Source of the DNA: a virus
IMG/VR virus record: IMGVR_UViG_3300010236_000005
Location: 1-37,254 of that record
Reading direction: 5' to 3' (one strand)
Length of the DNA stretch: 37,254 bases
Below are positions 1 to 37,254 of the stretch, piece by piece. The position numbers and the translations under genes are program-made. The notes beneath the pieces were generated by a model. That model ran no database searches. It saw nothing but the letters and a program-made list of their open reading frames with translations, and was not told where the DNA came from. Numbering within the stretch: the stretch's first letter is position 1; every line of letters starts with the position of its first letter.

Positions 1-9
1 TGGTATAAT
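1..9 (+). promoter_or_regulatory. Extended -10 promoter TGGTATAAT upstream of the LysM gene
   Basis: TGnTATAAT match in an intergenic position, followed 12 nt later by a TCGAGG box. Confidence 0.5.
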
Positions 10-99
10 TATATAAGAGTATCGAGGGCATTTATTTGTTACTAAGAAAGAATGAAAATAACCGTTAGGCCTAGAGACTCTCTAAGTGCTATTCTCAAG
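1..99. repeat. Exact 99-bp terminal duplication, copy 1 (identical to 37156..37254): circular-closure overlap or short direct terminal repeat
   Basis: Base-by-base comparison: tggtataattatataagagtatcgagggc...ctattctcaag occurs at both window ends. It contains a promoter-like TGGTATAAT and the first 48 nt of the LysM gene. Confidence 0.95.
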
Positions 100-777
100 A
101 GATACAATGTGCCTGGGTGGAATACTCCAGCAGTATGGAATAAACTTGCCCCCCAATTAAGGTCAAAGAATCCTAATAGAATATATGCAGGGGAAGTTAT
201 AGACCTTTCCCCAGTATTACCACAATCTCAAAAGTCCACACCAGCACCAGCGACTCCAGCACCCACAGCTCCAGCTCCAGCGGCTCCAGCACCAGCAGCT
301 CCAGCTTCAGCAGGGGCTACAGCAGGGCAATCAGCAGCTCCTAAGAGGGTTGCTAATTTTGCTACTGAAGTAATGCCTTTTGAACAATTCTGGGACCCAA
401 ACCTAGCAAGGAGTGCCATAGCACAAAGAACAGCCTCTTATTTTGACCCACAAGCCCAAAGGGCTAGGGAAGGAATAGAGAGTGATTTTGCAAGTAGGGG
501 ATTAACCAGAAGTTCTCAGAGAGGAAAGGGAGTTATGGACATGATAAGAGACATGGCAGAGAAAGAGCAGACTATGAGAGAGCAATTATACGGAGGAATA
601 CAAGGACAGGCCAAAGAAGACTGGGGATTCCAGCAGAAGCTTTATGAAGACAGACCAGACGAATACCAGAAAACAACCTTTGATAAAAGTAATTATGAAT
701 ACCAGTTTCCAGAAGAAAGTCCTCAGAAATACGCACAATCTTACAGACAATGGTTGAGGAGTACATATAACATTTAA
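52..777 (+). CDS. LysM-domain protein with a Pro/Ala-rich linker (peptidoglycan-binding, probably virion- or lysis-associated)
   Basis: N-terminus ITVRPRDSLSAILKRYNV...NRIYAGEVIDL fits the LysM pattern. It is followed by a TPAPATPAPTAPAPAAPAPAAPA linker. Confidence 0.7.
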   Translation: MKITVRPRDSLSAILKRYNVPGWNTPAVWNKLAPQLRSKNPNRIYAGEVIDLSPVLPQSQKSTPAPATPAPTAPAPAAPAPAAPASAGATAGQSAAPKRVANFATEVMPFEQFWDPNLARSAIAQRTASYFDPQAQRAREGIESDFASRGLTRSSQRGKGVMDMIRDMAEKEQTMREQLYGGIQGQAKEDWGFQQKLYEDRPDEYQKTTFDKSNYEYQFPEESPQKYAQSYRQWLRSTYNI

Positions 778-788
778 ACAAACTAACA

Positions 789-1535
789 ATGACAAGTGCC
801 GAGCGTCTTAGACAATATGAGGAGATATTTAATAGGAGTCAACAGTACGACCCTTCAAGATTCCAGAGTGATTTTGAAAAGGCGTATGGAGAGGCTACTA
901 ATTACAACAAGGACTTAATAGAGCAAAGGAGTGGGGCAATAGGACAGGCTCAGGCTTTACCTGCTCAATTAAGGCAACAGTATTCTCAGAGTGCAATAAG
1001 AAACCCTCTGGCACAGGAAGCTTTAATAGCAACTCAAAGGGGCAATGTTACCTCAGACATTTCAAGGCTTACCGACCTACTTGGAGCAAGGGGTGCAAGG
1101 TATGAAGATGTTTTAGGTAAACACTTGTCAGCATATCAAACAGACGCACAAAGGGCCCAAAGGGACGCAGAAAATGCATGGAGACTATACCAAGATGTAT
1201 TAGCACAAGAAGAGGCTGAGAGGGCAAGAGCACAGGCAGCAGCAGATGCGGCCGCATTGAGGGACCTTATAGCTACTCAGTATGCACCTCCCCCAGGGCC
1301 TGTAGAGGAAGAGGATGACCTTGTAATAGACACGGGAGGAAACAACTGGACAAATCAGTATGACGGTCTAGGGCAAAAGACCAATGTATTAAATGCTGTT
1401 CCTATGGCGGTTGGGAATTATATTGGAAACAAGGGGAGGCAAAACCCTCAGACTGGGAGAGAAATGACATTTTGGGAGAGATTGCAAGATAGGTTTATGC
1501 CGATATTCGGTGGGGGGCGAGGAAGTTCGTGGTAG
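789..1535 (+). CDS. Hypothetical Gln/Ala/Arg-rich coiled-coil protein (structural or internal virion protein by position)
   Basis: 248-aa ORF tightly spaced after the LysM gene. No motif recognised. Confidence 0.35.
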   Translation: MTSAERLRQYEEIFNRSQQYDPSRFQSDFEKAYGEATNYNKDLIEQRSGAIGQAQALPAQLRQQYSQSAIRNPLAQEALIATQRGNVTSDISRLTDLLGARGARYEDVLGKHLSAYQTDAQRAQRDAENAWRLYQDVLAQEEAERARAQAAADAAALRDLIATQYAPPPGPVEEEDDLVIDTGGNNWTNQYDGLGQKTNVLNAVPMAVGNYIGNKGRQNPQTGREMTFWERLQDRFMPIFGGGRGSSW

Positions 1536-1556
1536 TTAAGATGATTATGAAATAAT

Positions 1557-3476
1557 ATGGCTATATTAAAAGGAGACGCAGCAAGGCAATGGTTGGCACA
1601 GAATCCCAATAAGGCCTATAAGGACCTGACTTCAGGAACAAGCGTCCCTAGGCAGCAAAGTGGAATAGAGAAGTTCCTTTATAAGATGAGTTTGCCTCTC
1701 AGGACTTTTGTCCCTTCTGCCCAAGAGCTCACTTATACCTTCAAGGACTTGCTGAGTGCAGGGAGGGGAGATTGGGAAACAACAGAGAGGCCAGACAGAT
1801 ACTTTGGTATGAACGAAGAGGAGTCCGAAGCTTTCAAGAGAGACCCATTGAGACAAGGATTAAAAGCAGGGTCAGCCCTTATATCTTATGGTATGCCAAC
1901 GGGGCCAGCAGCTTCAGCAGTTACCCCTGGTGCAAGGATCGCTAGTGCTGCAGGAAGAAGTGCAATCCCAGGAGCAATGTCAGGATTTGGTTATAGTGGA
2001 GAGGGTGAGGAATTAAGTGGCACTTTAACAGGTGGGGCTTTAGGAGGCCTTATAGGAGGTGCTACTCAAGGAATAGGAGAGGCTAGTAGGGCAATAAAGG
2101 GAAGAAAGGCGGGGCCAAAGGTTACTGATAGGAATATAAGAGACTTAGGTGCGAGGGGGACGACTATCGACGATGTTGGGGGCTGGGACAAATATAAAAA
2201 CAAAGGAAAGACCTTTTACGATGAAGCTAATAGGTTAGACCTTCCTGTAGGGGACAGATTCCAGAGGTCGGACACACTCAACGCCATATTAGGAGAAAAC
2301 GCAGACGAGGTTACTAATATTTTACAGAATTCTCCAGACCAAAGCATTTCTTTCAAGAAGGTGGTTGACAAGCTGAATAATAATCAGAAGTTAAAACTGG
2401 CAGGGTTAGACGAGAAGAAGTTTGTAGACACACTTAAAGAGGTTCTTCTTTCTCAGGGAGACGAGGTTTCCGCACCTGCTGCGAAACAGGTTTTAGAGCA
2501 ATTAGACGATATAGCGGGAGGATTTAACAGGATTTCGGGAGATGTTACAGCACAAAGAGGCCAGATAATTAAAGAGTTTAGAAACGCATTAAGAACAGAG
2601 CTCGGGAGACAGATTCCTGCTGTTAATGTTCCTTTGAAGGTTCAGTCGGATTTGCTAGACATAGCGGGAGACATATATAGGCAGACCTCTAAGGACGTTC
2701 CTGTGGGAGTTCCTGTCTTGGGATTAAAACTTAAAGGTCCCACCGTCACAAAGGCTGTTGACAGAATTGGGAGTGGGGTACAAAATGTTGCCACCTCTGG
2801 AGTTCAACTACCTCAAGGGTTGGGTAACCTAGTTCAGGGTGGTGCAGGAATAACTCAGAGAGCAGTCCCAGGAATAGTAGGTGCGGCTCAATCATTACCA
2901 GGAAGACAAGAGCAACCACAACTTGAAGGACTAGGTGGTATGTTACCTCCACAGGAGACGGGGCCACAGATTGACCAAATGGCACTAATACAAGCAGTTC
3001 TAAACGGAGATATAAGCACTTCAGAAGCAGACTGGTTAATGGAAATGCTGGGTGGTGGTGCAGGACAACAGGCTATGCCAAAGACAGACTCAGGAAGAAA
3101 AGCTATGGTAGCGAGAGATGCAGCATTACAGGCCCTTAATATACTGGAACAAGACCCAAGTGCAGCAGGGAAATTGCAAGGACTAGAAAATATCTTTTAC
3201 GATGTTACGGGACAGGCCAACACGGCAACAGAATACAAGGCCCAAATAGAAGGATTGAGATCGCAGGTGTTTAATGCCTTAGGTGGAACAGCACTATCTC
3301 CAACAGAAAAAGCTCAATACGAGAAGTTCTTACCAAAGCAAAATGACAGCCCAGCACAGGCGAGACAGAAACTACAGATTTTGATTCCTATGATGGAGGC
3401 ATTAATGGGGGCAGAGGTTCCCTCTCCAGATTCCAACGCAGCTATAACTAACATAATGCCATGGATAGCACAGTAA
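1557..3476 (+). CDS. Large Gly-rich structural protein (tape-measure-like or internal/ejection protein)
   Basis: 639-aa ORF. Gly-rich segments (GALGGLIGGATQGIGEA) and long helical regions. Call rests on position at the end of the structural module. Confidence 0.35.
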   Translation: MAILKGDAARQWLAQNPNKAYKDLTSGTSVPRQQSGIEKFLYKMSLPLRTFVPSAQELTYTFKDLLSAGRGDWETTERPDRYFGMNEEESEAFKRDPLRQGLKAGSALISYGMPTGPAASAVTPGARIASAAGRSAIPGAMSGFGYSGEGEELSGTLTGGALGGLIGGATQGIGEASRAIKGRKAGPKVTDRNIRDLGARGTTIDDVGGWDKYKNKGKTFYDEANRLDLPVGDRFQRSDTLNAILGENADEVTNILQNSPDQSISFKKVVDKLNNNQKLKLAGLDEKKFVDTLKEVLLSQGDEVSAPAAKQVLEQLDDIAGGFNRISGDVTAQRGQIIKEFRNALRTELGRQIPAVNVPLKVQSDLLDIAGDIYRQTSKDVPVGVPVLGLKLKGPTVTKAVDRIGSGVQNVATSGVQLPQGLGNLVQGGAGITQRAVPGIVGAAQSLPGRQEQPQLEGLGGMLPPQETGPQIDQMALIQAVLNGDISTSEADWLMEMLGGGAGQQAMPKTDSGRKAMVARDAALQALNILEQDPSAAGKLQGLENIFYDVTGQANTATEYKAQIEGLRSQVFNALGGTALSPTEKAQYEKFLPKQNDSPAQARQKLQILIPMMEALMGAEVPSPDSNAAITNIMPWIAQ

Positions 3477-3494
3477 ATTGTTAATTAATTTGAC

Positions 3495-3767
3495 ATGCCA
3501 AGAAGTCCAGAAACTAAAATTACAGTCCTAGAACTCCAAATGCAAGACGTCAAGAAAGAAGTAGAAGGGTTAAGAAAAGACACGAACGAAGGGTTTGAGA
3601 AACTATCAAATAAACTAGATTGCTATGTTACGAAAGAAACCTACAATAAAGAAATGAAGAGTGTAAACGACCGCCTTGCTAAATCTTCTGGCAACTGGGA
3701 CTGGATTGTTAAAACAGTCATGGCTTTGATTATAGGAGCCCTAGTAACTCAATTGTTAATGGGCTAA
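3495..3767 (+). CDS. XhlA-like protein: N-terminal coiled coil plus one C-terminal transmembrane helix (lysis-associated)
   Basis: 90 aa. Coiled-coil N-terminal two thirds, C-terminal WDWIVKTVMALIIGALVTQLLMG. This architecture matches the haemolysin XhlA family found in Firmicutes phage lysis cassettes. Confidence 0.45.
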   Translation: MPRSPETKITVLELQMQDVKKEVEGLRKDTNEGFEKLSNKLDCYVTKETYNKEMKSVNDRLAKSSGNWDWIVKTVMALIIGALVTQLLMG

Positions 3768-3785
3768 ATTTTTGAACACCCGAGA

Positions 3786-3810
3786 GGGTAGGGGAGAGTA
3801 GGGGTGGGGG
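3786..3810 (+). other. G-quadruplex-type motif (GGG-TA-GGGG-AGAGTA-GGGG-T-GGGGG) in an intergenic spacer
   Basis: Four G-runs of 3-5 with loops of 2, 6 and 1 nt, read directly. The genome is otherwise AT-rich. Confidence 0.5.
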
Positions 3811-3876
3811 AGGAGTAAAAACCCTATTGAACAGGCATTTTTGAAAAAGGGTATATATACACTAGGAGAGTAGGGG
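3793..3876 (+). repeat. 12-bp direct repeat GGAGAGTAGGGG (3793..3804 and 3865..3876); the second copy abuts a promoter
   Basis: Exact repeat read in the sequence. The second copy ends 3 nt before TGTTATAAT. Confidence 0.7.
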
Positions 3877-3879
3877 AGA

Positions 3880-3888
3880 TGTTATAAT
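3880..3888 (+). promoter_or_regulatory. Extended -10 promoter TGTTATAAT for the glycosyltransferase cassette
   Basis: TGnTATAAT match 26 nt upstream of the ATG at 3915. Confidence 0.55.
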
Positions 3889-3914
3889 ATATAAGTAAAT
3901 TAAGTCGAGGACTA

Positions 3915-4568
3915 ATGAAACCTATAGTTTATACCTGCGTTTATGGAGATTATGACAACCTCAAACCTCAACCTGATATTGGTGCTGATTATATTTGTTT
4001 TACTGACAATCCTAACCTCAAGAGTGAGACCTGGGATATAAGATACGAGCCTATTTACCAACACCTACACCCAAGATTAAGAGCTAAGTTCCATAAGTTA
4101 ATATGTCCTTTTGACACCCTTTCACTTTTTATAGACGGAAGTATTGAGATAGTAAATCCTAATATCTTTGACGAGCTTTCCAACTTTTTACATAATGGCT
4201 GGGCTACATACGTTCACCCTTCAGGGAGGGATTGTATTAAGAGTGAGTTAGTAGAGTCTCTCCCTTTTGAAAAATATGATGGGCAACCTATGCAGGAGCA
4301 AATAGACTATTATTTTGACCAGGGTATGCCAGAACACTTTGGCCTCTGGGCCTGTGGAGTTATGTTGAGAGATGGAAAGTTTGAAGACTTTGGAAGTAAG
4401 TGGATGTTGGAGAATTTAGCCTGGTCGTATCAGGATCAGCTTTCACTCCCTTACCTCGTATGGAAAGAGAAGTTTCCTTTGGACAGTATCCGCTTAGACC
4501 AATATGCATGGCTTAATAGTCCAGGAGAAGAGCTATTTAAGATTTACACTCACAATAAAGATGACTAA
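3915..4568 (+). CDS. Glycosyltransferase-like protein (DUF616/TOD1-type)
   Basis: IVYTCVYGDYDNLKPQP...ADYICFTDNP...W.I...HPRLRAKFHKL...LFIDGSIEI resembles the DUF616 glycosyltransferase-like signature. Confidence 0.5.
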   Translation: MKPIVYTCVYGDYDNLKPQPDIGADYICFTDNPNLKSETWDIRYEPIYQHLHPRLRAKFHKLICPFDTLSLFIDGSIEIVNPNIFDELSNFLHNGWATYVHPSGRDCIKSELVESLPFEKYDGQPMQEQIDYYFDQGMPEHFGLWACGVMLRDGKFEDFGSKWMLENLAWSYQDQLSLPYLVWKEKFPLDSIRLDQYAWLNSPGEELFKIYTHNKDD

Positions 4569-5262
4569 GTTAGCGGTTTGCACTTGTGTTTACAACAAGG
4601 TTGATTACTTTAGGGAATATCTTTGGTCTTTAAGTAATCAAACCTTCAAGGATTTTACTCTTTATGTCTGGGATGATGGGAGCGAAGAGGATGTTAAAGG
4701 GGCAATAGACGAATACAAGGATAAAATAGACATAGTAGCTAAGTATGCAGAGCCTATACACAATATAGGGACTGTTAAGAGTTATGTGGTCAATATGGCC
4801 CTCAAGGATAACCCTAAGTATATACAAATGACTGATAGCGATGACCTACTAGAACCCAATATGCTAGAAAGAATGGTAAAAGAGGTAGAAGATACAGGGG
4901 CGGACTTTGTAATTTGTGATGGCAAAATCTTTGGAGAAGATGGAGAAAGAAGTATAAGGAACAACCTGAATAGTGACATGGAGGCTGGTCTGGCCATAGA
5001 AAAAGGAAACCCTTTTTTTAGTTGGGGACTCTTTAGGGCCGAAGTGTTAAGGGAACAAAACTTTAGGGTAGGTATGCAACACCTAGAAGACTGGGATTTA
5101 TACATTAGGCTTATAAAGGCTAGAAGGAAGCACTCGATAATTAGGGAAGAGTTATATAATTACAGGACTCATTCTGGGCAATTTCATAAAGTAACCAACA
5201 GGGACTTTGAGAAGCATAGAAGAAACTTATGGGAGATAAATAACATTGGGGACAGTAATTAA
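4561..5262 (+). CDS. Family 2 glycosyltransferase
   Basis: LAVCTCVYNKVDYFREYLWSLSNQTFKDFTLYVWDDGSEED plus a DSDD (DXD) motif. Start trimmed from the ORF-track 4504 to the ATG at 4561, which overlaps the upstream stop by 8 nt. Confidence 0.8.
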   Translation: MTKLAVCTCVYNKVDYFREYLWSLSNQTFKDFTLYVWDDGSEEDVKGAIDEYKDKIDIVAKYAEPIHNIGTVKSYVVNMALKDNPKYIQMTDSDDLLEPNMLERMVKEVEDTGADFVICDGKIFGEDGERSIRNNLNSDMEAGLAIEKGNPFFSWGLFRAEVLREQNFRVGMQHLEDWDLYIRLIKARRKHSIIREELYNYRTHSGQFHKVTNRDFEKHRRNLWEINNIGDSN

Positions 5263-6099
5263 GTGAGGGACGTAAAGTATGAAGTAATAGACCACCATTC
5301 AATGTGGAGTTGGGACCCACCAAACGCTCCTGAAGAACAGGCTGAAATTGTTTTCGTCTGGAATGACTTTACTATGGAGGGGAGTGTTAAAAGGTGGCAG
5401 AAAGAAGGAAAGAAGGTTATTGTTTTCGAGCATGGTTGGAACTCCTTTTTTGACTACGAGGTAAACAAGAAACCATATATGGCGGACGGATACCTTGCAC
5501 TAGGAGAAAACTCAAAGGCCAGTTTAATGAGGTGTGGAATCCCTGAAGACAAAATCCTTGTTGCAGGAAACAGAAACTTTGAGAACCTTAAATCACAGAA
5601 GAAAGAACATGAGCGGCCTAGGGTTTTGTATACTGCTCTCCACTGGTTTAGCGATAGAACTGTTTACAATAGCGATAAACTGAAAGAGATCGTTAGGGTT
5701 CTTGGTCTAAGTGCAGATATTACTGTTAAAACCATGTCAAACACCAGAATTAACATCCCTAATGGGGTCGGTGCTTGGTTTACAAATGTTCATAGTAATA
5801 GAAATCTTTTCAAAGAAATAGCACAGGGCCTGTCTGACTACGACATTGTCCTTACTCCAAAAGAAAGCACCTTCGACTTTATAGCGTTATTGATAGGGAA
5901 GGAAGTCTTTAGAGTTGGCCACGGAGAGGAATACAGAGGGGCAAAAGAGGATAAAACAAGGAACATACTGCCACTCTCAGAAATATCTCCAGATTTACTA
6001 ACAAGAGAAGGGGAGTTATTAGTGGACTTAAAGGATGAATTAAGTCCTAGTTTAGACCTAGAACAGGTCTTGGAATGGGTTTTAAAAGGGGTGGTATAA
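5263..6099 (+). CDS. GT-B/TagF-like glycosyl- or glycerophospho-transferase-like protein
   Basis: VAGNRNFENL and RVLYTALHWFSDR loosely resemble the TagF-family G-PR-D and ILYAPTWR motifs. GTG start, so the start position is uncertain. Confidence 0.35.
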   Translation: MRDVKYEVIDHHSMWSWDPPNAPEEQAEIVFVWNDFTMEGSVKRWQKEGKKVIVFEHGWNSFFDYEVNKKPYMADGYLALGENSKASLMRCGIPEDKILVAGNRNFENLKSQKKEHERPRVLYTALHWFSDRTVYNSDKLKEIVRVLGLSADITVKTMSNTRINIPNGVGAWFTNVHSNRNLFKEIAQGLSDYDIVLTPKESTFDFIALLIGKEVFRVGHGEEYRGAKEDKTRNILPLSEISPDLLTREGELLVDLKDELSPSLDLEQVLEWVLKGVV

Positions 6100-6100
6100 T
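6092..6100 (+). promoter_or_regulatory. Extended -10 promoter TGGTATAAT upstream of the endolysin gene
   Basis: TGnTATAAT overlaps the stop codon of the preceding gene. A TAGAGG box follows at 6104..6109. Confidence 0.5.
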
Positions 6101-6130
6101 ATATAGAGGTTAAATTAAAATCCTAAAACT

Positions 6131-7036
6131 GTGGCAATATTAAAGTCAGGTCAGGAAATAGGAGTCTGTGTACATCATTCTGTATATACTCCTGCGAAGA
6201 ATATATCCGAACTTAGAAATCAAGCGTCACTCTTCAATAGTTGGCATAAAAGCAAGAGTTGGGCTGAAGATACAAAAACCCCAAGTGCATACCCTTACAT
6301 TTCATACCATTACTTAATGGCTACTAATGGAGAGATGTTAAAAGTAACTGATGAAAAGTATGTCAAGTATCACGCAGAGGATAATTTCAGAAAAGGCCTA
6401 AGTTTTAATCTTCATGGAATAGCAGTTTGCTTAACAGGAAATTATGAAAACGACAAACCAACCGACGCACAAATGAAAGCTCTTGTTGAGTTTATCAGGG
6501 ACGTACAAAGAAGATATAAAATAGACGCTATGGTTAGGGGCCACAAAGAGACGAGTGCAAACCCAACGGCCTGTCCAGGAAAAAACATTGGGACCTCTAA
6601 AAGTGGTTGGCTAAAACAAGTGATTACAAATGTGAACGACAAAAACTACCCACCCGTTGTGAAACCTCCGGAGCCACCAGTTCCCCCGGGACAAACGGAA
6701 TGTGAGAAACAGGTAGAGAGCCTTAAAGACGAAATACTTACCTTAGAATCGATTACAGAAACGCTGGAGGCCGAAAAAGAGACACTCATTACTCAGAACG
6801 TAGAATTGTATGGGGACATTAGCAGTCTTGAGGCCGAGCTGCTAGAAAGTAGGGTTGAGTTGGGAGATTTACAAAACAAGTTTGAATTATTACAGATTAA
6901 CTTCAACAGGGTGGAAAGAGAGAAGAATGAAGCAATTGCAAAATTGAAGGAGTGTGAGACTGGTGAGGGTCAAGGGGCCAACCTTAAATTGTTTATAATA
7001 GAATTATTACAGAAGTTAGGACTGTTAAAAAAGTAA
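6131..7036 (+). CDS. N-acetylmuramoyl-L-alanine amidase endolysin (PGRP/Amidase_2 type) with Pro-rich linker and coiled-coil C-terminus
   Basis: Motifs HHSV, ISYHYL, KYHAEDNF, GIAVCLTGNY, GHKE...TACPGKN. Then PPVVKPPEPPVPPG and about 100 aa of heptad-like Leu/Glu repeats. GTG start. Confidence 0.85.
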   Translation: MAILKSGQEIGVCVHHSVYTPAKNISELRNQASLFNSWHKSKSWAEDTKTPSAYPYISYHYLMATNGEMLKVTDEKYVKYHAEDNFRKGLSFNLHGIAVCLTGNYENDKPTDAQMKALVEFIRDVQRRYKIDAMVRGHKETSANPTACPGKNIGTSKSGWLKQVITNVNDKNYPPVVKPPEPPVPPGQTECEKQVESLKDEILTLESITETLEAEKETLITQNVELYGDISSLEAELLESRVELGDLQNKFELLQINFNRVEREKNEAIAKLKECETGEGQGANLKLFIIELLQKLGLLKK

Positions 7037-7068
7037 AAGATGTTTTGAGGGAAAATGAGAATGAAGTG

Positions 7069-7140
7069 ATGTATTTAGCAATGGTGTTTAGTGTCGTTGC
7101 GTGTGCTATTTTAATTATAATATTTTTAATTCAATCATGA
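7069..7140 (+). CDS. Candidate 23-aa hydrophobic micro-ORF (MYLAMVFSVVACAILIIIFLIQS)
   Basis: Hand translation. Its TGA overlaps the ATG of the holin-like gene (ATGA). Too short for the ORF track. Confidence 0.3.
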   Translation: MYLAMVFSVVACAILIIIFLIQS

Positions 7141-7388
7141 GTAAAGAAAAACTCAACTACTTGATAGAGGCTTTCCTTTGGAGGTTCATTAATACACTAA
7201 AGGCAAGTTGGCTTCCTGCTACTCTCCTGGCATTACTAACCGAGTTAGAGAATGTTGGAGACCTATCTGCACTAGCAGATGTTAATGTTTGGCAGAAAGT
7301 TGCTTATGCTGGTGTGGTTGCAGTATTGACCTCTATTTTAGCAGGATTAGATAAAGTTCAAAGAGAAAATATAAGACTACAGGAATAA
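7137..7388 (+). CDS. Holin-like small membrane protein
   Basis: 83 aa from the ATG at 7137 (ORF track starts at a GTG at 7101). Hydrophobic segments WLPATLLALLTEL and VAYAGVVAVLTSILAGL. Lies immediately after the endolysin. Confidence 0.45.
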   Translation: MSKEKLNYLIEAFLWRFINTLKASWLPATLLALLTELENVGDLSALADVNVWQKVAYAGVVAVLTSILAGLDKVQRENIRLQE

Positions 7389-7408
7389 CTAACTTTACGC
7401 CCCAGATC

Positions 7409-8443
7409 ATGGCAAGGAGGAAAGCGAGTAAGAGGAAGCGAGGACGACCTAAGGGAAGTAAGAATAAACCCAAGGGACCAGTAACTAAAATAAAAATACC
7501 TAAGAAGATGGAAGGCATATATACCTCACCGAGCGAGAAGGACTTTAAAAGCAAAGAGGACATTAAGATAGAAAAGATGTATAAGGGCAACGTTTCTGTA
7601 GAATACCCAGACAGGTATATAACGGAGTTATCTTTTGACGAGCTTAATGAGGAAATGATAAGAAGAAGTCGTTTAAGAAAAAAGGTTGAGTTAAAGGAAT
7701 ATGAGACCACTATAGAGATAGAGACAGATAGGCCTATTGGAGTAGTTTGGTGGGCCGACCAGCATGTTGGGGGACAATTTGTTGATTATGAGAGACTTAA
7801 ATGGGAGGCTGACGAGATAAAGGCAAACCCCTATTTAAAGATTGGTCTTGGTGGGGACTTCAGTGACTCTTTTGTGTGGCTTCCAGCTGCTTTTGACGAC
7901 GTTGCAAACCTAACAGAACAGAACTTATATCTTTATAGGTTGATGGAGTATGTCGGGTGGGACAAGATACTTTTCTGTGTCATTGGTAATCACCCAAAGT
8001 GGTCTAGGAGGAGTGGGTTAGATGGCTACGACGAGATGAGGAGGAGAGTCCCCGTTTTTGAGGGTGTAGGAACTGTAGACTTACAGGTAAACGGAATTTC
8101 TTATCTTGGGGCAATTATACATAAAGCAAAGGGGACTTCCTATCTTGACCCTAATTTCGGTGGAAAAAGATTTCTACGAGAAAATGATGGCTATGACTTT
8201 GTAATGACAGCACACAACCACGAGGGGGGTTCTCAAACTATTAACAGAAAAGACACAAAAGGGGCGAGAGAGGTGGCCCTATTAGCAGGGAAGACCTTTA
8301 AAGAAACGGACGATTTTAGTGATACTCAAGGATTTAAGAAAAAAACGGGAGTTGGGCTTGGGAGTAATGGAATAATATTTGACCATAAGAAAAAGAGTAT
8401 GTTACCAGTAAGTTCCTTTAATAAATTGTTAGACTATATTTAG
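7409..8443 (+). CDS. Calcineurin-like metallophosphoesterase with an N-terminal AT-hook-like basic tail
   Basis: Motifs ADQHVGG (DxH), LGGDFSD (GD), IGNHPKW (GNH), TAHNHEGG. N-terminus is MARRKASKRKRGRPKGSKNKPKGP with an RGRP core. Confidence 0.75.
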   Translation: MARRKASKRKRGRPKGSKNKPKGPVTKIKIPKKMEGIYTSPSEKDFKSKEDIKIEKMYKGNVSVEYPDRYITELSFDELNEEMIRRSRLRKKVELKEYETTIEIETDRPIGVVWWADQHVGGQFVDYERLKWEADEIKANPYLKIGLGGDFSDSFVWLPAAFDDVANLTEQNLYLYRLMEYVGWDKILFCVIGNHPKWSRRSGLDGYDEMRRRVPVFEGVGTVDLQVNGISYLGAIIHKAKGTSYLDPNFGGKRFLRENDGYDFVMTAHNHEGGSQTINRKDTKGAREVALLAGKTFKETDDFSDTQGFKKKTGVGLGSNGIIFDHKKKSMLPVSSFNKLLDYI

Positions 8444-8465
8444 GATTAGGTGTGGAATCGAGATG

Positions 8466-8497
8466 GTCAAGTTAAGAATTGCACATTGTCAAGTTAA
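8466..8497. repeat. 10-bp direct repeat GTCAAGTTAA x2 (8466..8475 and 8488..8497), 22-bp period
   Basis: Exact repeat read in the sequence. Operator-like spacing of two helical turns. Confidence 0.6.
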
Positions 8498-8520
8498 TCG
8501 ACACTTCAGAATTAGTACAT

Positions 8521-8597
8521 AAAGTGTATCAATTCTAAAGCATACGAAAAAACGTATAAAAAAGTATAGTAATTCCAAAGCATACGGAGAAACGTAT
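8521..8597. repeat. Two about 37-bp direct repeats (40-bp period), each with a CATACG-N6-CGTAT(G/A) hairpin
   Basis: The cores aattctaaagcatacgaaaaaacgtat (8531..8557) and aattccaaagcatacggagaaacgtat (8571..8597) match at 24 of 27 positions. Confidence 0.7.
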
Positions 8598-8630
8598 GGT
8601 AAAGAAACAGAAGCTACTTAAAAATTAAGG

Positions 8631-8699
8631 AATTTGTGTGTATCCTGTAATAGAAACCACATAAATTTGGCGTGTTTTATGGAGTAAGATACACAAATT
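8631..8699. repeat. Inverted repeat AATTTGTGT(GT)ATC / GATACACAAATT enclosing 43 nt
   Basis: 12 bp of complementarity with a 2-nt bulge, checked base by base. Confidence 0.6.
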
Positions 8700-8829
8700 A
8701 GGCCTAAATTGTACATATAGGTACAAGATGGGTAATTGAAGATTGACTAGGGACACTTAGTGAGTCTTGAATACTCAAGCTCTTTACAAACTGGAGTAAA
8801 CAACTAGAGACTAGAAACGAGGTGAGGAC

Positions 8830-9069
8830 TTGTCTAAGAATAACAAGCACGATTGGAAGAAAGTTGTTAAGCAAGAGCAAAGCTATATTTGCCCTGTGTG
8901 TGGTAAAAAGGGAACAGATAAGTCACTTAATATCCATCACAAACGGCCAAAATCTAAAAATGGGAGCAATTCACGAGGAAATGTCGTAGCATGGCATGTC
9001 TGGTGCCACAGGGATTATCACTCTATGTGGGGAAACCATATATCAGATGATTTTGGAAATCCAGTTTAA
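8830..9069 (+). CDS. Small HNH endonuclease
   Basis: CPVCGKKG...LNIHHKRPKSKNG...NVVAWHVWCHRDYH. TTG start preceded by GAGGTG. Confidence 0.8.
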   Translation: MSKNNKHDWKKVVKQEQSYICPVCGKKGTDKSLNIHHKRPKSKNGSNSRGNVVAWHVWCHRDYHSMWGNHISDDFGNPV

Positions 9070-9075
9070 AAGAAA

Positions 9076-9140
9076 GGGGGAGATATATTTTTATTTGGAG
9101 GAACATAACTCTAATTATATAACCTCCCCCTCGTATTTTT
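9076..9140 (+). terminator. Possible intrinsic terminator after the small HNH gene
   Basis: GGGGGAG (9076..9082) pairs with CTCCCCC (9124..9130), and an AU-rich stem extension follows. A T-run at 9135..9140 lies 5 nt after the stem. The loop is large. Confidence 0.35.
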
Positions 9141-9148
9141 GATATAAT
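9140..9148 (+). promoter_or_regulatory. Extended -10 promoter TGATATAAT, 5 nt upstream of the ATG at 9154 (leaderless configuration)
   Basis: TATAAT ends at 9148 and the ATG starts at 9154. No Shine-Dalgarno sequence lies between them. Confidence 0.55.
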
Positions 9149-9153
9149 TCCTT

Positions 9154-9786
9154 ATGCCAAGAAAAAATCCAAAACTATGGTATTCCACACATAAAGAGGA
9201 GGTCCTAAAATACCAAAAAGAATATCAGGAGAAAAATAAAGAGAAAATAAGGGAAACTAAAAGAAGATGGAGAGAGGAAAATAAAGCTGAGTTGAAAAAG
9301 AAAAAACACCAATACTATCTAGAAAATAAAGAGAAGATAAGCAACCAAAAAAAGGAATGGGTAAAAGCAAATAAAGAGAGAAAGAAGGAAACTGACAGGA
9401 AATGGAGAGAACAAAAACTAAGGGAAAACCCAAGATATTTTACAGATAAAAAAAGGGAATGGATTAAAAAGAACCCAGAGAAACACTCCATTCACCTAAG
9501 AGTCCAAAAATATAAAAGACGAGCTGCTGGGTGTAGAAATAACGAGAAGGGCAGGATGTCTAAAATTTTCAGTGACCTCGTTCTCGAGAAACTCAGAGAG
9601 CAAGAATATTCCTGTTTATACTGTGGGACGGATATCAAAACAACATACACGATTGACCATATAGTTCCGATTTCTAAGGGTGGCAAAAACGAGATAGAAA
9701 ACATAGACTTGGTGTGTAGTCACTGTAATTCGCTTAAGGGAGTCAAGAGTAAAGAGGAGTTTTTATTACTCAGTCTGGACACTTAG
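9154..9786 (+). CDS. HNH endonuclease with a Lys/Glu-rich repeat N-terminus
   Basis: C-terminus YSCLYCGTDIKTTYTIDHIVPISKGGKNEIENIDLVCSHCNSLKG. The N-terminus has repeated K-x-W-x-x-x-N-K/P-E-K units. Confidence 0.85.
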   Translation: MPRKNPKLWYSTHKEEVLKYQKEYQEKNKEKIRETKRRWREENKAELKKKKHQYYLENKEKISNQKKEWVKANKERKKETDRKWREQKLRENPRYFTDKKREWIKKNPEKHSIHLRVQKYKRRAAGCRNNEKGRMSKIFSDLVLEKLREQEYSCLYCGTDIKTTYTIDHIVPISKGGKNEIENIDLVCSHCNSLKGVKSKEEFLLLSLDT

Positions 9787-9853
9787 TCCGTCACATTTAA
9801 GTATACTCCCCCTTCTAATCCTATAACATATTACTAAGACCCTAGATTTTTAG

Positions 9854-9882
9854 TTGACAAGTTTTTAAAAGTTTTGTAAGTT
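9854..9882 (+). promoter_or_regulatory. Sigma-70-type promoter: TTGACA (9854..9859), 17-nt spacer, TAAGTT (9877..9882) preceded by TG
   Basis: Read directly, inside non-coding island A. Confidence 0.45.
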
Positions 9883-9888
9883 ATATTT

Positions 9889-9971
9889 ATGAAGAAGTTC
9901 AGGACAATTTCAAAAAAGAATAATGACATAGGGAGGTGGTTTTCAGTCCTGAACTCACGCCTCCCTTTTTT
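9889..9971 (+). ncRNA. Candidate short transcript (about 80 nt) between the island-A promoter and an intrinsic terminator
   Basis: Predicted start near 9889. A 10-bp perfect pairing joins 9896..9905 with 9946..9955. The terminator stem is 9931..9938 / 9958..9965, followed by TTTTTT. Confidence 0.3.
9931..9971 (+). terminator. Rho-independent terminator (GGGAGGTG ... CACGCCTCCC plus TTTTTT)
   Basis: 8-bp stem (one G-U), 19-nt loop and a 6-T run, checked base by base. Confidence 0.6.
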
Positions 9972-10097
9972 ATTATTCAACTACTTTCCAGCTGGTCTAA
10001 GACAGGGGCTGGGTTGTACCTATTTTCACAGAGGTTTCCAAGTAAGACGGGTAAAAGCTGCCTTTATGGTGAGCTAACGGCACTGCTCTCTTTGAAA

Positions 10098-10125
10098 TTG
10101 ACACATGCTTGTACAGTAGTAAAAT
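10098..10125 (+). promoter_or_regulatory. Near-consensus promoter TTGACA, 16-nt spacer, TAAAAT
   Basis: Read directly. It would give a leader of about 245 nt before the ATG at 10379. Confidence 0.5.
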
Positions 10126-10172
10126 AGTGCAAGTGAACAGAATAAATAGCGAAAGCGACCTGTTAATACACT

Positions 10173-10374
10173 GAGGAGAAAGAGAGACTAAAGGGTTAAG
10201 GGTTCTTCTGCCCTCCGACATACTGGTAGAGCCAGTCCCTGAAGTGAAGTGAGGAAGCTCGAGTTTTCGGTTAAGTTTCCAAGATAGCTAGTTTAATTAT
10301 AGGAAGTAGTTAAGCTAGAAGATTTAATATTATATTCCTGTGGTCTATTTACTGAGACTAGAGGAGAAAGAGAG
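10173..10374 (+). repeat. 14-bp exact direct repeat GAGGAGAAAGAGAG (10173..10186 and 10361..10374)
   Basis: The second copy is the Shine-Dalgarno region of the HNH gene at 10379. The first copy is an orphan 188 bp upstream. Confidence 0.7.
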
Positions 10375-10378
10375 GAAA

Positions 10379-10867
10379 ATGAGGAAAGAGGGATGGATTG
10401 ATTACAAAGAGTATCTTGAGTCGGACATTTGGAAAAAGAAGAGAGATAAGATGGTGGCCGAGGCAGGGGAGTGTGAGATATGTGGGGCAACTTCTAACCT
10501 GGTTGTACATCATCTAAGATATCAATATAAAAGCGGTCGTTCAGTTTTGGGAAGGGAAAGAAAAACGGATCTTGCTGTGTTGTGTTGGGATTGTCACAAG
10601 AGGATGCATGAGGAGTATGGCAGGGGTGCAAGTTTTGGGAGGAGAGAAATAGAGGAACAAAAAGGAACCTGGTTGATATGCCTTAGTGATGGTTTAGTAA
10701 TCCCCACAAGCAAAATGGTAGTAGACATGTTTGAGAAATTATCCGAATATGATTACATTAAGTGGGGGAGAATTATTTTCAACAGAGAACAGATAACAAT
10801 GTTTGTAGAAAAGGAAGCTTACAAAGACTTATTAGCTTACAGAAAGAAGTTTGACAAGGAAGTATAA
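10379..10867 (+). CDS. HNH endonuclease-like protein
   Basis: GECEICGATSNLVVHHLRYQ...DLAVLCWDCHKRMHEEYG. Start trimmed from the GTG at 10340 to the ATG at 10379, which has a strong purine-rich SD. Confidence 0.7.
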   Translation: MRKEGWIDYKEYLESDIWKKKRDKMVAEAGECEICGATSNLVVHHLRYQYKSGRSVLGRERKTDLAVLCWDCHKRMHEEYGRGASFGRREIEEQKGTWLICLSDGLVIPTSKMVVDMFEKLSEYDYIKWGRIIFNREQITMFVEKEAYKDLLAYRKKFDKEV

Positions 10868-10890
10868 TTAAATTTTAAACAATAATTAAC

Positions 10891-11157
10891 ATGAAGAGAT
10901 CACTAGCAAGTCAGGGTATAGAAAAGATATACCAGGTGAAGCAATACACAGAGTTTCCTTTTAAGAAGGATACAGACCCCATCATAAAAGAGTATGACCA
11001 TATTAAAGAAGCTAGGCAAGGTGTCAAGTATTTTGAAAGGAGAACACTTAACAACAACAGATACTACGTTATGGACGACCCTCACGATTACAAGGAGGCT
11101 ACAGAAGAGCAGGAGGCTAAATGGAATACAGCCTTAATTAACTGTGGACTCAGATAG
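10891..11157 (+). CDS. Hypothetical protein
   Basis: 88-aa ORF in the + strand gene train. No motif recognised. Confidence 0.45.
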   Translation: MKRSLASQGIEKIYQVKQYTEFPFKKDTDPIIKEYDHIKEARQGVKYFERRTLNNNRYYVMDDPHDYKEATEEQEAKWNTALINCGLR

Positions 11158-11185
11158 AATAATTAAAATGTTCGAGGAAATAGGA

Positions 11186-11698
11186 ATGGAGGAACCTAAA
11201 AAGACATTTACGCCCTACACAGAGCAATTCAAGATAGAACTTGGCCCGGCCAAAAGAGCAGAGAACTGGGTCAGAGAAACCTTGGAAAAGGACTTTGGAA
11301 TTGTATTGGGTGCAGATGATACGGAGGTTCACTACGATTTACTCATAAGAAAAACAGGCAAAAGAGTAGAGGTTAAGTATGACAAGGGGAGCAAAGCAAC
11401 AGGAATGTTAGCAATAGAGTTGGAAAGCTATGGCAAATACAAGGGGATATTAAGAAGTAAGTCCGACTTCTACGCAATAGTTTGCTACGACCGGGACTGG
11501 AGCGAGATCGTGGAGGGTGTTAAGAAGAAGGGAATGTGGATTTGTATTATCATTCCGACAGCTTATTTAAGAGAAATGGTAACTAAAAAGCCCTACAAAG
11601 AGGTATACGGAGGGGACAATAAAAAGACTAAAATGGCCTTGGTTCCGCTAGAAGATGTAAGGGAAGCCTCATCTAAGATTTATCCTATAATAAAATAA
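11186..11698 (+). CDS. PD-(D/E)XK-like nuclease-fold protein (tentative)
   Basis: HYDLLIRKTGKRVEVKYD fits a D...E-x-K arrangement. Start placed at the ATG at 11186, 7 nt after a TCGAGGAA box (ORF track starts at 11144). Confidence 0.4.
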   Translation: MEEPKKTFTPYTEQFKIELGPAKRAENWVRETLEKDFGIVLGADDTEVHYDLLIRKTGKRVEVKYDKGSKATGMLAIELESYGKYKGILRSKSDFYAIVCYDRDWSEIVEGVKKKGMWICIIIPTAYLREMVTKKPYKEVYGGDNKKTKMALVPLEDVREASSKIYPIIK

Positions 11699-11711
11699 TT
11701 GACTAAAACAC

Positions 11712-11739
11712 TTGACACGCCACTTGCATATGCTATAAT
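11712..11739 (+). promoter_or_regulatory. Consensus promoter TTGACA, 16-nt spacer (containing TG), TATAAT
   Basis: cTTGACAcgccacttgcataTGcTATAAT read directly in a 76-bp intergenic spacer. Confidence 0.7.
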
Positions 11740-11774
11740 TCTATTAAACATATTAAATTATTAACTAAATAAAT

Positions 11775-11993
11775 ATGCAAATACTGCTTAACAAAAGGAA
11801 CCACAAGATGATGCTTGTGTCTCACAAAGACGAGGTATCAATGGTGAGTTGGGTTCCTGGTCAGTCCGCAAAGGACAAGTTTATCACAGGAGTTAGGACA
11901 GAGATTCTAGGAGAGAAGGAAGCACCAGTCTTTTTAAGAAGATTTGTGAGGATCCTTCAAGGTAACGGATATAAGATTAGTTTTGAAAAATAA
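11775..11993 (+). CDS. Hypothetical protein
   Basis: 72-aa ORF downstream of the consensus promoter. Confidence 0.45.
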   Translation: MQILLNKRNHKMMLVSHKDEVSMVSWVPGQSAKDKFITGVRTEILGEKEAPVFLRRFVRILQGNGYKISFEK

Positions 11994-11995
11994 CA

Positions 11996-12325
11996 ATGAG
12001 TATACCAAAAGAGTTTATACAGAGTATACAGGGGAAGGAGTTTGTTAAATACGAGGGTTTACTAGACCTCTTCCATAAGAACGGAGGACAATCAATCACC
12101 ACAGAGTTAGTAAGTAAGAAGTTAGGAGAGGAGACGTTCTTTATATTCAAAGCAACAGTATCTGGAGAGAGAGGACTTTACGAAGGATACGGAGATGCTT
12201 GTAAAGGAAATGTAAACTCAATGATTGTCAAGCACATGATGAGAATGGCTGAGACAAGAGCGAAGGCTAGGGCATTAAGAGACTATAACAACATAGGCAT
12301 AGCCGCTGCTGAGGAGTTAGACTAA
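11996..12325 (+). CDS. Hypothetical protein; the C-terminal helix AETRAKARALRDYNNIGI is reminiscent of DNA-binding helices in Rad52/Sak-type annealing proteins (speculative)
   Basis: 109-aa ORF. The similarity is recalled motif resemblance only. Confidence 0.3.
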   Translation: MSIPKEFIQSIQGKEFVKYEGLLDLFHKNGGQSITTELVSKKLGEETFFIFKATVSGERGLYEGYGDACKGNVNSMIVKHMMRMAETRAKARALRDYNNIGIAAAEELD

Positions 12326-12348
12326 TTTAAAATAATCGAGGAATTAAA

Positions 12349-12543
12349 ATGAAAACTATAAAACAACAGTTCGCAGAAGAGATAGCTAAGTTCCATAGGG
12401 AGTATGGCTATAATCAGAAGTTAAGAGACCAGATACAGAAAGATTTAAAAGACCAGGATCAGACAGAGATGTGGGAATTAGAGGACGCAATAGCAGACTT
12501 TAAAACTAAATTTAATCCTTACACAAATGAAGAATATCTTTAG
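12349..12543 (+). CDS. Hypothetical protein
   Basis: 64-aa ORF preceded by AATCGAGGAA, 7 nt upstream of the ATG. Confidence 0.5.
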   Translation: MKTIKQQFAEEIAKFHREYGYNQKLRDQIQKDLKDQDQTEMWELEDAIADFKTKFNPYTNEEYL

Positions 12544-13216
12544 GGATAAGTTAGGAAAGTTTAAGTCTTTGAAAATCAACTTACTAGACGGGCAAAGAAG
12601 AGGTGAGGTTGTATTTAGAAGAGTGTTTTTGTTAATAGTTCTTTACATAATAGTAATGCTTGTATTGAAATTAGTAACTACTAAACCAGAAGAGCAAATG
12701 GAGATTAAAGAGGTAGAGGCAGGGGAAAGGATAGTTTGGGAAGGCGATCAGAAGATAAGATACACAGAAGACGGAGAGAAGAGATATATATACCAGGATT
12801 ATGTCCCTAGTCCCGAAGAGGCAGAAGAAGGGGTTGAAGTTTCAGGCAAGGGAATAGTTGACGACAGCGTTAGAGAGTATATTAAAAGTTACGGAGGGAA
12901 GATAGACGACGGCTACCTATCTCTTTTAAGAGAACACTGTAGCGAGGAAGCAGTAAAGGTAGTCGTTGCTGTCTCAGTAGCAGAGACCAGTATGGGTAAG
13001 AATACAGACAAGCAGAGTAATTACTGGGGATATTTTTACAAGGGGGATAGACAGTATGACCCAAGTAGGGAGGAGATGGCGAGGGTTATATGTGCAGGGA
13101 TAGAAGGTCATTATATGGACGTGGCGGATAACTACAATAGTGCTAGAAAGTATACCGGGGGAGACAGGACGGCCGTCTGGATGAACAATGTTAAGGTAGC
13201 CCTTGCTCAGATGTAG
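12527..13216 (+). CDS. Membrane-anchored hypothetical protein (one N-terminal TM helix)
   Basis: VFLLIVLYIIVMLVLKLV hydrophobic segment followed by a soluble domain of about 170 aa. No motif recognised. Confidence 0.5.
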   Translation: MKNIFRDKLGKFKSLKINLLDGQRRGEVVFRRVFLLIVLYIIVMLVLKLVTTKPEEQMEIKEVEAGERIVWEGDQKIRYTEDGEKRYIYQDYVPSPEEAEEGVEVSGKGIVDDSVREYIKSYGGKIDDGYLSLLREHCSEEAVKVVVAVSVAETSMGKNTDKQSNYWGYFYKGDRQYDPSREEMARVICAGIEGHYMDVADNYNSARKYTGGDRTAVWMNNVKVALAQM

Positions 13217-13238
13217 TTTTAATTTAGTATAGAGATTT

Positions 13239-13811
13239 ATGAAAGAAGTTTGGAAAGAGGTTTTTGATAACAAGTATTACCTAGTGAGTAACAAAGGGAG
13301 GATAAGAAGTCTGTTTACAAATAAGGAAAGAAGTCCGTTTACAACTAAAAAGGGTTACAAGAGGGTAGGTCTTTATTATTACGAAAAGGGTAGGGATGAG
13401 GGGGAGTTAGATAAGAGAGGAAGAAAGAGAAAAACGCTGAAAAGATATGGGATGGAGGGGGTCCAGAAGAACAAGTTGGTTCATCAGTTAGTGTTGAGGA
13501 CTTTTACAAAAAAACCTGAGTGGGCGACGATGGTAAATCATAAGGATGGCGATAAAAAGAATAATTCTCTTGAGAACCTGGAGTGGTCAACTAATTCTAG
13601 GAATATGAGGCATGCTTATAAGAACGGGTTGAATAAGAGGAGGAGTGGGGAGGAGTCGGGGAATAGTCGTTTAAAGATAGAAGAAGTTAGGGAGATTAGG
13701 AAGAGGATAAAAGAAGGAGATTCAGATACAACGATAGGAAGAGACTACGATGTTACTGCGGCCAATATATATAGAATACGGAAAGGCCAGACCTGGAAAG
13801 GTTGGGAGTAA
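13239..13811 (+). CDS. HNH homing-endonuclease-like protein (NUMOD4-like N-terminus, HNH_3 core, C-terminal HTH)
   Basis: WKEVFDNKYYLVSNKGRIRSL; VHQLVLRTF...VNHKDGDKKNNSLENLEWSTNSRNMRHA; C-terminal GRDYDVTAANIYRIRKGQTW. Confidence 0.85.
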   Translation: MKEVWKEVFDNKYYLVSNKGRIRSLFTNKERSPFTTKKGYKRVGLYYYEKGRDEGELDKRGRKRKTLKRYGMEGVQKNKLVHQLVLRTFTKKPEWATMVNHKDGDKKNNSLENLEWSTNSRNMRHAYKNGLNKRRSGEESGNSRLKIEEVREIRKRIKEGDSDTTIGRDYDVTAANIYRIRKGQTWKGWE

Positions 13812-13821
13812 CGATCGCACT

Positions 13822-14280
13822 AGAGAGTATGTAGCTCTTTACAACTAGGGGATAGGCCGAAGGTGAGGCCGATTTGGGAAAGTGGGTCTTGGGCTGAATA
13901 ATCAATAGGCTCAAACTATCCCCTGAGACATGGAGGGGAAATAGACCATCAAATTAGTAATTGGACTTCCCTGTCCAAACCCTAACTCTACTCTCTGTAG
14001 GGAATAGGGAGTACCTAATCAGTATTCATAAAAACCTATCCCTACAAGGTAGAGAAAATAAGGTGCAATTCCTTACCCCTCCAGAACAGGCTCACAAGGT
14101 CTCTAGGCAGTATTCCTTGTGGGTCTATCCGATGGTCTTGGCTTCACCTGTTCTGTTTTTACCTTTACAGACAGGAGGCGAGGGCTATCGCATAGGCTTA
14201 GATAGCTGAGTATAGTTGGTTGAGTTCTGGGCATAAGCCGATAAACCGAAGCGGGACACCGATTGCCAACCGACTATGCT
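13822..14280 (+). ncRNA. Candidate large structured RNA (about 460 nt), or an iteron-bearing DNA element, in non-coding island B
   Basis: Nested and serial perfect or near-perfect stems: 13822-29/13989-96 (8 bp); 13847-55/13916-24 (9 bp); 13997-14008/14035-45 (11 bp with a bulge); 14082-90/14147-55 (9 bp) enclosing 14093-99/14115-21 (7 bp); 14184-89/14201-06 (6 bp); 14209-22/14267-80 (14 bp with 2 G-U). No credible ORF. Confidence 0.35.
14082..14160 (+). terminator. Possible terminator-like element: branched 9-bp stem CAGAACAGG/CCTGTTCTG followed by TTTTT
   Basis: Stem and T-run read directly. The 56-nt loop with an inner hairpin makes it atypical. Confidence 0.3.
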
Positions 14281-14310
14281 GAGTAATTTAAAATTAAAAC
14301 AATAGAGTAT

Positions 14311-14583
14311 ATGGAGAAGAAGGAGGTTTATGAGATTGTATTCCTTAATGAGGACTGTGATACATTCTGGGTAAGTGAGGATGATGTTTTGGATGAAGAG
14401 GGGGCATATCTGAAAGTGGTTGAGATGTGTATTGAAATTGGTATTGACTTGGAATACTATCCAACTCCTCGGTCGTTGAAGATATTAAATGGACATTGGG
14501 AGCCAAGAGGAGGAGACCCTGTAGACGGAGAATTGTTTGTAGAGAAAGACGGAGAAGATATATGGTATAGATTTAATAGTTAG
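14311..14583 (+). CDS. Small, strongly acidic hypothetical protein
   Basis: 90 aa. By my count about 24 Asp/Glu against 8 Lys/Arg. Confidence 0.5.
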   Translation: MEKKEVYEIVFLNEDCDTFWVSEDDVLDEEGAYLKVVEMCIEIGIDLEYYPTPRSLKILNGHWEPRGGDPVDGELFVEKDGEDIWYRFNS

Positions 14584-14605
14584 TTAATTTTATTTATATA
14601 GAGAT

Positions 14606-14791
14606 ATGGAGAAGAAAGAGATAATTTGGATATGTGCAGAGTGTGGTAAGAAATACGGAAACAGAGAGTGTGGCATAGCAACTTGGCACGAAGATATTTG
14701 TGATATTTGTGGTAAGAAAACATTGGTAACAGAACCAAGGGATTTTGGATATATAAATAAAAAGAAGTTATCTAAATTAAACAATAAGTAA
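14606..14791 (+). CDS. Zn-ribbon protein
   Basis: CAECGKK...CDICGKK double CxxC. Confidence 0.55.
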   Translation: MEKKEIIWICAECGKKYGNRECGIATWHEDICDICGKKTLVTEPRDFGYINKKKLSKLNNK

Positions 14792-14907
14792 TATGTGGTG
14801 TACAGGTGGATTGCCAGATAAAAATTGGTTTTGGGATGGAGTTAAAACTGCTTCTAATATTACACACACAATAGAGTTTACGGTTAATTTATTAAACAAA
14901 TAATAAT

Positions 14908-15126
14908 ATGGATAAGAAAAGTATGGATGAGGAAATAGAGAAGATAGGGAAAGTCCGAAAGTTGATTGTGGCAAAGCATGGTAAAGAAATACAGAAGAAG
15001 ATAGATGTTGTTGGTGCTATTAAATGCCCTTATTGTAAAGGAGATATCTATTATGGAATGGCAAATAGTATAAATGGACATATTCATGCTTTTTGTGAGA
15101 ACGGGTGCGTTGATTGGGTAGAATAA
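14908..15126 (+). CDS. Small Cys/His metal-binding protein
   Basis: CPYCKG...HIHAFCENGC. Confidence 0.5.
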   Translation: MDKKSMDEEIEKIGKVRKLIVAKHGKEIQKKIDVVGAIKCPYCKGDIYYGMANSINGHIHAFCENGCVDWVE

Positions 15127-15147
15127 TTAAATTAAATAAATAAGTAT

Positions 15148-15345
15148 ATGGAGAGAGAAGACAACATATTGACCAACAAGAAGATAAGTGCGGAGAATAT
15201 AGAGTGGGGGGAATACGGCGAGAGGGTTGACAACGACTATTACAAGAGTTTACAAAAGGATTTAACAATACTTAACATAGCATTTGGGATGTCCCTTCTG
15301 ACTCTGTTTGTTATGGGTATTTTAATTGTTACAGTGTTAATATGA
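15148..15345 (+). CDS. Small tail-anchored membrane protein
   Basis: C-terminal AFGMSLLTLFVMGILIVTVLI. Confidence 0.45.
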   Translation: MEREDNILTNKKISAENIEWGEYGERVDNDYYKSLQKDLTILNIAFGMSLLTLFVMGILIVTVLI

Positions 15346-15716
15346 CCAGTTATCCAATAGAACTGAAGAACTACAACAGGAGAGCGGATCGCAGTATATC
15401 CTTCAGGGCAGACTCTCTTTTAGAAATAGGGAGCAAGGAGATAGCCAAGATTGATGGACACATAGGAGATGTAGGGTTTTTAGTTTTAACAGACGCTCAT
15501 AACCTAGACAATATTGATGTAGACGAGATACTAGAAGGACTTCCGGAGAATGACCTGTATGACAACCACAAGACTCCAAGTCAGAGGTTGAGGAATGTGT
15601 TGTATGTGAGGCTAGAACAGAAACTAGGAAGGAAGCCAGAGAAAGAGGAGTTTGCTATTTATTACAAGAATCAAATGGAGGGGCTGATAAATAAGTTTAA
15701 AGAGGAATTAGAATGA
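15342..15716 (+). CDS. Hypothetical protein
   Basis: 124-aa ORF, ATGA-coupled at both ends. Confidence 0.5.
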   Translation: MTSYPIELKNYNRRADRSISFRADSLLEIGSKEIAKIDGHIGDVGFLVLTDAHNLDNIDVDEILEGLPENDLYDNHKTPSQRLRNVLYVRLEQKLGRKPEKEEFAIYYKNQMEGLINKFKEELE

Positions 15717-16126
15717 GAGAGATTAAATTCAGGGTGTGGAGTTCAGAGTCTAAGAAGATGTATTTACCTAAGAAGGGTTGTGATTTCCTAGTAAGGATTG
15801 ATGGGGAATACTTTGTAGACGAAGATATAGTTGAGAATGTAGGACTAATATCAGTAAAGAGAGAGGACTATATTCTTATGCAATACACAGGACTAAAAGA
15901 CAAGAGTGGTCAGGAGATATACGAGTTGATGGAATTAAATGGAAAATATAAGGTTGTTTACATAGCACCATCATATGTCTTGTATGATATATCAACTGGT
16001 GATATAATAGAGTATGAAAAACAAAACAAATATGAGATTACTAGAGAATACTCGCCGTTACAGAAGAACGAAGAAAGGTGTATTGACGAATATATATTAC
16101 AAACAAAAGGAAAGAAGTATGATTAA
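15713..16126 (+). CDS. YopX-family protein
   Basis: IKFRVWSSESKKMY...LMQYTGLKDKSGQEIYE matches the YopX signature. Confidence 0.8.
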   Translation: MREIKFRVWSSESKKMYLPKKGCDFLVRIDGEYFVDEDIVENVGLISVKREDYILMQYTGLKDKSGQEIYELMELNGKYKVVYIAPSYVLYDISTGDIIEYEKQNKYEITREYSPLQKNEERCIDEYILQTKGKKYD

Positions 16127-16541
16127 AGGATATCCAGAACCAAACTATACACTTGGTGATTTGCACAATAAGTATTTAACAGATGGTAAATTTTCCAGGT
16201 TATACAATGAGTGGGTAAGAAGTGGATATCAAAAACAATATAAGCCAACGCTAGATAGAATTGATTGCAAGAAGCCATATTCATTAGATAATATACATCC
16301 GCTAAGTTGGGCAGAGAATAGGTATAAACAAAGGTGGGAGTTAAAAAGAACAAGGGCTAGAAAGGTGTTTATGTTGAAGGGGGATAATGTGGTTAAAGAG
16401 TTTAATAGTGTTACCGAAGCAGTTCGGAAGACGGGGCTACACCAGGGAAATATAAGTAGTTGTTTAAGTGGGAAAAGAAAGACAACTGGTGGCTACAAAT
16501 TCTCTTATGAGAACCCTAATTTGTTAAAGGAGGAGAAATGA
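16014..16541 (+). CDS. Degenerate HNH-like homing-endonuclease-type protein with a NUMOD1-like C-terminal DNA-binding motif
   Basis: LDRIDCKKPYSLDNIHPLSWAENRYK; VKEFNSVTEAVRKTGLHQGNISSCLSGKRKTTGGYKF. The long form overlaps yopX by 113 nt. An alternative ATG lies at 16119. Confidence 0.55.
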   Translation: MKNKTNMRLLENTRRYRRTKKGVLTNIYYKQKERSMIKGYPEPNYTLGDLHNKYLTDGKFSRLYNEWVRSGYQKQYKPTLDRIDCKKPYSLDNIHPLSWAENRYKQRWELKRTRARKVFMLKGDNVVKEFNSVTEAVRKTGLHQGNISSCLSGKRKTTGGYKFSYENPNLLKEEK

Positions 16542-16813
16542 ACAAGAAAGACATGCAAAATTATTGGGAGGAGTTGCAATACAGGGAAAAGAAGATTTTA
16601 GAGTTGAGGTTTGCCTTGAAGGGAAAACCCTTTCTAACATTACGAGAGGTTGCAGACGAGTTTGGGGTGACTAGGGAGAGGATTAGGCAAATTGAAGCGA
16701 AGGGGCTAAAGAGGGTGGGGTGGAGGATGATAAAGGATGGGAGAATAAAGGATTTTGGTGAGTTTAGAGAGGAAATTAAACAGTTAAGAAAAGTTGCGAA
16801 GGAGGAGAAATGA
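16538..16813 (+). CDS. Sigma-70 region-4-only domain protein (candidate late-gene regulator or host-RNAP modulator)
   Basis: ILELRFALKGKPFLTLREVADEFGVTRERIRQIEAKGLKRV is a clear region 4.2 HTH signature. At 91 aa there is no region 2. Confidence 0.75.
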   Translation: MNKKDMQNYWEELQYREKKILELRFALKGKPFLTLREVADEFGVTRERIRQIEAKGLKRVGWRMIKDGRIKDFGEFREEIKQLRKVAKEEK

Positions 16814-16917
16814 TAATAACACTACTAATAGTTTGGTTGCTAAGTGCATTGTTTAATATTCCGTTTTGGACAATGCTGTTAATAACAGTTTTAATTTTAA
16901 TTTTATTTAGGAGATAA
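16810..16917 (+). CDS. Candidate 35-aa two-helix hydrophobic micro-ORF (MIITLLIVWLLSALFNIPFWTMLLITVLILILFRR)
   Basis: Hand translation. ATGA overlap with the upstream stop; it ends 1 nt before the next ATG and fills the whole gap. Confidence 0.45.
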   Translation: MIITLLIVWLLSALFNIPFWTMLLITVLILILFRR

Positions 16918-16918
16918 C

Positions 16919-17146
16919 ATGATAGAGAAAGAAGGCAAGAAATACTACTCCATGAACGAGGTCAGTAGAATGACGGGTGTTCATCTCATAACAGTCTACA
17001 GGAGAGCCAGGACACGAGATGTTGAGGTTATTGAGCACGAGGGCAAGAAATATCTGAGTGAAGATTCATTTGATATAATAAAGAAAGTAGGAAGCCCTGG
17101 AAGACCTCCAAAAGAGGAGATTGACAAAGCGGTCGATATAGGTTAA
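16919..17146 (+). CDS. Excisionase/MerR-like helix-turn-helix DNA-binding protein
   Basis: YYSMNEVSRMTGVHLITVYRRARTRDV. Confidence 0.55.
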   Translation: MIEKEGKKYYSMNEVSRMTGVHLITVYRRARTRDVEVIEHEGKKYLSEDSFDIIKKVGSPGRPPKEEIDKAVDIG

Positions 17147-17175
17147 ATTACTTAATAACGTTTCAAAATCTAGAA

Positions 17176-17766
17176 ATGCCCCGAAAGCCGAGCAAGAAGA
17201 CATATAAAAAGAATTGGAGAAAGTACAATGACTTGTCTGGGAGAAAGTTTGGAAGGCTACTGGTTATAGAAAGAGATTCCTCAAAAGAACACCCCCGACC
17301 TTATTACAGATGTTTGTGTGACTGTGGAAATGAAGTCGTGGTCTGTGGTACTTCCTTAACAAGAAGGAGGGGTTTTTCTAGGAGCTGTGGATGCTGGAAT
17401 CGAGACTCAAAGAGGCTTTTGGAGGGTGAGGCTTGTCGTAATGCCTTACTAAGGAGCTACAAGAACTCTGCAAGGAAAAGGGGCTTATCATTTGAGTTAA
17501 CAAGGGAAGAATTTTTCAAAATAACATCTAAAGACTGCTTTTATTGTGGGGGGGAACCATCCTCTACTTATAGGAAACACAGGGGTTATGGTACTCATAT
17601 TTACAATGGGATAGATAGGGTGAACAATAAAGTCGGTTATACACTGAAGAATTGTGTTTCGTGCTGTTCGATTTGTAATCTGATGAAAAGGAACCTAACT
17701 CTCCAAGACTTTCTTGAGCACATTGAAAATATTTATAATGAACAAGTGATATGGGAGGAAAAGTAA
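17176..17766 (+). CDS. HNH-like nuclease with an N-terminal Cys-rich domain
   Basis: GRKFGRLLVIERD...YYRCLCDCGNEVVV and IDRVNNKVGYTLKNCVSCCSICNLMK. Confidence 0.55.
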   Translation: MPRKPSKKTYKKNWRKYNDLSGRKFGRLLVIERDSSKEHPRPYYRCLCDCGNEVVVCGTSLTRRRGFSRSCGCWNRDSKRLLEGEACRNALLRSYKNSARKRGLSFELTREEFFKITSKDCFYCGGEPSSTYRKHRGYGTHIYNGIDRVNNKVGYTLKNCVSCCSICNLMKRNLTLQDFLEHIENIYNEQVIWEEK

Positions 17767-18137
17767 CTAAAACATCGACAGGGAAGAGACTTGACAGGTT
17801 GTGGTCAAAGGTTGTTAGGGAACAGGCTGGAAATAAATGTGAGGTTTGTGGAGTAAGTGGAGATGTTAAGGTTTTAAATGCCCATCATTATATAGGAAGA
17901 AAGAACAAGAGGTTGCGATGGGAGTTGTTTAATGGAGTTAGTTTGTGTTATCAGCACCATGTAGGGGGAAAGGAGAGTGCCCATGAAGACATAGAGTGGT
18001 GGAAAAAGTGGTTTAAAGAGAACAGGGGGGAGGATCTCAAGTTAATTATGAGTGTAAAGGATGAAATCCAGAAGTGGACTATTGAAGACATGAAAGAAAA
18101 GTTAAAAGAATTAGAGGAGGAGTTAGAATCTAGTTAA
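17751..18137 (+). CDS. HNH/Zn-finger nuclease-like protein (NinG/Ref-like pattern)
   Basis: NKCEVCGVSGDVKVLNAHHYIGRKN...NGVSLCYQHHVGGKESAHED. Confidence 0.5.
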   Translation: MGGKVTKTSTGKRLDRLWSKVVREQAGNKCEVCGVSGDVKVLNAHHYIGRKNKRLRWELFNGVSLCYQHHVGGKESAHEDIEWWKKWFKENRGEDLKLIMSVKDEIQKWTIEDMKEKLKELEEELESS

Positions 18138-18154
18138 TTTTAGTTTCTGCCCAA

Positions 18155-18499
18155 ATGAATAAGACCGAGGCCCGTTTTAGCACAAGTAGCGAGGGGATAG
18201 CTTCTTTTATGCTATGGCACTCGGTTTATCCTGACAAGCTTGCAGAACTCTCTACTGGTCCGGTATTGCTTTTCTTTAAGGACAAAGACTACAATGGTAT
18301 AATATACAAGTACTGGAAGGGTGAGGCCATACCAATGTGTGAAATGGCGGAATGCCTAGCAGTAGTCCAGAAGATATTTAGACTAGGCACAATAGACAAT
18401 GATTGGTTCTTTGATATGTGGGACGAGATATACGATATAAGAGGAGACTACAAAGACCAGGGCAACCTAAGCTTACTAGAAGAAGACGATGACGATTAG
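18155..18499 (+). CDS. Hypothetical protein with a poly-acidic C-terminus
   Basis: 114-aa ORF ending LLEEDDDD. Confidence 0.45.
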   Translation: MNKTEARFSTSSEGIASFMLWHSVYPDKLAELSTGPVLLFFKDKDYNGIIYKYWKGEAIPMCEMAECLAVVQKIFRLGTIDNDWFFDMWDEIYDIRGDYKDQGNLSLLEEDDDD

Positions 18500-18638
18500 T
18501 AAATCATTTACAAGAGATATATACGACCCAGAGAGAAGAAAGAAATACTTAGAAAACTACGAGAGAATCTTTGGTAAAAAGGATAAGTTAGGAGAAGAAC
18601 TACATGAAGAAGTTAAAAAGAAGCAGAAGAGTAAATAA
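18489..18638 (+). CDS. Candidate 49-aa Lys-rich small protein (MTISKSFTRDIYDPERRKKYLENYERIFGKKDKL...)
   Basis: Hand translation. It overlaps the upstream stop by 11 nt and fills an otherwise empty 155-bp gap. Confidence 0.4.
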   Translation: MTISKSFTRDIYDPERRKKYLENYERIFGKKDKLGEELHEEVKKKQKSK

Positions 18639-18654
18639 CCTATAGTTCCAAACA

Positions 18655-18960
18655 ATGGCAAATACAGAAGTGCAAAGAAAAAGTGAAAACAAGGGGATAC
18701 AGACTACTGTTGATAGGGAGTTCTTTGTTCTTTATTGTGAAGAGAGGAATCAACTCAAGAAGAGCATGGACAACCTTATTGACTTAGCAGACAATGCGGA
18801 AGACCCAAGGATAAGGGCAGACGCTAACAAGTATATAATCAGTCAGTTAATAGGTAATGCTAAACAGGCAACGGAGATAGACTCTGTAGGTGGAGTAGAG
18901 ATTATAGTTAAGTCGGGGATTTTAGATGACAAGAATAAAGACAAAACAGATAAGTCTTAA
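18655..18960 (+). CDS. Putative small terminase subunit
   Basis: 101-aa ORF directly upstream of the large terminase, overlapping it by 35 nt. The call is positional only. Confidence 0.4.
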   Translation: MANTEVQRKSENKGIQTTVDREFFVLYCEERNQLKKSMDNLIDLADNAEDPRIRADANKYIISQLIGNAKQATEIDSVGGVEIIVKSGILDDKNKDKTDKS

Positions 18961-20302
18961 TCTGTGGTATCCAGAGTTTATCAAACCTGCTTTACAGGAC
19001 ACTTCTCATATAACAGTAATTCCAGCAGGGAGACAGATAGGAAAGACTTACAACACAGCCCAGTGGTTAATAGACGAAACTATGAAGATAGGGGAGCAAA
19101 CCTTGTGGGTTGATACTGTGCATGGGAATATTGACAAGTATGTTCAGAGGATATTTTTACCAATACTAAAGCCTGTTCTCAAGTATGTGAAGTGGAACGA
19201 GCAAAAGAAGATATTGGAGTTGCCAAGGGGAGGGATAGACTTTGGTTCTTCTCAGAAACCTGAAAACCTAGAAGGATTTAACTATCCACGATCAGTTCTT
19301 AATGAGGCTGGACATATTCTTAAAAAAGAGTCTCTTTGGTATAACACCCTTGGGGCCATGATTAAGGATACTAACAATCAGACTAAGGTTATAGGGACTC
19401 CAAAGGGGAGAGGATTGTTCTCTAAACTCTATGAGAAAGGGTTAGCAAAAGAAGACGGCTATGCTTCCTACAGATATACTGTTTACGATTCTCCATTCTG
19501 GACACAGGAGCAGATAGAAGACTTGAGGTTAGTTACCCCAGCAGCGATATTTAACCAAGAGTATTTAGCTTCTTTCGAAGACTTTGTAGGGCTTATTTAC
19601 CCCGACTTCAATCACGAGAGGCACATGACTTCCTACCCTGAAAAGGATGTAAGAGATATATATTTCATTGGTATTGATATAGGATGGACTAACCCAACTG
19701 CGATACTTCTAATGAAAGAAGATATAAACCACAACCTTTATGTGTTAGACGAGATACAGGACGTTTCCCTTGACGCTGCTGGAATATCCAGACAAATACA
19801 AGCTATTCTTGTTAGAAACAATGTGAAGAAGCCAGACATAAGCTCCTTCATTATTGACCCAGCAAGTAGGAAGACAGAAAGCACAAGCACTATGTCTATC
19901 TTTGACCAGTTAGTAGAGGAAGGTTGGCCATTAGTATCTGGGAACAATGATGTGTTAGCAGGTATCAGTAGGGTAACAAGACTACTAAAAGAAAACAAAC
20001 TATTCTTTACTAATAAGTGCGAGAAGTTAAGGCAGGAGATAGAGGAGTATCATTGGAAAGAAGTCCCAGAAGACTCAGACCAGGACAGGAATAGGCCGTT
20101 TAAGGTTAAGGATCATAGTTTAGATGCGATGAGGTATATCGTAATGAGCAGACCAGACTACTTCGAGCACCCAAGACTAGACGATTACGGAAGGGTTATT
20201 AGTGATACAGAAGACATTACATACCAAGACCCAGAGCAAGACGATGTTATTGACTTTTTAGACGAGGGTGGAGACTTAATGGAGGACGGAGGTTCAATTT
20301 AC

Positions 20303-20305
<3 letters not shown>
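18926..20305 (+). CDS. terL: Terminase large subunit
   Basis: Walker A-like VIPAGRQIGKTY. Nuclease-domain motifs IGIDIGWTNPTA and VKDHSLDAMRYIV. 459 aa. Confidence 0.9.
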
Positions 20306-21612
<1,307 letters not shown>

Positions 21613-21615
<3 letters not shown>

Positions 21616-21621
21616 TATAAT
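21613..21621 (+). promoter_or_regulatory. Extended -10 promoter TGATATAAT, 7 nt upstream of the ATG at 21629 (leaderless configuration)
   Basis: Overlaps the methyltransferase stop codon. Confidence 0.5.
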
Positions 21622-21628
21622 TATATAT

Positions 21629-21865
21629 ATGGAACTAATGTTAGCAATCATAGCAGGAATAGCGGTGTTGGGCTTAATAGCCATGGGAATTGTTATTGTT
21701 ATTACTTCTAAACAGGAAAGAGAGAGTTTACACCAGTTAATTAAGAGTAAGGATTTGGTAGAGTATGTATCAGCACAGGACGATGAGGATGAAGAACCAG
21801 AGGAGCCAGAGGTAGAGATAGACATTACAGACATACCAGTTTTAACAGAAGAATCGAGGGAATAA
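21629..21865 (+). CDS. Small membrane protein: N-terminal TM helix plus a poly-acidic tail
   Basis: LAIIAGIAVLGLIAMGIVIVITS followed by DDEDEEPEEPEVEIDITD. Confidence 0.5.
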   Translation: MELMLAIIAGIAVLGLIAMGIVIVITSKQERESLHQLIKSKDLVEYVSAQDDEDEEPEEPEVEIDITDIPVLTEESRE

Positions 21866-21881
21866 GTTTACATAAAGAGCT

Positions 21882-23609
21882 ATGGCAATTAAAGACGCTG
21901 TTAAGGGCTTAATGGGAAAGCCAGAAAGGGAGAGCGAGGAGCAATACGACGAAACATACTGGTTAGAATACACAGACGCCAAGTTTCAAGAGAGCAAGAA
22001 TTTTAGGAGTTCTAACATTGAGCGACAGTGGTTTATCAATGACGCTTATTACAGAGGGTGGCATAATGTTAAGTACAACAAGGACACAGGCAAACTCAGT
22101 TGGGGTAGTAAAGACCCATTGGACTTTCAGATTAACCAGGTGTATTCCATTTGTAGGGCTATTAGGGGTGCTGTAACAAGGACTCAGCCTACATGGGATG
22201 TTGACGCTTTGCCTTACGCTACCGTTGAGCCAGAATCTTCACAAGTATTGGGACAGTATTTAGCCTTTGTTTATGACAAGTTAAGAATGAAGCAGTTAGT
22301 TAAGAAGGCTGTTTTATTTGGTTTGCTTTATGGACAGGGAATATTCCAGTATGGTTACGACGCAGAAGCAGACAATGGGGAAGGATTGCCATGGGTGCAA
22401 GTCCTAGACCCATTTGACACATATATTGACCCTTACGCTACGGATATAAGGAATGCAAGGTATGTGGTTAAAGTAATATCAAGACCTAAAGAGATAGTAG
22501 AGCAGAATCCTAACTACGACCAGGAAGCTATAAAAGACTTATCCTCAACAAACAAGACTTCCGAGAGTATGTATAAGGAGCTTATTAACACTAACACTAA
22601 TGACACTACAGCCACAGGAGATAATATGTTACTTCACGAAACATGGTGTGTTACCAAGGAGGGTATAAGAGTAATAACAACCTGTGACGGAAAGATACTA
22701 AGAAATGAATTGACCAACTTTAAGAAGCTACCTTTTGAGTTATACTTCCCAGACATTAACCTCAACGAGATTTATGGGGAAGGTTGGGTTAAGAACATAG
22801 TGCCTCTAAATAAGGCATTAAATTACTTAGAGAAGTCTATACTCGAATACAACATACTCTTTAGTAAGGGTAAGTATATAACCGACAGTAATTCGGGCAT
22901 TAAGATAATCAATAACAAGAACGGGCAGATACTAAGGCACAAACCAGGACACAACATACAGCAGATGGACATGAAGCCGATGAGTTCAACGCCATTCAAG
23001 CAAATAGACAACCTGAAGGATTATATGCAAAACATAGGAGCGGCTCACGAGGCGTTTATGGGTAAAGCTCCTCAGGGAGTAACAGCAGGGATAGCCTTTG
23101 ACACTCTAGTAGCTAACGCTTACACCAACATAGTAGACTTAATAGACAACCTAGCCGACTCTTTAAGCAGACTTGGGGAAGATATATTGAATCTAGGTTA
23201 TGACTACCAGTTGATTACCAAGCCATTCAGAACAGAAACAGGAGATGTTTACTCAGTTATTAGTGGACAAGTGGAGGAAGTACCAGAAGGGGTAGTAGAG
23301 ATACCAAGAAACCCAGAGGTTAAGGTCAAGATAACAGGCGGTATTTCACACACTAAGGAGGGCAAGAGAGAGATTCTAACCATGTTAAGAGGTGGAGGTG
23401 ATATAAGTAGACAGACACTACTACAGAACTTTGACATAGACCCAGAAGAAGAGAAGACCAGACTTATGCAGGAGAAAATGGAAATGATGGAAATGGCTAT
23501 GGCTCAGGAGCAGATGATGGCCCCACAAGGACCACCCCCAGTAGAGGGAGTAGCCCCTGAAATGGAGCAACAGATACCACCAGAGAGTGAATTGACAGCG
23601 GGATTATAA
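21882..23609 (+). CDS. Portal protein
   Basis: 575 aa, positioned between terminase and scaffold/capsid. Met/Glu/Gln-rich C-terminal tail. The call rests on synteny and size. Confidence 0.7.
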   Translation: MAIKDAVKGLMGKPERESEEQYDETYWLEYTDAKFQESKNFRSSNIERQWFINDAYYRGWHNVKYNKDTGKLSWGSKDPLDFQINQVYSICRAIRGAVTRTQPTWDVDALPYATVEPESSQVLGQYLAFVYDKLRMKQLVKKAVLFGLLYGQGIFQYGYDAEADNGEGLPWVQVLDPFDTYIDPYATDIRNARYVVKVISRPKEIVEQNPNYDQEAIKDLSSTNKTSESMYKELINTNTNDTTATGDNMLLHETWCVTKEGIRVITTCDGKILRNELTNFKKLPFELYFPDINLNEIYGEGWVKNIVPLNKALNYLEKSILEYNILFSKGKYITDSNSGIKIINNKNGQILRHKPGHNIQQMDMKPMSSTPFKQIDNLKDYMQNIGAAHEAFMGKAPQGVTAGIAFDTLVANAYTNIVDLIDNLADSLSRLGEDILNLGYDYQLITKPFRTETGDVYSVISGQVEEVPEGVVEIPRNPEVKVKITGGISHTKEGKREILTMLRGGGDISRQTLLQNFDIDPEEEKTRLMQEKMEMMEMAMAQEQMMAPQGPPPVEGVAPEMEQQIPPESELTAGL

Positions 23610-23675
23610 GAAAACTTGTGATTTTTGCGTAGGGGGTCTTCCTCGAACCCCCTGCACAAGGCTCATAAGTGCCTA

Positions 23676-23684
23676 TGCTATAAT
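23676..23684 (+). promoter_or_regulatory. Extended -10 promoter TGCTATAAT upstream of the scaffold and capsid genes
   Basis: TGnTATAAT in a 158-bp spacer. A 9-bp hairpin (23629..23655) lies upstream. Confidence 0.5.
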
Positions 23685-23767
23685 AGTGTATAGGTCACAA
23701 GCCTAGTTCTTTATATAATTTTATCCACCTAATTCGTCACTGAAGACGTTAAAATGTAGGTATATTT

Positions 23768-24523
23768 ATGGATAATGAGGTAAATGATGTAAACACAGTA
23801 GAGCAAACTACTGACTCCTCATCAGAGTTAGAACAAACACCACAGGAAGATACTTCCATTTCTGCTGAAGAGCAGTCAAACACTCAAGTATCTGAAGGTG
23901 ATGAAAATGTCACGGATTCTTTAGAGAAAAAGAAGATTCCTTATGACAGGTTTCAAGAGAAGGTCCAGGAGCTCAATTCTATGAAAGAGCAAATGGCCGA
24001 ACTCAAGGCAAAGGCAGAAATAGCGGACAGGCTAAGTCAGGCTGTTAATCCTCAGGTAAATTCTCCTGAGCAACAAGCAAGACAAAGGCAACTGGACGCA
24101 GCCAGAAAAGAGCTTGAGGCTATGGGTTACGTTGACGAGACTAAGGTCGACCAACTAGTAGAGCAAAAGCTGAATGCGTACAAATGGCAAGAGAGGTTCG
24201 TTAATCAAATGGACTCTTTAGCTAAGAAGTACACAGGTAAAGATGGGGGTCCTAAATTTGAGGCTGAAGAAGTCGCCAAGTTTATGGACGAGCAAATGGC
24301 AAGAGGGAATCAGATAACTGATCCTGAAGTGGCATTTAAGCTCATGAATCTTGACCAGATAGCAGACAGCAAAGCTAAGGCCCAGAAGTCAAGCACTTAC
24401 AGCGAATCGCCTGGCAAACCGATTCATTCAGAAACGGACCAGAGGAAAGCTGATTTGGAAGCCGCTGCCAAAACTGGGAAGATATCGGAGTTCTTGAAAA
24501 AGTACGCCGCTCCCAGCGAATAA
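23768..24523 (+). CDS. Scaffolding protein (putative)
   Basis: Acidic N-terminus, helical Lys/Glu/Gln-rich body, located between the portal and major capsid genes. Confidence 0.55.
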   Translation: MDNEVNDVNTVEQTTDSSSELEQTPQEDTSISAEEQSNTQVSEGDENVTDSLEKKKIPYDRFQEKVQELNSMKEQMAELKAKAEIADRLSQAVNPQVNSPEQQARQRQLDAARKELEAMGYVDETKVDQLVEQKLNAYKWQERFVNQMDSLAKKYTGKDGGPKFEAEEVAKFMDEQMARGNQITDPEVAFKLMNLDQIADSKAKAQKSSTYSESPGKPIHSETDQRKADLEAAAKTGKISEFLKKYAAPSE

Positions 24524-24553
24524 TCGAGGCTTTAATTTTAGAATTTGGTTCAA

Positions 24554-25432
24554 ATGGCAGACTTTACAACATACGACAAGACCACGAACCATGAAGACCT
24601 AACTGACGTTTTAGTCACAATGGGACAGATGAAGAACCCCATGTTCTCCAATCTCCCTAAGGTTAAGGCAAAGAGTGTTCTTCATGAATGGCCAATTGAC
24701 TCCTATGCAGACGCAGCTGACAATGCACAGACTGAAGGTTTTTCCTACAGTTTTGCTTCATTAACAGCTCCTACTAGAGGTCAAAACTACACACAGATAT
24801 TTGCAAAAGATGGAAAAGTTACCAAGACTCAAAGAGCAGTAGACCCAGCAGGGTACAAAGATGAGTACGCTTATCAGGTAGAGAAAGCTCTTAAAGAGAT
24901 TGGTAGAGACATCGAAAAAGCTCTTATCAATGGTAGTGCGGCCGGTAGTGGTACAACAGGAACAGCTAGAACTTTGAAAGGTATCCTCGCTTGGATAACC
25001 TCCAACGTTTCTACTGGAACCGGAACAGGAAGGGACATCGAAGAGGCTGAGTTAAATAGCTTACTTGCTGATATTTATGCAGCAGGTGGTGATCCTGACA
25101 CCATTTTAGTAGCTCCTAAACAGAGAAACAAAATGGGAGACTTGTTCGAGAGTTCAAGGCAGTTCGTAGACAGTGTAAAGACTTTCACATCTGCAATCGC
25201 AGTTTATGAATCCAACTTTGGTATGATGCAAGTAGTAACGGATATTCAAATGCCTAACTCAGTAATTGCTGTGTTAGACTCAAGCACTTGGAAGATTCCA
25301 CAACTACGACCAGTAGCAAAGGAAGAGACAGCTAAGGTTTCAGACGGTGACGGATTTGTAGTAGTCGGTGAATTGACATTAGCTTCTTACGCAGAGAAGT
25401 ACAATGGACAAATCACAGGACTCGCATCCTAA
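24554..25432 (+). CDS. Major capsid protein (HK97 fold; resembles the DUF5309/SU10-type capsid family)
   Basis: HEDLTDVLV...PMFSNLPKVKAKSVLHEWPIDSYA...EGF...NYTQIF...TLKGILAWI... pattern. The ATG at 24554 is preferred to the ORF-track TTG at 24545. Confidence 0.8.
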   Translation: MADFTTYDKTTNHEDLTDVLVTMGQMKNPMFSNLPKVKAKSVLHEWPIDSYADAADNAQTEGFSYSFASLTAPTRGQNYTQIFAKDGKVTKTQRAVDPAGYKDEYAYQVEKALKEIGRDIEKALINGSAAGSGTTGTARTLKGILAWITSNVSTGTGTGRDIEEAELNSLLADIYAAGGDPDTILVAPKQRNKMGDLFESSRQFVDSVKTFTSAIAVYESNFGMMQVVTDIQMPNSVIAVLDSSTWKIPQLRPVAKEETAKVSDGDGFVVVGELTLASYAEKYNGQITGLAS

Positions 25433-25444
25433 TAGTCTTACTAA

Positions 25445-25468
25445 GGTGAGGGGCTTCGGCCCCTTGCC
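25445..25468 (+). terminator. Stable UUCG-tetraloop hairpin after the capsid gene (partial terminator or mRNA stabiliser)
   Basis: 10-bp stem (2 G-U) GGTGAGGGGC-TTCG-GCCCCTTGCC. The downstream tract is only weakly U-rich. Confidence 0.5.
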
Positions 25469-25491
25469 AGTCTTAATTTAGAGGAAGTATC

Positions 25492-25845
25492 ATGGCAAAA
25501 ACAGAGGAAATACTAGAATCAATCGCCCCGAAAAACGACAGGGAGCGACTCATTTTCAAAGAAGCAATACAAAACATAGTAAGGAAATTAGACAACCAGA
25601 ACAAGAAAATGGTTGACAACAACATTCCCTTATTTAAAGCTAACTACAAGCAGAGGAAGGGTGGCGACGGCTTTTCAAACGACAGGGAAATGCGGTTGGT
25701 TGCAGTAATTCCTACTGAAATGGCTACAATAGCTAAAAAGATGTACGGAGACGATGTGTTAACTAACAAGGCTAAGTTTAGAGAAGCCTTTGTTAAAAAC
25801 GAAGAGGGTAGGTATTGTTTAACAGTTGACCCTAAAAGTATATAA
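25492..25845 (+). CDS. Hypothetical head-module protein
   Basis: 117-aa ORF with an SD (GAGGAAG). No motif recognised. Confidence 0.5.
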   Translation: MAKTEEILESIAPKNDRERLIFKEAIQNIVRKLDNQNKKMVDNNIPLFKANYKQRKGGDGFSNDREMRLVAVIPTEMATIAKKMYGDDVLTNKAKFREAFVKNEEGRYCLTVDPKSI

Positions 25846-25863
25846 CTTAAATCGAGGAAACTC

Positions 25864-27060
25864 ATGGAAAAGAGACTACTTAGAGTGTTGTTTTTACCTG
25901 CTGATGACGGAGGTTGTGGACACCACAGAATCAGAATATTTAACTCGGCCTTTGAAAGACTAGGGTTAGCAGACAGTGCATTGTTAGAGCCTAATACAGA
26001 CGAGAAAGAGGCCAAGGCGGCCATAGAGTATGCTGATATAGTAGTAGGAAGGCTTAATACGATACAGTATATAAAACTAATCAAAAAGAACTGGCCTAAG
26101 AAGGTGGTAGTGTTTGACCATGACGACAATACTTTGCAGACCAAGCCAAGTAATCCTGCGTATAAGGACTTCGGAACAGAAGACGTTTGGGTTAAAGCTC
26201 AGGACGTTACTAAGACTTCTGCATACAAGAACGCTACTATTGGGACAAGGCTTAAAATGGAGAAGAGAGGAGAGATACCTCTATGGGTAACAGGTATTAC
26301 AGACGGGTTTAATAGGTATTTAAACCTTGACCAGCATATGTATTTATCATGGGGACTCCAGGCGTGTGATTTAGCAACGAGTCCTGTTCCTGAACTTACT
26401 AATATGTGGGCTCAATATTCAGACTTGGTTGCTACAGTTCCTAATTGTTTAGACTTTAGTTACTACCCAGACGTAGAAGTCAAGTCAAAGAAGGACGAAA
26501 TTAGAATAGGGTGGAGTGGAGGAAGTTCTCACAGTATGGACCTAAGGACTATCATACCTTCTATTAAGAAGCTAGCTAAAAAGCACAAGATTAAGTTAGT
26601 TATAAGTGGTTCACACTTCTCTGAGATATTCAAAGATTTAGGGGACTTGGTAGAATTTCACCCCTGGACTAAGTGGGAGGCACACCCTTACAGAATGAAA
26701 CTACTTGATTTAGACTTTGCTTTGATACCATTAGCTGATGATGAGTTCTTCAATAAGTTTAAGAGCGAGTTGAAGATGATGGAGTTTGCAGCCTTGAAGA
26801 TTCCTATGATTGTTAAGGATCAGTTACCATACTCTCCATACATAAAGAGGGGGGAGAATTGCCTTGCATACAAAACAGAGGACGAATTAGACAAGTGCCT
26901 AGACAAGATGGTTAAAATGAAGACCAAGGACAAGGAAAGAATGGCTAACGAGGCTTACAAGTGGGTTAAGGAGCACAGGGACGTAGAGAAAATAGCAAAA
27001 GACCTTGTTAAGGTATACAAGTCATTACTACCAGAAGAGACCCAAAAACTCGTGGTATAA
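25864..27060 (+). CDS. Glycosyltransferase-like protein (GT-B-type, tentative) inside the head/fibre module
   Basis: IRIGWSGGSSHSMDLRTIIPSIKKLAKKHKIKLVISG and a C-terminal Rossmann-like half resemble group-1-type glycosyltransferases. Confidence 0.5.
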   Translation: MEKRLLRVLFLPADDGGCGHHRIRIFNSAFERLGLADSALLEPNTDEKEAKAAIEYADIVVGRLNTIQYIKLIKKNWPKKVVVFDHDDNTLQTKPSNPAYKDFGTEDVWVKAQDVTKTSAYKNATIGTRLKMEKRGEIPLWVTGITDGFNRYLNLDQHMYLSWGLQACDLATSPVPELTNMWAQYSDLVATVPNCLDFSYYPDVEVKSKKDEIRIGWSGGSSHSMDLRTIIPSIKKLAKKHKIKLVISGSHFSEIFKDLGDLVEFHPWTKWEAHPYRMKLLDLDFALIPLADDEFFNKFKSELKMMEFAALKIPMIVKDQLPYSPYIKRGENCLAYKTEDELDKCLDKMVKMKTKDKERMANEAYKWVKEHRDVEKIAKDLVKVYKSLLPEETQKLVV

Positions 27061-27061
27061 T
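27053..27061 (+). promoter_or_regulatory. Extended -10 promoter TGGTATAAT
   Basis: Overlaps the stop codon of the upstream gene. A TCGAGG box lies 11 nt downstream. Confidence 0.5.
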
Positions 27062-27103
27062 TAAATAGGTAATCGAGGAAGAATTATTTATTAAGGAAAT
27101 ATA

Positions 27104-27766
27104 ATGACGTTCCTCGAAATGCAGACCGCTGTAGGGAATCTTATAAATCAAGATGTTTCTACAGACAATCTCACAGTAACAGAAACAGAAGTTAAGTTTA
27201 ACCTTAATCGTGGCTACCAGAAAGTTGTAAATAGAATTGCATCTTTGGCCCAGGATTATTATGTTAGACTCTCGAAGGCCAATTTAGTTGCCGACCAGAG
27301 CCTTTACGGGCTTCCTACAGACTACAGAAGGATGATAAGGGTAGAGATAGCCCCTGAAGACGCAGACGAGCGTTACAAGGCCTCTAGGGCCGACACAAAT
27401 TCTTTTGACCACCCAGTCGATTATTATGGAGACTCTACCAACCCTACGTACAGTGTCAGGGGGAATAACATAGAGATTAAACCTACGCCAGAGAACAATA
27501 TAACTAAAGGGTTGTGGATGTATTATGTTGAAACAGTATCAGACATGAGTGCTGATGACGATGAGCCTAATTTGCCACCAGAGTTTAGTGATTTACCAGT
27601 AGAGTATGCTGTGGCTAAGGCTAAGGCTAGGTTAGGGCTAATGGACGAGGCACAAATGCACTTAGCAGAGTTTTATAGAGAGTTAGAAGAAATGACAAGT
27701 GCCTTAGTAAATAGTAATAGTGACGACCCTGAGCAAGTGGTAGTGAGAGACCCTTATTTTGATTAG
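27104..27766 (+). CDS. Putative head-tail adaptor/connector protein
   Basis: 220-aa ORF. The call is positional only. Confidence 0.3.
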   Translation: MTFLEMQTAVGNLINQDVSTDNLTVTETEVKFNLNRGYQKVVNRIASLAQDYYVRLSKANLVADQSLYGLPTDYRRMIRVEIAPEDADERYKASRADTNSFDHPVDYYGDSTNPTYSVRGNNIEIKPTPENNITKGLWMYYVETVSDMSADDDEPNLPPEFSDLPVEYAVAKAKARLGLMDEAQMHLAEFYRELEEMTSALVNSNSDDPEQVVVRDPYFD

Positions 27767-27775
27767 TTCTTTATA

Positions 27776-28099
27776 ATGACAGACTGGACAGAAGTTGCAG
27801 ACGTAACAACTGAATACGGGAGCGGGGACATAGACTTCGCTATGCTCTCAGAAGACGGTGCTTATATGCTTACAGAAGATGGGGAGTACATAGTAGCAGA
27901 AGGTCCTATTACTGATTACACGGAAGTAGCAGACTCAAGTGAGAGGTATATTCCAGAGGGTGTAGGATTAAAACTTGCTACAGAGTCTTTTGCTTGGCTC
28001 TTAACAGAAGGAACAAGAATAAGGCTAATACACAGTAAAACAGACTTTACAGAAGTAGACGACGTTACTACAACTTGGACAGAAGTCGGGGACGCTTAA
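27776..28099 (+). CDS. Small acidic protein with a repeated TD[WYF]TEV[AD]D motif
   Basis: TDWTEVADV, TDYTEVADS, TDFTEVDDV and TTWTEVGDA read in the translation. Confidence 0.5.
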   Translation: MTDWTEVADVTTEYGSGDIDFAMLSEDGAYMLTEDGEYIVAEGPITDYTEVADSSERYIPEGVGLKLATESFAWLLTEGTRIRLIHSKTDFTEVDDVTTTWTEVGDA

Positions 28100-28114
28100 T
28101 TTAGAATTATATAA

Positions 28115-30319
<2,205 letters not shown>

Positions 30320-30374
30320 TTTAATCGCAGGAATACCCTGCTTACAAGAATGAAAGAGAACAATATTTAAACAA

Positions 30375-30382
30375 TGTATAAT
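30375..30382 (+). promoter_or_regulatory. -10 element TGTATAAT, 5 nt upstream of the ATG at 30388 (leaderless configuration)
   Basis: TATAAT is at 30377..30382 and the ATG at 30388. No SD. Confidence 0.5.
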
Positions 30383-30387
30383 ATATT

Positions 30388-31179
30388 ATGAAGAGAATAT
30401 CGGAGTATAACAACATAACAACAGTAAGTGAAAGCGATGTATTACCTATCGTTGATGTAAGTGATACAACTCAAGCTACAACAGGAAGCACGAGAAAGGG
30501 GACTATTGAAAAGATAGCAGACTACTTAAAGAGTAGAGTAGAGACACTTACTAATAAGACACTTACTACAGCAAGGCTAAATACTCCTAAAATAAACGAA
30601 GACGTTACAGTTACCGCAACTTCTACAGAGCTCAACCAATTAGACGGTGTGACTGTTGGTGGTACAGCTAGTGGCGACATTATAACCATAGACGATACAC
30701 AAACACTAACTTATAAAACCTTAACAAGTCCTACTATTACTGGGGGAACTATAGATGGGGCAAGGCCGATGGTTTCTGTTTGTCATTTAATGACTGGGAG
30801 TGGGCAAACCTTGACAAATCTCGCTAACACAGCCATTACCTTTGGCACTAATACAGAGCTTTATGACCCATTTGACTGGCACTCTGAGTCTACAAATACT
30901 TCTAGGATAACAATAGGAACTGCTGGCCTTTACTTTATTTATGGCTCAATTCAGGCTAATGATGACGCAACGGAGACTATAAGAATTGTCGGTATTTATA
31001 AAAACGGGACTAAGATAATGGATTCAAGGGGTGGAGTTGATGGTTCTGGAAGATGGGCTATGCCTGTATTTACCCCAGTTTCTTGTGCTATAAATGACTA
31101 CATAGAACTTAAATGCTACTTTCAGGGTGCTACTGATGGTTCGGTAGTTGTGGCTAATTTGGGGGTAATGAAGATATAA
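30388..31179 (+). CDS. Second tail fibre/receptor-binding protein (paralogue of the collagen fibre, without the collagen stalk)
   Basis: Shares the N-terminus (ISEYNNIT..VLPIVDVSDTT), the TLTNKTL / TQTLTYKTLTSP motifs and the C-terminal domain (HSESTNTSRITIGTAGLY vs [18 protein letters not shown]). Confidence 0.7.
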   Translation: MKRISEYNNITTVSESDVLPIVDVSDTTQATTGSTRKGTIEKIADYLKSRVETLTNKTLTTARLNTPKINEDVTVTATSTELNQLDGVTVGGTASGDIITIDDTQTLTYKTLTSPTITGGTIDGARPMVSVCHLMTGSGQTLTNLANTAITFGTNTELYDPFDWHSESTNTSRITIGTAGLYFIYGSIQANDDATETIRIVGIYKNGTKIMDSRGGVDGSGRWAMPVFTPVSCAINDYIELKCYFQGATDGSVVVANLGVMKI

Positions 31180-31196
31180 ACTTAGAGAACAGCCTA

Positions 31197-31310
31197 ATGA
31201 AACTTAAACACTACATACTAGGAGCAGGTCTTTTAATAGCCTTGTATTTTCTGCGGAATTACATTGCTTACATATTGTTTTTATTAAGTTTAGGAATATT
31301 TAGATTATGA
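31197..31310 (+). CDS. Candidate 37-aa two-helix hydrophobic micro-ORF (MKLKHYILGAGLLIALYFLRNYIAYILFLLSLGIFRL)
   Basis: Hand translation. ATGA overlap with the downstream gene start at 31307. It fills the 127-bp gap. Confidence 0.45.
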   Translation: MKLKHYILGAGLLIALYFLRNYIAYILFLLSLGIFRL

Positions 31311-32356
31311 GTGCAATAGTTGATAGTTATAGTGAAAGTAATCAGGATAATACAAATTTCCTTTATGATGTAGGTGGTAACGAAATTAGAGAAGCTGGTC
31401 AAAGTTTTACTGGTGGTGGGGGTGTACTCGATTATGCAAAATTATATATAGCCAAACAGGGTTCTGCAGTAGGGAGTATCCAATGTTTTGTATACGCTCA
31501 TTCTGGTACGTATGGAACATCTTCTGTTCCTACTGGTTCTGCGTTATCTACATCAGAATCTGTAGATATATCAACTCTCTCTGATTCGTTATCCCTTGTG
31601 ACGTTTCAATTCCCTAACGATTTAACCTTAGTTTCTGGAACTAAGTATTGTCTTGTTTGGTTAGTGACTGGTACTACAGGGGGAACATCTAGTGATAAAA
31701 ACTTACTTTATGGAAGGGATGTTTCAAGCCCTACTCATAGTGGGAACCTGATGTATTACTCTAGGTTTGATTCAACGTGGAATGCAGTTAGTAATAACGA
31801 CGCCATTTTTTATGTATACGAGAGTAGTACAGGTTGGGTAAGTCCAAGTGTTATTGAGAATGTAAGTTATGTAGCAAATGCTGACAATATTAAGGCTAGT
31901 GATGATACTTATGGTTCAGTAACAACAAGTTTTATGAGTGGGTTTTCTACTGATGGAATTATTGACCTATATATACCGTCTGGTGCTACCAATGTTAGAG
32001 TGAATGAGGACAAGGCGTTTACTTCTTTAAGTGGAGACGACTCTTATAGAAGCATGGGGGGAAGTAGTGATTTGTGGGGAGAGACATGGACAGTAGATGA
32101 CATAAATAGTGAATATTTCGGTATTTACTATTTTATTGACAGAGTAGATTTGAATAGTGGTAATTTTGATGCTCGAGGGTTTGGTTTAAGTATTCCTAGT
32201 GGCTCAACGATAGATGGAATCGAAGTTAGGGTTGAAGACTTTGGTTCTAGTAATCAGAACTTTATAGATAACATCCAGATTAAAGTATATTACACAGAAG
32301 GTTCTACTCCTACAGTTGGAACTAAATACCACCTACCTCCCTTTAAGAGAAGTTAA
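31307..32356 (+). CDS. Hypothetical Ser/Thr/Gly-rich structural protein (possible fibre or receptor-binding component)
   Basis: 349-aa ORF in the fibre module. No motif recognised. Confidence 0.35.
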   Translation: MSAIVDSYSESNQDNTNFLYDVGGNEIREAGQSFTGGGGVLDYAKLYIAKQGSAVGSIQCFVYAHSGTYGTSSVPTGSALSTSESVDISTLSDSLSLVTFQFPNDLTLVSGTKYCLVWLVTGTTGGTSSDKNLLYGRDVSSPTHSGNLMYYSRFDSTWNAVSNNDAIFYVYESSTGWVSPSVIENVSYVANADNIKASDDTYGSVTTSFMSGFSTDGIIDLYIPSGATNVRVNEDKAFTSLSGDDSYRSMGGSSDLWGETWTVDDINSEYFGIYYFIDRVDLNSGNFDARGFGLSIPSGSTIDGIEVRVEDFGSSNQNFIDNIQIKVYYTEGSTPTVGTKYHLPPFKRS

Positions 32357-32358
32357 GA

Positions 32359-32367
32359 TGATATAAT
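32359..32367 (+). promoter_or_regulatory. Extended -10 promoter TGATATAAT, 5 nt upstream of the ATG at 32373 (leaderless configuration)
   Basis: TATAAT ends at 32367 and the ATG is at 32373. No SD. Confidence 0.55.
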
Positions 32368-32372
32368 TAAGT

Positions 32373-32999
32373 ATGAACAAATCGAGGAACAAATGGAAAG
32401 AAGCTCAAGAATGGGAAGCCAAATGGTGGTCTGATTGTAGAAATACGACTTGGGAGGAAGTTAAACAAATGAACCTAGCCCCATACCTAGGTCTTCAAGT
32501 TATACCCAATGAATACACTAATTACAGAATCCCTATGAATGGGGAAACTATCTTAGATATAGGAGGGGGACCTTCTTCTATACTCCTTAAAATGGAAAAC
32601 ATTAAGGGAACAGTAATCGACCCTTGTGATTATCCTCAATGGGTTGCAGATCGCTATAAAGAAGCAGGAATAGAATACTTAAAAGAAAGAGCCGAAGACC
32701 TAGATACTAGCAGAAGATACGACGAAGTGCTTATATATAATTGCCTCCAGCATACCGAAAATCCCAAGAAAATAATAGACAACGCTAAAAAGGTTGGGAA
32801 ACTAATCCGCTTGTTTGAGTGGGTCAATACAAGGGTAAACGAAGGACACCCACACGCTTTTACTCCTGAGCAATTAGAAGAATGGCTAGGGGGCAAGGGC
32901 AAAGTAACTAAATTATCAGGGGGAGGGCTTTATGGAACTTCATTCAGCGGTGTCTTTCTTGGAGAAAACTATGATTCCAAGACAGAAAAAGAAATTTAG
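32373..32999 (+). CDS. Class I SAM-dependent methyltransferase
   Basis: Motif I ILDIGGGPSSILL. Acidic residue after beta-2 (VIDPCD). YDEVLIYNCLQH. Confidence 0.7.
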   Translation: MNKSRNKWKEAQEWEAKWWSDCRNTTWEEVKQMNLAPYLGLQVIPNEYTNYRIPMNGETILDIGGGPSSILLKMENIKGTVIDPCDYPQWVADRYKEAGIEYLKERAEDLDTSRRYDEVLIYNCLQHTENPKKIIDNAKKVGKLIRLFEWVNTRVNEGHPHAFTPEQLEEWLGGKGKVTKLSGGGLYGTSFSGVFLGENYDSKTEKEI

Positions 33000-34167
33000 A
33001 GTCCACATAGTAGGGCTATCACATTTACCAGTTAGTAGGAAATATATGGGCTGTGCTTTCACTTTGAAGGCATGGAAGATGGCTCGTATGCTTATGGAGC
33101 AGGGTCATGAAGTTTATGTATATGGAGCAGAGGGTGGGGACGCACCTTGTACTGAATATGTAGAAACCCATACTTTAGAGGACATAGCTAACGAATGGGG
33201 GGACGGGGATAATCGCTTTGACATAGGTTACGATTGGAGAAAAGGAATGTTTAGACACGATATTAACAAGCCTAGAAGTAAAACCACACAGAAGTTCATA
33301 GACAATTCCATAAAAGAGATTAACAAGAGAAAACAATCAGACGATTTTCTAATGATTATGCAGGGTTATTATAACAAGGACATAGCAGACGCTGTGAACC
33401 TATTTTTAACAATGGAACCAGGTATAGGATATAGAGGGAGTATTCCTCAATTATCGACAGGTAGAACAGTCTATAGGGGCTTTGAGAGTAGTTACATTAT
33501 GAACTACACTTACGGGAGGGAAAATGCTAAAAATGGCTCGACTGCAAATGGTGCATACTACGACAGGGTATTTCCTAACTACTTTGAGAAAGAAGATTTT
33601 ACTTACAAGGAGAAAAAGGACGATTACTTCTTCTTTATAGGGAGGTTAATATACAGAAAAGGTGTAAGAACAGCCATTGAAACAGCTAAGGCACTTAATA
33701 CTAAGATTTACATAGCAGGACAACTTGACGACAGTGAAAAAATAGACATGAGCGATCCTCTAGTAGAGTATATAGGTTATGTTGACCCAGAAAAGAGAAC
33801 CGAAATGATGGCCAATGCCAAGGCTTGTTTCATACCTACTTATTACTTAGAACCTTTTGGAGGGACTAATGTAGAAAGTCAATTATGTGGTACACCAGTA
33901 CTAACAACAGACTTTGGGGCTTTTCTTGATACAGTTGTCCAGGGTGTAACAGGTTTCAGATGTCACACTTTAAGCGATTTTGTAGAGTGTGCTAAGTTAG
34001 TTGACACGCTTGACCCTAAAAAGATAAGGAAACACGCAGAAAGATACCTAACCGACAATATGCAGTGGGAATTAGAAGACTGGATGAGGGAACTCTACCA
34101 GGTATACTTATCAGCTACAGTTCCAGGCACAAAGGGGTGGCATTACACTCGTGATATAATTAAATAG
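32971..34167 (+). CDS. GT-B glycosyltransferase (GT4/group-1 type)
   Basis: EPFGGTNVESQLCGTPVLTTDFGAFLDTVVQGVTGF is the E-x7-E region. Start trimmed to the ATG at 32971, which overlaps the methyltransferase by 29 nt. Confidence 0.8.
   Translation: MIPRQKKKFRVHIVGLSHLPVSRKYMGCAFTLKAWKMARMLMEQGHEVYVYGAEGGDAPCTEYVETHTLEDIANEWGDGDNRFDIGYDWRKGMFRHDINKPRSKTTQKFIDNSIKEINKRKQSDDFLMIMQGYYNKDIADAVNLFLTMEPGIGYRGSIPQLSTGRTVYRGFESSYIMNYTYGRENAKNGSTANGAYYDRVFPNYFEKEDFTYKEKKDDYFFFIGRLIYRKGVRTAIETAKALNTKIYIAGQLDDSEKIDMSDPLVEYIGYVDPEKRTEMMANAKACFIPTYYLEPFGGTNVESQLCGTPVLTTDFGAFLDTVVQGVTGFRCHTLSDFVECAKLVDTLDPKKIRKHAERYLTDNMQWELEDWMRELYQVYLSATVPGTKGWHYTRDIIK
34152..34160 (+). promoter_or_regulatory. Extended -10 promoter TGATATAAT
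   Basis: Overlaps the end of the GT4 gene. A TCGAGG box lies 11 nt downstream. Confidence 0.5.
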
Positions 34168-34199
34168 GGCTTCGAGGAACTAAATTTGACTACTTTACT

Positions 34200-35669
34200 A
34201 TGGAAGTTCAGAGAACCTCGAGGGTTAAGACTAAATACAACGATTTTTCAGGTGGTGTGCAGGTATATACTTCTCCTTTATGGGTTAAGGACAATGAGAC
34301 CCCATTTTGTCAGAATATAGACATAAGCAGACCAGGAGAGTTAAGAAAAGCACTAGGATACACTCAATTAGGAACTACTACAGGTGGCAATGCCCCAAGA
34401 GGGGGATTTGTATTCGACAAAGAAGACGGAACAAGTACTATTTTCAAGGTTACTGACAACAAATTAACTAAATGGGGGACAAGTTGGACAGAAGTTACAG
34501 GAGCAGAAACCATAGCCTCAGGAACAGACCCGATAGAGGCTAGGCTTATGTATATCAACACAGGGACAGGAATAGGAACAGGAGCAGACACCTTTGTAGA
34601 AAGAATGTACTTTACACTAGGACTTAATGACGAAGTTAAATACACGAACGGTTCAACTATCGGAGAGATAGCCAATGTTTACGCCAAGCATATAGAAGCT
34701 TACAAGGGAAGGATTTATCTCGGAAATGTTAAACAAGGCTCTAAAGCCCACCCAACAAGAGTATTATACGGTGGAGTTTCGGATGATGATTTTACAGACC
34801 CAGACTTTATAGACGAATTAGGAGAGCCAATAACAGCATTAAAAGAATACTCGGGGAGTTTGTTTATATACTCAGAGAACAAACTAGCCGCTTATGACGA
34901 ATACAAATTACAGGTAATCCCAGGAAGTTATGGGACTACCAGTTCGGCCACAGTACAGGATGTTATGGGAAGACTTGTGTGGTACAACCGAGGTGGGGTT
35001 TATATGTATCAAGGAGGAGGTTCTCCACAAGAGATAAGTAAAAGAGTTCAGGACTGGATTGAGGCCATATCAGATGCTAAGGAGGTTACAGCAGGAGTAG
35101 ATGAAGAAGACAGATACAACCTTTACATAGGGGATGTAACAGTAGGGGGAGTTGCTTATAGTGATGTTGTACTTAGGTATGATGTTACATTAAACGCTTG
35201 GGACATACTCCCAGACAGGCCATTTAAGTACTGGTTAAGGAAAAGAAGTGGAGGGGTCTTTGAAATATATGCTACGGATGTTGACAATGATAAAATGTGG
35301 AGAGTAAACAATGGCAGATCGCTTAACGGAGCAGAAATAGAAAGTGTATGGCAGAGTGCAAAATTGGACATGGGACAACCTGATACACTTAAGAACTTTT
35401 ATAAAGCACACGTTGTATTCAAGCCACAAGGCGTAAATGAGTACTTTACATTGCAGTACAGACTAGACGGGGCTACAGGTTGGAATAACATAGGCAATAC
35501 TACAAGTAATGTGTCAGTAAGTGGTAGTGATGATATAGAAGTTAAGAAGTTAGAATTTCCTGGTAACACACAGGGTCAGTTTATACAGTTTAAGTTATCG
35601 CACAATTCTACTGGACACGGATTTAATTTATATGAGTTAAATATTAACAATGACGAACTCAGGTCGTGA
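34200..35669 (+). CDS. Large tail structural protein (function unassigned)
   Basis: 489-aa ORF in the tail module. No motif recognised with certainty. Confidence 0.4.
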   Translation: MEVQRTSRVKTKYNDFSGGVQVYTSPLWVKDNETPFCQNIDISRPGELRKALGYTQLGTTTGGNAPRGGFVFDKEDGTSTIFKVTDNKLTKWGTSWTEVTGAETIASGTDPIEARLMYINTGTGIGTGADTFVERMYFTLGLNDEVKYTNGSTIGEIANVYAKHIEAYKGRIYLGNVKQGSKAHPTRVLYGGVSDDDFTDPDFIDELGEPITALKEYSGSLFIYSENKLAAYDEYKLQVIPGSYGTTSSATVQDVMGRLVWYNRGGVYMYQGGGSPQEISKRVQDWIEAISDAKEVTAGVDEEDRYNLYIGDVTVGGVAYSDVVLRYDVTLNAWDILPDRPFKYWLRKRSGGVFEIYATDVDNDKMWRVNNGRSLNGAEIESVWQSAKLDMGQPDTLKNFYKAHVVFKPQGVNEYFTLQYRLDGATGWNNIGNTTSNVSVSGSDDIEVKKLEFPGNTQGQFIQFKLSHNSTGHGFNLYELNINNDELRS

Positions 35670-35961
35670 AGAACTTAATGAGTACCTAGAAAAGCCTTTA
35701 GAATTAGAGGCTAATCAATTAAGTACCTCGGTTAGTTTATCTGCTACAAGTTTGGCCACAGGGGGACTTAGTGGGAGGTTTTTGATAAAAGACTCCGGAG
35801 AGATTGTTATTGTAGACCCCAATGGGGTTGAAGTCGTAAAGATTAGTCAAGAGGGTCTTTTAATTAGTGATGGGACTGTGAACCTTGTAACTATTGATAA
35901 AACAGGAATAACTGTAAATGACGGGACCAATGACAGGGTTAAATTAGGGGATATTTCATAA
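35650..35961 (+). CDS. Small tail/fibre-associated structural protein
   Basis: 103-aa ORF with beta-rich G..V..I...G..DG periodicity. Overlaps both neighbours. Confidence 0.4.
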   Translation: MTNSGREELNEYLEKPLELEANQLSTSVSLSATSLATGGLSGRFLIKDSGEIVIVDPNGVEVVKISQEGLLISDGTVNLVTIDKTGITVNDGTNDRVKLGDIS

Positions 35962-36704
35962 TGTATGGGGCTAAAGTAAGTCGAAAAGGCTTTGATGTGG
36001 GCGTAGCTAGTGATAAGCAACTGGCCTTGTCTAGTGAATGGCCCTTATTACCCATAGAAGCAGAGGGGACATTTAATGTAGTTGCTGGAGAGACTTATAA
36101 TGAAGTTATTTATACCCATAATCTGGGTTATATTCCAGTATTTATGTATTGGCAGGAAATCGGAGGGAAAAGATATGTTGTTGGAAGGGAGTTTTTTTTA
36201 AACATTTATACAACAACCACGACCATTCATTTAAATGATACTATCATTCGTGATACAGCAACAATACACTGGAAGGTATTTAGAAGACCACTCCTATTAA
36301 ATTATGATGCTGGCAATATAATCTCGACGGATGCATCTAAAAAAGATAGCGGTGACTATGGTCTATTAGTTAGTCTCCCTGAGAAAGGTGTTTCTTCAAC
36401 TCAAAAAAGAGACTTTGGAGTTAGAAGTGATACCAGACAACTGATGATACATAAAACAGGATACTTTGGAGTTGGTACTGGAGGCTCAACAATAACTCAC
36501 AATTTAGGTTATCAACCTATGTATTGGTTTTTTATAGAAAACTCATATCAAAACCCTGCTGGGGCATACTCTTTACAATATCAGGCTGATGACTTTGTTG
36601 TTTCGGCCACTACAACAGCTTTATATTGGCAATTCTATGGGGACCCTTCTGCCATAGCGACGGCATATTTAATTTTTAAAGACCCGATAAACCAGGTAGG
36701 ATAA
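35961..36704 (+). CDS. Structural protein with two tandem copies of a THNLGY-x-P module
   Basis: VIYTHNLGYIPVFMYW and STITHNLGYQPMYWFF, each followed by a poly-Thr strand (TTTTTIH / SATTTALYW). Confidence 0.5.
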   Translation: MYGAKVSRKGFDVGVASDKQLALSSEWPLLPIEAEGTFNVVAGETYNEVIYTHNLGYIPVFMYWQEIGGKRYVVGREFFLNIYTTTTTIHLNDTIIRDTATIHWKVFRRPLLLNYDAGNIISTDASKKDSGDYGLLVSLPEKGVSSTQKRDFGVRSDTRQLMIHKTGYFGVGTGGSTITHNLGYQPMYWFFIENSYQNPAGAYSLQYQADDFVVSATTTALYWQFYGDPSAIATAYLIFKDPINQVG

Positions 36705-37141
36705 TGGGAAAAATAAGCGTAGAAGACGATAAAACAATGATGGTAAGCCTTCCTGGGAAGGACGCTAACACTTCGGACCCAGAAGATATGGCCCTTAGGT
36801 CCGGTTTTGATTATCCTAAGATTGAAGAAAATCTGGTAGGTGTTATTGATTATACCGTTCCAACGGGTACGAGTACTAATACTTATACAGTGGCGACAAT
36901 AACCCATAATTTGGGGTATATACCTTGTTTTCAATGCTTTGTTCAGGATTTGGATGGAATTACACCGTCCCAATTTGCCACTCTCCCATTGAGTGATGGG
37001 TCTACTTATAATTATTTCACGGCTTATACAACCACAACAACCTTTGTTATTCAATATGTTGTGATAGAGGGAGGTTGGGCTCCTCCAACTTGGCCAGGAT
37101 ATGATTTTAGGTTCAAGTATCAAATTTGGGTTAATGACTAG
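36704..37141 (+). CDS. Structural protein with a third copy of the THNLGY-x-P module
   Basis: ATITHNLGYIPCFQCF ... YTTTTTFVIQY. The N-terminal MMVSLPGKDANTS parallels LLVSLPEKGVSST in the previous gene. Confidence 0.5.
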   Translation: MGKISVEDDKTMMVSLPGKDANTSDPEDMALRSGFDYPKIEENLVGVIDYTVPTGTSTNTYTVATITHNLGYIPCFQCFVQDLDGITPSQFATLPLSDGSTYNYFTAYTTTTTFVIQYVVIEGGWAPPTWPGYDFRFKYQIWVND

Positions 37142-37155
37142 TTCGAATAATGGTG

Positions 37156-37254
37156 TGGTATAATTATATAAGAGTATCGAGGGCATTTATTTGTTACTAA
37201 GAAAGAATGAAAATAACCGTTAGGCCTAGAGACTCTCTAAGTGCTATTCTCAAG
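37156..37254. repeat. Exact 99-bp terminal duplication, copy 2 (includes a truncated second copy of the LysM gene start at 37207..37254)
   Basis: Identical to 1..99. The ATG at 37207 repeats the ATG at 52. Confidence 0.95.

Follow-up and report, generated by a model that had tools for sequence, protein, structure and literature searches.

A conserved structured RNA island headed by a boxA-like motif in uncultured SU10-like phages

We analyzed a 37,254-nt stretch of viral DNA (the window; IMG/VR record IMGVR_UViG_3300010236_000005) and found that a gap of 499 nt between genes (13812-14310) holds a conserved, phage-specific structured RNA island that is absent from Rfam 15. The island is a composite of five parts, namely a gene relic, a boxA-like motif, a core, a tRNA-shaped insertion and an optional module termed M3. 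At a probability of roughly 55%, we favor the reading that this untranslated + strand RNA is led by boxA under Nus-factor antitermination and constitutes the stable-RNA locus of the phage family. Features of the island and of the gene preceding it are listed below; related loci carry L numbers.

13239-13811, + strand: HNH_3/NUMOD4 homing-type endonuclease gene (Pfam HNH_3, 2.8e-9; NUMOD4, 4.7e-8)
13814-13834, + strand: relic of the 3' end of a hydrolase-like gene, ATCGCACTAGAGAGTATGTAG, encoding ...IALESM*; the identical 21 nt are the true gene end in L029
13834-13844, + strand: boxA-like motif GCTCTTTACAA, agreeing with the consensus GYTCTTTAANA at 10 of 11 positions
13845-13927, + strand: domain M1, a three-way junction of P1, a junction strand and two inner hairpins
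13845-55/13916-27, + strand: P1, the closing helix of M1, with covariation in relatives
13856-63, + strand: M1 junction strand GCCGAAGG
13930-14087, + strand: window-specific insertion of 158 nt, a tRNA-shaped four-way junction with boundaries ambiguous by 2-5 nt
14092-14122, + strand: hairpin P2, TCACAAGG/CCTTGTGG, with a 15-nt loop containing conserved GGCAGU (14106-11)
14123-14197, + strand: long hairpin P3, stacked directly on P2, with covariation (model R1)
14123-28/14192-97, + strand: P3a, GTCTAT/ATAGGC
14130-39/14181-90, + strand: P3b, followed by a G-G mismatch
14141-45/14175-79, + strand: P3c
14147-56/14167-75, + strand: variable apical hairpin of P3
14206-14283, + strand: optional module M3, a 14-bp stem enclosing conserved ACCGAAGC (14245-52) and GAUUGCC

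A strand-specific structured RNA in a gene-free gap

No credible ORF lies within the gap. The only ORF there (13961-14209, 82 aa, TTG start) crosses the insertion missing from relatives, and gene callers find no conserved ORF in the gaps of relatives, confirming the proposal of the initial annotation that the region is free of genes. The gap encodes a strand-specific structured RNA. Its + strand folds with a minimum free energy of -185.6 kcal/mol (z = -8.19), a value equaled by none of 100 shuffles, against z = -0.41 for the - strand, an asymmetry due to G-U pairs. Sliding a 200-nt frame along the whole window placed the lowest + strand z (-5.7) at 14101-14300. GC skew, about +0.5 in the flanks, drops to about 0 only inside the gap.

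Seven helices had been listed for the gap and judged too numerous for chance, a judgment that the shuffling results bear out. All seven are present, five as perfect Watson-Crick helices and two with a bulge or G-U pairs, and comparison with relatives divided them. Covariation supports three: 13847-55/13916-24, corresponding to P1; 14093-99/14115-21, corresponding to P2; and 14209-22/14267-80, the stem of M3. Three others are contradicted. Helix 13822-29/13989-96 would pair the coding-sequence relic with the insertion, the 5' strand of 14082-90/14147-55 straddles the insertion end and competes with the local hairpin 14147-56/14167-75, and 14184-89/14201-06 conflicts with the strongly covarying P3b. 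The remaining helix, 13997-14008/14035-45, falls inside the window-specific insertion. One of the two initial readings, that of a large structured RNA made along with the + strand genes, is supported: folding is strand-specific and involves G-U pairs, 13 independent relatives show compensatory changes, and a signal of boxA type marks the 5' edge. The RNA is, however, a modular composite of boxA, M1, insertion, P2/P3 and M3, not a single nested fold.

Covariation and modular architecture

The conserved core comprises M1, P2 and P3 and is split in the window by the 158-nt insertion. Separate covariance models built for P2-P3 (R1) and M1 (R2) match the window at 14081-14201 (125 bits) and 13844-13927 (42 bits, E = 1.8e-7), respectively. 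Compensatory substitutions, one of the checks named in the initial annotation, were found in the core helices of relatives and affect 22 of 53 pairs of the full core. Among 13 P2-P3 sequences, 95.5% of cells are paired and 13 of 29 pairs are changed on both sides, giving a covariation score of 0.433 versus 0.180 after shuffling (0/500); controls with slid partners were paired in no more than 44% of cells, and an alignment made with MAFFT only gave the same picture. P2 keeps every pair, three with compensatory changes, while 10 of the 21 pairs of P3 show such changes and 94.9% of its cells are paired. P3a also covaries in relatives with a "type-2" core (CUUAUCC/GGAUAAG versus CUAAUCC/GGAUUAG). 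RNAalifold analysis of nine M1 sequences revealed compensatory changes in 14 of 21 pairs, and the strands of P1 change in sequence among relatives with complementarity kept, as in AGGGGGAG/CUCUCCCU. Four M3 pairs carry compensatory changes.

Hairpins with a GG[CU]AGU loop occur in the islands of 27 of 36 relatives, compared with a background of 29 per 191 kb. The complement of the loop, ACTGCC, appears just once on the + strand of the window, with no evident target. Modules are also permuted: in L034 and L051, M1 comes 3' of P2-P3. L036 has no M1, and M3 is present in L003, L004, L006, L034 and L036 and absent from L002, L009, L016 and L029. Core identity (60-80%) is similar to the nucleotide identity of the hydrolase-like gene upstream (65-90%), and on these figures we dropped the idea that the RNA is overall more conserved than the gene.

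The tRNA-shaped insertion and the tRNA slot

The insertion folds well (z = -5.48) and has an acceptor-like stem (GGAGGGG, 13932-38, with CCCCUCC, 14076-82) and a hairpin resembling a T arm (AAGG-UGCAAUU-CCUU, 14060-74), with no recognizable D arm. Flanks of the insertion join directly in L002, L003 and L004, and most relatives have no tRNA-like unit. ARAGORN, including its intron, low-stringency and tmRNA modes, and the Rfam tRNA model called no tRNA in the window, and the sole weak Rfam match of the insertion is to Tymo_tRNA-like (16.8 bits, E = 0.76). A 20-mer from the insertion matched nothing in IMG/VR or GTDB genomes. True tRNAs fill the same slot in L019, L040, L041 and L046; in L040 the order is boxA, GGGCAGU hairpin, tRNA-Met, boxA, tRNA-like unit, boxA. 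Because the slot in relatives holds tRNA genes and tRNA-shaped units, each led by boxA, we view the island as the stable-RNA locus of the phage family.

That the initial annotation matched the region to no RNA family agrees with the Rfam 15 covariance models, which cover riboswitches, ribozymes, introns, GOLLD/ROOL/HEARO, tmRNA, RNase P and Y RNA among others and none of which reached its gathering threshold in the window (best sub-threshold score 16.8 bits, E = 0.76). Among 27 related loci, nothing but genuine tRNAs scored against Rfam. Genome searches with the type-2 core pattern recovered only phage contigs in MAG bins and chance matches, indicating no cellular or rrn-linked copy. A wider core pattern yielded true matches in L025, L026, L028-L030 and L033 and chance matches in coding DNA at L024/L031 (lpxK), L027 and L032. 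An initial loose pattern was discarded, its sole match (L005) being a chance one in a coding region.

The boxA-like motif

A boxA is the RNA signal bound by NusB-S10 in rRNA operon leaders and lambdoid nut sites, and through it bacteria ensure that RNA polymerase keeps going along ribosomal RNA genes. The motif of the window deviates from the consensus GYTCTTTAANA (PMC5725501), which was derived for gamma-proteobacteria and may not be that of the host, by a C instead of A at position 9. Fifteen island copies in relatives match the consensus at all 11 positions. Island zones (30.9 kb) contain 15 strict matches, versus 3 in 190 kb elsewhere on the + strand, an enrichment of about 30-fold, with only 1 on the - strand; the E. 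coli rrn leader served as boxA control. Of 34 loci, 16 have GYTCTTT 0-7 nt past a stop codon, and 27 have it as the opening of the island. It is absent from the island start in the permuted loci L034 and L051, and also in L036 and L052. The motif is on the sense strand, within a transcription unit and ahead of untranslated RNA, and we consider it a candidate NusB/S10 loading site where translation ends and untranslated RNA begins.

Motifs of the pattern YTCTTTWMAA were also tried as a general promoter and rejected, the pattern not being enriched in the window overall. The promoter-like motif of this phage is TGNTATAAT, with 15 copies on the + strand and 1 on the - strand, placed before genes. 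None of these copies falls within 11731-16000, which places the island inside a transcription unit. A scan for sigma-70 and terminator consensus sequences showed no excess. Counting against an antitermination role, every unit of 100-200 nt has its own boxA, which exceeds what antitermination requires, and the motif could instead mark a promoter or processing site.

Gene context

In relatives the core is located directly 3' of the stop codon of a cell-wall-hydrolase-like gene, mostly with no HNH gene. This gene is complete in 63 homologues (208-264 aa), and the RNA starts past its stop codon; relatives in which the RNA follows this gene share 28-94% protein identity. The HNH gene is missing at this site in L004, L006-L016, L023, L029, L030 and others. 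In the window, the 21-nt relic between the HNH stop codon and the RNA identifies the HNH gene as a homing-type insertion. It entered secondarily between the hydrolase-like gene and the RNA, stands outside the RNA system and is independent of the RNA. A functional link between nuclease and RNA, floated in the initial annotation, is not supported: most relatives have the RNA right behind the hydrolase-like gene with no HNH gene, and the relic marks the latter as a homing-type arrival.

GenBank phage records contain no match to the window by DNA or protein, and exact-sequence look-ups did not find the window's own proteins in records. Phage proteins of small basic or zinc-ribbon type are encoded at 14606-15126. 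The phage lineage is uncultured, SU10-like and without relatives in GenBank phage records. Phage contigs were binned with Patescibacteria/Dojkabacteria MAGs, bin labels that are weak evidence of the host.

Interpretation

Under the favored reading of a boxA-led stable-RNA locus, boxA would sit at the very point where ribosomes originally finished the upstream gene. On emerging from RNA polymerase, it may recruit host Nus factors, a step predicted from its match to the consensus, and the polymerase would thereby resist Rho-dependent termination. It could then traverse about 0.5 kb of RNA that is free of ribosomes and relatively rich in C, with downstream genes of the same unit still expressed. 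Nus-factor binding and an anti-Rho function of the island boxA are accordingly predictions, and one or more stable RNAs would presumably accumulate from the island. P2/P3 may in addition have a role in trans or bound to polymerase. A more ambitious and tentative version holds that boxA together with P2(GGCAGU)/P3 forms a new phage-specific class of polymerase-modifying (nut/put-like) RNA in podophages apparently infecting Patescibacteria (CPR). The element would double as a landing pad for shuffled cargo, namely M1, tRNA-shaped units, tRNAs and homing endonuclease genes, in a modular, boxA-punctuated "RNA operon" that has no cellular counterpart.

The leader motif could instead be a promoter or RNA-processing signal of each unit, making the island an array of independent stable RNAs that dispenses with Nus factors. 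Recurrence ahead of every unit, single tRNAs included, a near-constant distance of 2-12 nt to the first stem, an embedded -10-like TA(C/A)AA(T/C) and a UAG that often precedes the motif even where no ORF ends all fit such a signal. We nonetheless think it unlikely, for 15 island copies match the published boxA consensus at every position, a conserved -35 element is lacking, the evident, strongly + strand-biased promoter motif sitting before genes is a different sequence, and in relatives with no HNH gene the motif directly adjoins the stop codon of a gene that is translated, as expected of a signal protecting against Rho. Less probable again is a cis-acting, riboswitch-like attenuator in which M1 is an aptamer for a ligand or protein and P2/P3 a platform that toggles between two exclusive conserved pairings to control downstream read-through. 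M1 does form a three-way junction whose junction strand is conserved (AAYCCGAAGNAA), and GUCUAUC (14123-29) can pair with upstream GACAGGC or downstream AUAGGC, all three being invariant in window-type cores; in L002, L009 and L029, moreover, P3 is followed by a U-rich run and a start codon. Against this, genes downstream vary among relatives, M1 is moved to the 3' side in the permuted loci noted above (L034 and L051) and missing in L036, and the window tolerates 158 nt of insertion between M1 and P2. Covariation of P3a in type-2 relatives favors a single fixed fold, and Rfam found no riboswitch.

YrlA RNAs have GNCGAAN0-1G near the 5' end and a tRNA-like domain, and some are encoded by phages (PMC4201824). 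A related module in the island would bind Ro60/Rsr through YCCGAAG, with the adjacent tRNA-shaped unit as tRNA mimic. GCCGAAG at 13857-63 and ACCGAAG at 14245-51 lie beside the insertion with its T-arm-like hairpin, and relatives have YCCGAAG, but a motif of just 6-7 nt, predicted to be single-stranded in a junction, is weak evidence. Most relatives carry M1 and no tRNA-like unit, no ORF larger than 230 aa occurs within 4 kb, no TROVE Pfam match was found among 30 window proteins scanned or in locus annotations, and Infernal matched no Rfam family even with E up to 10, which together leave this explanation quite improbable. Two further proposals we regard as barely credible. One is a DNA-level element, with the GGGATAGG/CCTATCCC repeats at 13848, 13917, 14000 and 14035, in both orientations, acting as iterons or a replication origin, as had been suggested for this gap. 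The four copies prove to be complementary strands, two of them forming P1 and the other two a helix within the insertion; P1 strands change among relatives yet stay complementary, and the second pair is absent from relatives along with the insertion. Folding is strongly strand-asymmetric, and the gap has neither an AT-rich unwinding region nor repeats in the same orientation. The other, of equally slight likelihood, takes the region for a self-splicing intron, for an RNA that partners the HNH nuclease or for a decayed gene; adjacency to an I-HmuI-type HNH gene and a weak Intron_gpII match on the - strand (E = 2.1) might point this way. A group I intron is rejected because the upstream gene is complete in the 63 homologues, with the RNA beginning past its stop codon, and no + strand match to intron models was found. 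A nuclease partner is at odds with the occurrence of the RNA in most relatives with no HNH gene, and a decayed gene with the lack of a conserved ORF in relatives' gaps and with substitutions that keep base pairs, not codons.

Collectively, the island defines a new, well-supported structured RNA family not present in Rfam 15. If the boxA-led reading is true, stable-RNA/tRNA islands of phages would join rRNA operons, lambdoid early operons and CRISPR arrays as settings of boxA-type antitermination, and if the hosts are Patescibacteria, the island would give access to how transcription is controlled in a group lacking a genetic system. Homing endonuclease genes sit beside conserved RNA because the most conserved DNA is targeted, and such adjacency should not be read as partnership. 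Permuted modules and insertions tolerated at helix junctions provide a natural experiment in RNA modularity.

Comparison with known systems

The closest parallel is the boxA of rrn operons, acted on by the rrnTAC of NusA, B, E, G, SuhB and S4. Both share the same short motif (E. coli rrn, GCTCTTTAACAA), its place on the transcribed strand, leading a long untranslated RNA that is structured, and its repetition before internal units, as rrn repeats boxA in the 16S-23S spacer near tRNA genes. The island motif differs in being phage-borne, in a protein-coding transcription unit and directly past a stop codon. It is found again ahead of units no longer than a single tRNA, it leads into RNA other than rRNA, no copy turned up in cellular genomes, and Nus-factor binding is here a prediction. 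Lambdoid nut sites (boxA plus boxB, bound by N) likewise have a phage boxA on nascent RNA and a downstream hairpin with a conserved loop, GGCAGU in the island, between gene modules of a unidirectional transcript. Lambda boxB, however, is 8-9 nt past boxA and has a GNRA-like pentaloop, whereas the island hairpin lies 45-270 nt downstream with a loop of 9-15 nt; the boxA of the window is followed by P1 of M1, with the GGCAGU hairpin farther downstream, an arrangement other than that of a lambda-type nut site. No N-like protein was identified, and the island element is ten times larger.

CRISPR arrays are reportedly also led by boxA. There, as in the island, boxA heads a long untranslated transcript rich in repeats or structure, preventing premature Rho termination, but instead of crRNAs the island carries structured or tRNA-like RNAs, and boxA occurs repeatedly along its array. 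The T4 tRNA cluster includes the stable RNAs "species 1 and 2" and the SegB homing endonuclease. It resembles the island in mixing tRNA genes with stable structured RNAs of no assigned function and in being a hotspot for free-standing homing endonucleases; the two have no sequence or structural similarity, and island RNAs are larger, modular and shuffled among relatives. The T4 cluster is not known to have a leading boxA. YrlA and other bacterial Y RNAs (PMC4201824) similarly combine a short CGAAG-type motif with a tRNA-mimicking domain and include phage-encoded examples. Unlike them, the island has no Ro60/TROVE gene nearby and no covariance-model match, its motif is in a junction, and its tRNA-shaped unit is optional. 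The put RNAs of HK022 work without boxA or Nus factors and, like the island, have two stem-loops side by side, with an action in cis, established or proposed, on the polymerase that transcribes a phage operon.

Genome context and folding of the gap

The window ends are identical over 99 nt (1-99 = 37156-37254), so we take it to be a complete phage genome of ~37,155 bp, terminally redundant or circularly assembled. All of its genes lie on the + strand. Between the HNH_3/NUMOD4 gene and the next gene, which starts at 14311, lie 499 nt, and an ORF search bore out the view that this gap holds no credible ORF. On the + strand the gap folds at -185.6 kcal/mol (z = -8.19; none of 100 shuffles did as well) versus z = -0.41 on the - strand, and the lowest + strand z of a genome-wide 200-nt sliding scan (-5.7) falls at 14101-14300. 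The structure beyond chance proposed by the initial annotation is therefore confirmed, on the + strand only. Because folding is far better than chance on one strand alone, this asymmetry points to RNA, not DNA. The coding strand has a strong G>C skew, which drops to ~0 only within the gap. At gathering thresholds the suggested Rfam 15 search matched nothing, and its hits up to E = 10 were noise; ARAGORN called nothing in the gap.

Composite layout of the island

Comparison of the window with related phage loci L002-L004 indicates that the island is a composite of several elements:

12527-13216, + strand, hydrolase-like gene (229 aa) upstream of the HNH gene, with 63 homologues
13239-13811, + strand, HNH_3/NUMOD4 gene (Pfam families)
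13814-13834, + strand, relic of the hydrolase-like gene 3' end; the same 21 nt (ATCGCACTAGAGAGTATGTAG) form the true gene end in L029
13834-13844, + strand, leader motif GCTCTTTACAA, at the island start in most relatives
13845-13927, + strand, domain M1, conserved in relatives
13930-14087, + strand, 158-nt insertion, missing from relatives, where the flanks are joined directly
14092-14197, + strand, hairpins P2 and P3, conserved in relatives
14206-14283, + strand, hairpin M3, optional in relatives (missing from L002, L009, L016 and L029)

The 3' half is closely conserved, with 14086-14292 being 96% identical to L003 and 90% to L004. Mosaicism is seen against L002, which lacks M3 and shares 90% nucleotide identity in the hydrolase-like gene but only 71% in the adjacent core RNA (M1, P2 and P3).

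The homologues of the 229-aa upstream protein span 208-264 aa and its profile weakly matches the phage cell-wall hydrolase PDB 8yxk (E = 3.8e-4); the ORF is thus a complete gene rather than an exon. The HNH gene is a homing-type insertion into the last codons of this gene, for which it supplied a new 3' end. In most relatives (L004, L006-L016, L023, L029, L030 and others) the site lacks an HNH gene and the RNA lies directly behind the stop codon, which led us to reject a link between nuclease and RNA. Five HNH-type ORFs start within this 37-kb genome, at 8830, 9154, 10340, 13239 and 16014. The I-HmuI-like gene at 16014-16541 overlaps by 113 nt the end of gene 15713-16126, which has a short DNA stretch in common with a YopX-like gene of Anoxybacillus phage A403.

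Relatives and covariation

Relatives were gathered from homologue-encoding contigs, pattern scans and an alignment-driven scan of IMG/VR and GTDB, giving ~35 distinct loci. In nearly all of them the hydrolase-like gene is followed by 100-600 nt without genes, a stretch with a folding preference for the + strand. No relative was found in GenBank phage records, and no cellular copy of either core type (that of the window or a more distant type 2) was found in 185,579 species-representative genomes, where core-pattern matches were chance hits or contigs of phage size from Dojkabacteria, Patescibacteria, Saccharibacteria or other MAG bins.

For the full core (the window minus its insertion, plus 8 relatives), RNAalifold gave 53 pairs, 22 of them compensatory. 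In a MAFFT alignment of 8 P2-P3 sequences, 95.7% of cells were paired versus <=47% with slid partners, with a covariation score of 0.383 versus 0.151 shuffled (0/500 as high). A covariance model of P2-P3 (R1) found exactly one copy per locus, that of the window at 14081-14201 (125 bits), and more distant copies in L034, L036, L051 and L052. With 13 sequences aligned, 95.5% were paired (slid controls <=44%), 13 of 29 pairs had changed on both sides, and the score was 0.433 versus 0.180 shuffled (0/500). M1 is a three-way junction with compensatory changes in 14 of 21 pairs, recovered by its own model (R2) at 13844-13927, and the M3 stem has four compensatory pairs.

All seven helices of the initial annotation are present in the window at the positions given, and covariation supports P1 (the closing helix of M1, 13845-55/13916-27), the P2 helix and the M3 stem. 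Another lies inside the insertion missing from relatives. Three are not kept in relatives: 13822-29/13989-96 joins the coding relic to the insertion; 14082-90/14147-55 has a 5' strand straddling the insertion end and competes with a local hairpin at the apex, which shows covariation between L003 and L004; and 14184-89/14201-06 clashes with P3b, a part of P3. On these comparative grounds we correct the earlier structural model.

Type-2 relatives show, in order, boxA, a small hairpin or tRNA-like unit, P2 (loop UGGGGCAGUU) and P3, the last as CUUAUCC.../...GGAUAAG with a compensatory variant in L045. This order and variant support the predicted P3a pairing within P3 and the stacking of P2 on P3. 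After boxA, the most widely conserved element is a hairpin with GG(G)CAGU in its loop; 27 of 36 islands contain it, the background frequency being 0.15 per kb, and manual reading adds several more. On both strands of the window the hexamer ACTGCC/GGCAGT occurs 4 times, the P2 loop included, where shuffles predict 12.2.

tRNA-shaped units in the same slot

Alone, the insertion 13930-14087 folds as a four-way junction (z = -5.5) bearing an acceptor-like stem and a T-arm-like hairpin with loop UGCAAUU. Comparable units with UGCAA loops occur in islands of L004, L016, L018, L019, L023, L040, L055 and L062, lying either in the stretch from the leader motif to P2 or at other positions; none, in window or relatives, was called as a tRNA. 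In L019, L040, L041 and L046 the same slot is taken by genuine tRNA genes (Met, Thr, Pro), and the site is therefore the stable-RNA locus of this phage family. L040 3100-3700 reads boxA, GGGCAGU hairpin, tRNA-Met, boxA, a tRNA-shaped unit like that of L019, boxA and one more structured unit, so that boxA punctuates every RNA gene of the array.

The leader motif

Ahead of every unit stands (U)AG-YUCUUUA(A/C)AA. The published boxA consensus is GYTCTTTAANA (PMC5725501), and the window motif matches 10 of its 11 positions, the consensus being gamma-proteobacterial and possibly not that of the host. As a control, E. coli rrn leader sequence with GCTCTTTAACAA was present in all 5,426 E. coli genomes, lying 73-145 nt upstream of annotated 16S rRNA in the one match examined. 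In 16 of 34 loci GYTCTTT lies 0-7 nt behind the stop codon, and in 27 of 34 it opens the island, sometimes behind an inserted small ORF or HNH gene. The strict consensus occurs 15 times in the 30.9 kb of island zones; outside them the + strand has 3 matches in 190 kb, and the - strand has a single match over all 221 kb. By sequence and position, the leader motif is thus identified as a predicted boxA.

It differs from the evident phage promoter motif TGNTATAAT, an extended -10 motif (e.g. 9140, 16000, 20303, 21613 and 32359) with 15 copies on the + strand and one on the - strand. A start codon often follows at a distance of 5-7 nt, as it does behind five copies, which hints at leaderless mRNAs. 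A Shine-Dalgarno sequence is missing from most window genes, some having TCGAGGA upstream instead. Since no copy of TGNTATAAT occurs between 11731 and 16000, the island is probably internal to a transcription unit.

Other islands and neighboring features

A second gene-poor island (8444-9153; + strand z down to -4.7) holds a tandem 40-nt repeat (8521-8600) with a CATACG...CGTATG hairpin in each copy, an identical boxA-like GCTCTTTACAA at 8779-8789 and, 40 nt behind it, a 79-aa HNH-like ORF with TTG start (8830-9069). A third (9787-10339), between two HNH genes, has a promoter-like TTGACA...TATATT near 9855, a terminator-like hairpin GGGAGG...CCTCCC followed by T6 (~9931-9975) and, downstream, a structured stretch (+ strand z -3.6); models R1 and R2 found no match there. 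Behind an exonuclease-like gene, L003 (1971-2099) and L004 (2561-2689) carry a 42-aa ORF matching Pfam NRDD (anaerobic ribonucleotide reductase), with 0.5-1 kb of non-coding sequence behind it; the corresponding position of the window offers no more than a 19-codon ORF. One relative, L018, has a TnpB-like gene (OrfB_IS605/Cas12f-like TNB; 5459-6619) ~1.8 kb downstream of its RNA island. In the 20317-21615 protein of the window, N6_N4 DNA methylase profile positions 1-220 spread over residues 20-410, so it carries an unassigned insertion of ~170 aa.

Discussion

The island encodes a real, strand-specific, conserved structured RNA, new to Rfam. The structured RNA reading of the initial annotation is upheld by strand-specific folding and by covariation in relatives. 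Its other reading, a DNA-level iteron array, was rejected because the motif copies are paired helix strands: two of P1 and two of the helix inside the insertion. A simple aptamer-plus-platform riboswitch is disfavored by module shuffling, with M1 found 3' of P2-P3 in L034 and L051, M1 absent from L036, the core broken after P2 in L023, and the window insertion placed between M1 and P2. A YCCGAAG motif adjoining a tRNA mimic recalls YrlA/Y-RNA (compare PMC4201824); this identity is not upheld, as neither the defining Ro60 gene nor any covariance-model similarity was found.

In the permuted loci (L034 1539-1694, L051 1001-1183) P2-P3 lies directly behind the gene, followed by M1; the AUAGGC tail, which in the window type pairs in P3a, here serves in the closing stem of M1. 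In L023 (3748-4307) the core is interrupted after GGGGGUCUAUCG by ~470 nt holding their own boxA, ORF and tRNA-shaped units, with a diverged P3 (GGUUUUAUCGAUAC.../...GUAUCGCAAAAGCC) behind.

A ribosome-free stretch of 0.5 kb whose C content exceeds that of the remaining strand would be an expected target of Rho. Recruitment of NusB-S10 by boxA is a known countermeasure to Rho in rrn operons and lambdoid phages (PMC12360218). The island boxA may likewise recruit NusB-S10 and counter Rho, which would allow the island to be transcribed with downstream genes still expressed. Antitermination by boxA, whose binding and function we infer, is the best explanation for both. We propose that the island is a phage non-coding RNA under Nus-type antitermination, a testable transcription mechanism. 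Its spacing and loop differ from those of nut sites, of which the island is nevertheless reminiscent in pairing boxA with a conserved-loop hairpin.

Follow-up and report, generated by a model that had tools for sequence, protein, structure and literature searches.

A phage methyltransferase-glycosyltransferase gene pair tied to Thr-rich collagen-like tail fibers probably coats the fiber with sugar

Introduction

The window analyzed here, a 37,254-nucleotide stretch (IMG/VR virus record IMGVR_UViG_3300010236_000005), is a complete phage genome of ~37.15 kb with an SU10-type capsid. Near its capsid gene and a collagen-like tail fiber gene it encodes a GT-B-like protein, a class I SAM methyltransferase (MTase), and a GT4 glycosyltransferase. 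An earlier note proposed that these enzymes decorate the phage's own fiber, and possibly its capsid, with a methylated glycan. Does this phage glycosylate its own fiber, and which of its sugar enzymes might do so?

Results

The fiber locus

The open reading frames of the three enzymes and the fiber were confirmed at exactly the coordinates in Table 1. The 117-aa and 349-aa proteins had no match in family searches. The 349-aa protein, probably a virion accessory protein, ends in a motif (G-x-K-Y-x-L-P-x-F-K/R) that it shares with LRR and other proteins encoded in this slot in relatives.

Table 1. Features of the fiber locus and of other sugar-related genes in the window
Feature	Coordinates	Strand	Evidence
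Island gene 1, GT-like, 217 aa	3915..4568	+	phrog_26101 glycosyltransferase 5.9e-17
Island gene 2, GT2 (GT-A) glycosyltransferase	4561..5262	+	Pfam Glycos_transf_2 3e-17
Island gene 3, 278 aa, weak GT-B N-domain signal	5263..6099	+	Pfam Glyco_transf_4 0.002 (weak); homologue in L027
Major capsid protein, SU10 type (context)	24545..25432	+	Pfam SU10_MCP 6.9e-76; phrog_1328
Terminator-like GC-rich hairpin, directly 3' of capsid stop	25445..25468	+	10-bp stem, 7 GC pairs; consensus match only
117-aa ORF between capsid and GT-B-like genes	25492..25845	+	Present in all relatives, 34-99% identity
GT-B (GT4-like) core glycosyltransferase, head module, 398 aa	25864..27060	+	phrog_7162 3e-23; AF2/Foldseek
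Head-to-tail adaptor, SU10 type	27104..27766	+	Pfam SU10_adaptor 6e-16
107-aa acidic ORF with T-D/N-W-T-E-V repeats, putative structural	27776..28099	+	Conserved in relatives
Main collagen-like tail fiber, 734 aa	28115..30319	+	Pfam Collagen 3e-48; CBM_5_12 7e-4; PHROG tail-fiber families
Collagen-like region 1, aa 50-287, five G-X-Y runs split by ADSTVA breaks	28262..28975	+	
CBM5/12-like non-collagen stalk insert, aa 288-343	28976..29143	+	Weak Pfam CBM_5_12
Collagen-like region 2, aa 344-449	29144..29461	+	
C1q/TNF-like C-terminal head of main fiber, about aa 595-734	29897..30319	+	Profile vs PDB
Second, short fiber, 263 aa, without collagen	30388..31179	+	fib2 homologues in relatives
349-aa protein with G-x-K-Y-x-L-P-x-F-K/R docking-like C-terminal tail	31307..32356	+	
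Class I SAM methyltransferase, 208 aa, module gene 1	32373..32999	+	Methyltransf_11 above gathering score; phrog_3603 1e-46
GT4 glycosyltransferase, module gene 2	32971..34167 (alternative start 32932)	+	Glycos_transf_1 1.2e-18; phrog_3408 2.4e-80
489-aa virion structural protein, closes variable slot	34200..35669	+	phrog_3287 1e-18; 40 related loci

After an N-terminal anchor (aa 1 to 49), the main fiber has 108 G-X-Y triplets in seven runs. Of the 108 Y positions, 61 (56%) are Thr, with Gln (19) and Lys (15) next in frequency. Y had been described as overwhelmingly Thr, which overstates what is only a majority. The stalk is rich in GDT (30% of triplets), GVT, and GAT, and GPT is absent. K-G-D/E salt-bridge triplets make up 14% of the window's collagen, so its folding may not need glycosylation. 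A profile of the C-terminal head (A4) matched Eiger (5.9e-5), adiponectin (0.011), and C1q-C (0.014) in the PDB. The dominant triplet of BclA is GPT. A proposed likeness to BclA therefore holds for architecture, with a collagen stalk and a C1q/TNF-like head, but not for triplet composition. The second fiber shares the N-terminal anchor motif and the C1q/TNF-like head of the main one. Homologues of the CBM5/12-like insert occur in the collagen fibers of relatives and in two unrelated phages with MTase and GT4 genes (L067 and L068).

The MTase and GT4 genes

The MTase has a class I fold (AF2 pLDDT 93), and its SAM motif reads DIGGGP; fold comparison did not discriminate between a sugar and a peptide substrate. 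The GT4 enzyme matched PDB 7fg9 at 1e-16, and its E-x7-E motif is EPFGGTNVE (aa 294 to 302, nt 33850 to 33876). Its sequence and structure neighbors use small molecules, lipids, or glycans as substrates (the glucosylsucrose synthase 7fg9, BshA, and PimA), and there was no known protein O-glycosyltransferase among them. Both enzymes look cytoplasmic because no transmembrane segment or signal-like region was found in either.

With the ATG at 32971 as its start, as in the gene call of the source record, the GT4 gene overlaps the MTase gene (stop at 32999) by 29 nt. An alternative in-frame ATG at 32932 has a stronger Shine-Dalgarno sequence and would lengthen the overlap to 68 nt. The two genes had been thought translationally linked. 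The overlap is real, but obligatory coupling can be rejected because several relatives have an HNH endonuclease gene between MTase and GT4.

The enzyme slot matches the collagen type within the lineage

Using the 489-aa structural gene as an anchor, we compared 18 distinct relatives in which the fiber and the slot before that gene were both visible. The slot has three states: cassette A (MTase and GT4), a non-homologous cassette B (GT2-TPR, with or without an MTase), or no enzyme. Its state agreed with the collagen type in all 18 loci. The seven cassette A loci have G-[D/V/A]-T collagen with 52-72% Thr at Y, Pro at 3-6% of X positions, 9-30% GDT, and 0% GPT. The six with cassette B have G-P-T collagen (62-83% Thr, 29-45% GPT). 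The five without a slot enzyme have Thr-poor collagen (6-17% Thr), with 19-31% K-G-D/E in four of them.

One relative (L006) is near-identical to the window phage (portal 99%, capsid 97%, 489-aa protein 95%). However, its fiber is of the GPT type and the same slot holds a GT2+TPR+Methyltransf_11 fusion, the MTase part of which has only the SAM motif in common with the window MTase. Judged by gene content, fiber and cassette are both swapped relative to the window phage. Fibers of one tip family ("...RATCAYL") are found with either cassette or with none, and cassette A was found with five tip types. In these loci, then, the cassette tracks stalk composition and not the receptor-binding tip. Variable genes lie between collagen and cassette, encoding the second fiber, LRR proteins, or p349-like proteins.

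The pair accompanies Thr-rich collagen in unrelated phages

Outside the lineage, MTase was followed by GT4 in 48 of the 80 best of 427 IMG/VR MTase loci. A Thr-rich collagen ORF was no more than 7 kb away in 42 of these 48, upstream in 37 of the 42, and was present in 26 of the 27 paired loci with adequate flanks. After deduplication at 70% identity, Thr-rich collagen was near 29 of 31 paired loci versus 3 of 16 unpaired MTases (p = 3.5e-7), kinship being handled by identity clustering only. No collagen gene was visible in 2 of the 31 clusters; clustering at 90% identity instead left 4 of 40 without one. Loci on unrelated backbones still show the link at an MTase identity of 42-50%. The association also spans podo-, sipho-, and myovirus-like backbones, presumably with different hosts. 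Tape-measure-bearing contigs with the pair have GDT/GxQ collagen and the same CBM5/12 insert.

A cultured phage shows the arrangement too. In Synechococcus phage ACG-2014f, genes for a collagen-repeat protein, an MTase, a glycosyltransferase, and a 2OG-Fe(II) oxygenase lie between the baseplate and tail-fiber genes. The window GT4 is 36-38% identical to glycosyltransferases of ACG-2014f and S-CAM7 that adjoin collagen-repeat proteins, and the homologues of GT4 and MTase in these two phages span 36-44% identity. The co-occurrence of MTase and GT4 with G-X-T fibers that the earlier note put forward as a check was thus strongly positive, both in the lineage and across unrelated phages. On this comparative evidence, MTase and GT4 are a mobile, two-gene, phage-borne module tied to Thr-rich collagen.

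Alternatively, the pair might, during infection, modify a glycan of the host envelope (O-antigen, capsule, or S-layer), which would block superinfection or keep progeny from sticking to debris. This is the usual reading for glycosyltransferases in the tail-fiber regions of aquatic phages (PMC7029224, PMC12801897). GT4 relatives include the lipid- or glycan-directed PimA and WbaZ, and a host-specific function, too, should travel with host-range genes. However, one tip family occurs with either cassette or none while collagen composition switches with the cassette, and two non-homologous cassettes are each matched to their own triplet type. The association also spans three backbone types with presumably different hosts. 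There were no Gtr-type membrane proteins, transmembrane segments, or integrase among the scanned ORFs, and the MTase family is nearly absent from bacteria (16 loci in genomes of 185,579 species, versus the 427 viral loci). We consider host-surface modification unlikely.

Three sugar loci assort independently

The GT-B-like gene is, as the earlier note had it, the second gene 3' of the capsid gene. Its product matched Pfam Glyco_trans_1_2 weakly (E 1e-4, below the cut-off), but phrog_7162 and its fold support a glycosyltransferase. The AF2 model (pLDDT 87) matched BshA, MshA, PglA, and PimA in Foldseek (TM 0.6-0.66, E about 1e-12), all GT4 retaining GT-B enzymes, and the model thus indicates a real GT4-like fold. 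The protein has 25 invariant residues, including DDGGCGxxR, FDHDDN, GGxSHxxD, and KSExKxxE motifs, and no transmembrane segment. The gene is present in every relative whose contig covers its position, in all three slot classes, and therefore its acceptor may be something other than collagen. By this distribution it is a core head-module gene outside the collagen-linked set.

The three enzymes do sit among head and fiber genes and not in an island, but they are not the only sugar genes. A three-gene island (3915-6099), overlooked in the earlier note, adjoins the endolysin gene. Its second gene also has an EpsE-like NCBIfam match (3e-14, below the cut-off), and its first gene occurs in L025, L027, and L050, irrespective of collagen type. 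By its distribution the island is a third, independent sugar locus.

Could all of these enzymes work together in one pathway, making a multi-sugar, methylated glycan for fiber and capsid? The six sugar-related genes take up 14% of the 37-kb genome, and a distant SU10-type phage has a GT-B-like homologue beside its capsid gene, with another methyltransferase before it. However, relatives that lack a cassette and have Thr-poor collagen also carry the GT-B-like gene, a finding on which the idea of a single GT-MTase-GT set fails. The island occurs with cassette B (L025 and L050) and without a cassette (L027). Therefore, the three sugar loci assort independently, and a single pathway is quite unlikely.

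Discussion

From the domain identities, gene order, and comparative covariation described above, we infer an acceptor, a sugar, a methylation target, and a function for the pair. With somewhat better than even confidence, we propose that the module matures Thr-rich collagen-like fibers: GT4 would glycosylate fiber Thr, and the MTase would modify the product. Both soluble enzymes would be expressed late, alongside the structural genes. GT4 belongs to a retaining family; inside the infected cell it would most likely transfer a sugar from a nucleotide sugar to Thr at Y of the main fiber's G-X-T repeats, with the GDT triplet as the best candidate sequon. The MTase would then act on that glycan or, less likely, on the peptide. 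The likely gain would be triple-helix stability in a stalk that lacks hydroxyproline and is poor in salt bridges, together with a coat of glycan around the fiber. The GT-B-like enzyme is a core head-module enzyme separate from this pair.

Part of the association could be co-transfer because the evidence is gene neighborhood and the module physically adjoins the fiber gene. Pure hitch-hiking, in which the module moves with the fiber gene and has an unrelated role such as small-molecule or nucleotide-sugar metabolism, is improbable. In its favor, the module never lies more than a few kb from the collagen gene, fiber regions are hot spots of recombination, and several relatives have HNH homing endonucleases inside the module. 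However, the association survives the intervening variable genes and the divergence of the MTase on unrelated backbones. Also, two unrelated enzyme types converge on one slot, each with its own collagen type, and fibers with the same tip and a different stalk have a different cassette. It is very improbable that the GT-B enzymes instead glycosylate phage DNA, at hydroxymethylated or hydroxylated pyrimidines, as a defense against restriction. T4 alpha- and beta-glucosyltransferases are GT-B enzymes, and for Rhizobium phage RL38J1, among others, GT4-like, 7fg9-like enzymes have been proposed to glycosylate DNA (PMC13326640). However, the genes here lie in the structural module, and the link to collagen composition would be left unexplained. 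Such systems also require a thymidylate-synthase-like dCMP hydroxymethylase or hydroxylase, a dNMP kinase, and a dCTPase, none of which turned up in 20 ORFs from the non-structural half, a set that covers all + strand ORFs of at least 200 aa in 1-21.6 kb.

Maturation of the fiber by the pair would resemble known systems. Clostridioides difficile SgtA (GT-A plus TPR), the gene of which adjoins bclA3, adds beta-O-GlcNAc to Thr of GPT repeats (PMC7157674). As in the window, a glycosyltransferase gene lies beside a Thr-rich collagen-like gene, and both BclA3 and Bacillus anthracis BclA combine a collagen stalk with a C1q/TNF-like head. The GT2+TPR enzymes that sister phages carry beside GPT fibers are alike in architecture, which is the only basis of this comparison, and in one sister phage an SgtA-like GT2-TPR-MTase occupies the slot of the window's pair. 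However, the window enzyme is GT-B/GT4 with a separate MTase, its collagen lacks GPT repeats, and its protein is a virion fiber made in the infected-cell cytoplasm, whereas BclA proteins are on the spore surface.

Mycobacteriophage glycosyltransferases modify the phages' own virion proteins, as proposed here (Freeman et al. 2023, cited in PMC12619734). Their acceptors are the C-termini of capsid and tail-tube subunits and not a collagen stalk, their hosts are actinobacteria, and the account in the citing paper describes no link to collagen repeats. In PBCV-1, A064R and A061L add methyl groups to a capsid glycan that the virus itself makes, and Mimivirus L230 glycosylates a viral collagen-like protein (PMC9614988). 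The PBCV-1 system is similar in function and architecture, with a cytoplasmic viral glycosyltransferase, a class I methyltransferase, and a methylated virion-protein glycan, and the GT-GT-MTase fusion of A064R recalls the GT2-TPR-MTase fusion of L006. However, both are giant viruses of eukaryotes, the glycan of PBCV-1 is attached to capsid protein through an N-linkage, and L230 targets hydroxylysine and not Thr. In Riftia cuticle collagen, Y-position Thr replaces hydroxyproline and its glycosylation stabilizes the triple helix; a (Gly-Pro-Thr)10 peptide stays a random coil unless its Thr residues are galactosylated (PMC11923368). These examples are animal and synthetic, and they are not known to involve a dedicated enzyme cassette or a virus.

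Glycosyltransferases in the tail-fiber hypervariable regions of pelagi- and cyanomyophages share the genomic setting of the window's pair, and ACG-2014f and S-CAM7 carry true GT4 and MTase homologues. The current reading is that these glycosyltransferases modify the host O-chain or glucosylate DNA (PMC7029224, PMC12801897), and their link to collagen was not noted in the literature searched. Because the MTase and GT4 pair recurs beside Thr-rich collagen-like fibers in many unrelated phages, the phage described here probably coats its own fiber with sugar.

Genome organization

The window derives from NCBI WGS record LDZT01. Bases 1 to 99 occur again at 37155, which makes the window a complete phage genome of ~37.15 kb, terminally redundant or circularly permuted. 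The long ORFs are all on the plus strand, and the left-end genes (a LysM protein and internal proteins) are a continuation of the right-end structural module. No GenBank phage matched 24545-34167 by megablast, and at the DNA level the phage is novel. The capsid protein shares no more than 36% identity with any GenBank phage record, the closest including Pelagibacter phage HTVC106P and uncultured spring-water viruses.

We scanned 20 ORFs in 1-21,615 against Pfam, including every plus-strand ORF of at least 200 aa, and recognized no DNA polymerase, primase, or helicase family among them. This non-structural half yielded only an Mre11-like exonuclease, YopX, a NinG-like protein, and endonucleases; the window has at least four HNH/NUMOD endonuclease genes. 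An N6/N4 DNA methyltransferase is encoded between terminase and portal, and its Pfam match covers aa 20-410 for a 221-position model, indicating a large insertion of ~170 aa. A promoter and terminator scan found no enrichment over shuffled sequences.

Positions of features in the window and in related or homologue-bearing loci (L handles)
Feature	Position	Strand	Remark
Direct terminal repeat	1-99, 37155-37253		99 bp
Holin-like TM protein	3495-3767		
Sugar-gene island	3915-6099		phrog_26101 GT, GT2, weak GT-B N-domain gene
GT2 of the island	4561-5262		no TPR
Amidase endolysin	6131-7036		
Mre11-like exonuclease	7409-8443		
HNH/NUMOD endonucleases	9154-9786, 10340-10867, 13239-13811, 16014-16541		
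N6/N4 DNA methyltransferase	20317-21615		
Major capsid protein	24545-25432	+	SU10-type; Pfam 7e-76
GT-B-like protein	25864-27060		
Adaptor	27104-27766	+	SU10-type
Main fibre	28115-30319		
CBM5/12-like module	28976-29143		
Second fibre	30388-31179		
p349	31307-32356		C-terminal tail at 32314-32353
MTase	32373-32999		
GT4	32971-34167		alternative start at 32932
MTase/GT4 junction endonucleases	L051:3567-4106, L054:8195-8719, L055:8181-8744, L067:8575-9102, L068:8587-9105		
Collagen fibre with CBM5/12-like module	L067:6141-7931		
MTase and GT-B-like homologue genes	L069:8324-10131		distant SU10-type phage
2OG-Fe(II) oxygenases	L176:11401-11994, L001:9975-10571		ACG-2014f (gp019), S-CAM7

A methyltransferase and a glycosyltransferase beside a collagenous fibre

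All of the ORFs named in the earlier note are at its coordinates. Its class I SAM methyltransferase (MTase) was recovered with PF08241 (Methyltransf_11; 23.7 bits, cut-off 21.2). This protein has an invariant DIGGGP SAM loop, and its AF2 model (pLDDT 93) is Rossmann-like, with matches to class I MTases. The Foldseek matches are mixed, including sugar MTases (NodS and EvdMO1), MTases of the peptide N terminus (BamL and NTMT1), and small-molecule MTases, and thus do not tell sugar from peptide substrates. The GT4 assignment also held (PF00534, Glycos_transf_1, 67.6 bits, cut-off 26.4, 1e-18; phrog_3408, 2e-80), as did its E-x7-E motif, EPFGGTNVE at aa 294-302 in the C-terminal domain, which aligns to a conserved block of 7fg9. 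NCBIfam had no above-cut-off family for any of the enzymes.

The two genes had been thought to be translationally linked. They do overlap by 29 nt, or by 68 nt if the GT4 starts at an alternative in-frame ATG with a stronger Shine-Dalgarno sequence. However, coupling is not obligatory, because an endonuclease gene is inserted between them in relatives. An HNH-type gene lies exactly at this junction in several independent relatives; its identity was read by eye from the signature in L054 and came from Pfam HNH_3 in L068, which carries it on the opposite strand. The MTase/GT4 junction seems to be a homing site.

The main fibre is collagenous, with 108 G-X-Y triplets in seven runs. Thr takes a majority of the Y positions (56%), not the overwhelming share that had been claimed, and Gln (18%) and Lys (14%) are also common there. 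A likeness to Bacillus BclA had been proposed as well, and this probably stands for the architecture (collagen stalk and predicted C1q-like head) but not for the triplets: the main triplet of BclA is GPT, whereas GPT is absent here (0%) and GDT makes up 30%. The fibre consists of a 49-aa N-terminal anchor, which it has in common with the second fibre, then the stalk, a CBM5/12-like insert (aa 288-343), and a C-terminal head. A profile of the head from the window and three relatives matched Eiger (5.9e-5), adiponectin (0.011), and C1q-C (0.014) in the PDB. Together with the collagen stalk, these C1q/TNF matches predict a BclA/C1q-like architecture. Pfam BclA_C did not match the window fibres at E up to 0.1, and it matched the second fibre of L006, a near-identical sister phage, only at 0.011.

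The CBM5/12-like module (~55 aa; W..AW...T.Y...D.V...G..Y.C...HTS......G..W...W) interrupts the stalk and is conserved in collagen fibres of unrelated phages with MTase and GT4, such as L067. It may be a registration or trimerization node or a glycan-binding module. The 349-aa protein p349, encoded just before the MTase, ends in the tail G-x-K-Y-x-L-P-x-F-(K/R), and so do otherwise unrelated proteins encoded in the same region of L028, L036, L042, L002, L050, and L004 (p349-like, BspA-type LRR, and concanavalin-like). This common tail looks like a docking peptide for exchangeable virion accessory proteins.

Enzyme content matches collagen composition within the lineage

We gathered relatives through the capsid protein (19 loci) and the 489-aa virion structural protein encoded at 34200-35669 (40 loci) and mapped every window protein onto them. 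The slot between the fibre genes and the 489-aa gene has three states, and its state matched collagen composition without exception in 18 distinct loci. The check for co-occurrence with G-X-T fibres that the earlier note had proposed therefore came out in favor of the MTase and GT4 pair (18/18 lineage loci) and against the GT-B-like gene.

Slot state and collagen composition in 18 loci of the lineage
Slot content	Loci	Thr at Y	Pro at X	GDT	GPT	K-G-D/E
Cassette A, MTase+GT4	7	52-72%	3-6%	9-30%	0%	4-14%
Cassette B, GT2-TPR (288 aa) or GT2-TPR-MTase fusion (467-482 aa)	6	62-83%	35-57%	0-4%	29-45%	0-4%
No enzyme	5	6-17%	0-13%	0-8%	0-2%	19-31% in 4/5 loci

Cassette B adjoins GPT collagen in L006, L025, L029, L036, L040, and L050. 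No GT-A/GT2+TPR gene adjoins the window fibres; the window GT2 lacks a TPR and lies elsewhere. Stalks at the enzyme-free loci are short (13-51 triplets). L006 makes the exchange plain: identity to the window is 95-99% in the portal, capsid, and 489-aa proteins, yet the L006 fibre is GPT rich and the slot holds a GT2+TPR+Methyltransf_11 fusion instead of p349, MTase, and GT4. The window MTase and the MTase of this fusion have the SAM loop alone in common, which argues that the predicted GT+MTase function was recruited twice.

The association extends beyond the lineage

Members of the MTase family were found at 427 IMG/VR loci, compared with 16 (MAG) in 185,579 bacterial and archaeal species genomes, so that by this count the family is essentially viral; the MAG loci are too few to point to a host. 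We surveyed the best 80 of the 427 viral loci (42-69% identity, contigs of up to 159 kb, most not SU10-like), and the MTase was followed by a GT4 in 48 of them. A Thr-rich collagen ORF lay on the same strand within 7 kb at 42 of these 48 paired loci, 37 times upstream, and at 26 of the 27 with adequate flanks; among the unpaired loci of the best 80, the count was 3/32. After clustering of the 80 at 70% identity (47 clusters), the difference was 29/31 paired versus 3/16 unpaired (Fisher p = 3.5e-7). In tape-measure-bearing contigs, the gene upstream encodes a GDT/GxQ collagen that shares the CBM5/12 insert of the window fibre.

Synechococcus phage ACG-2014f was the only GenBank phage with the MTase, and thus a cultured phage carrying the module exists. 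Its genes run from the baseplate hub through a hypothetical protein, a collagen-repeat protein (132 triplets, 45% Thr), a small ORF, the MTase, the GT, a 2OG-Fe(II) oxygenase, and another small ORF to the tail fibre. This collagen-repeat protein is gp015 of NC_026927.1. In phage S-CAM7, the GT directly follows two collagen-repeat proteins. The oxygenase gene comes directly after the GT in ACG-2014f and one gene further on in S-CAM7, and the collagen-repeat proteins of these cyanomyophages have Pro at Y positions. The oxygenase could be a phage prolyl hydroxylase for the same fibre.

Of 7 loci outside the lineage with relatives of cassette B, 4 had GPT collagen adjoining. The GT2-TPR(-MTase) protein also has relatives on very large viral contigs, L171 (527 kb) and L172 (338 kb); in L171, the gene adjoins a collagen ORF of 1358 aa and 201 triplets (65% Thr, 63 of them GPT).

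Other sugar genes assort independently

The GT-B-like protein scored below the cut-off for PF13524 (Glyco_trans_1_2; 22.7 bits, cut-off 25, E 1e-4), matched a PHROG glycosyltransferase family (3e-23), and had no sequence match in the PDB. Its AF2 model (28 homologues; pLDDT 87, pTM 0.81) has two Rossmann-like domains in GT-B topology. The top 50 PDB Foldseek matches listed were all GT-B and mostly of the GT4 family, which agrees with the original assignment; they include the retaining GT4s BshA, MshA, PglA, and PimA (E ~1e-12, TM 0.6-0.66). The canonical E-x7-E is missing, and the conserved C-terminal block is KSELKMMEF (E-x4-E). This block and the sub-cut-off Pfam score point to a divergent family, and 25 residues that are invariant across homologues of 26-86% identity suggest that the enzyme is active.

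A single-sequence locus search with this protein returned no loci. Its gene is in every relative that reaches its position, always between the 117-aa gene (25492-25845 in the window) and the adaptor gene, at 39-83% identity. It is a core gene, independent of collagen type. In the distant SU10-type phage L069, the capsid gene is followed by a Methyltransf_31 MTase and then a GT-B-like homologue (28% identity), a second, independent GT+MTase pairing, located in the head module. This arrangement makes glycosylation of capsid or head proteins a possible lead.

A third sugar locus, an island missed by the earlier note, lies between the holin-like and endolysin genes and brings the sugar-related genes of the window to six (14% of the genome). 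The island occurs with cassette B (L025 and L050) and without a cassette (L027), so in these relatives it is tied to neither cassette nor collagen type. We therefore rejected the idea of a single three-enzyme set: the GT-B-like gene assorts independently of both cassette and collagen type, as the island does of the cassette.

The cassette does not follow the receptor-binding tip

The module might simply hitch-hike with the fibre gene. This explanation is weakened by the two convergent cassettes and by a link that persists across backbones. In addition, variable genes separate the fibre from the cassette (those for a second fibre, BspA-like LRR proteins, and p349-like proteins), which argues against simple co-transfer of the two as one block.

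Host-surface modification is the usual interpretation of glycosyltransferases in the fibre region (PMC7029224, PMC12801897), and the evidence counts against it here. Modification of the host receptor predicts that the cassette follows the receptor-binding tip, but it does not. The ...RATCAYL tip family occurs with cassette A (L055), with cassette B (L006, L025, L036, and L040), and with none (L035, L046, and L047), and collagen composition tracks the cassette each time; conversely, five tip types were seen with cassette A. We therefore rejected tracking of the tip. Membrane components are also missing: the products of the six sugar genes are all free of TM segments (maximum 19-residue hydropathy, 1.42). 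Gtr-type O-antigen conversion is marked by GtrA/GtrB/GtrC membrane proteins and a temperate lifestyle; TM proteins of this kind are absent among the six sugar genes, and there is no integrase in the scanned ORFs.

DNA glycosylation systems use similar GT4-like enzymes but require a dNMP kinase and a thymidylate-synthase-like enzyme that hydroxymethylates or hydroxylates pyrimidines (PMC13326640), and this explanation was rejected because the 20 Pfam-scanned ORFs of 1-21,615 include no such enzymes.

A proposed route to a glycosylated fibre

Fibre glycosylation draws on three precedents. Clostridioides difficile SgtA, a GT-A+TPR protein encoded beside bclA3, modifies Thr in GPT repeats with beta-O-GlcNAc in vitro (PMC7157674). 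Cassette B has the same GT-A/GT2+TPR architecture, and the likeness is by architecture alone; among curated families, it best matches the SunS peptide glycosyltransferases (5e-14, below cut-off). Without galactosylation of its Thr residues, a (Gly-Pro-Thr)10 peptide stays a random coil, and K-G-D/E salt bridges are another means of holding a triple helix without hydroxyproline (PMC11923368). In PBCV-1, a virus-encoded GT and class I MTase build a methylated virion glycan (PMC9614988).

Because the three-state slot fits these results, we propose three steps. The GT4 would O-glycosylate Thr at Y positions of the fibre stalk, probably at GDT sequons. The MTase would then modify the glycan, which would stabilize and coat the fibre. 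The lack of TM segments points to action in the cytoplasm, the site of virion assembly. Our confidence in fibre glycosylation is moderate because all of it rests on comparative genomics; the association is there in the genomes, and from it we infer the acceptor, sugar, linkage, and methylation target.

More broadly, there may be a stabilization code, in which Thr-rich stalks come with their own phage glycosylation cassette (MTase+GT4 where the triplets are G-D/V/A-T, an SgtA-like GT2-TPR where they are G-P-T) and Thr-poor stalks use K-G-D/E salt bridges and have no cassette. We consider this generalization evenly poised between right and wrong.

Implications

Neither virion glycosylation by viral enzymes nor Thr glycosylation of collagen-like proteins is new. 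In the literature searched, no paper tied phage collagen-like fibres to phage glycosyltransferases. What appears to be new, with moderate confidence, is a module that is widespread in phages and dedicated to Thr-rich collagen fibres, with a second, non-homologous cassette type. The apparent absence of both types from salt-bridge-type fibres is new at the same moderate confidence.

Viral and bacterial collagen-like proteins contain anomalously many Thr triplets, a feature that has been "rationalized" by Thr glycosylation, with when and how it occurs left open (2025, PMC11923368). The genomes give a candidate, testable answer: phages with Thr-rich stalks carry their own enzymes, and those with salt-bridge stalks do not. 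If the code holds, glycosyl-Thr would be the viral substitute for hydroxyproline, and many of the glycosyltransferases that environmental phages (marine cyanomyophages among them) encode in their tail fibre regions would serve fibre maturation and not modification of host LPS or DNA. Their common annotation as host-surface or DNA modifiers (PMC7029224, PMC12801897) may then need revision. Phage virion glycosylation, reported for mycobacteriophage capsid and tail-tube proteins, would reach receptor-binding fibres, which would bear on host range, stability, and immune recognition and on efforts to engineer phage fibres or recombinant collagens.
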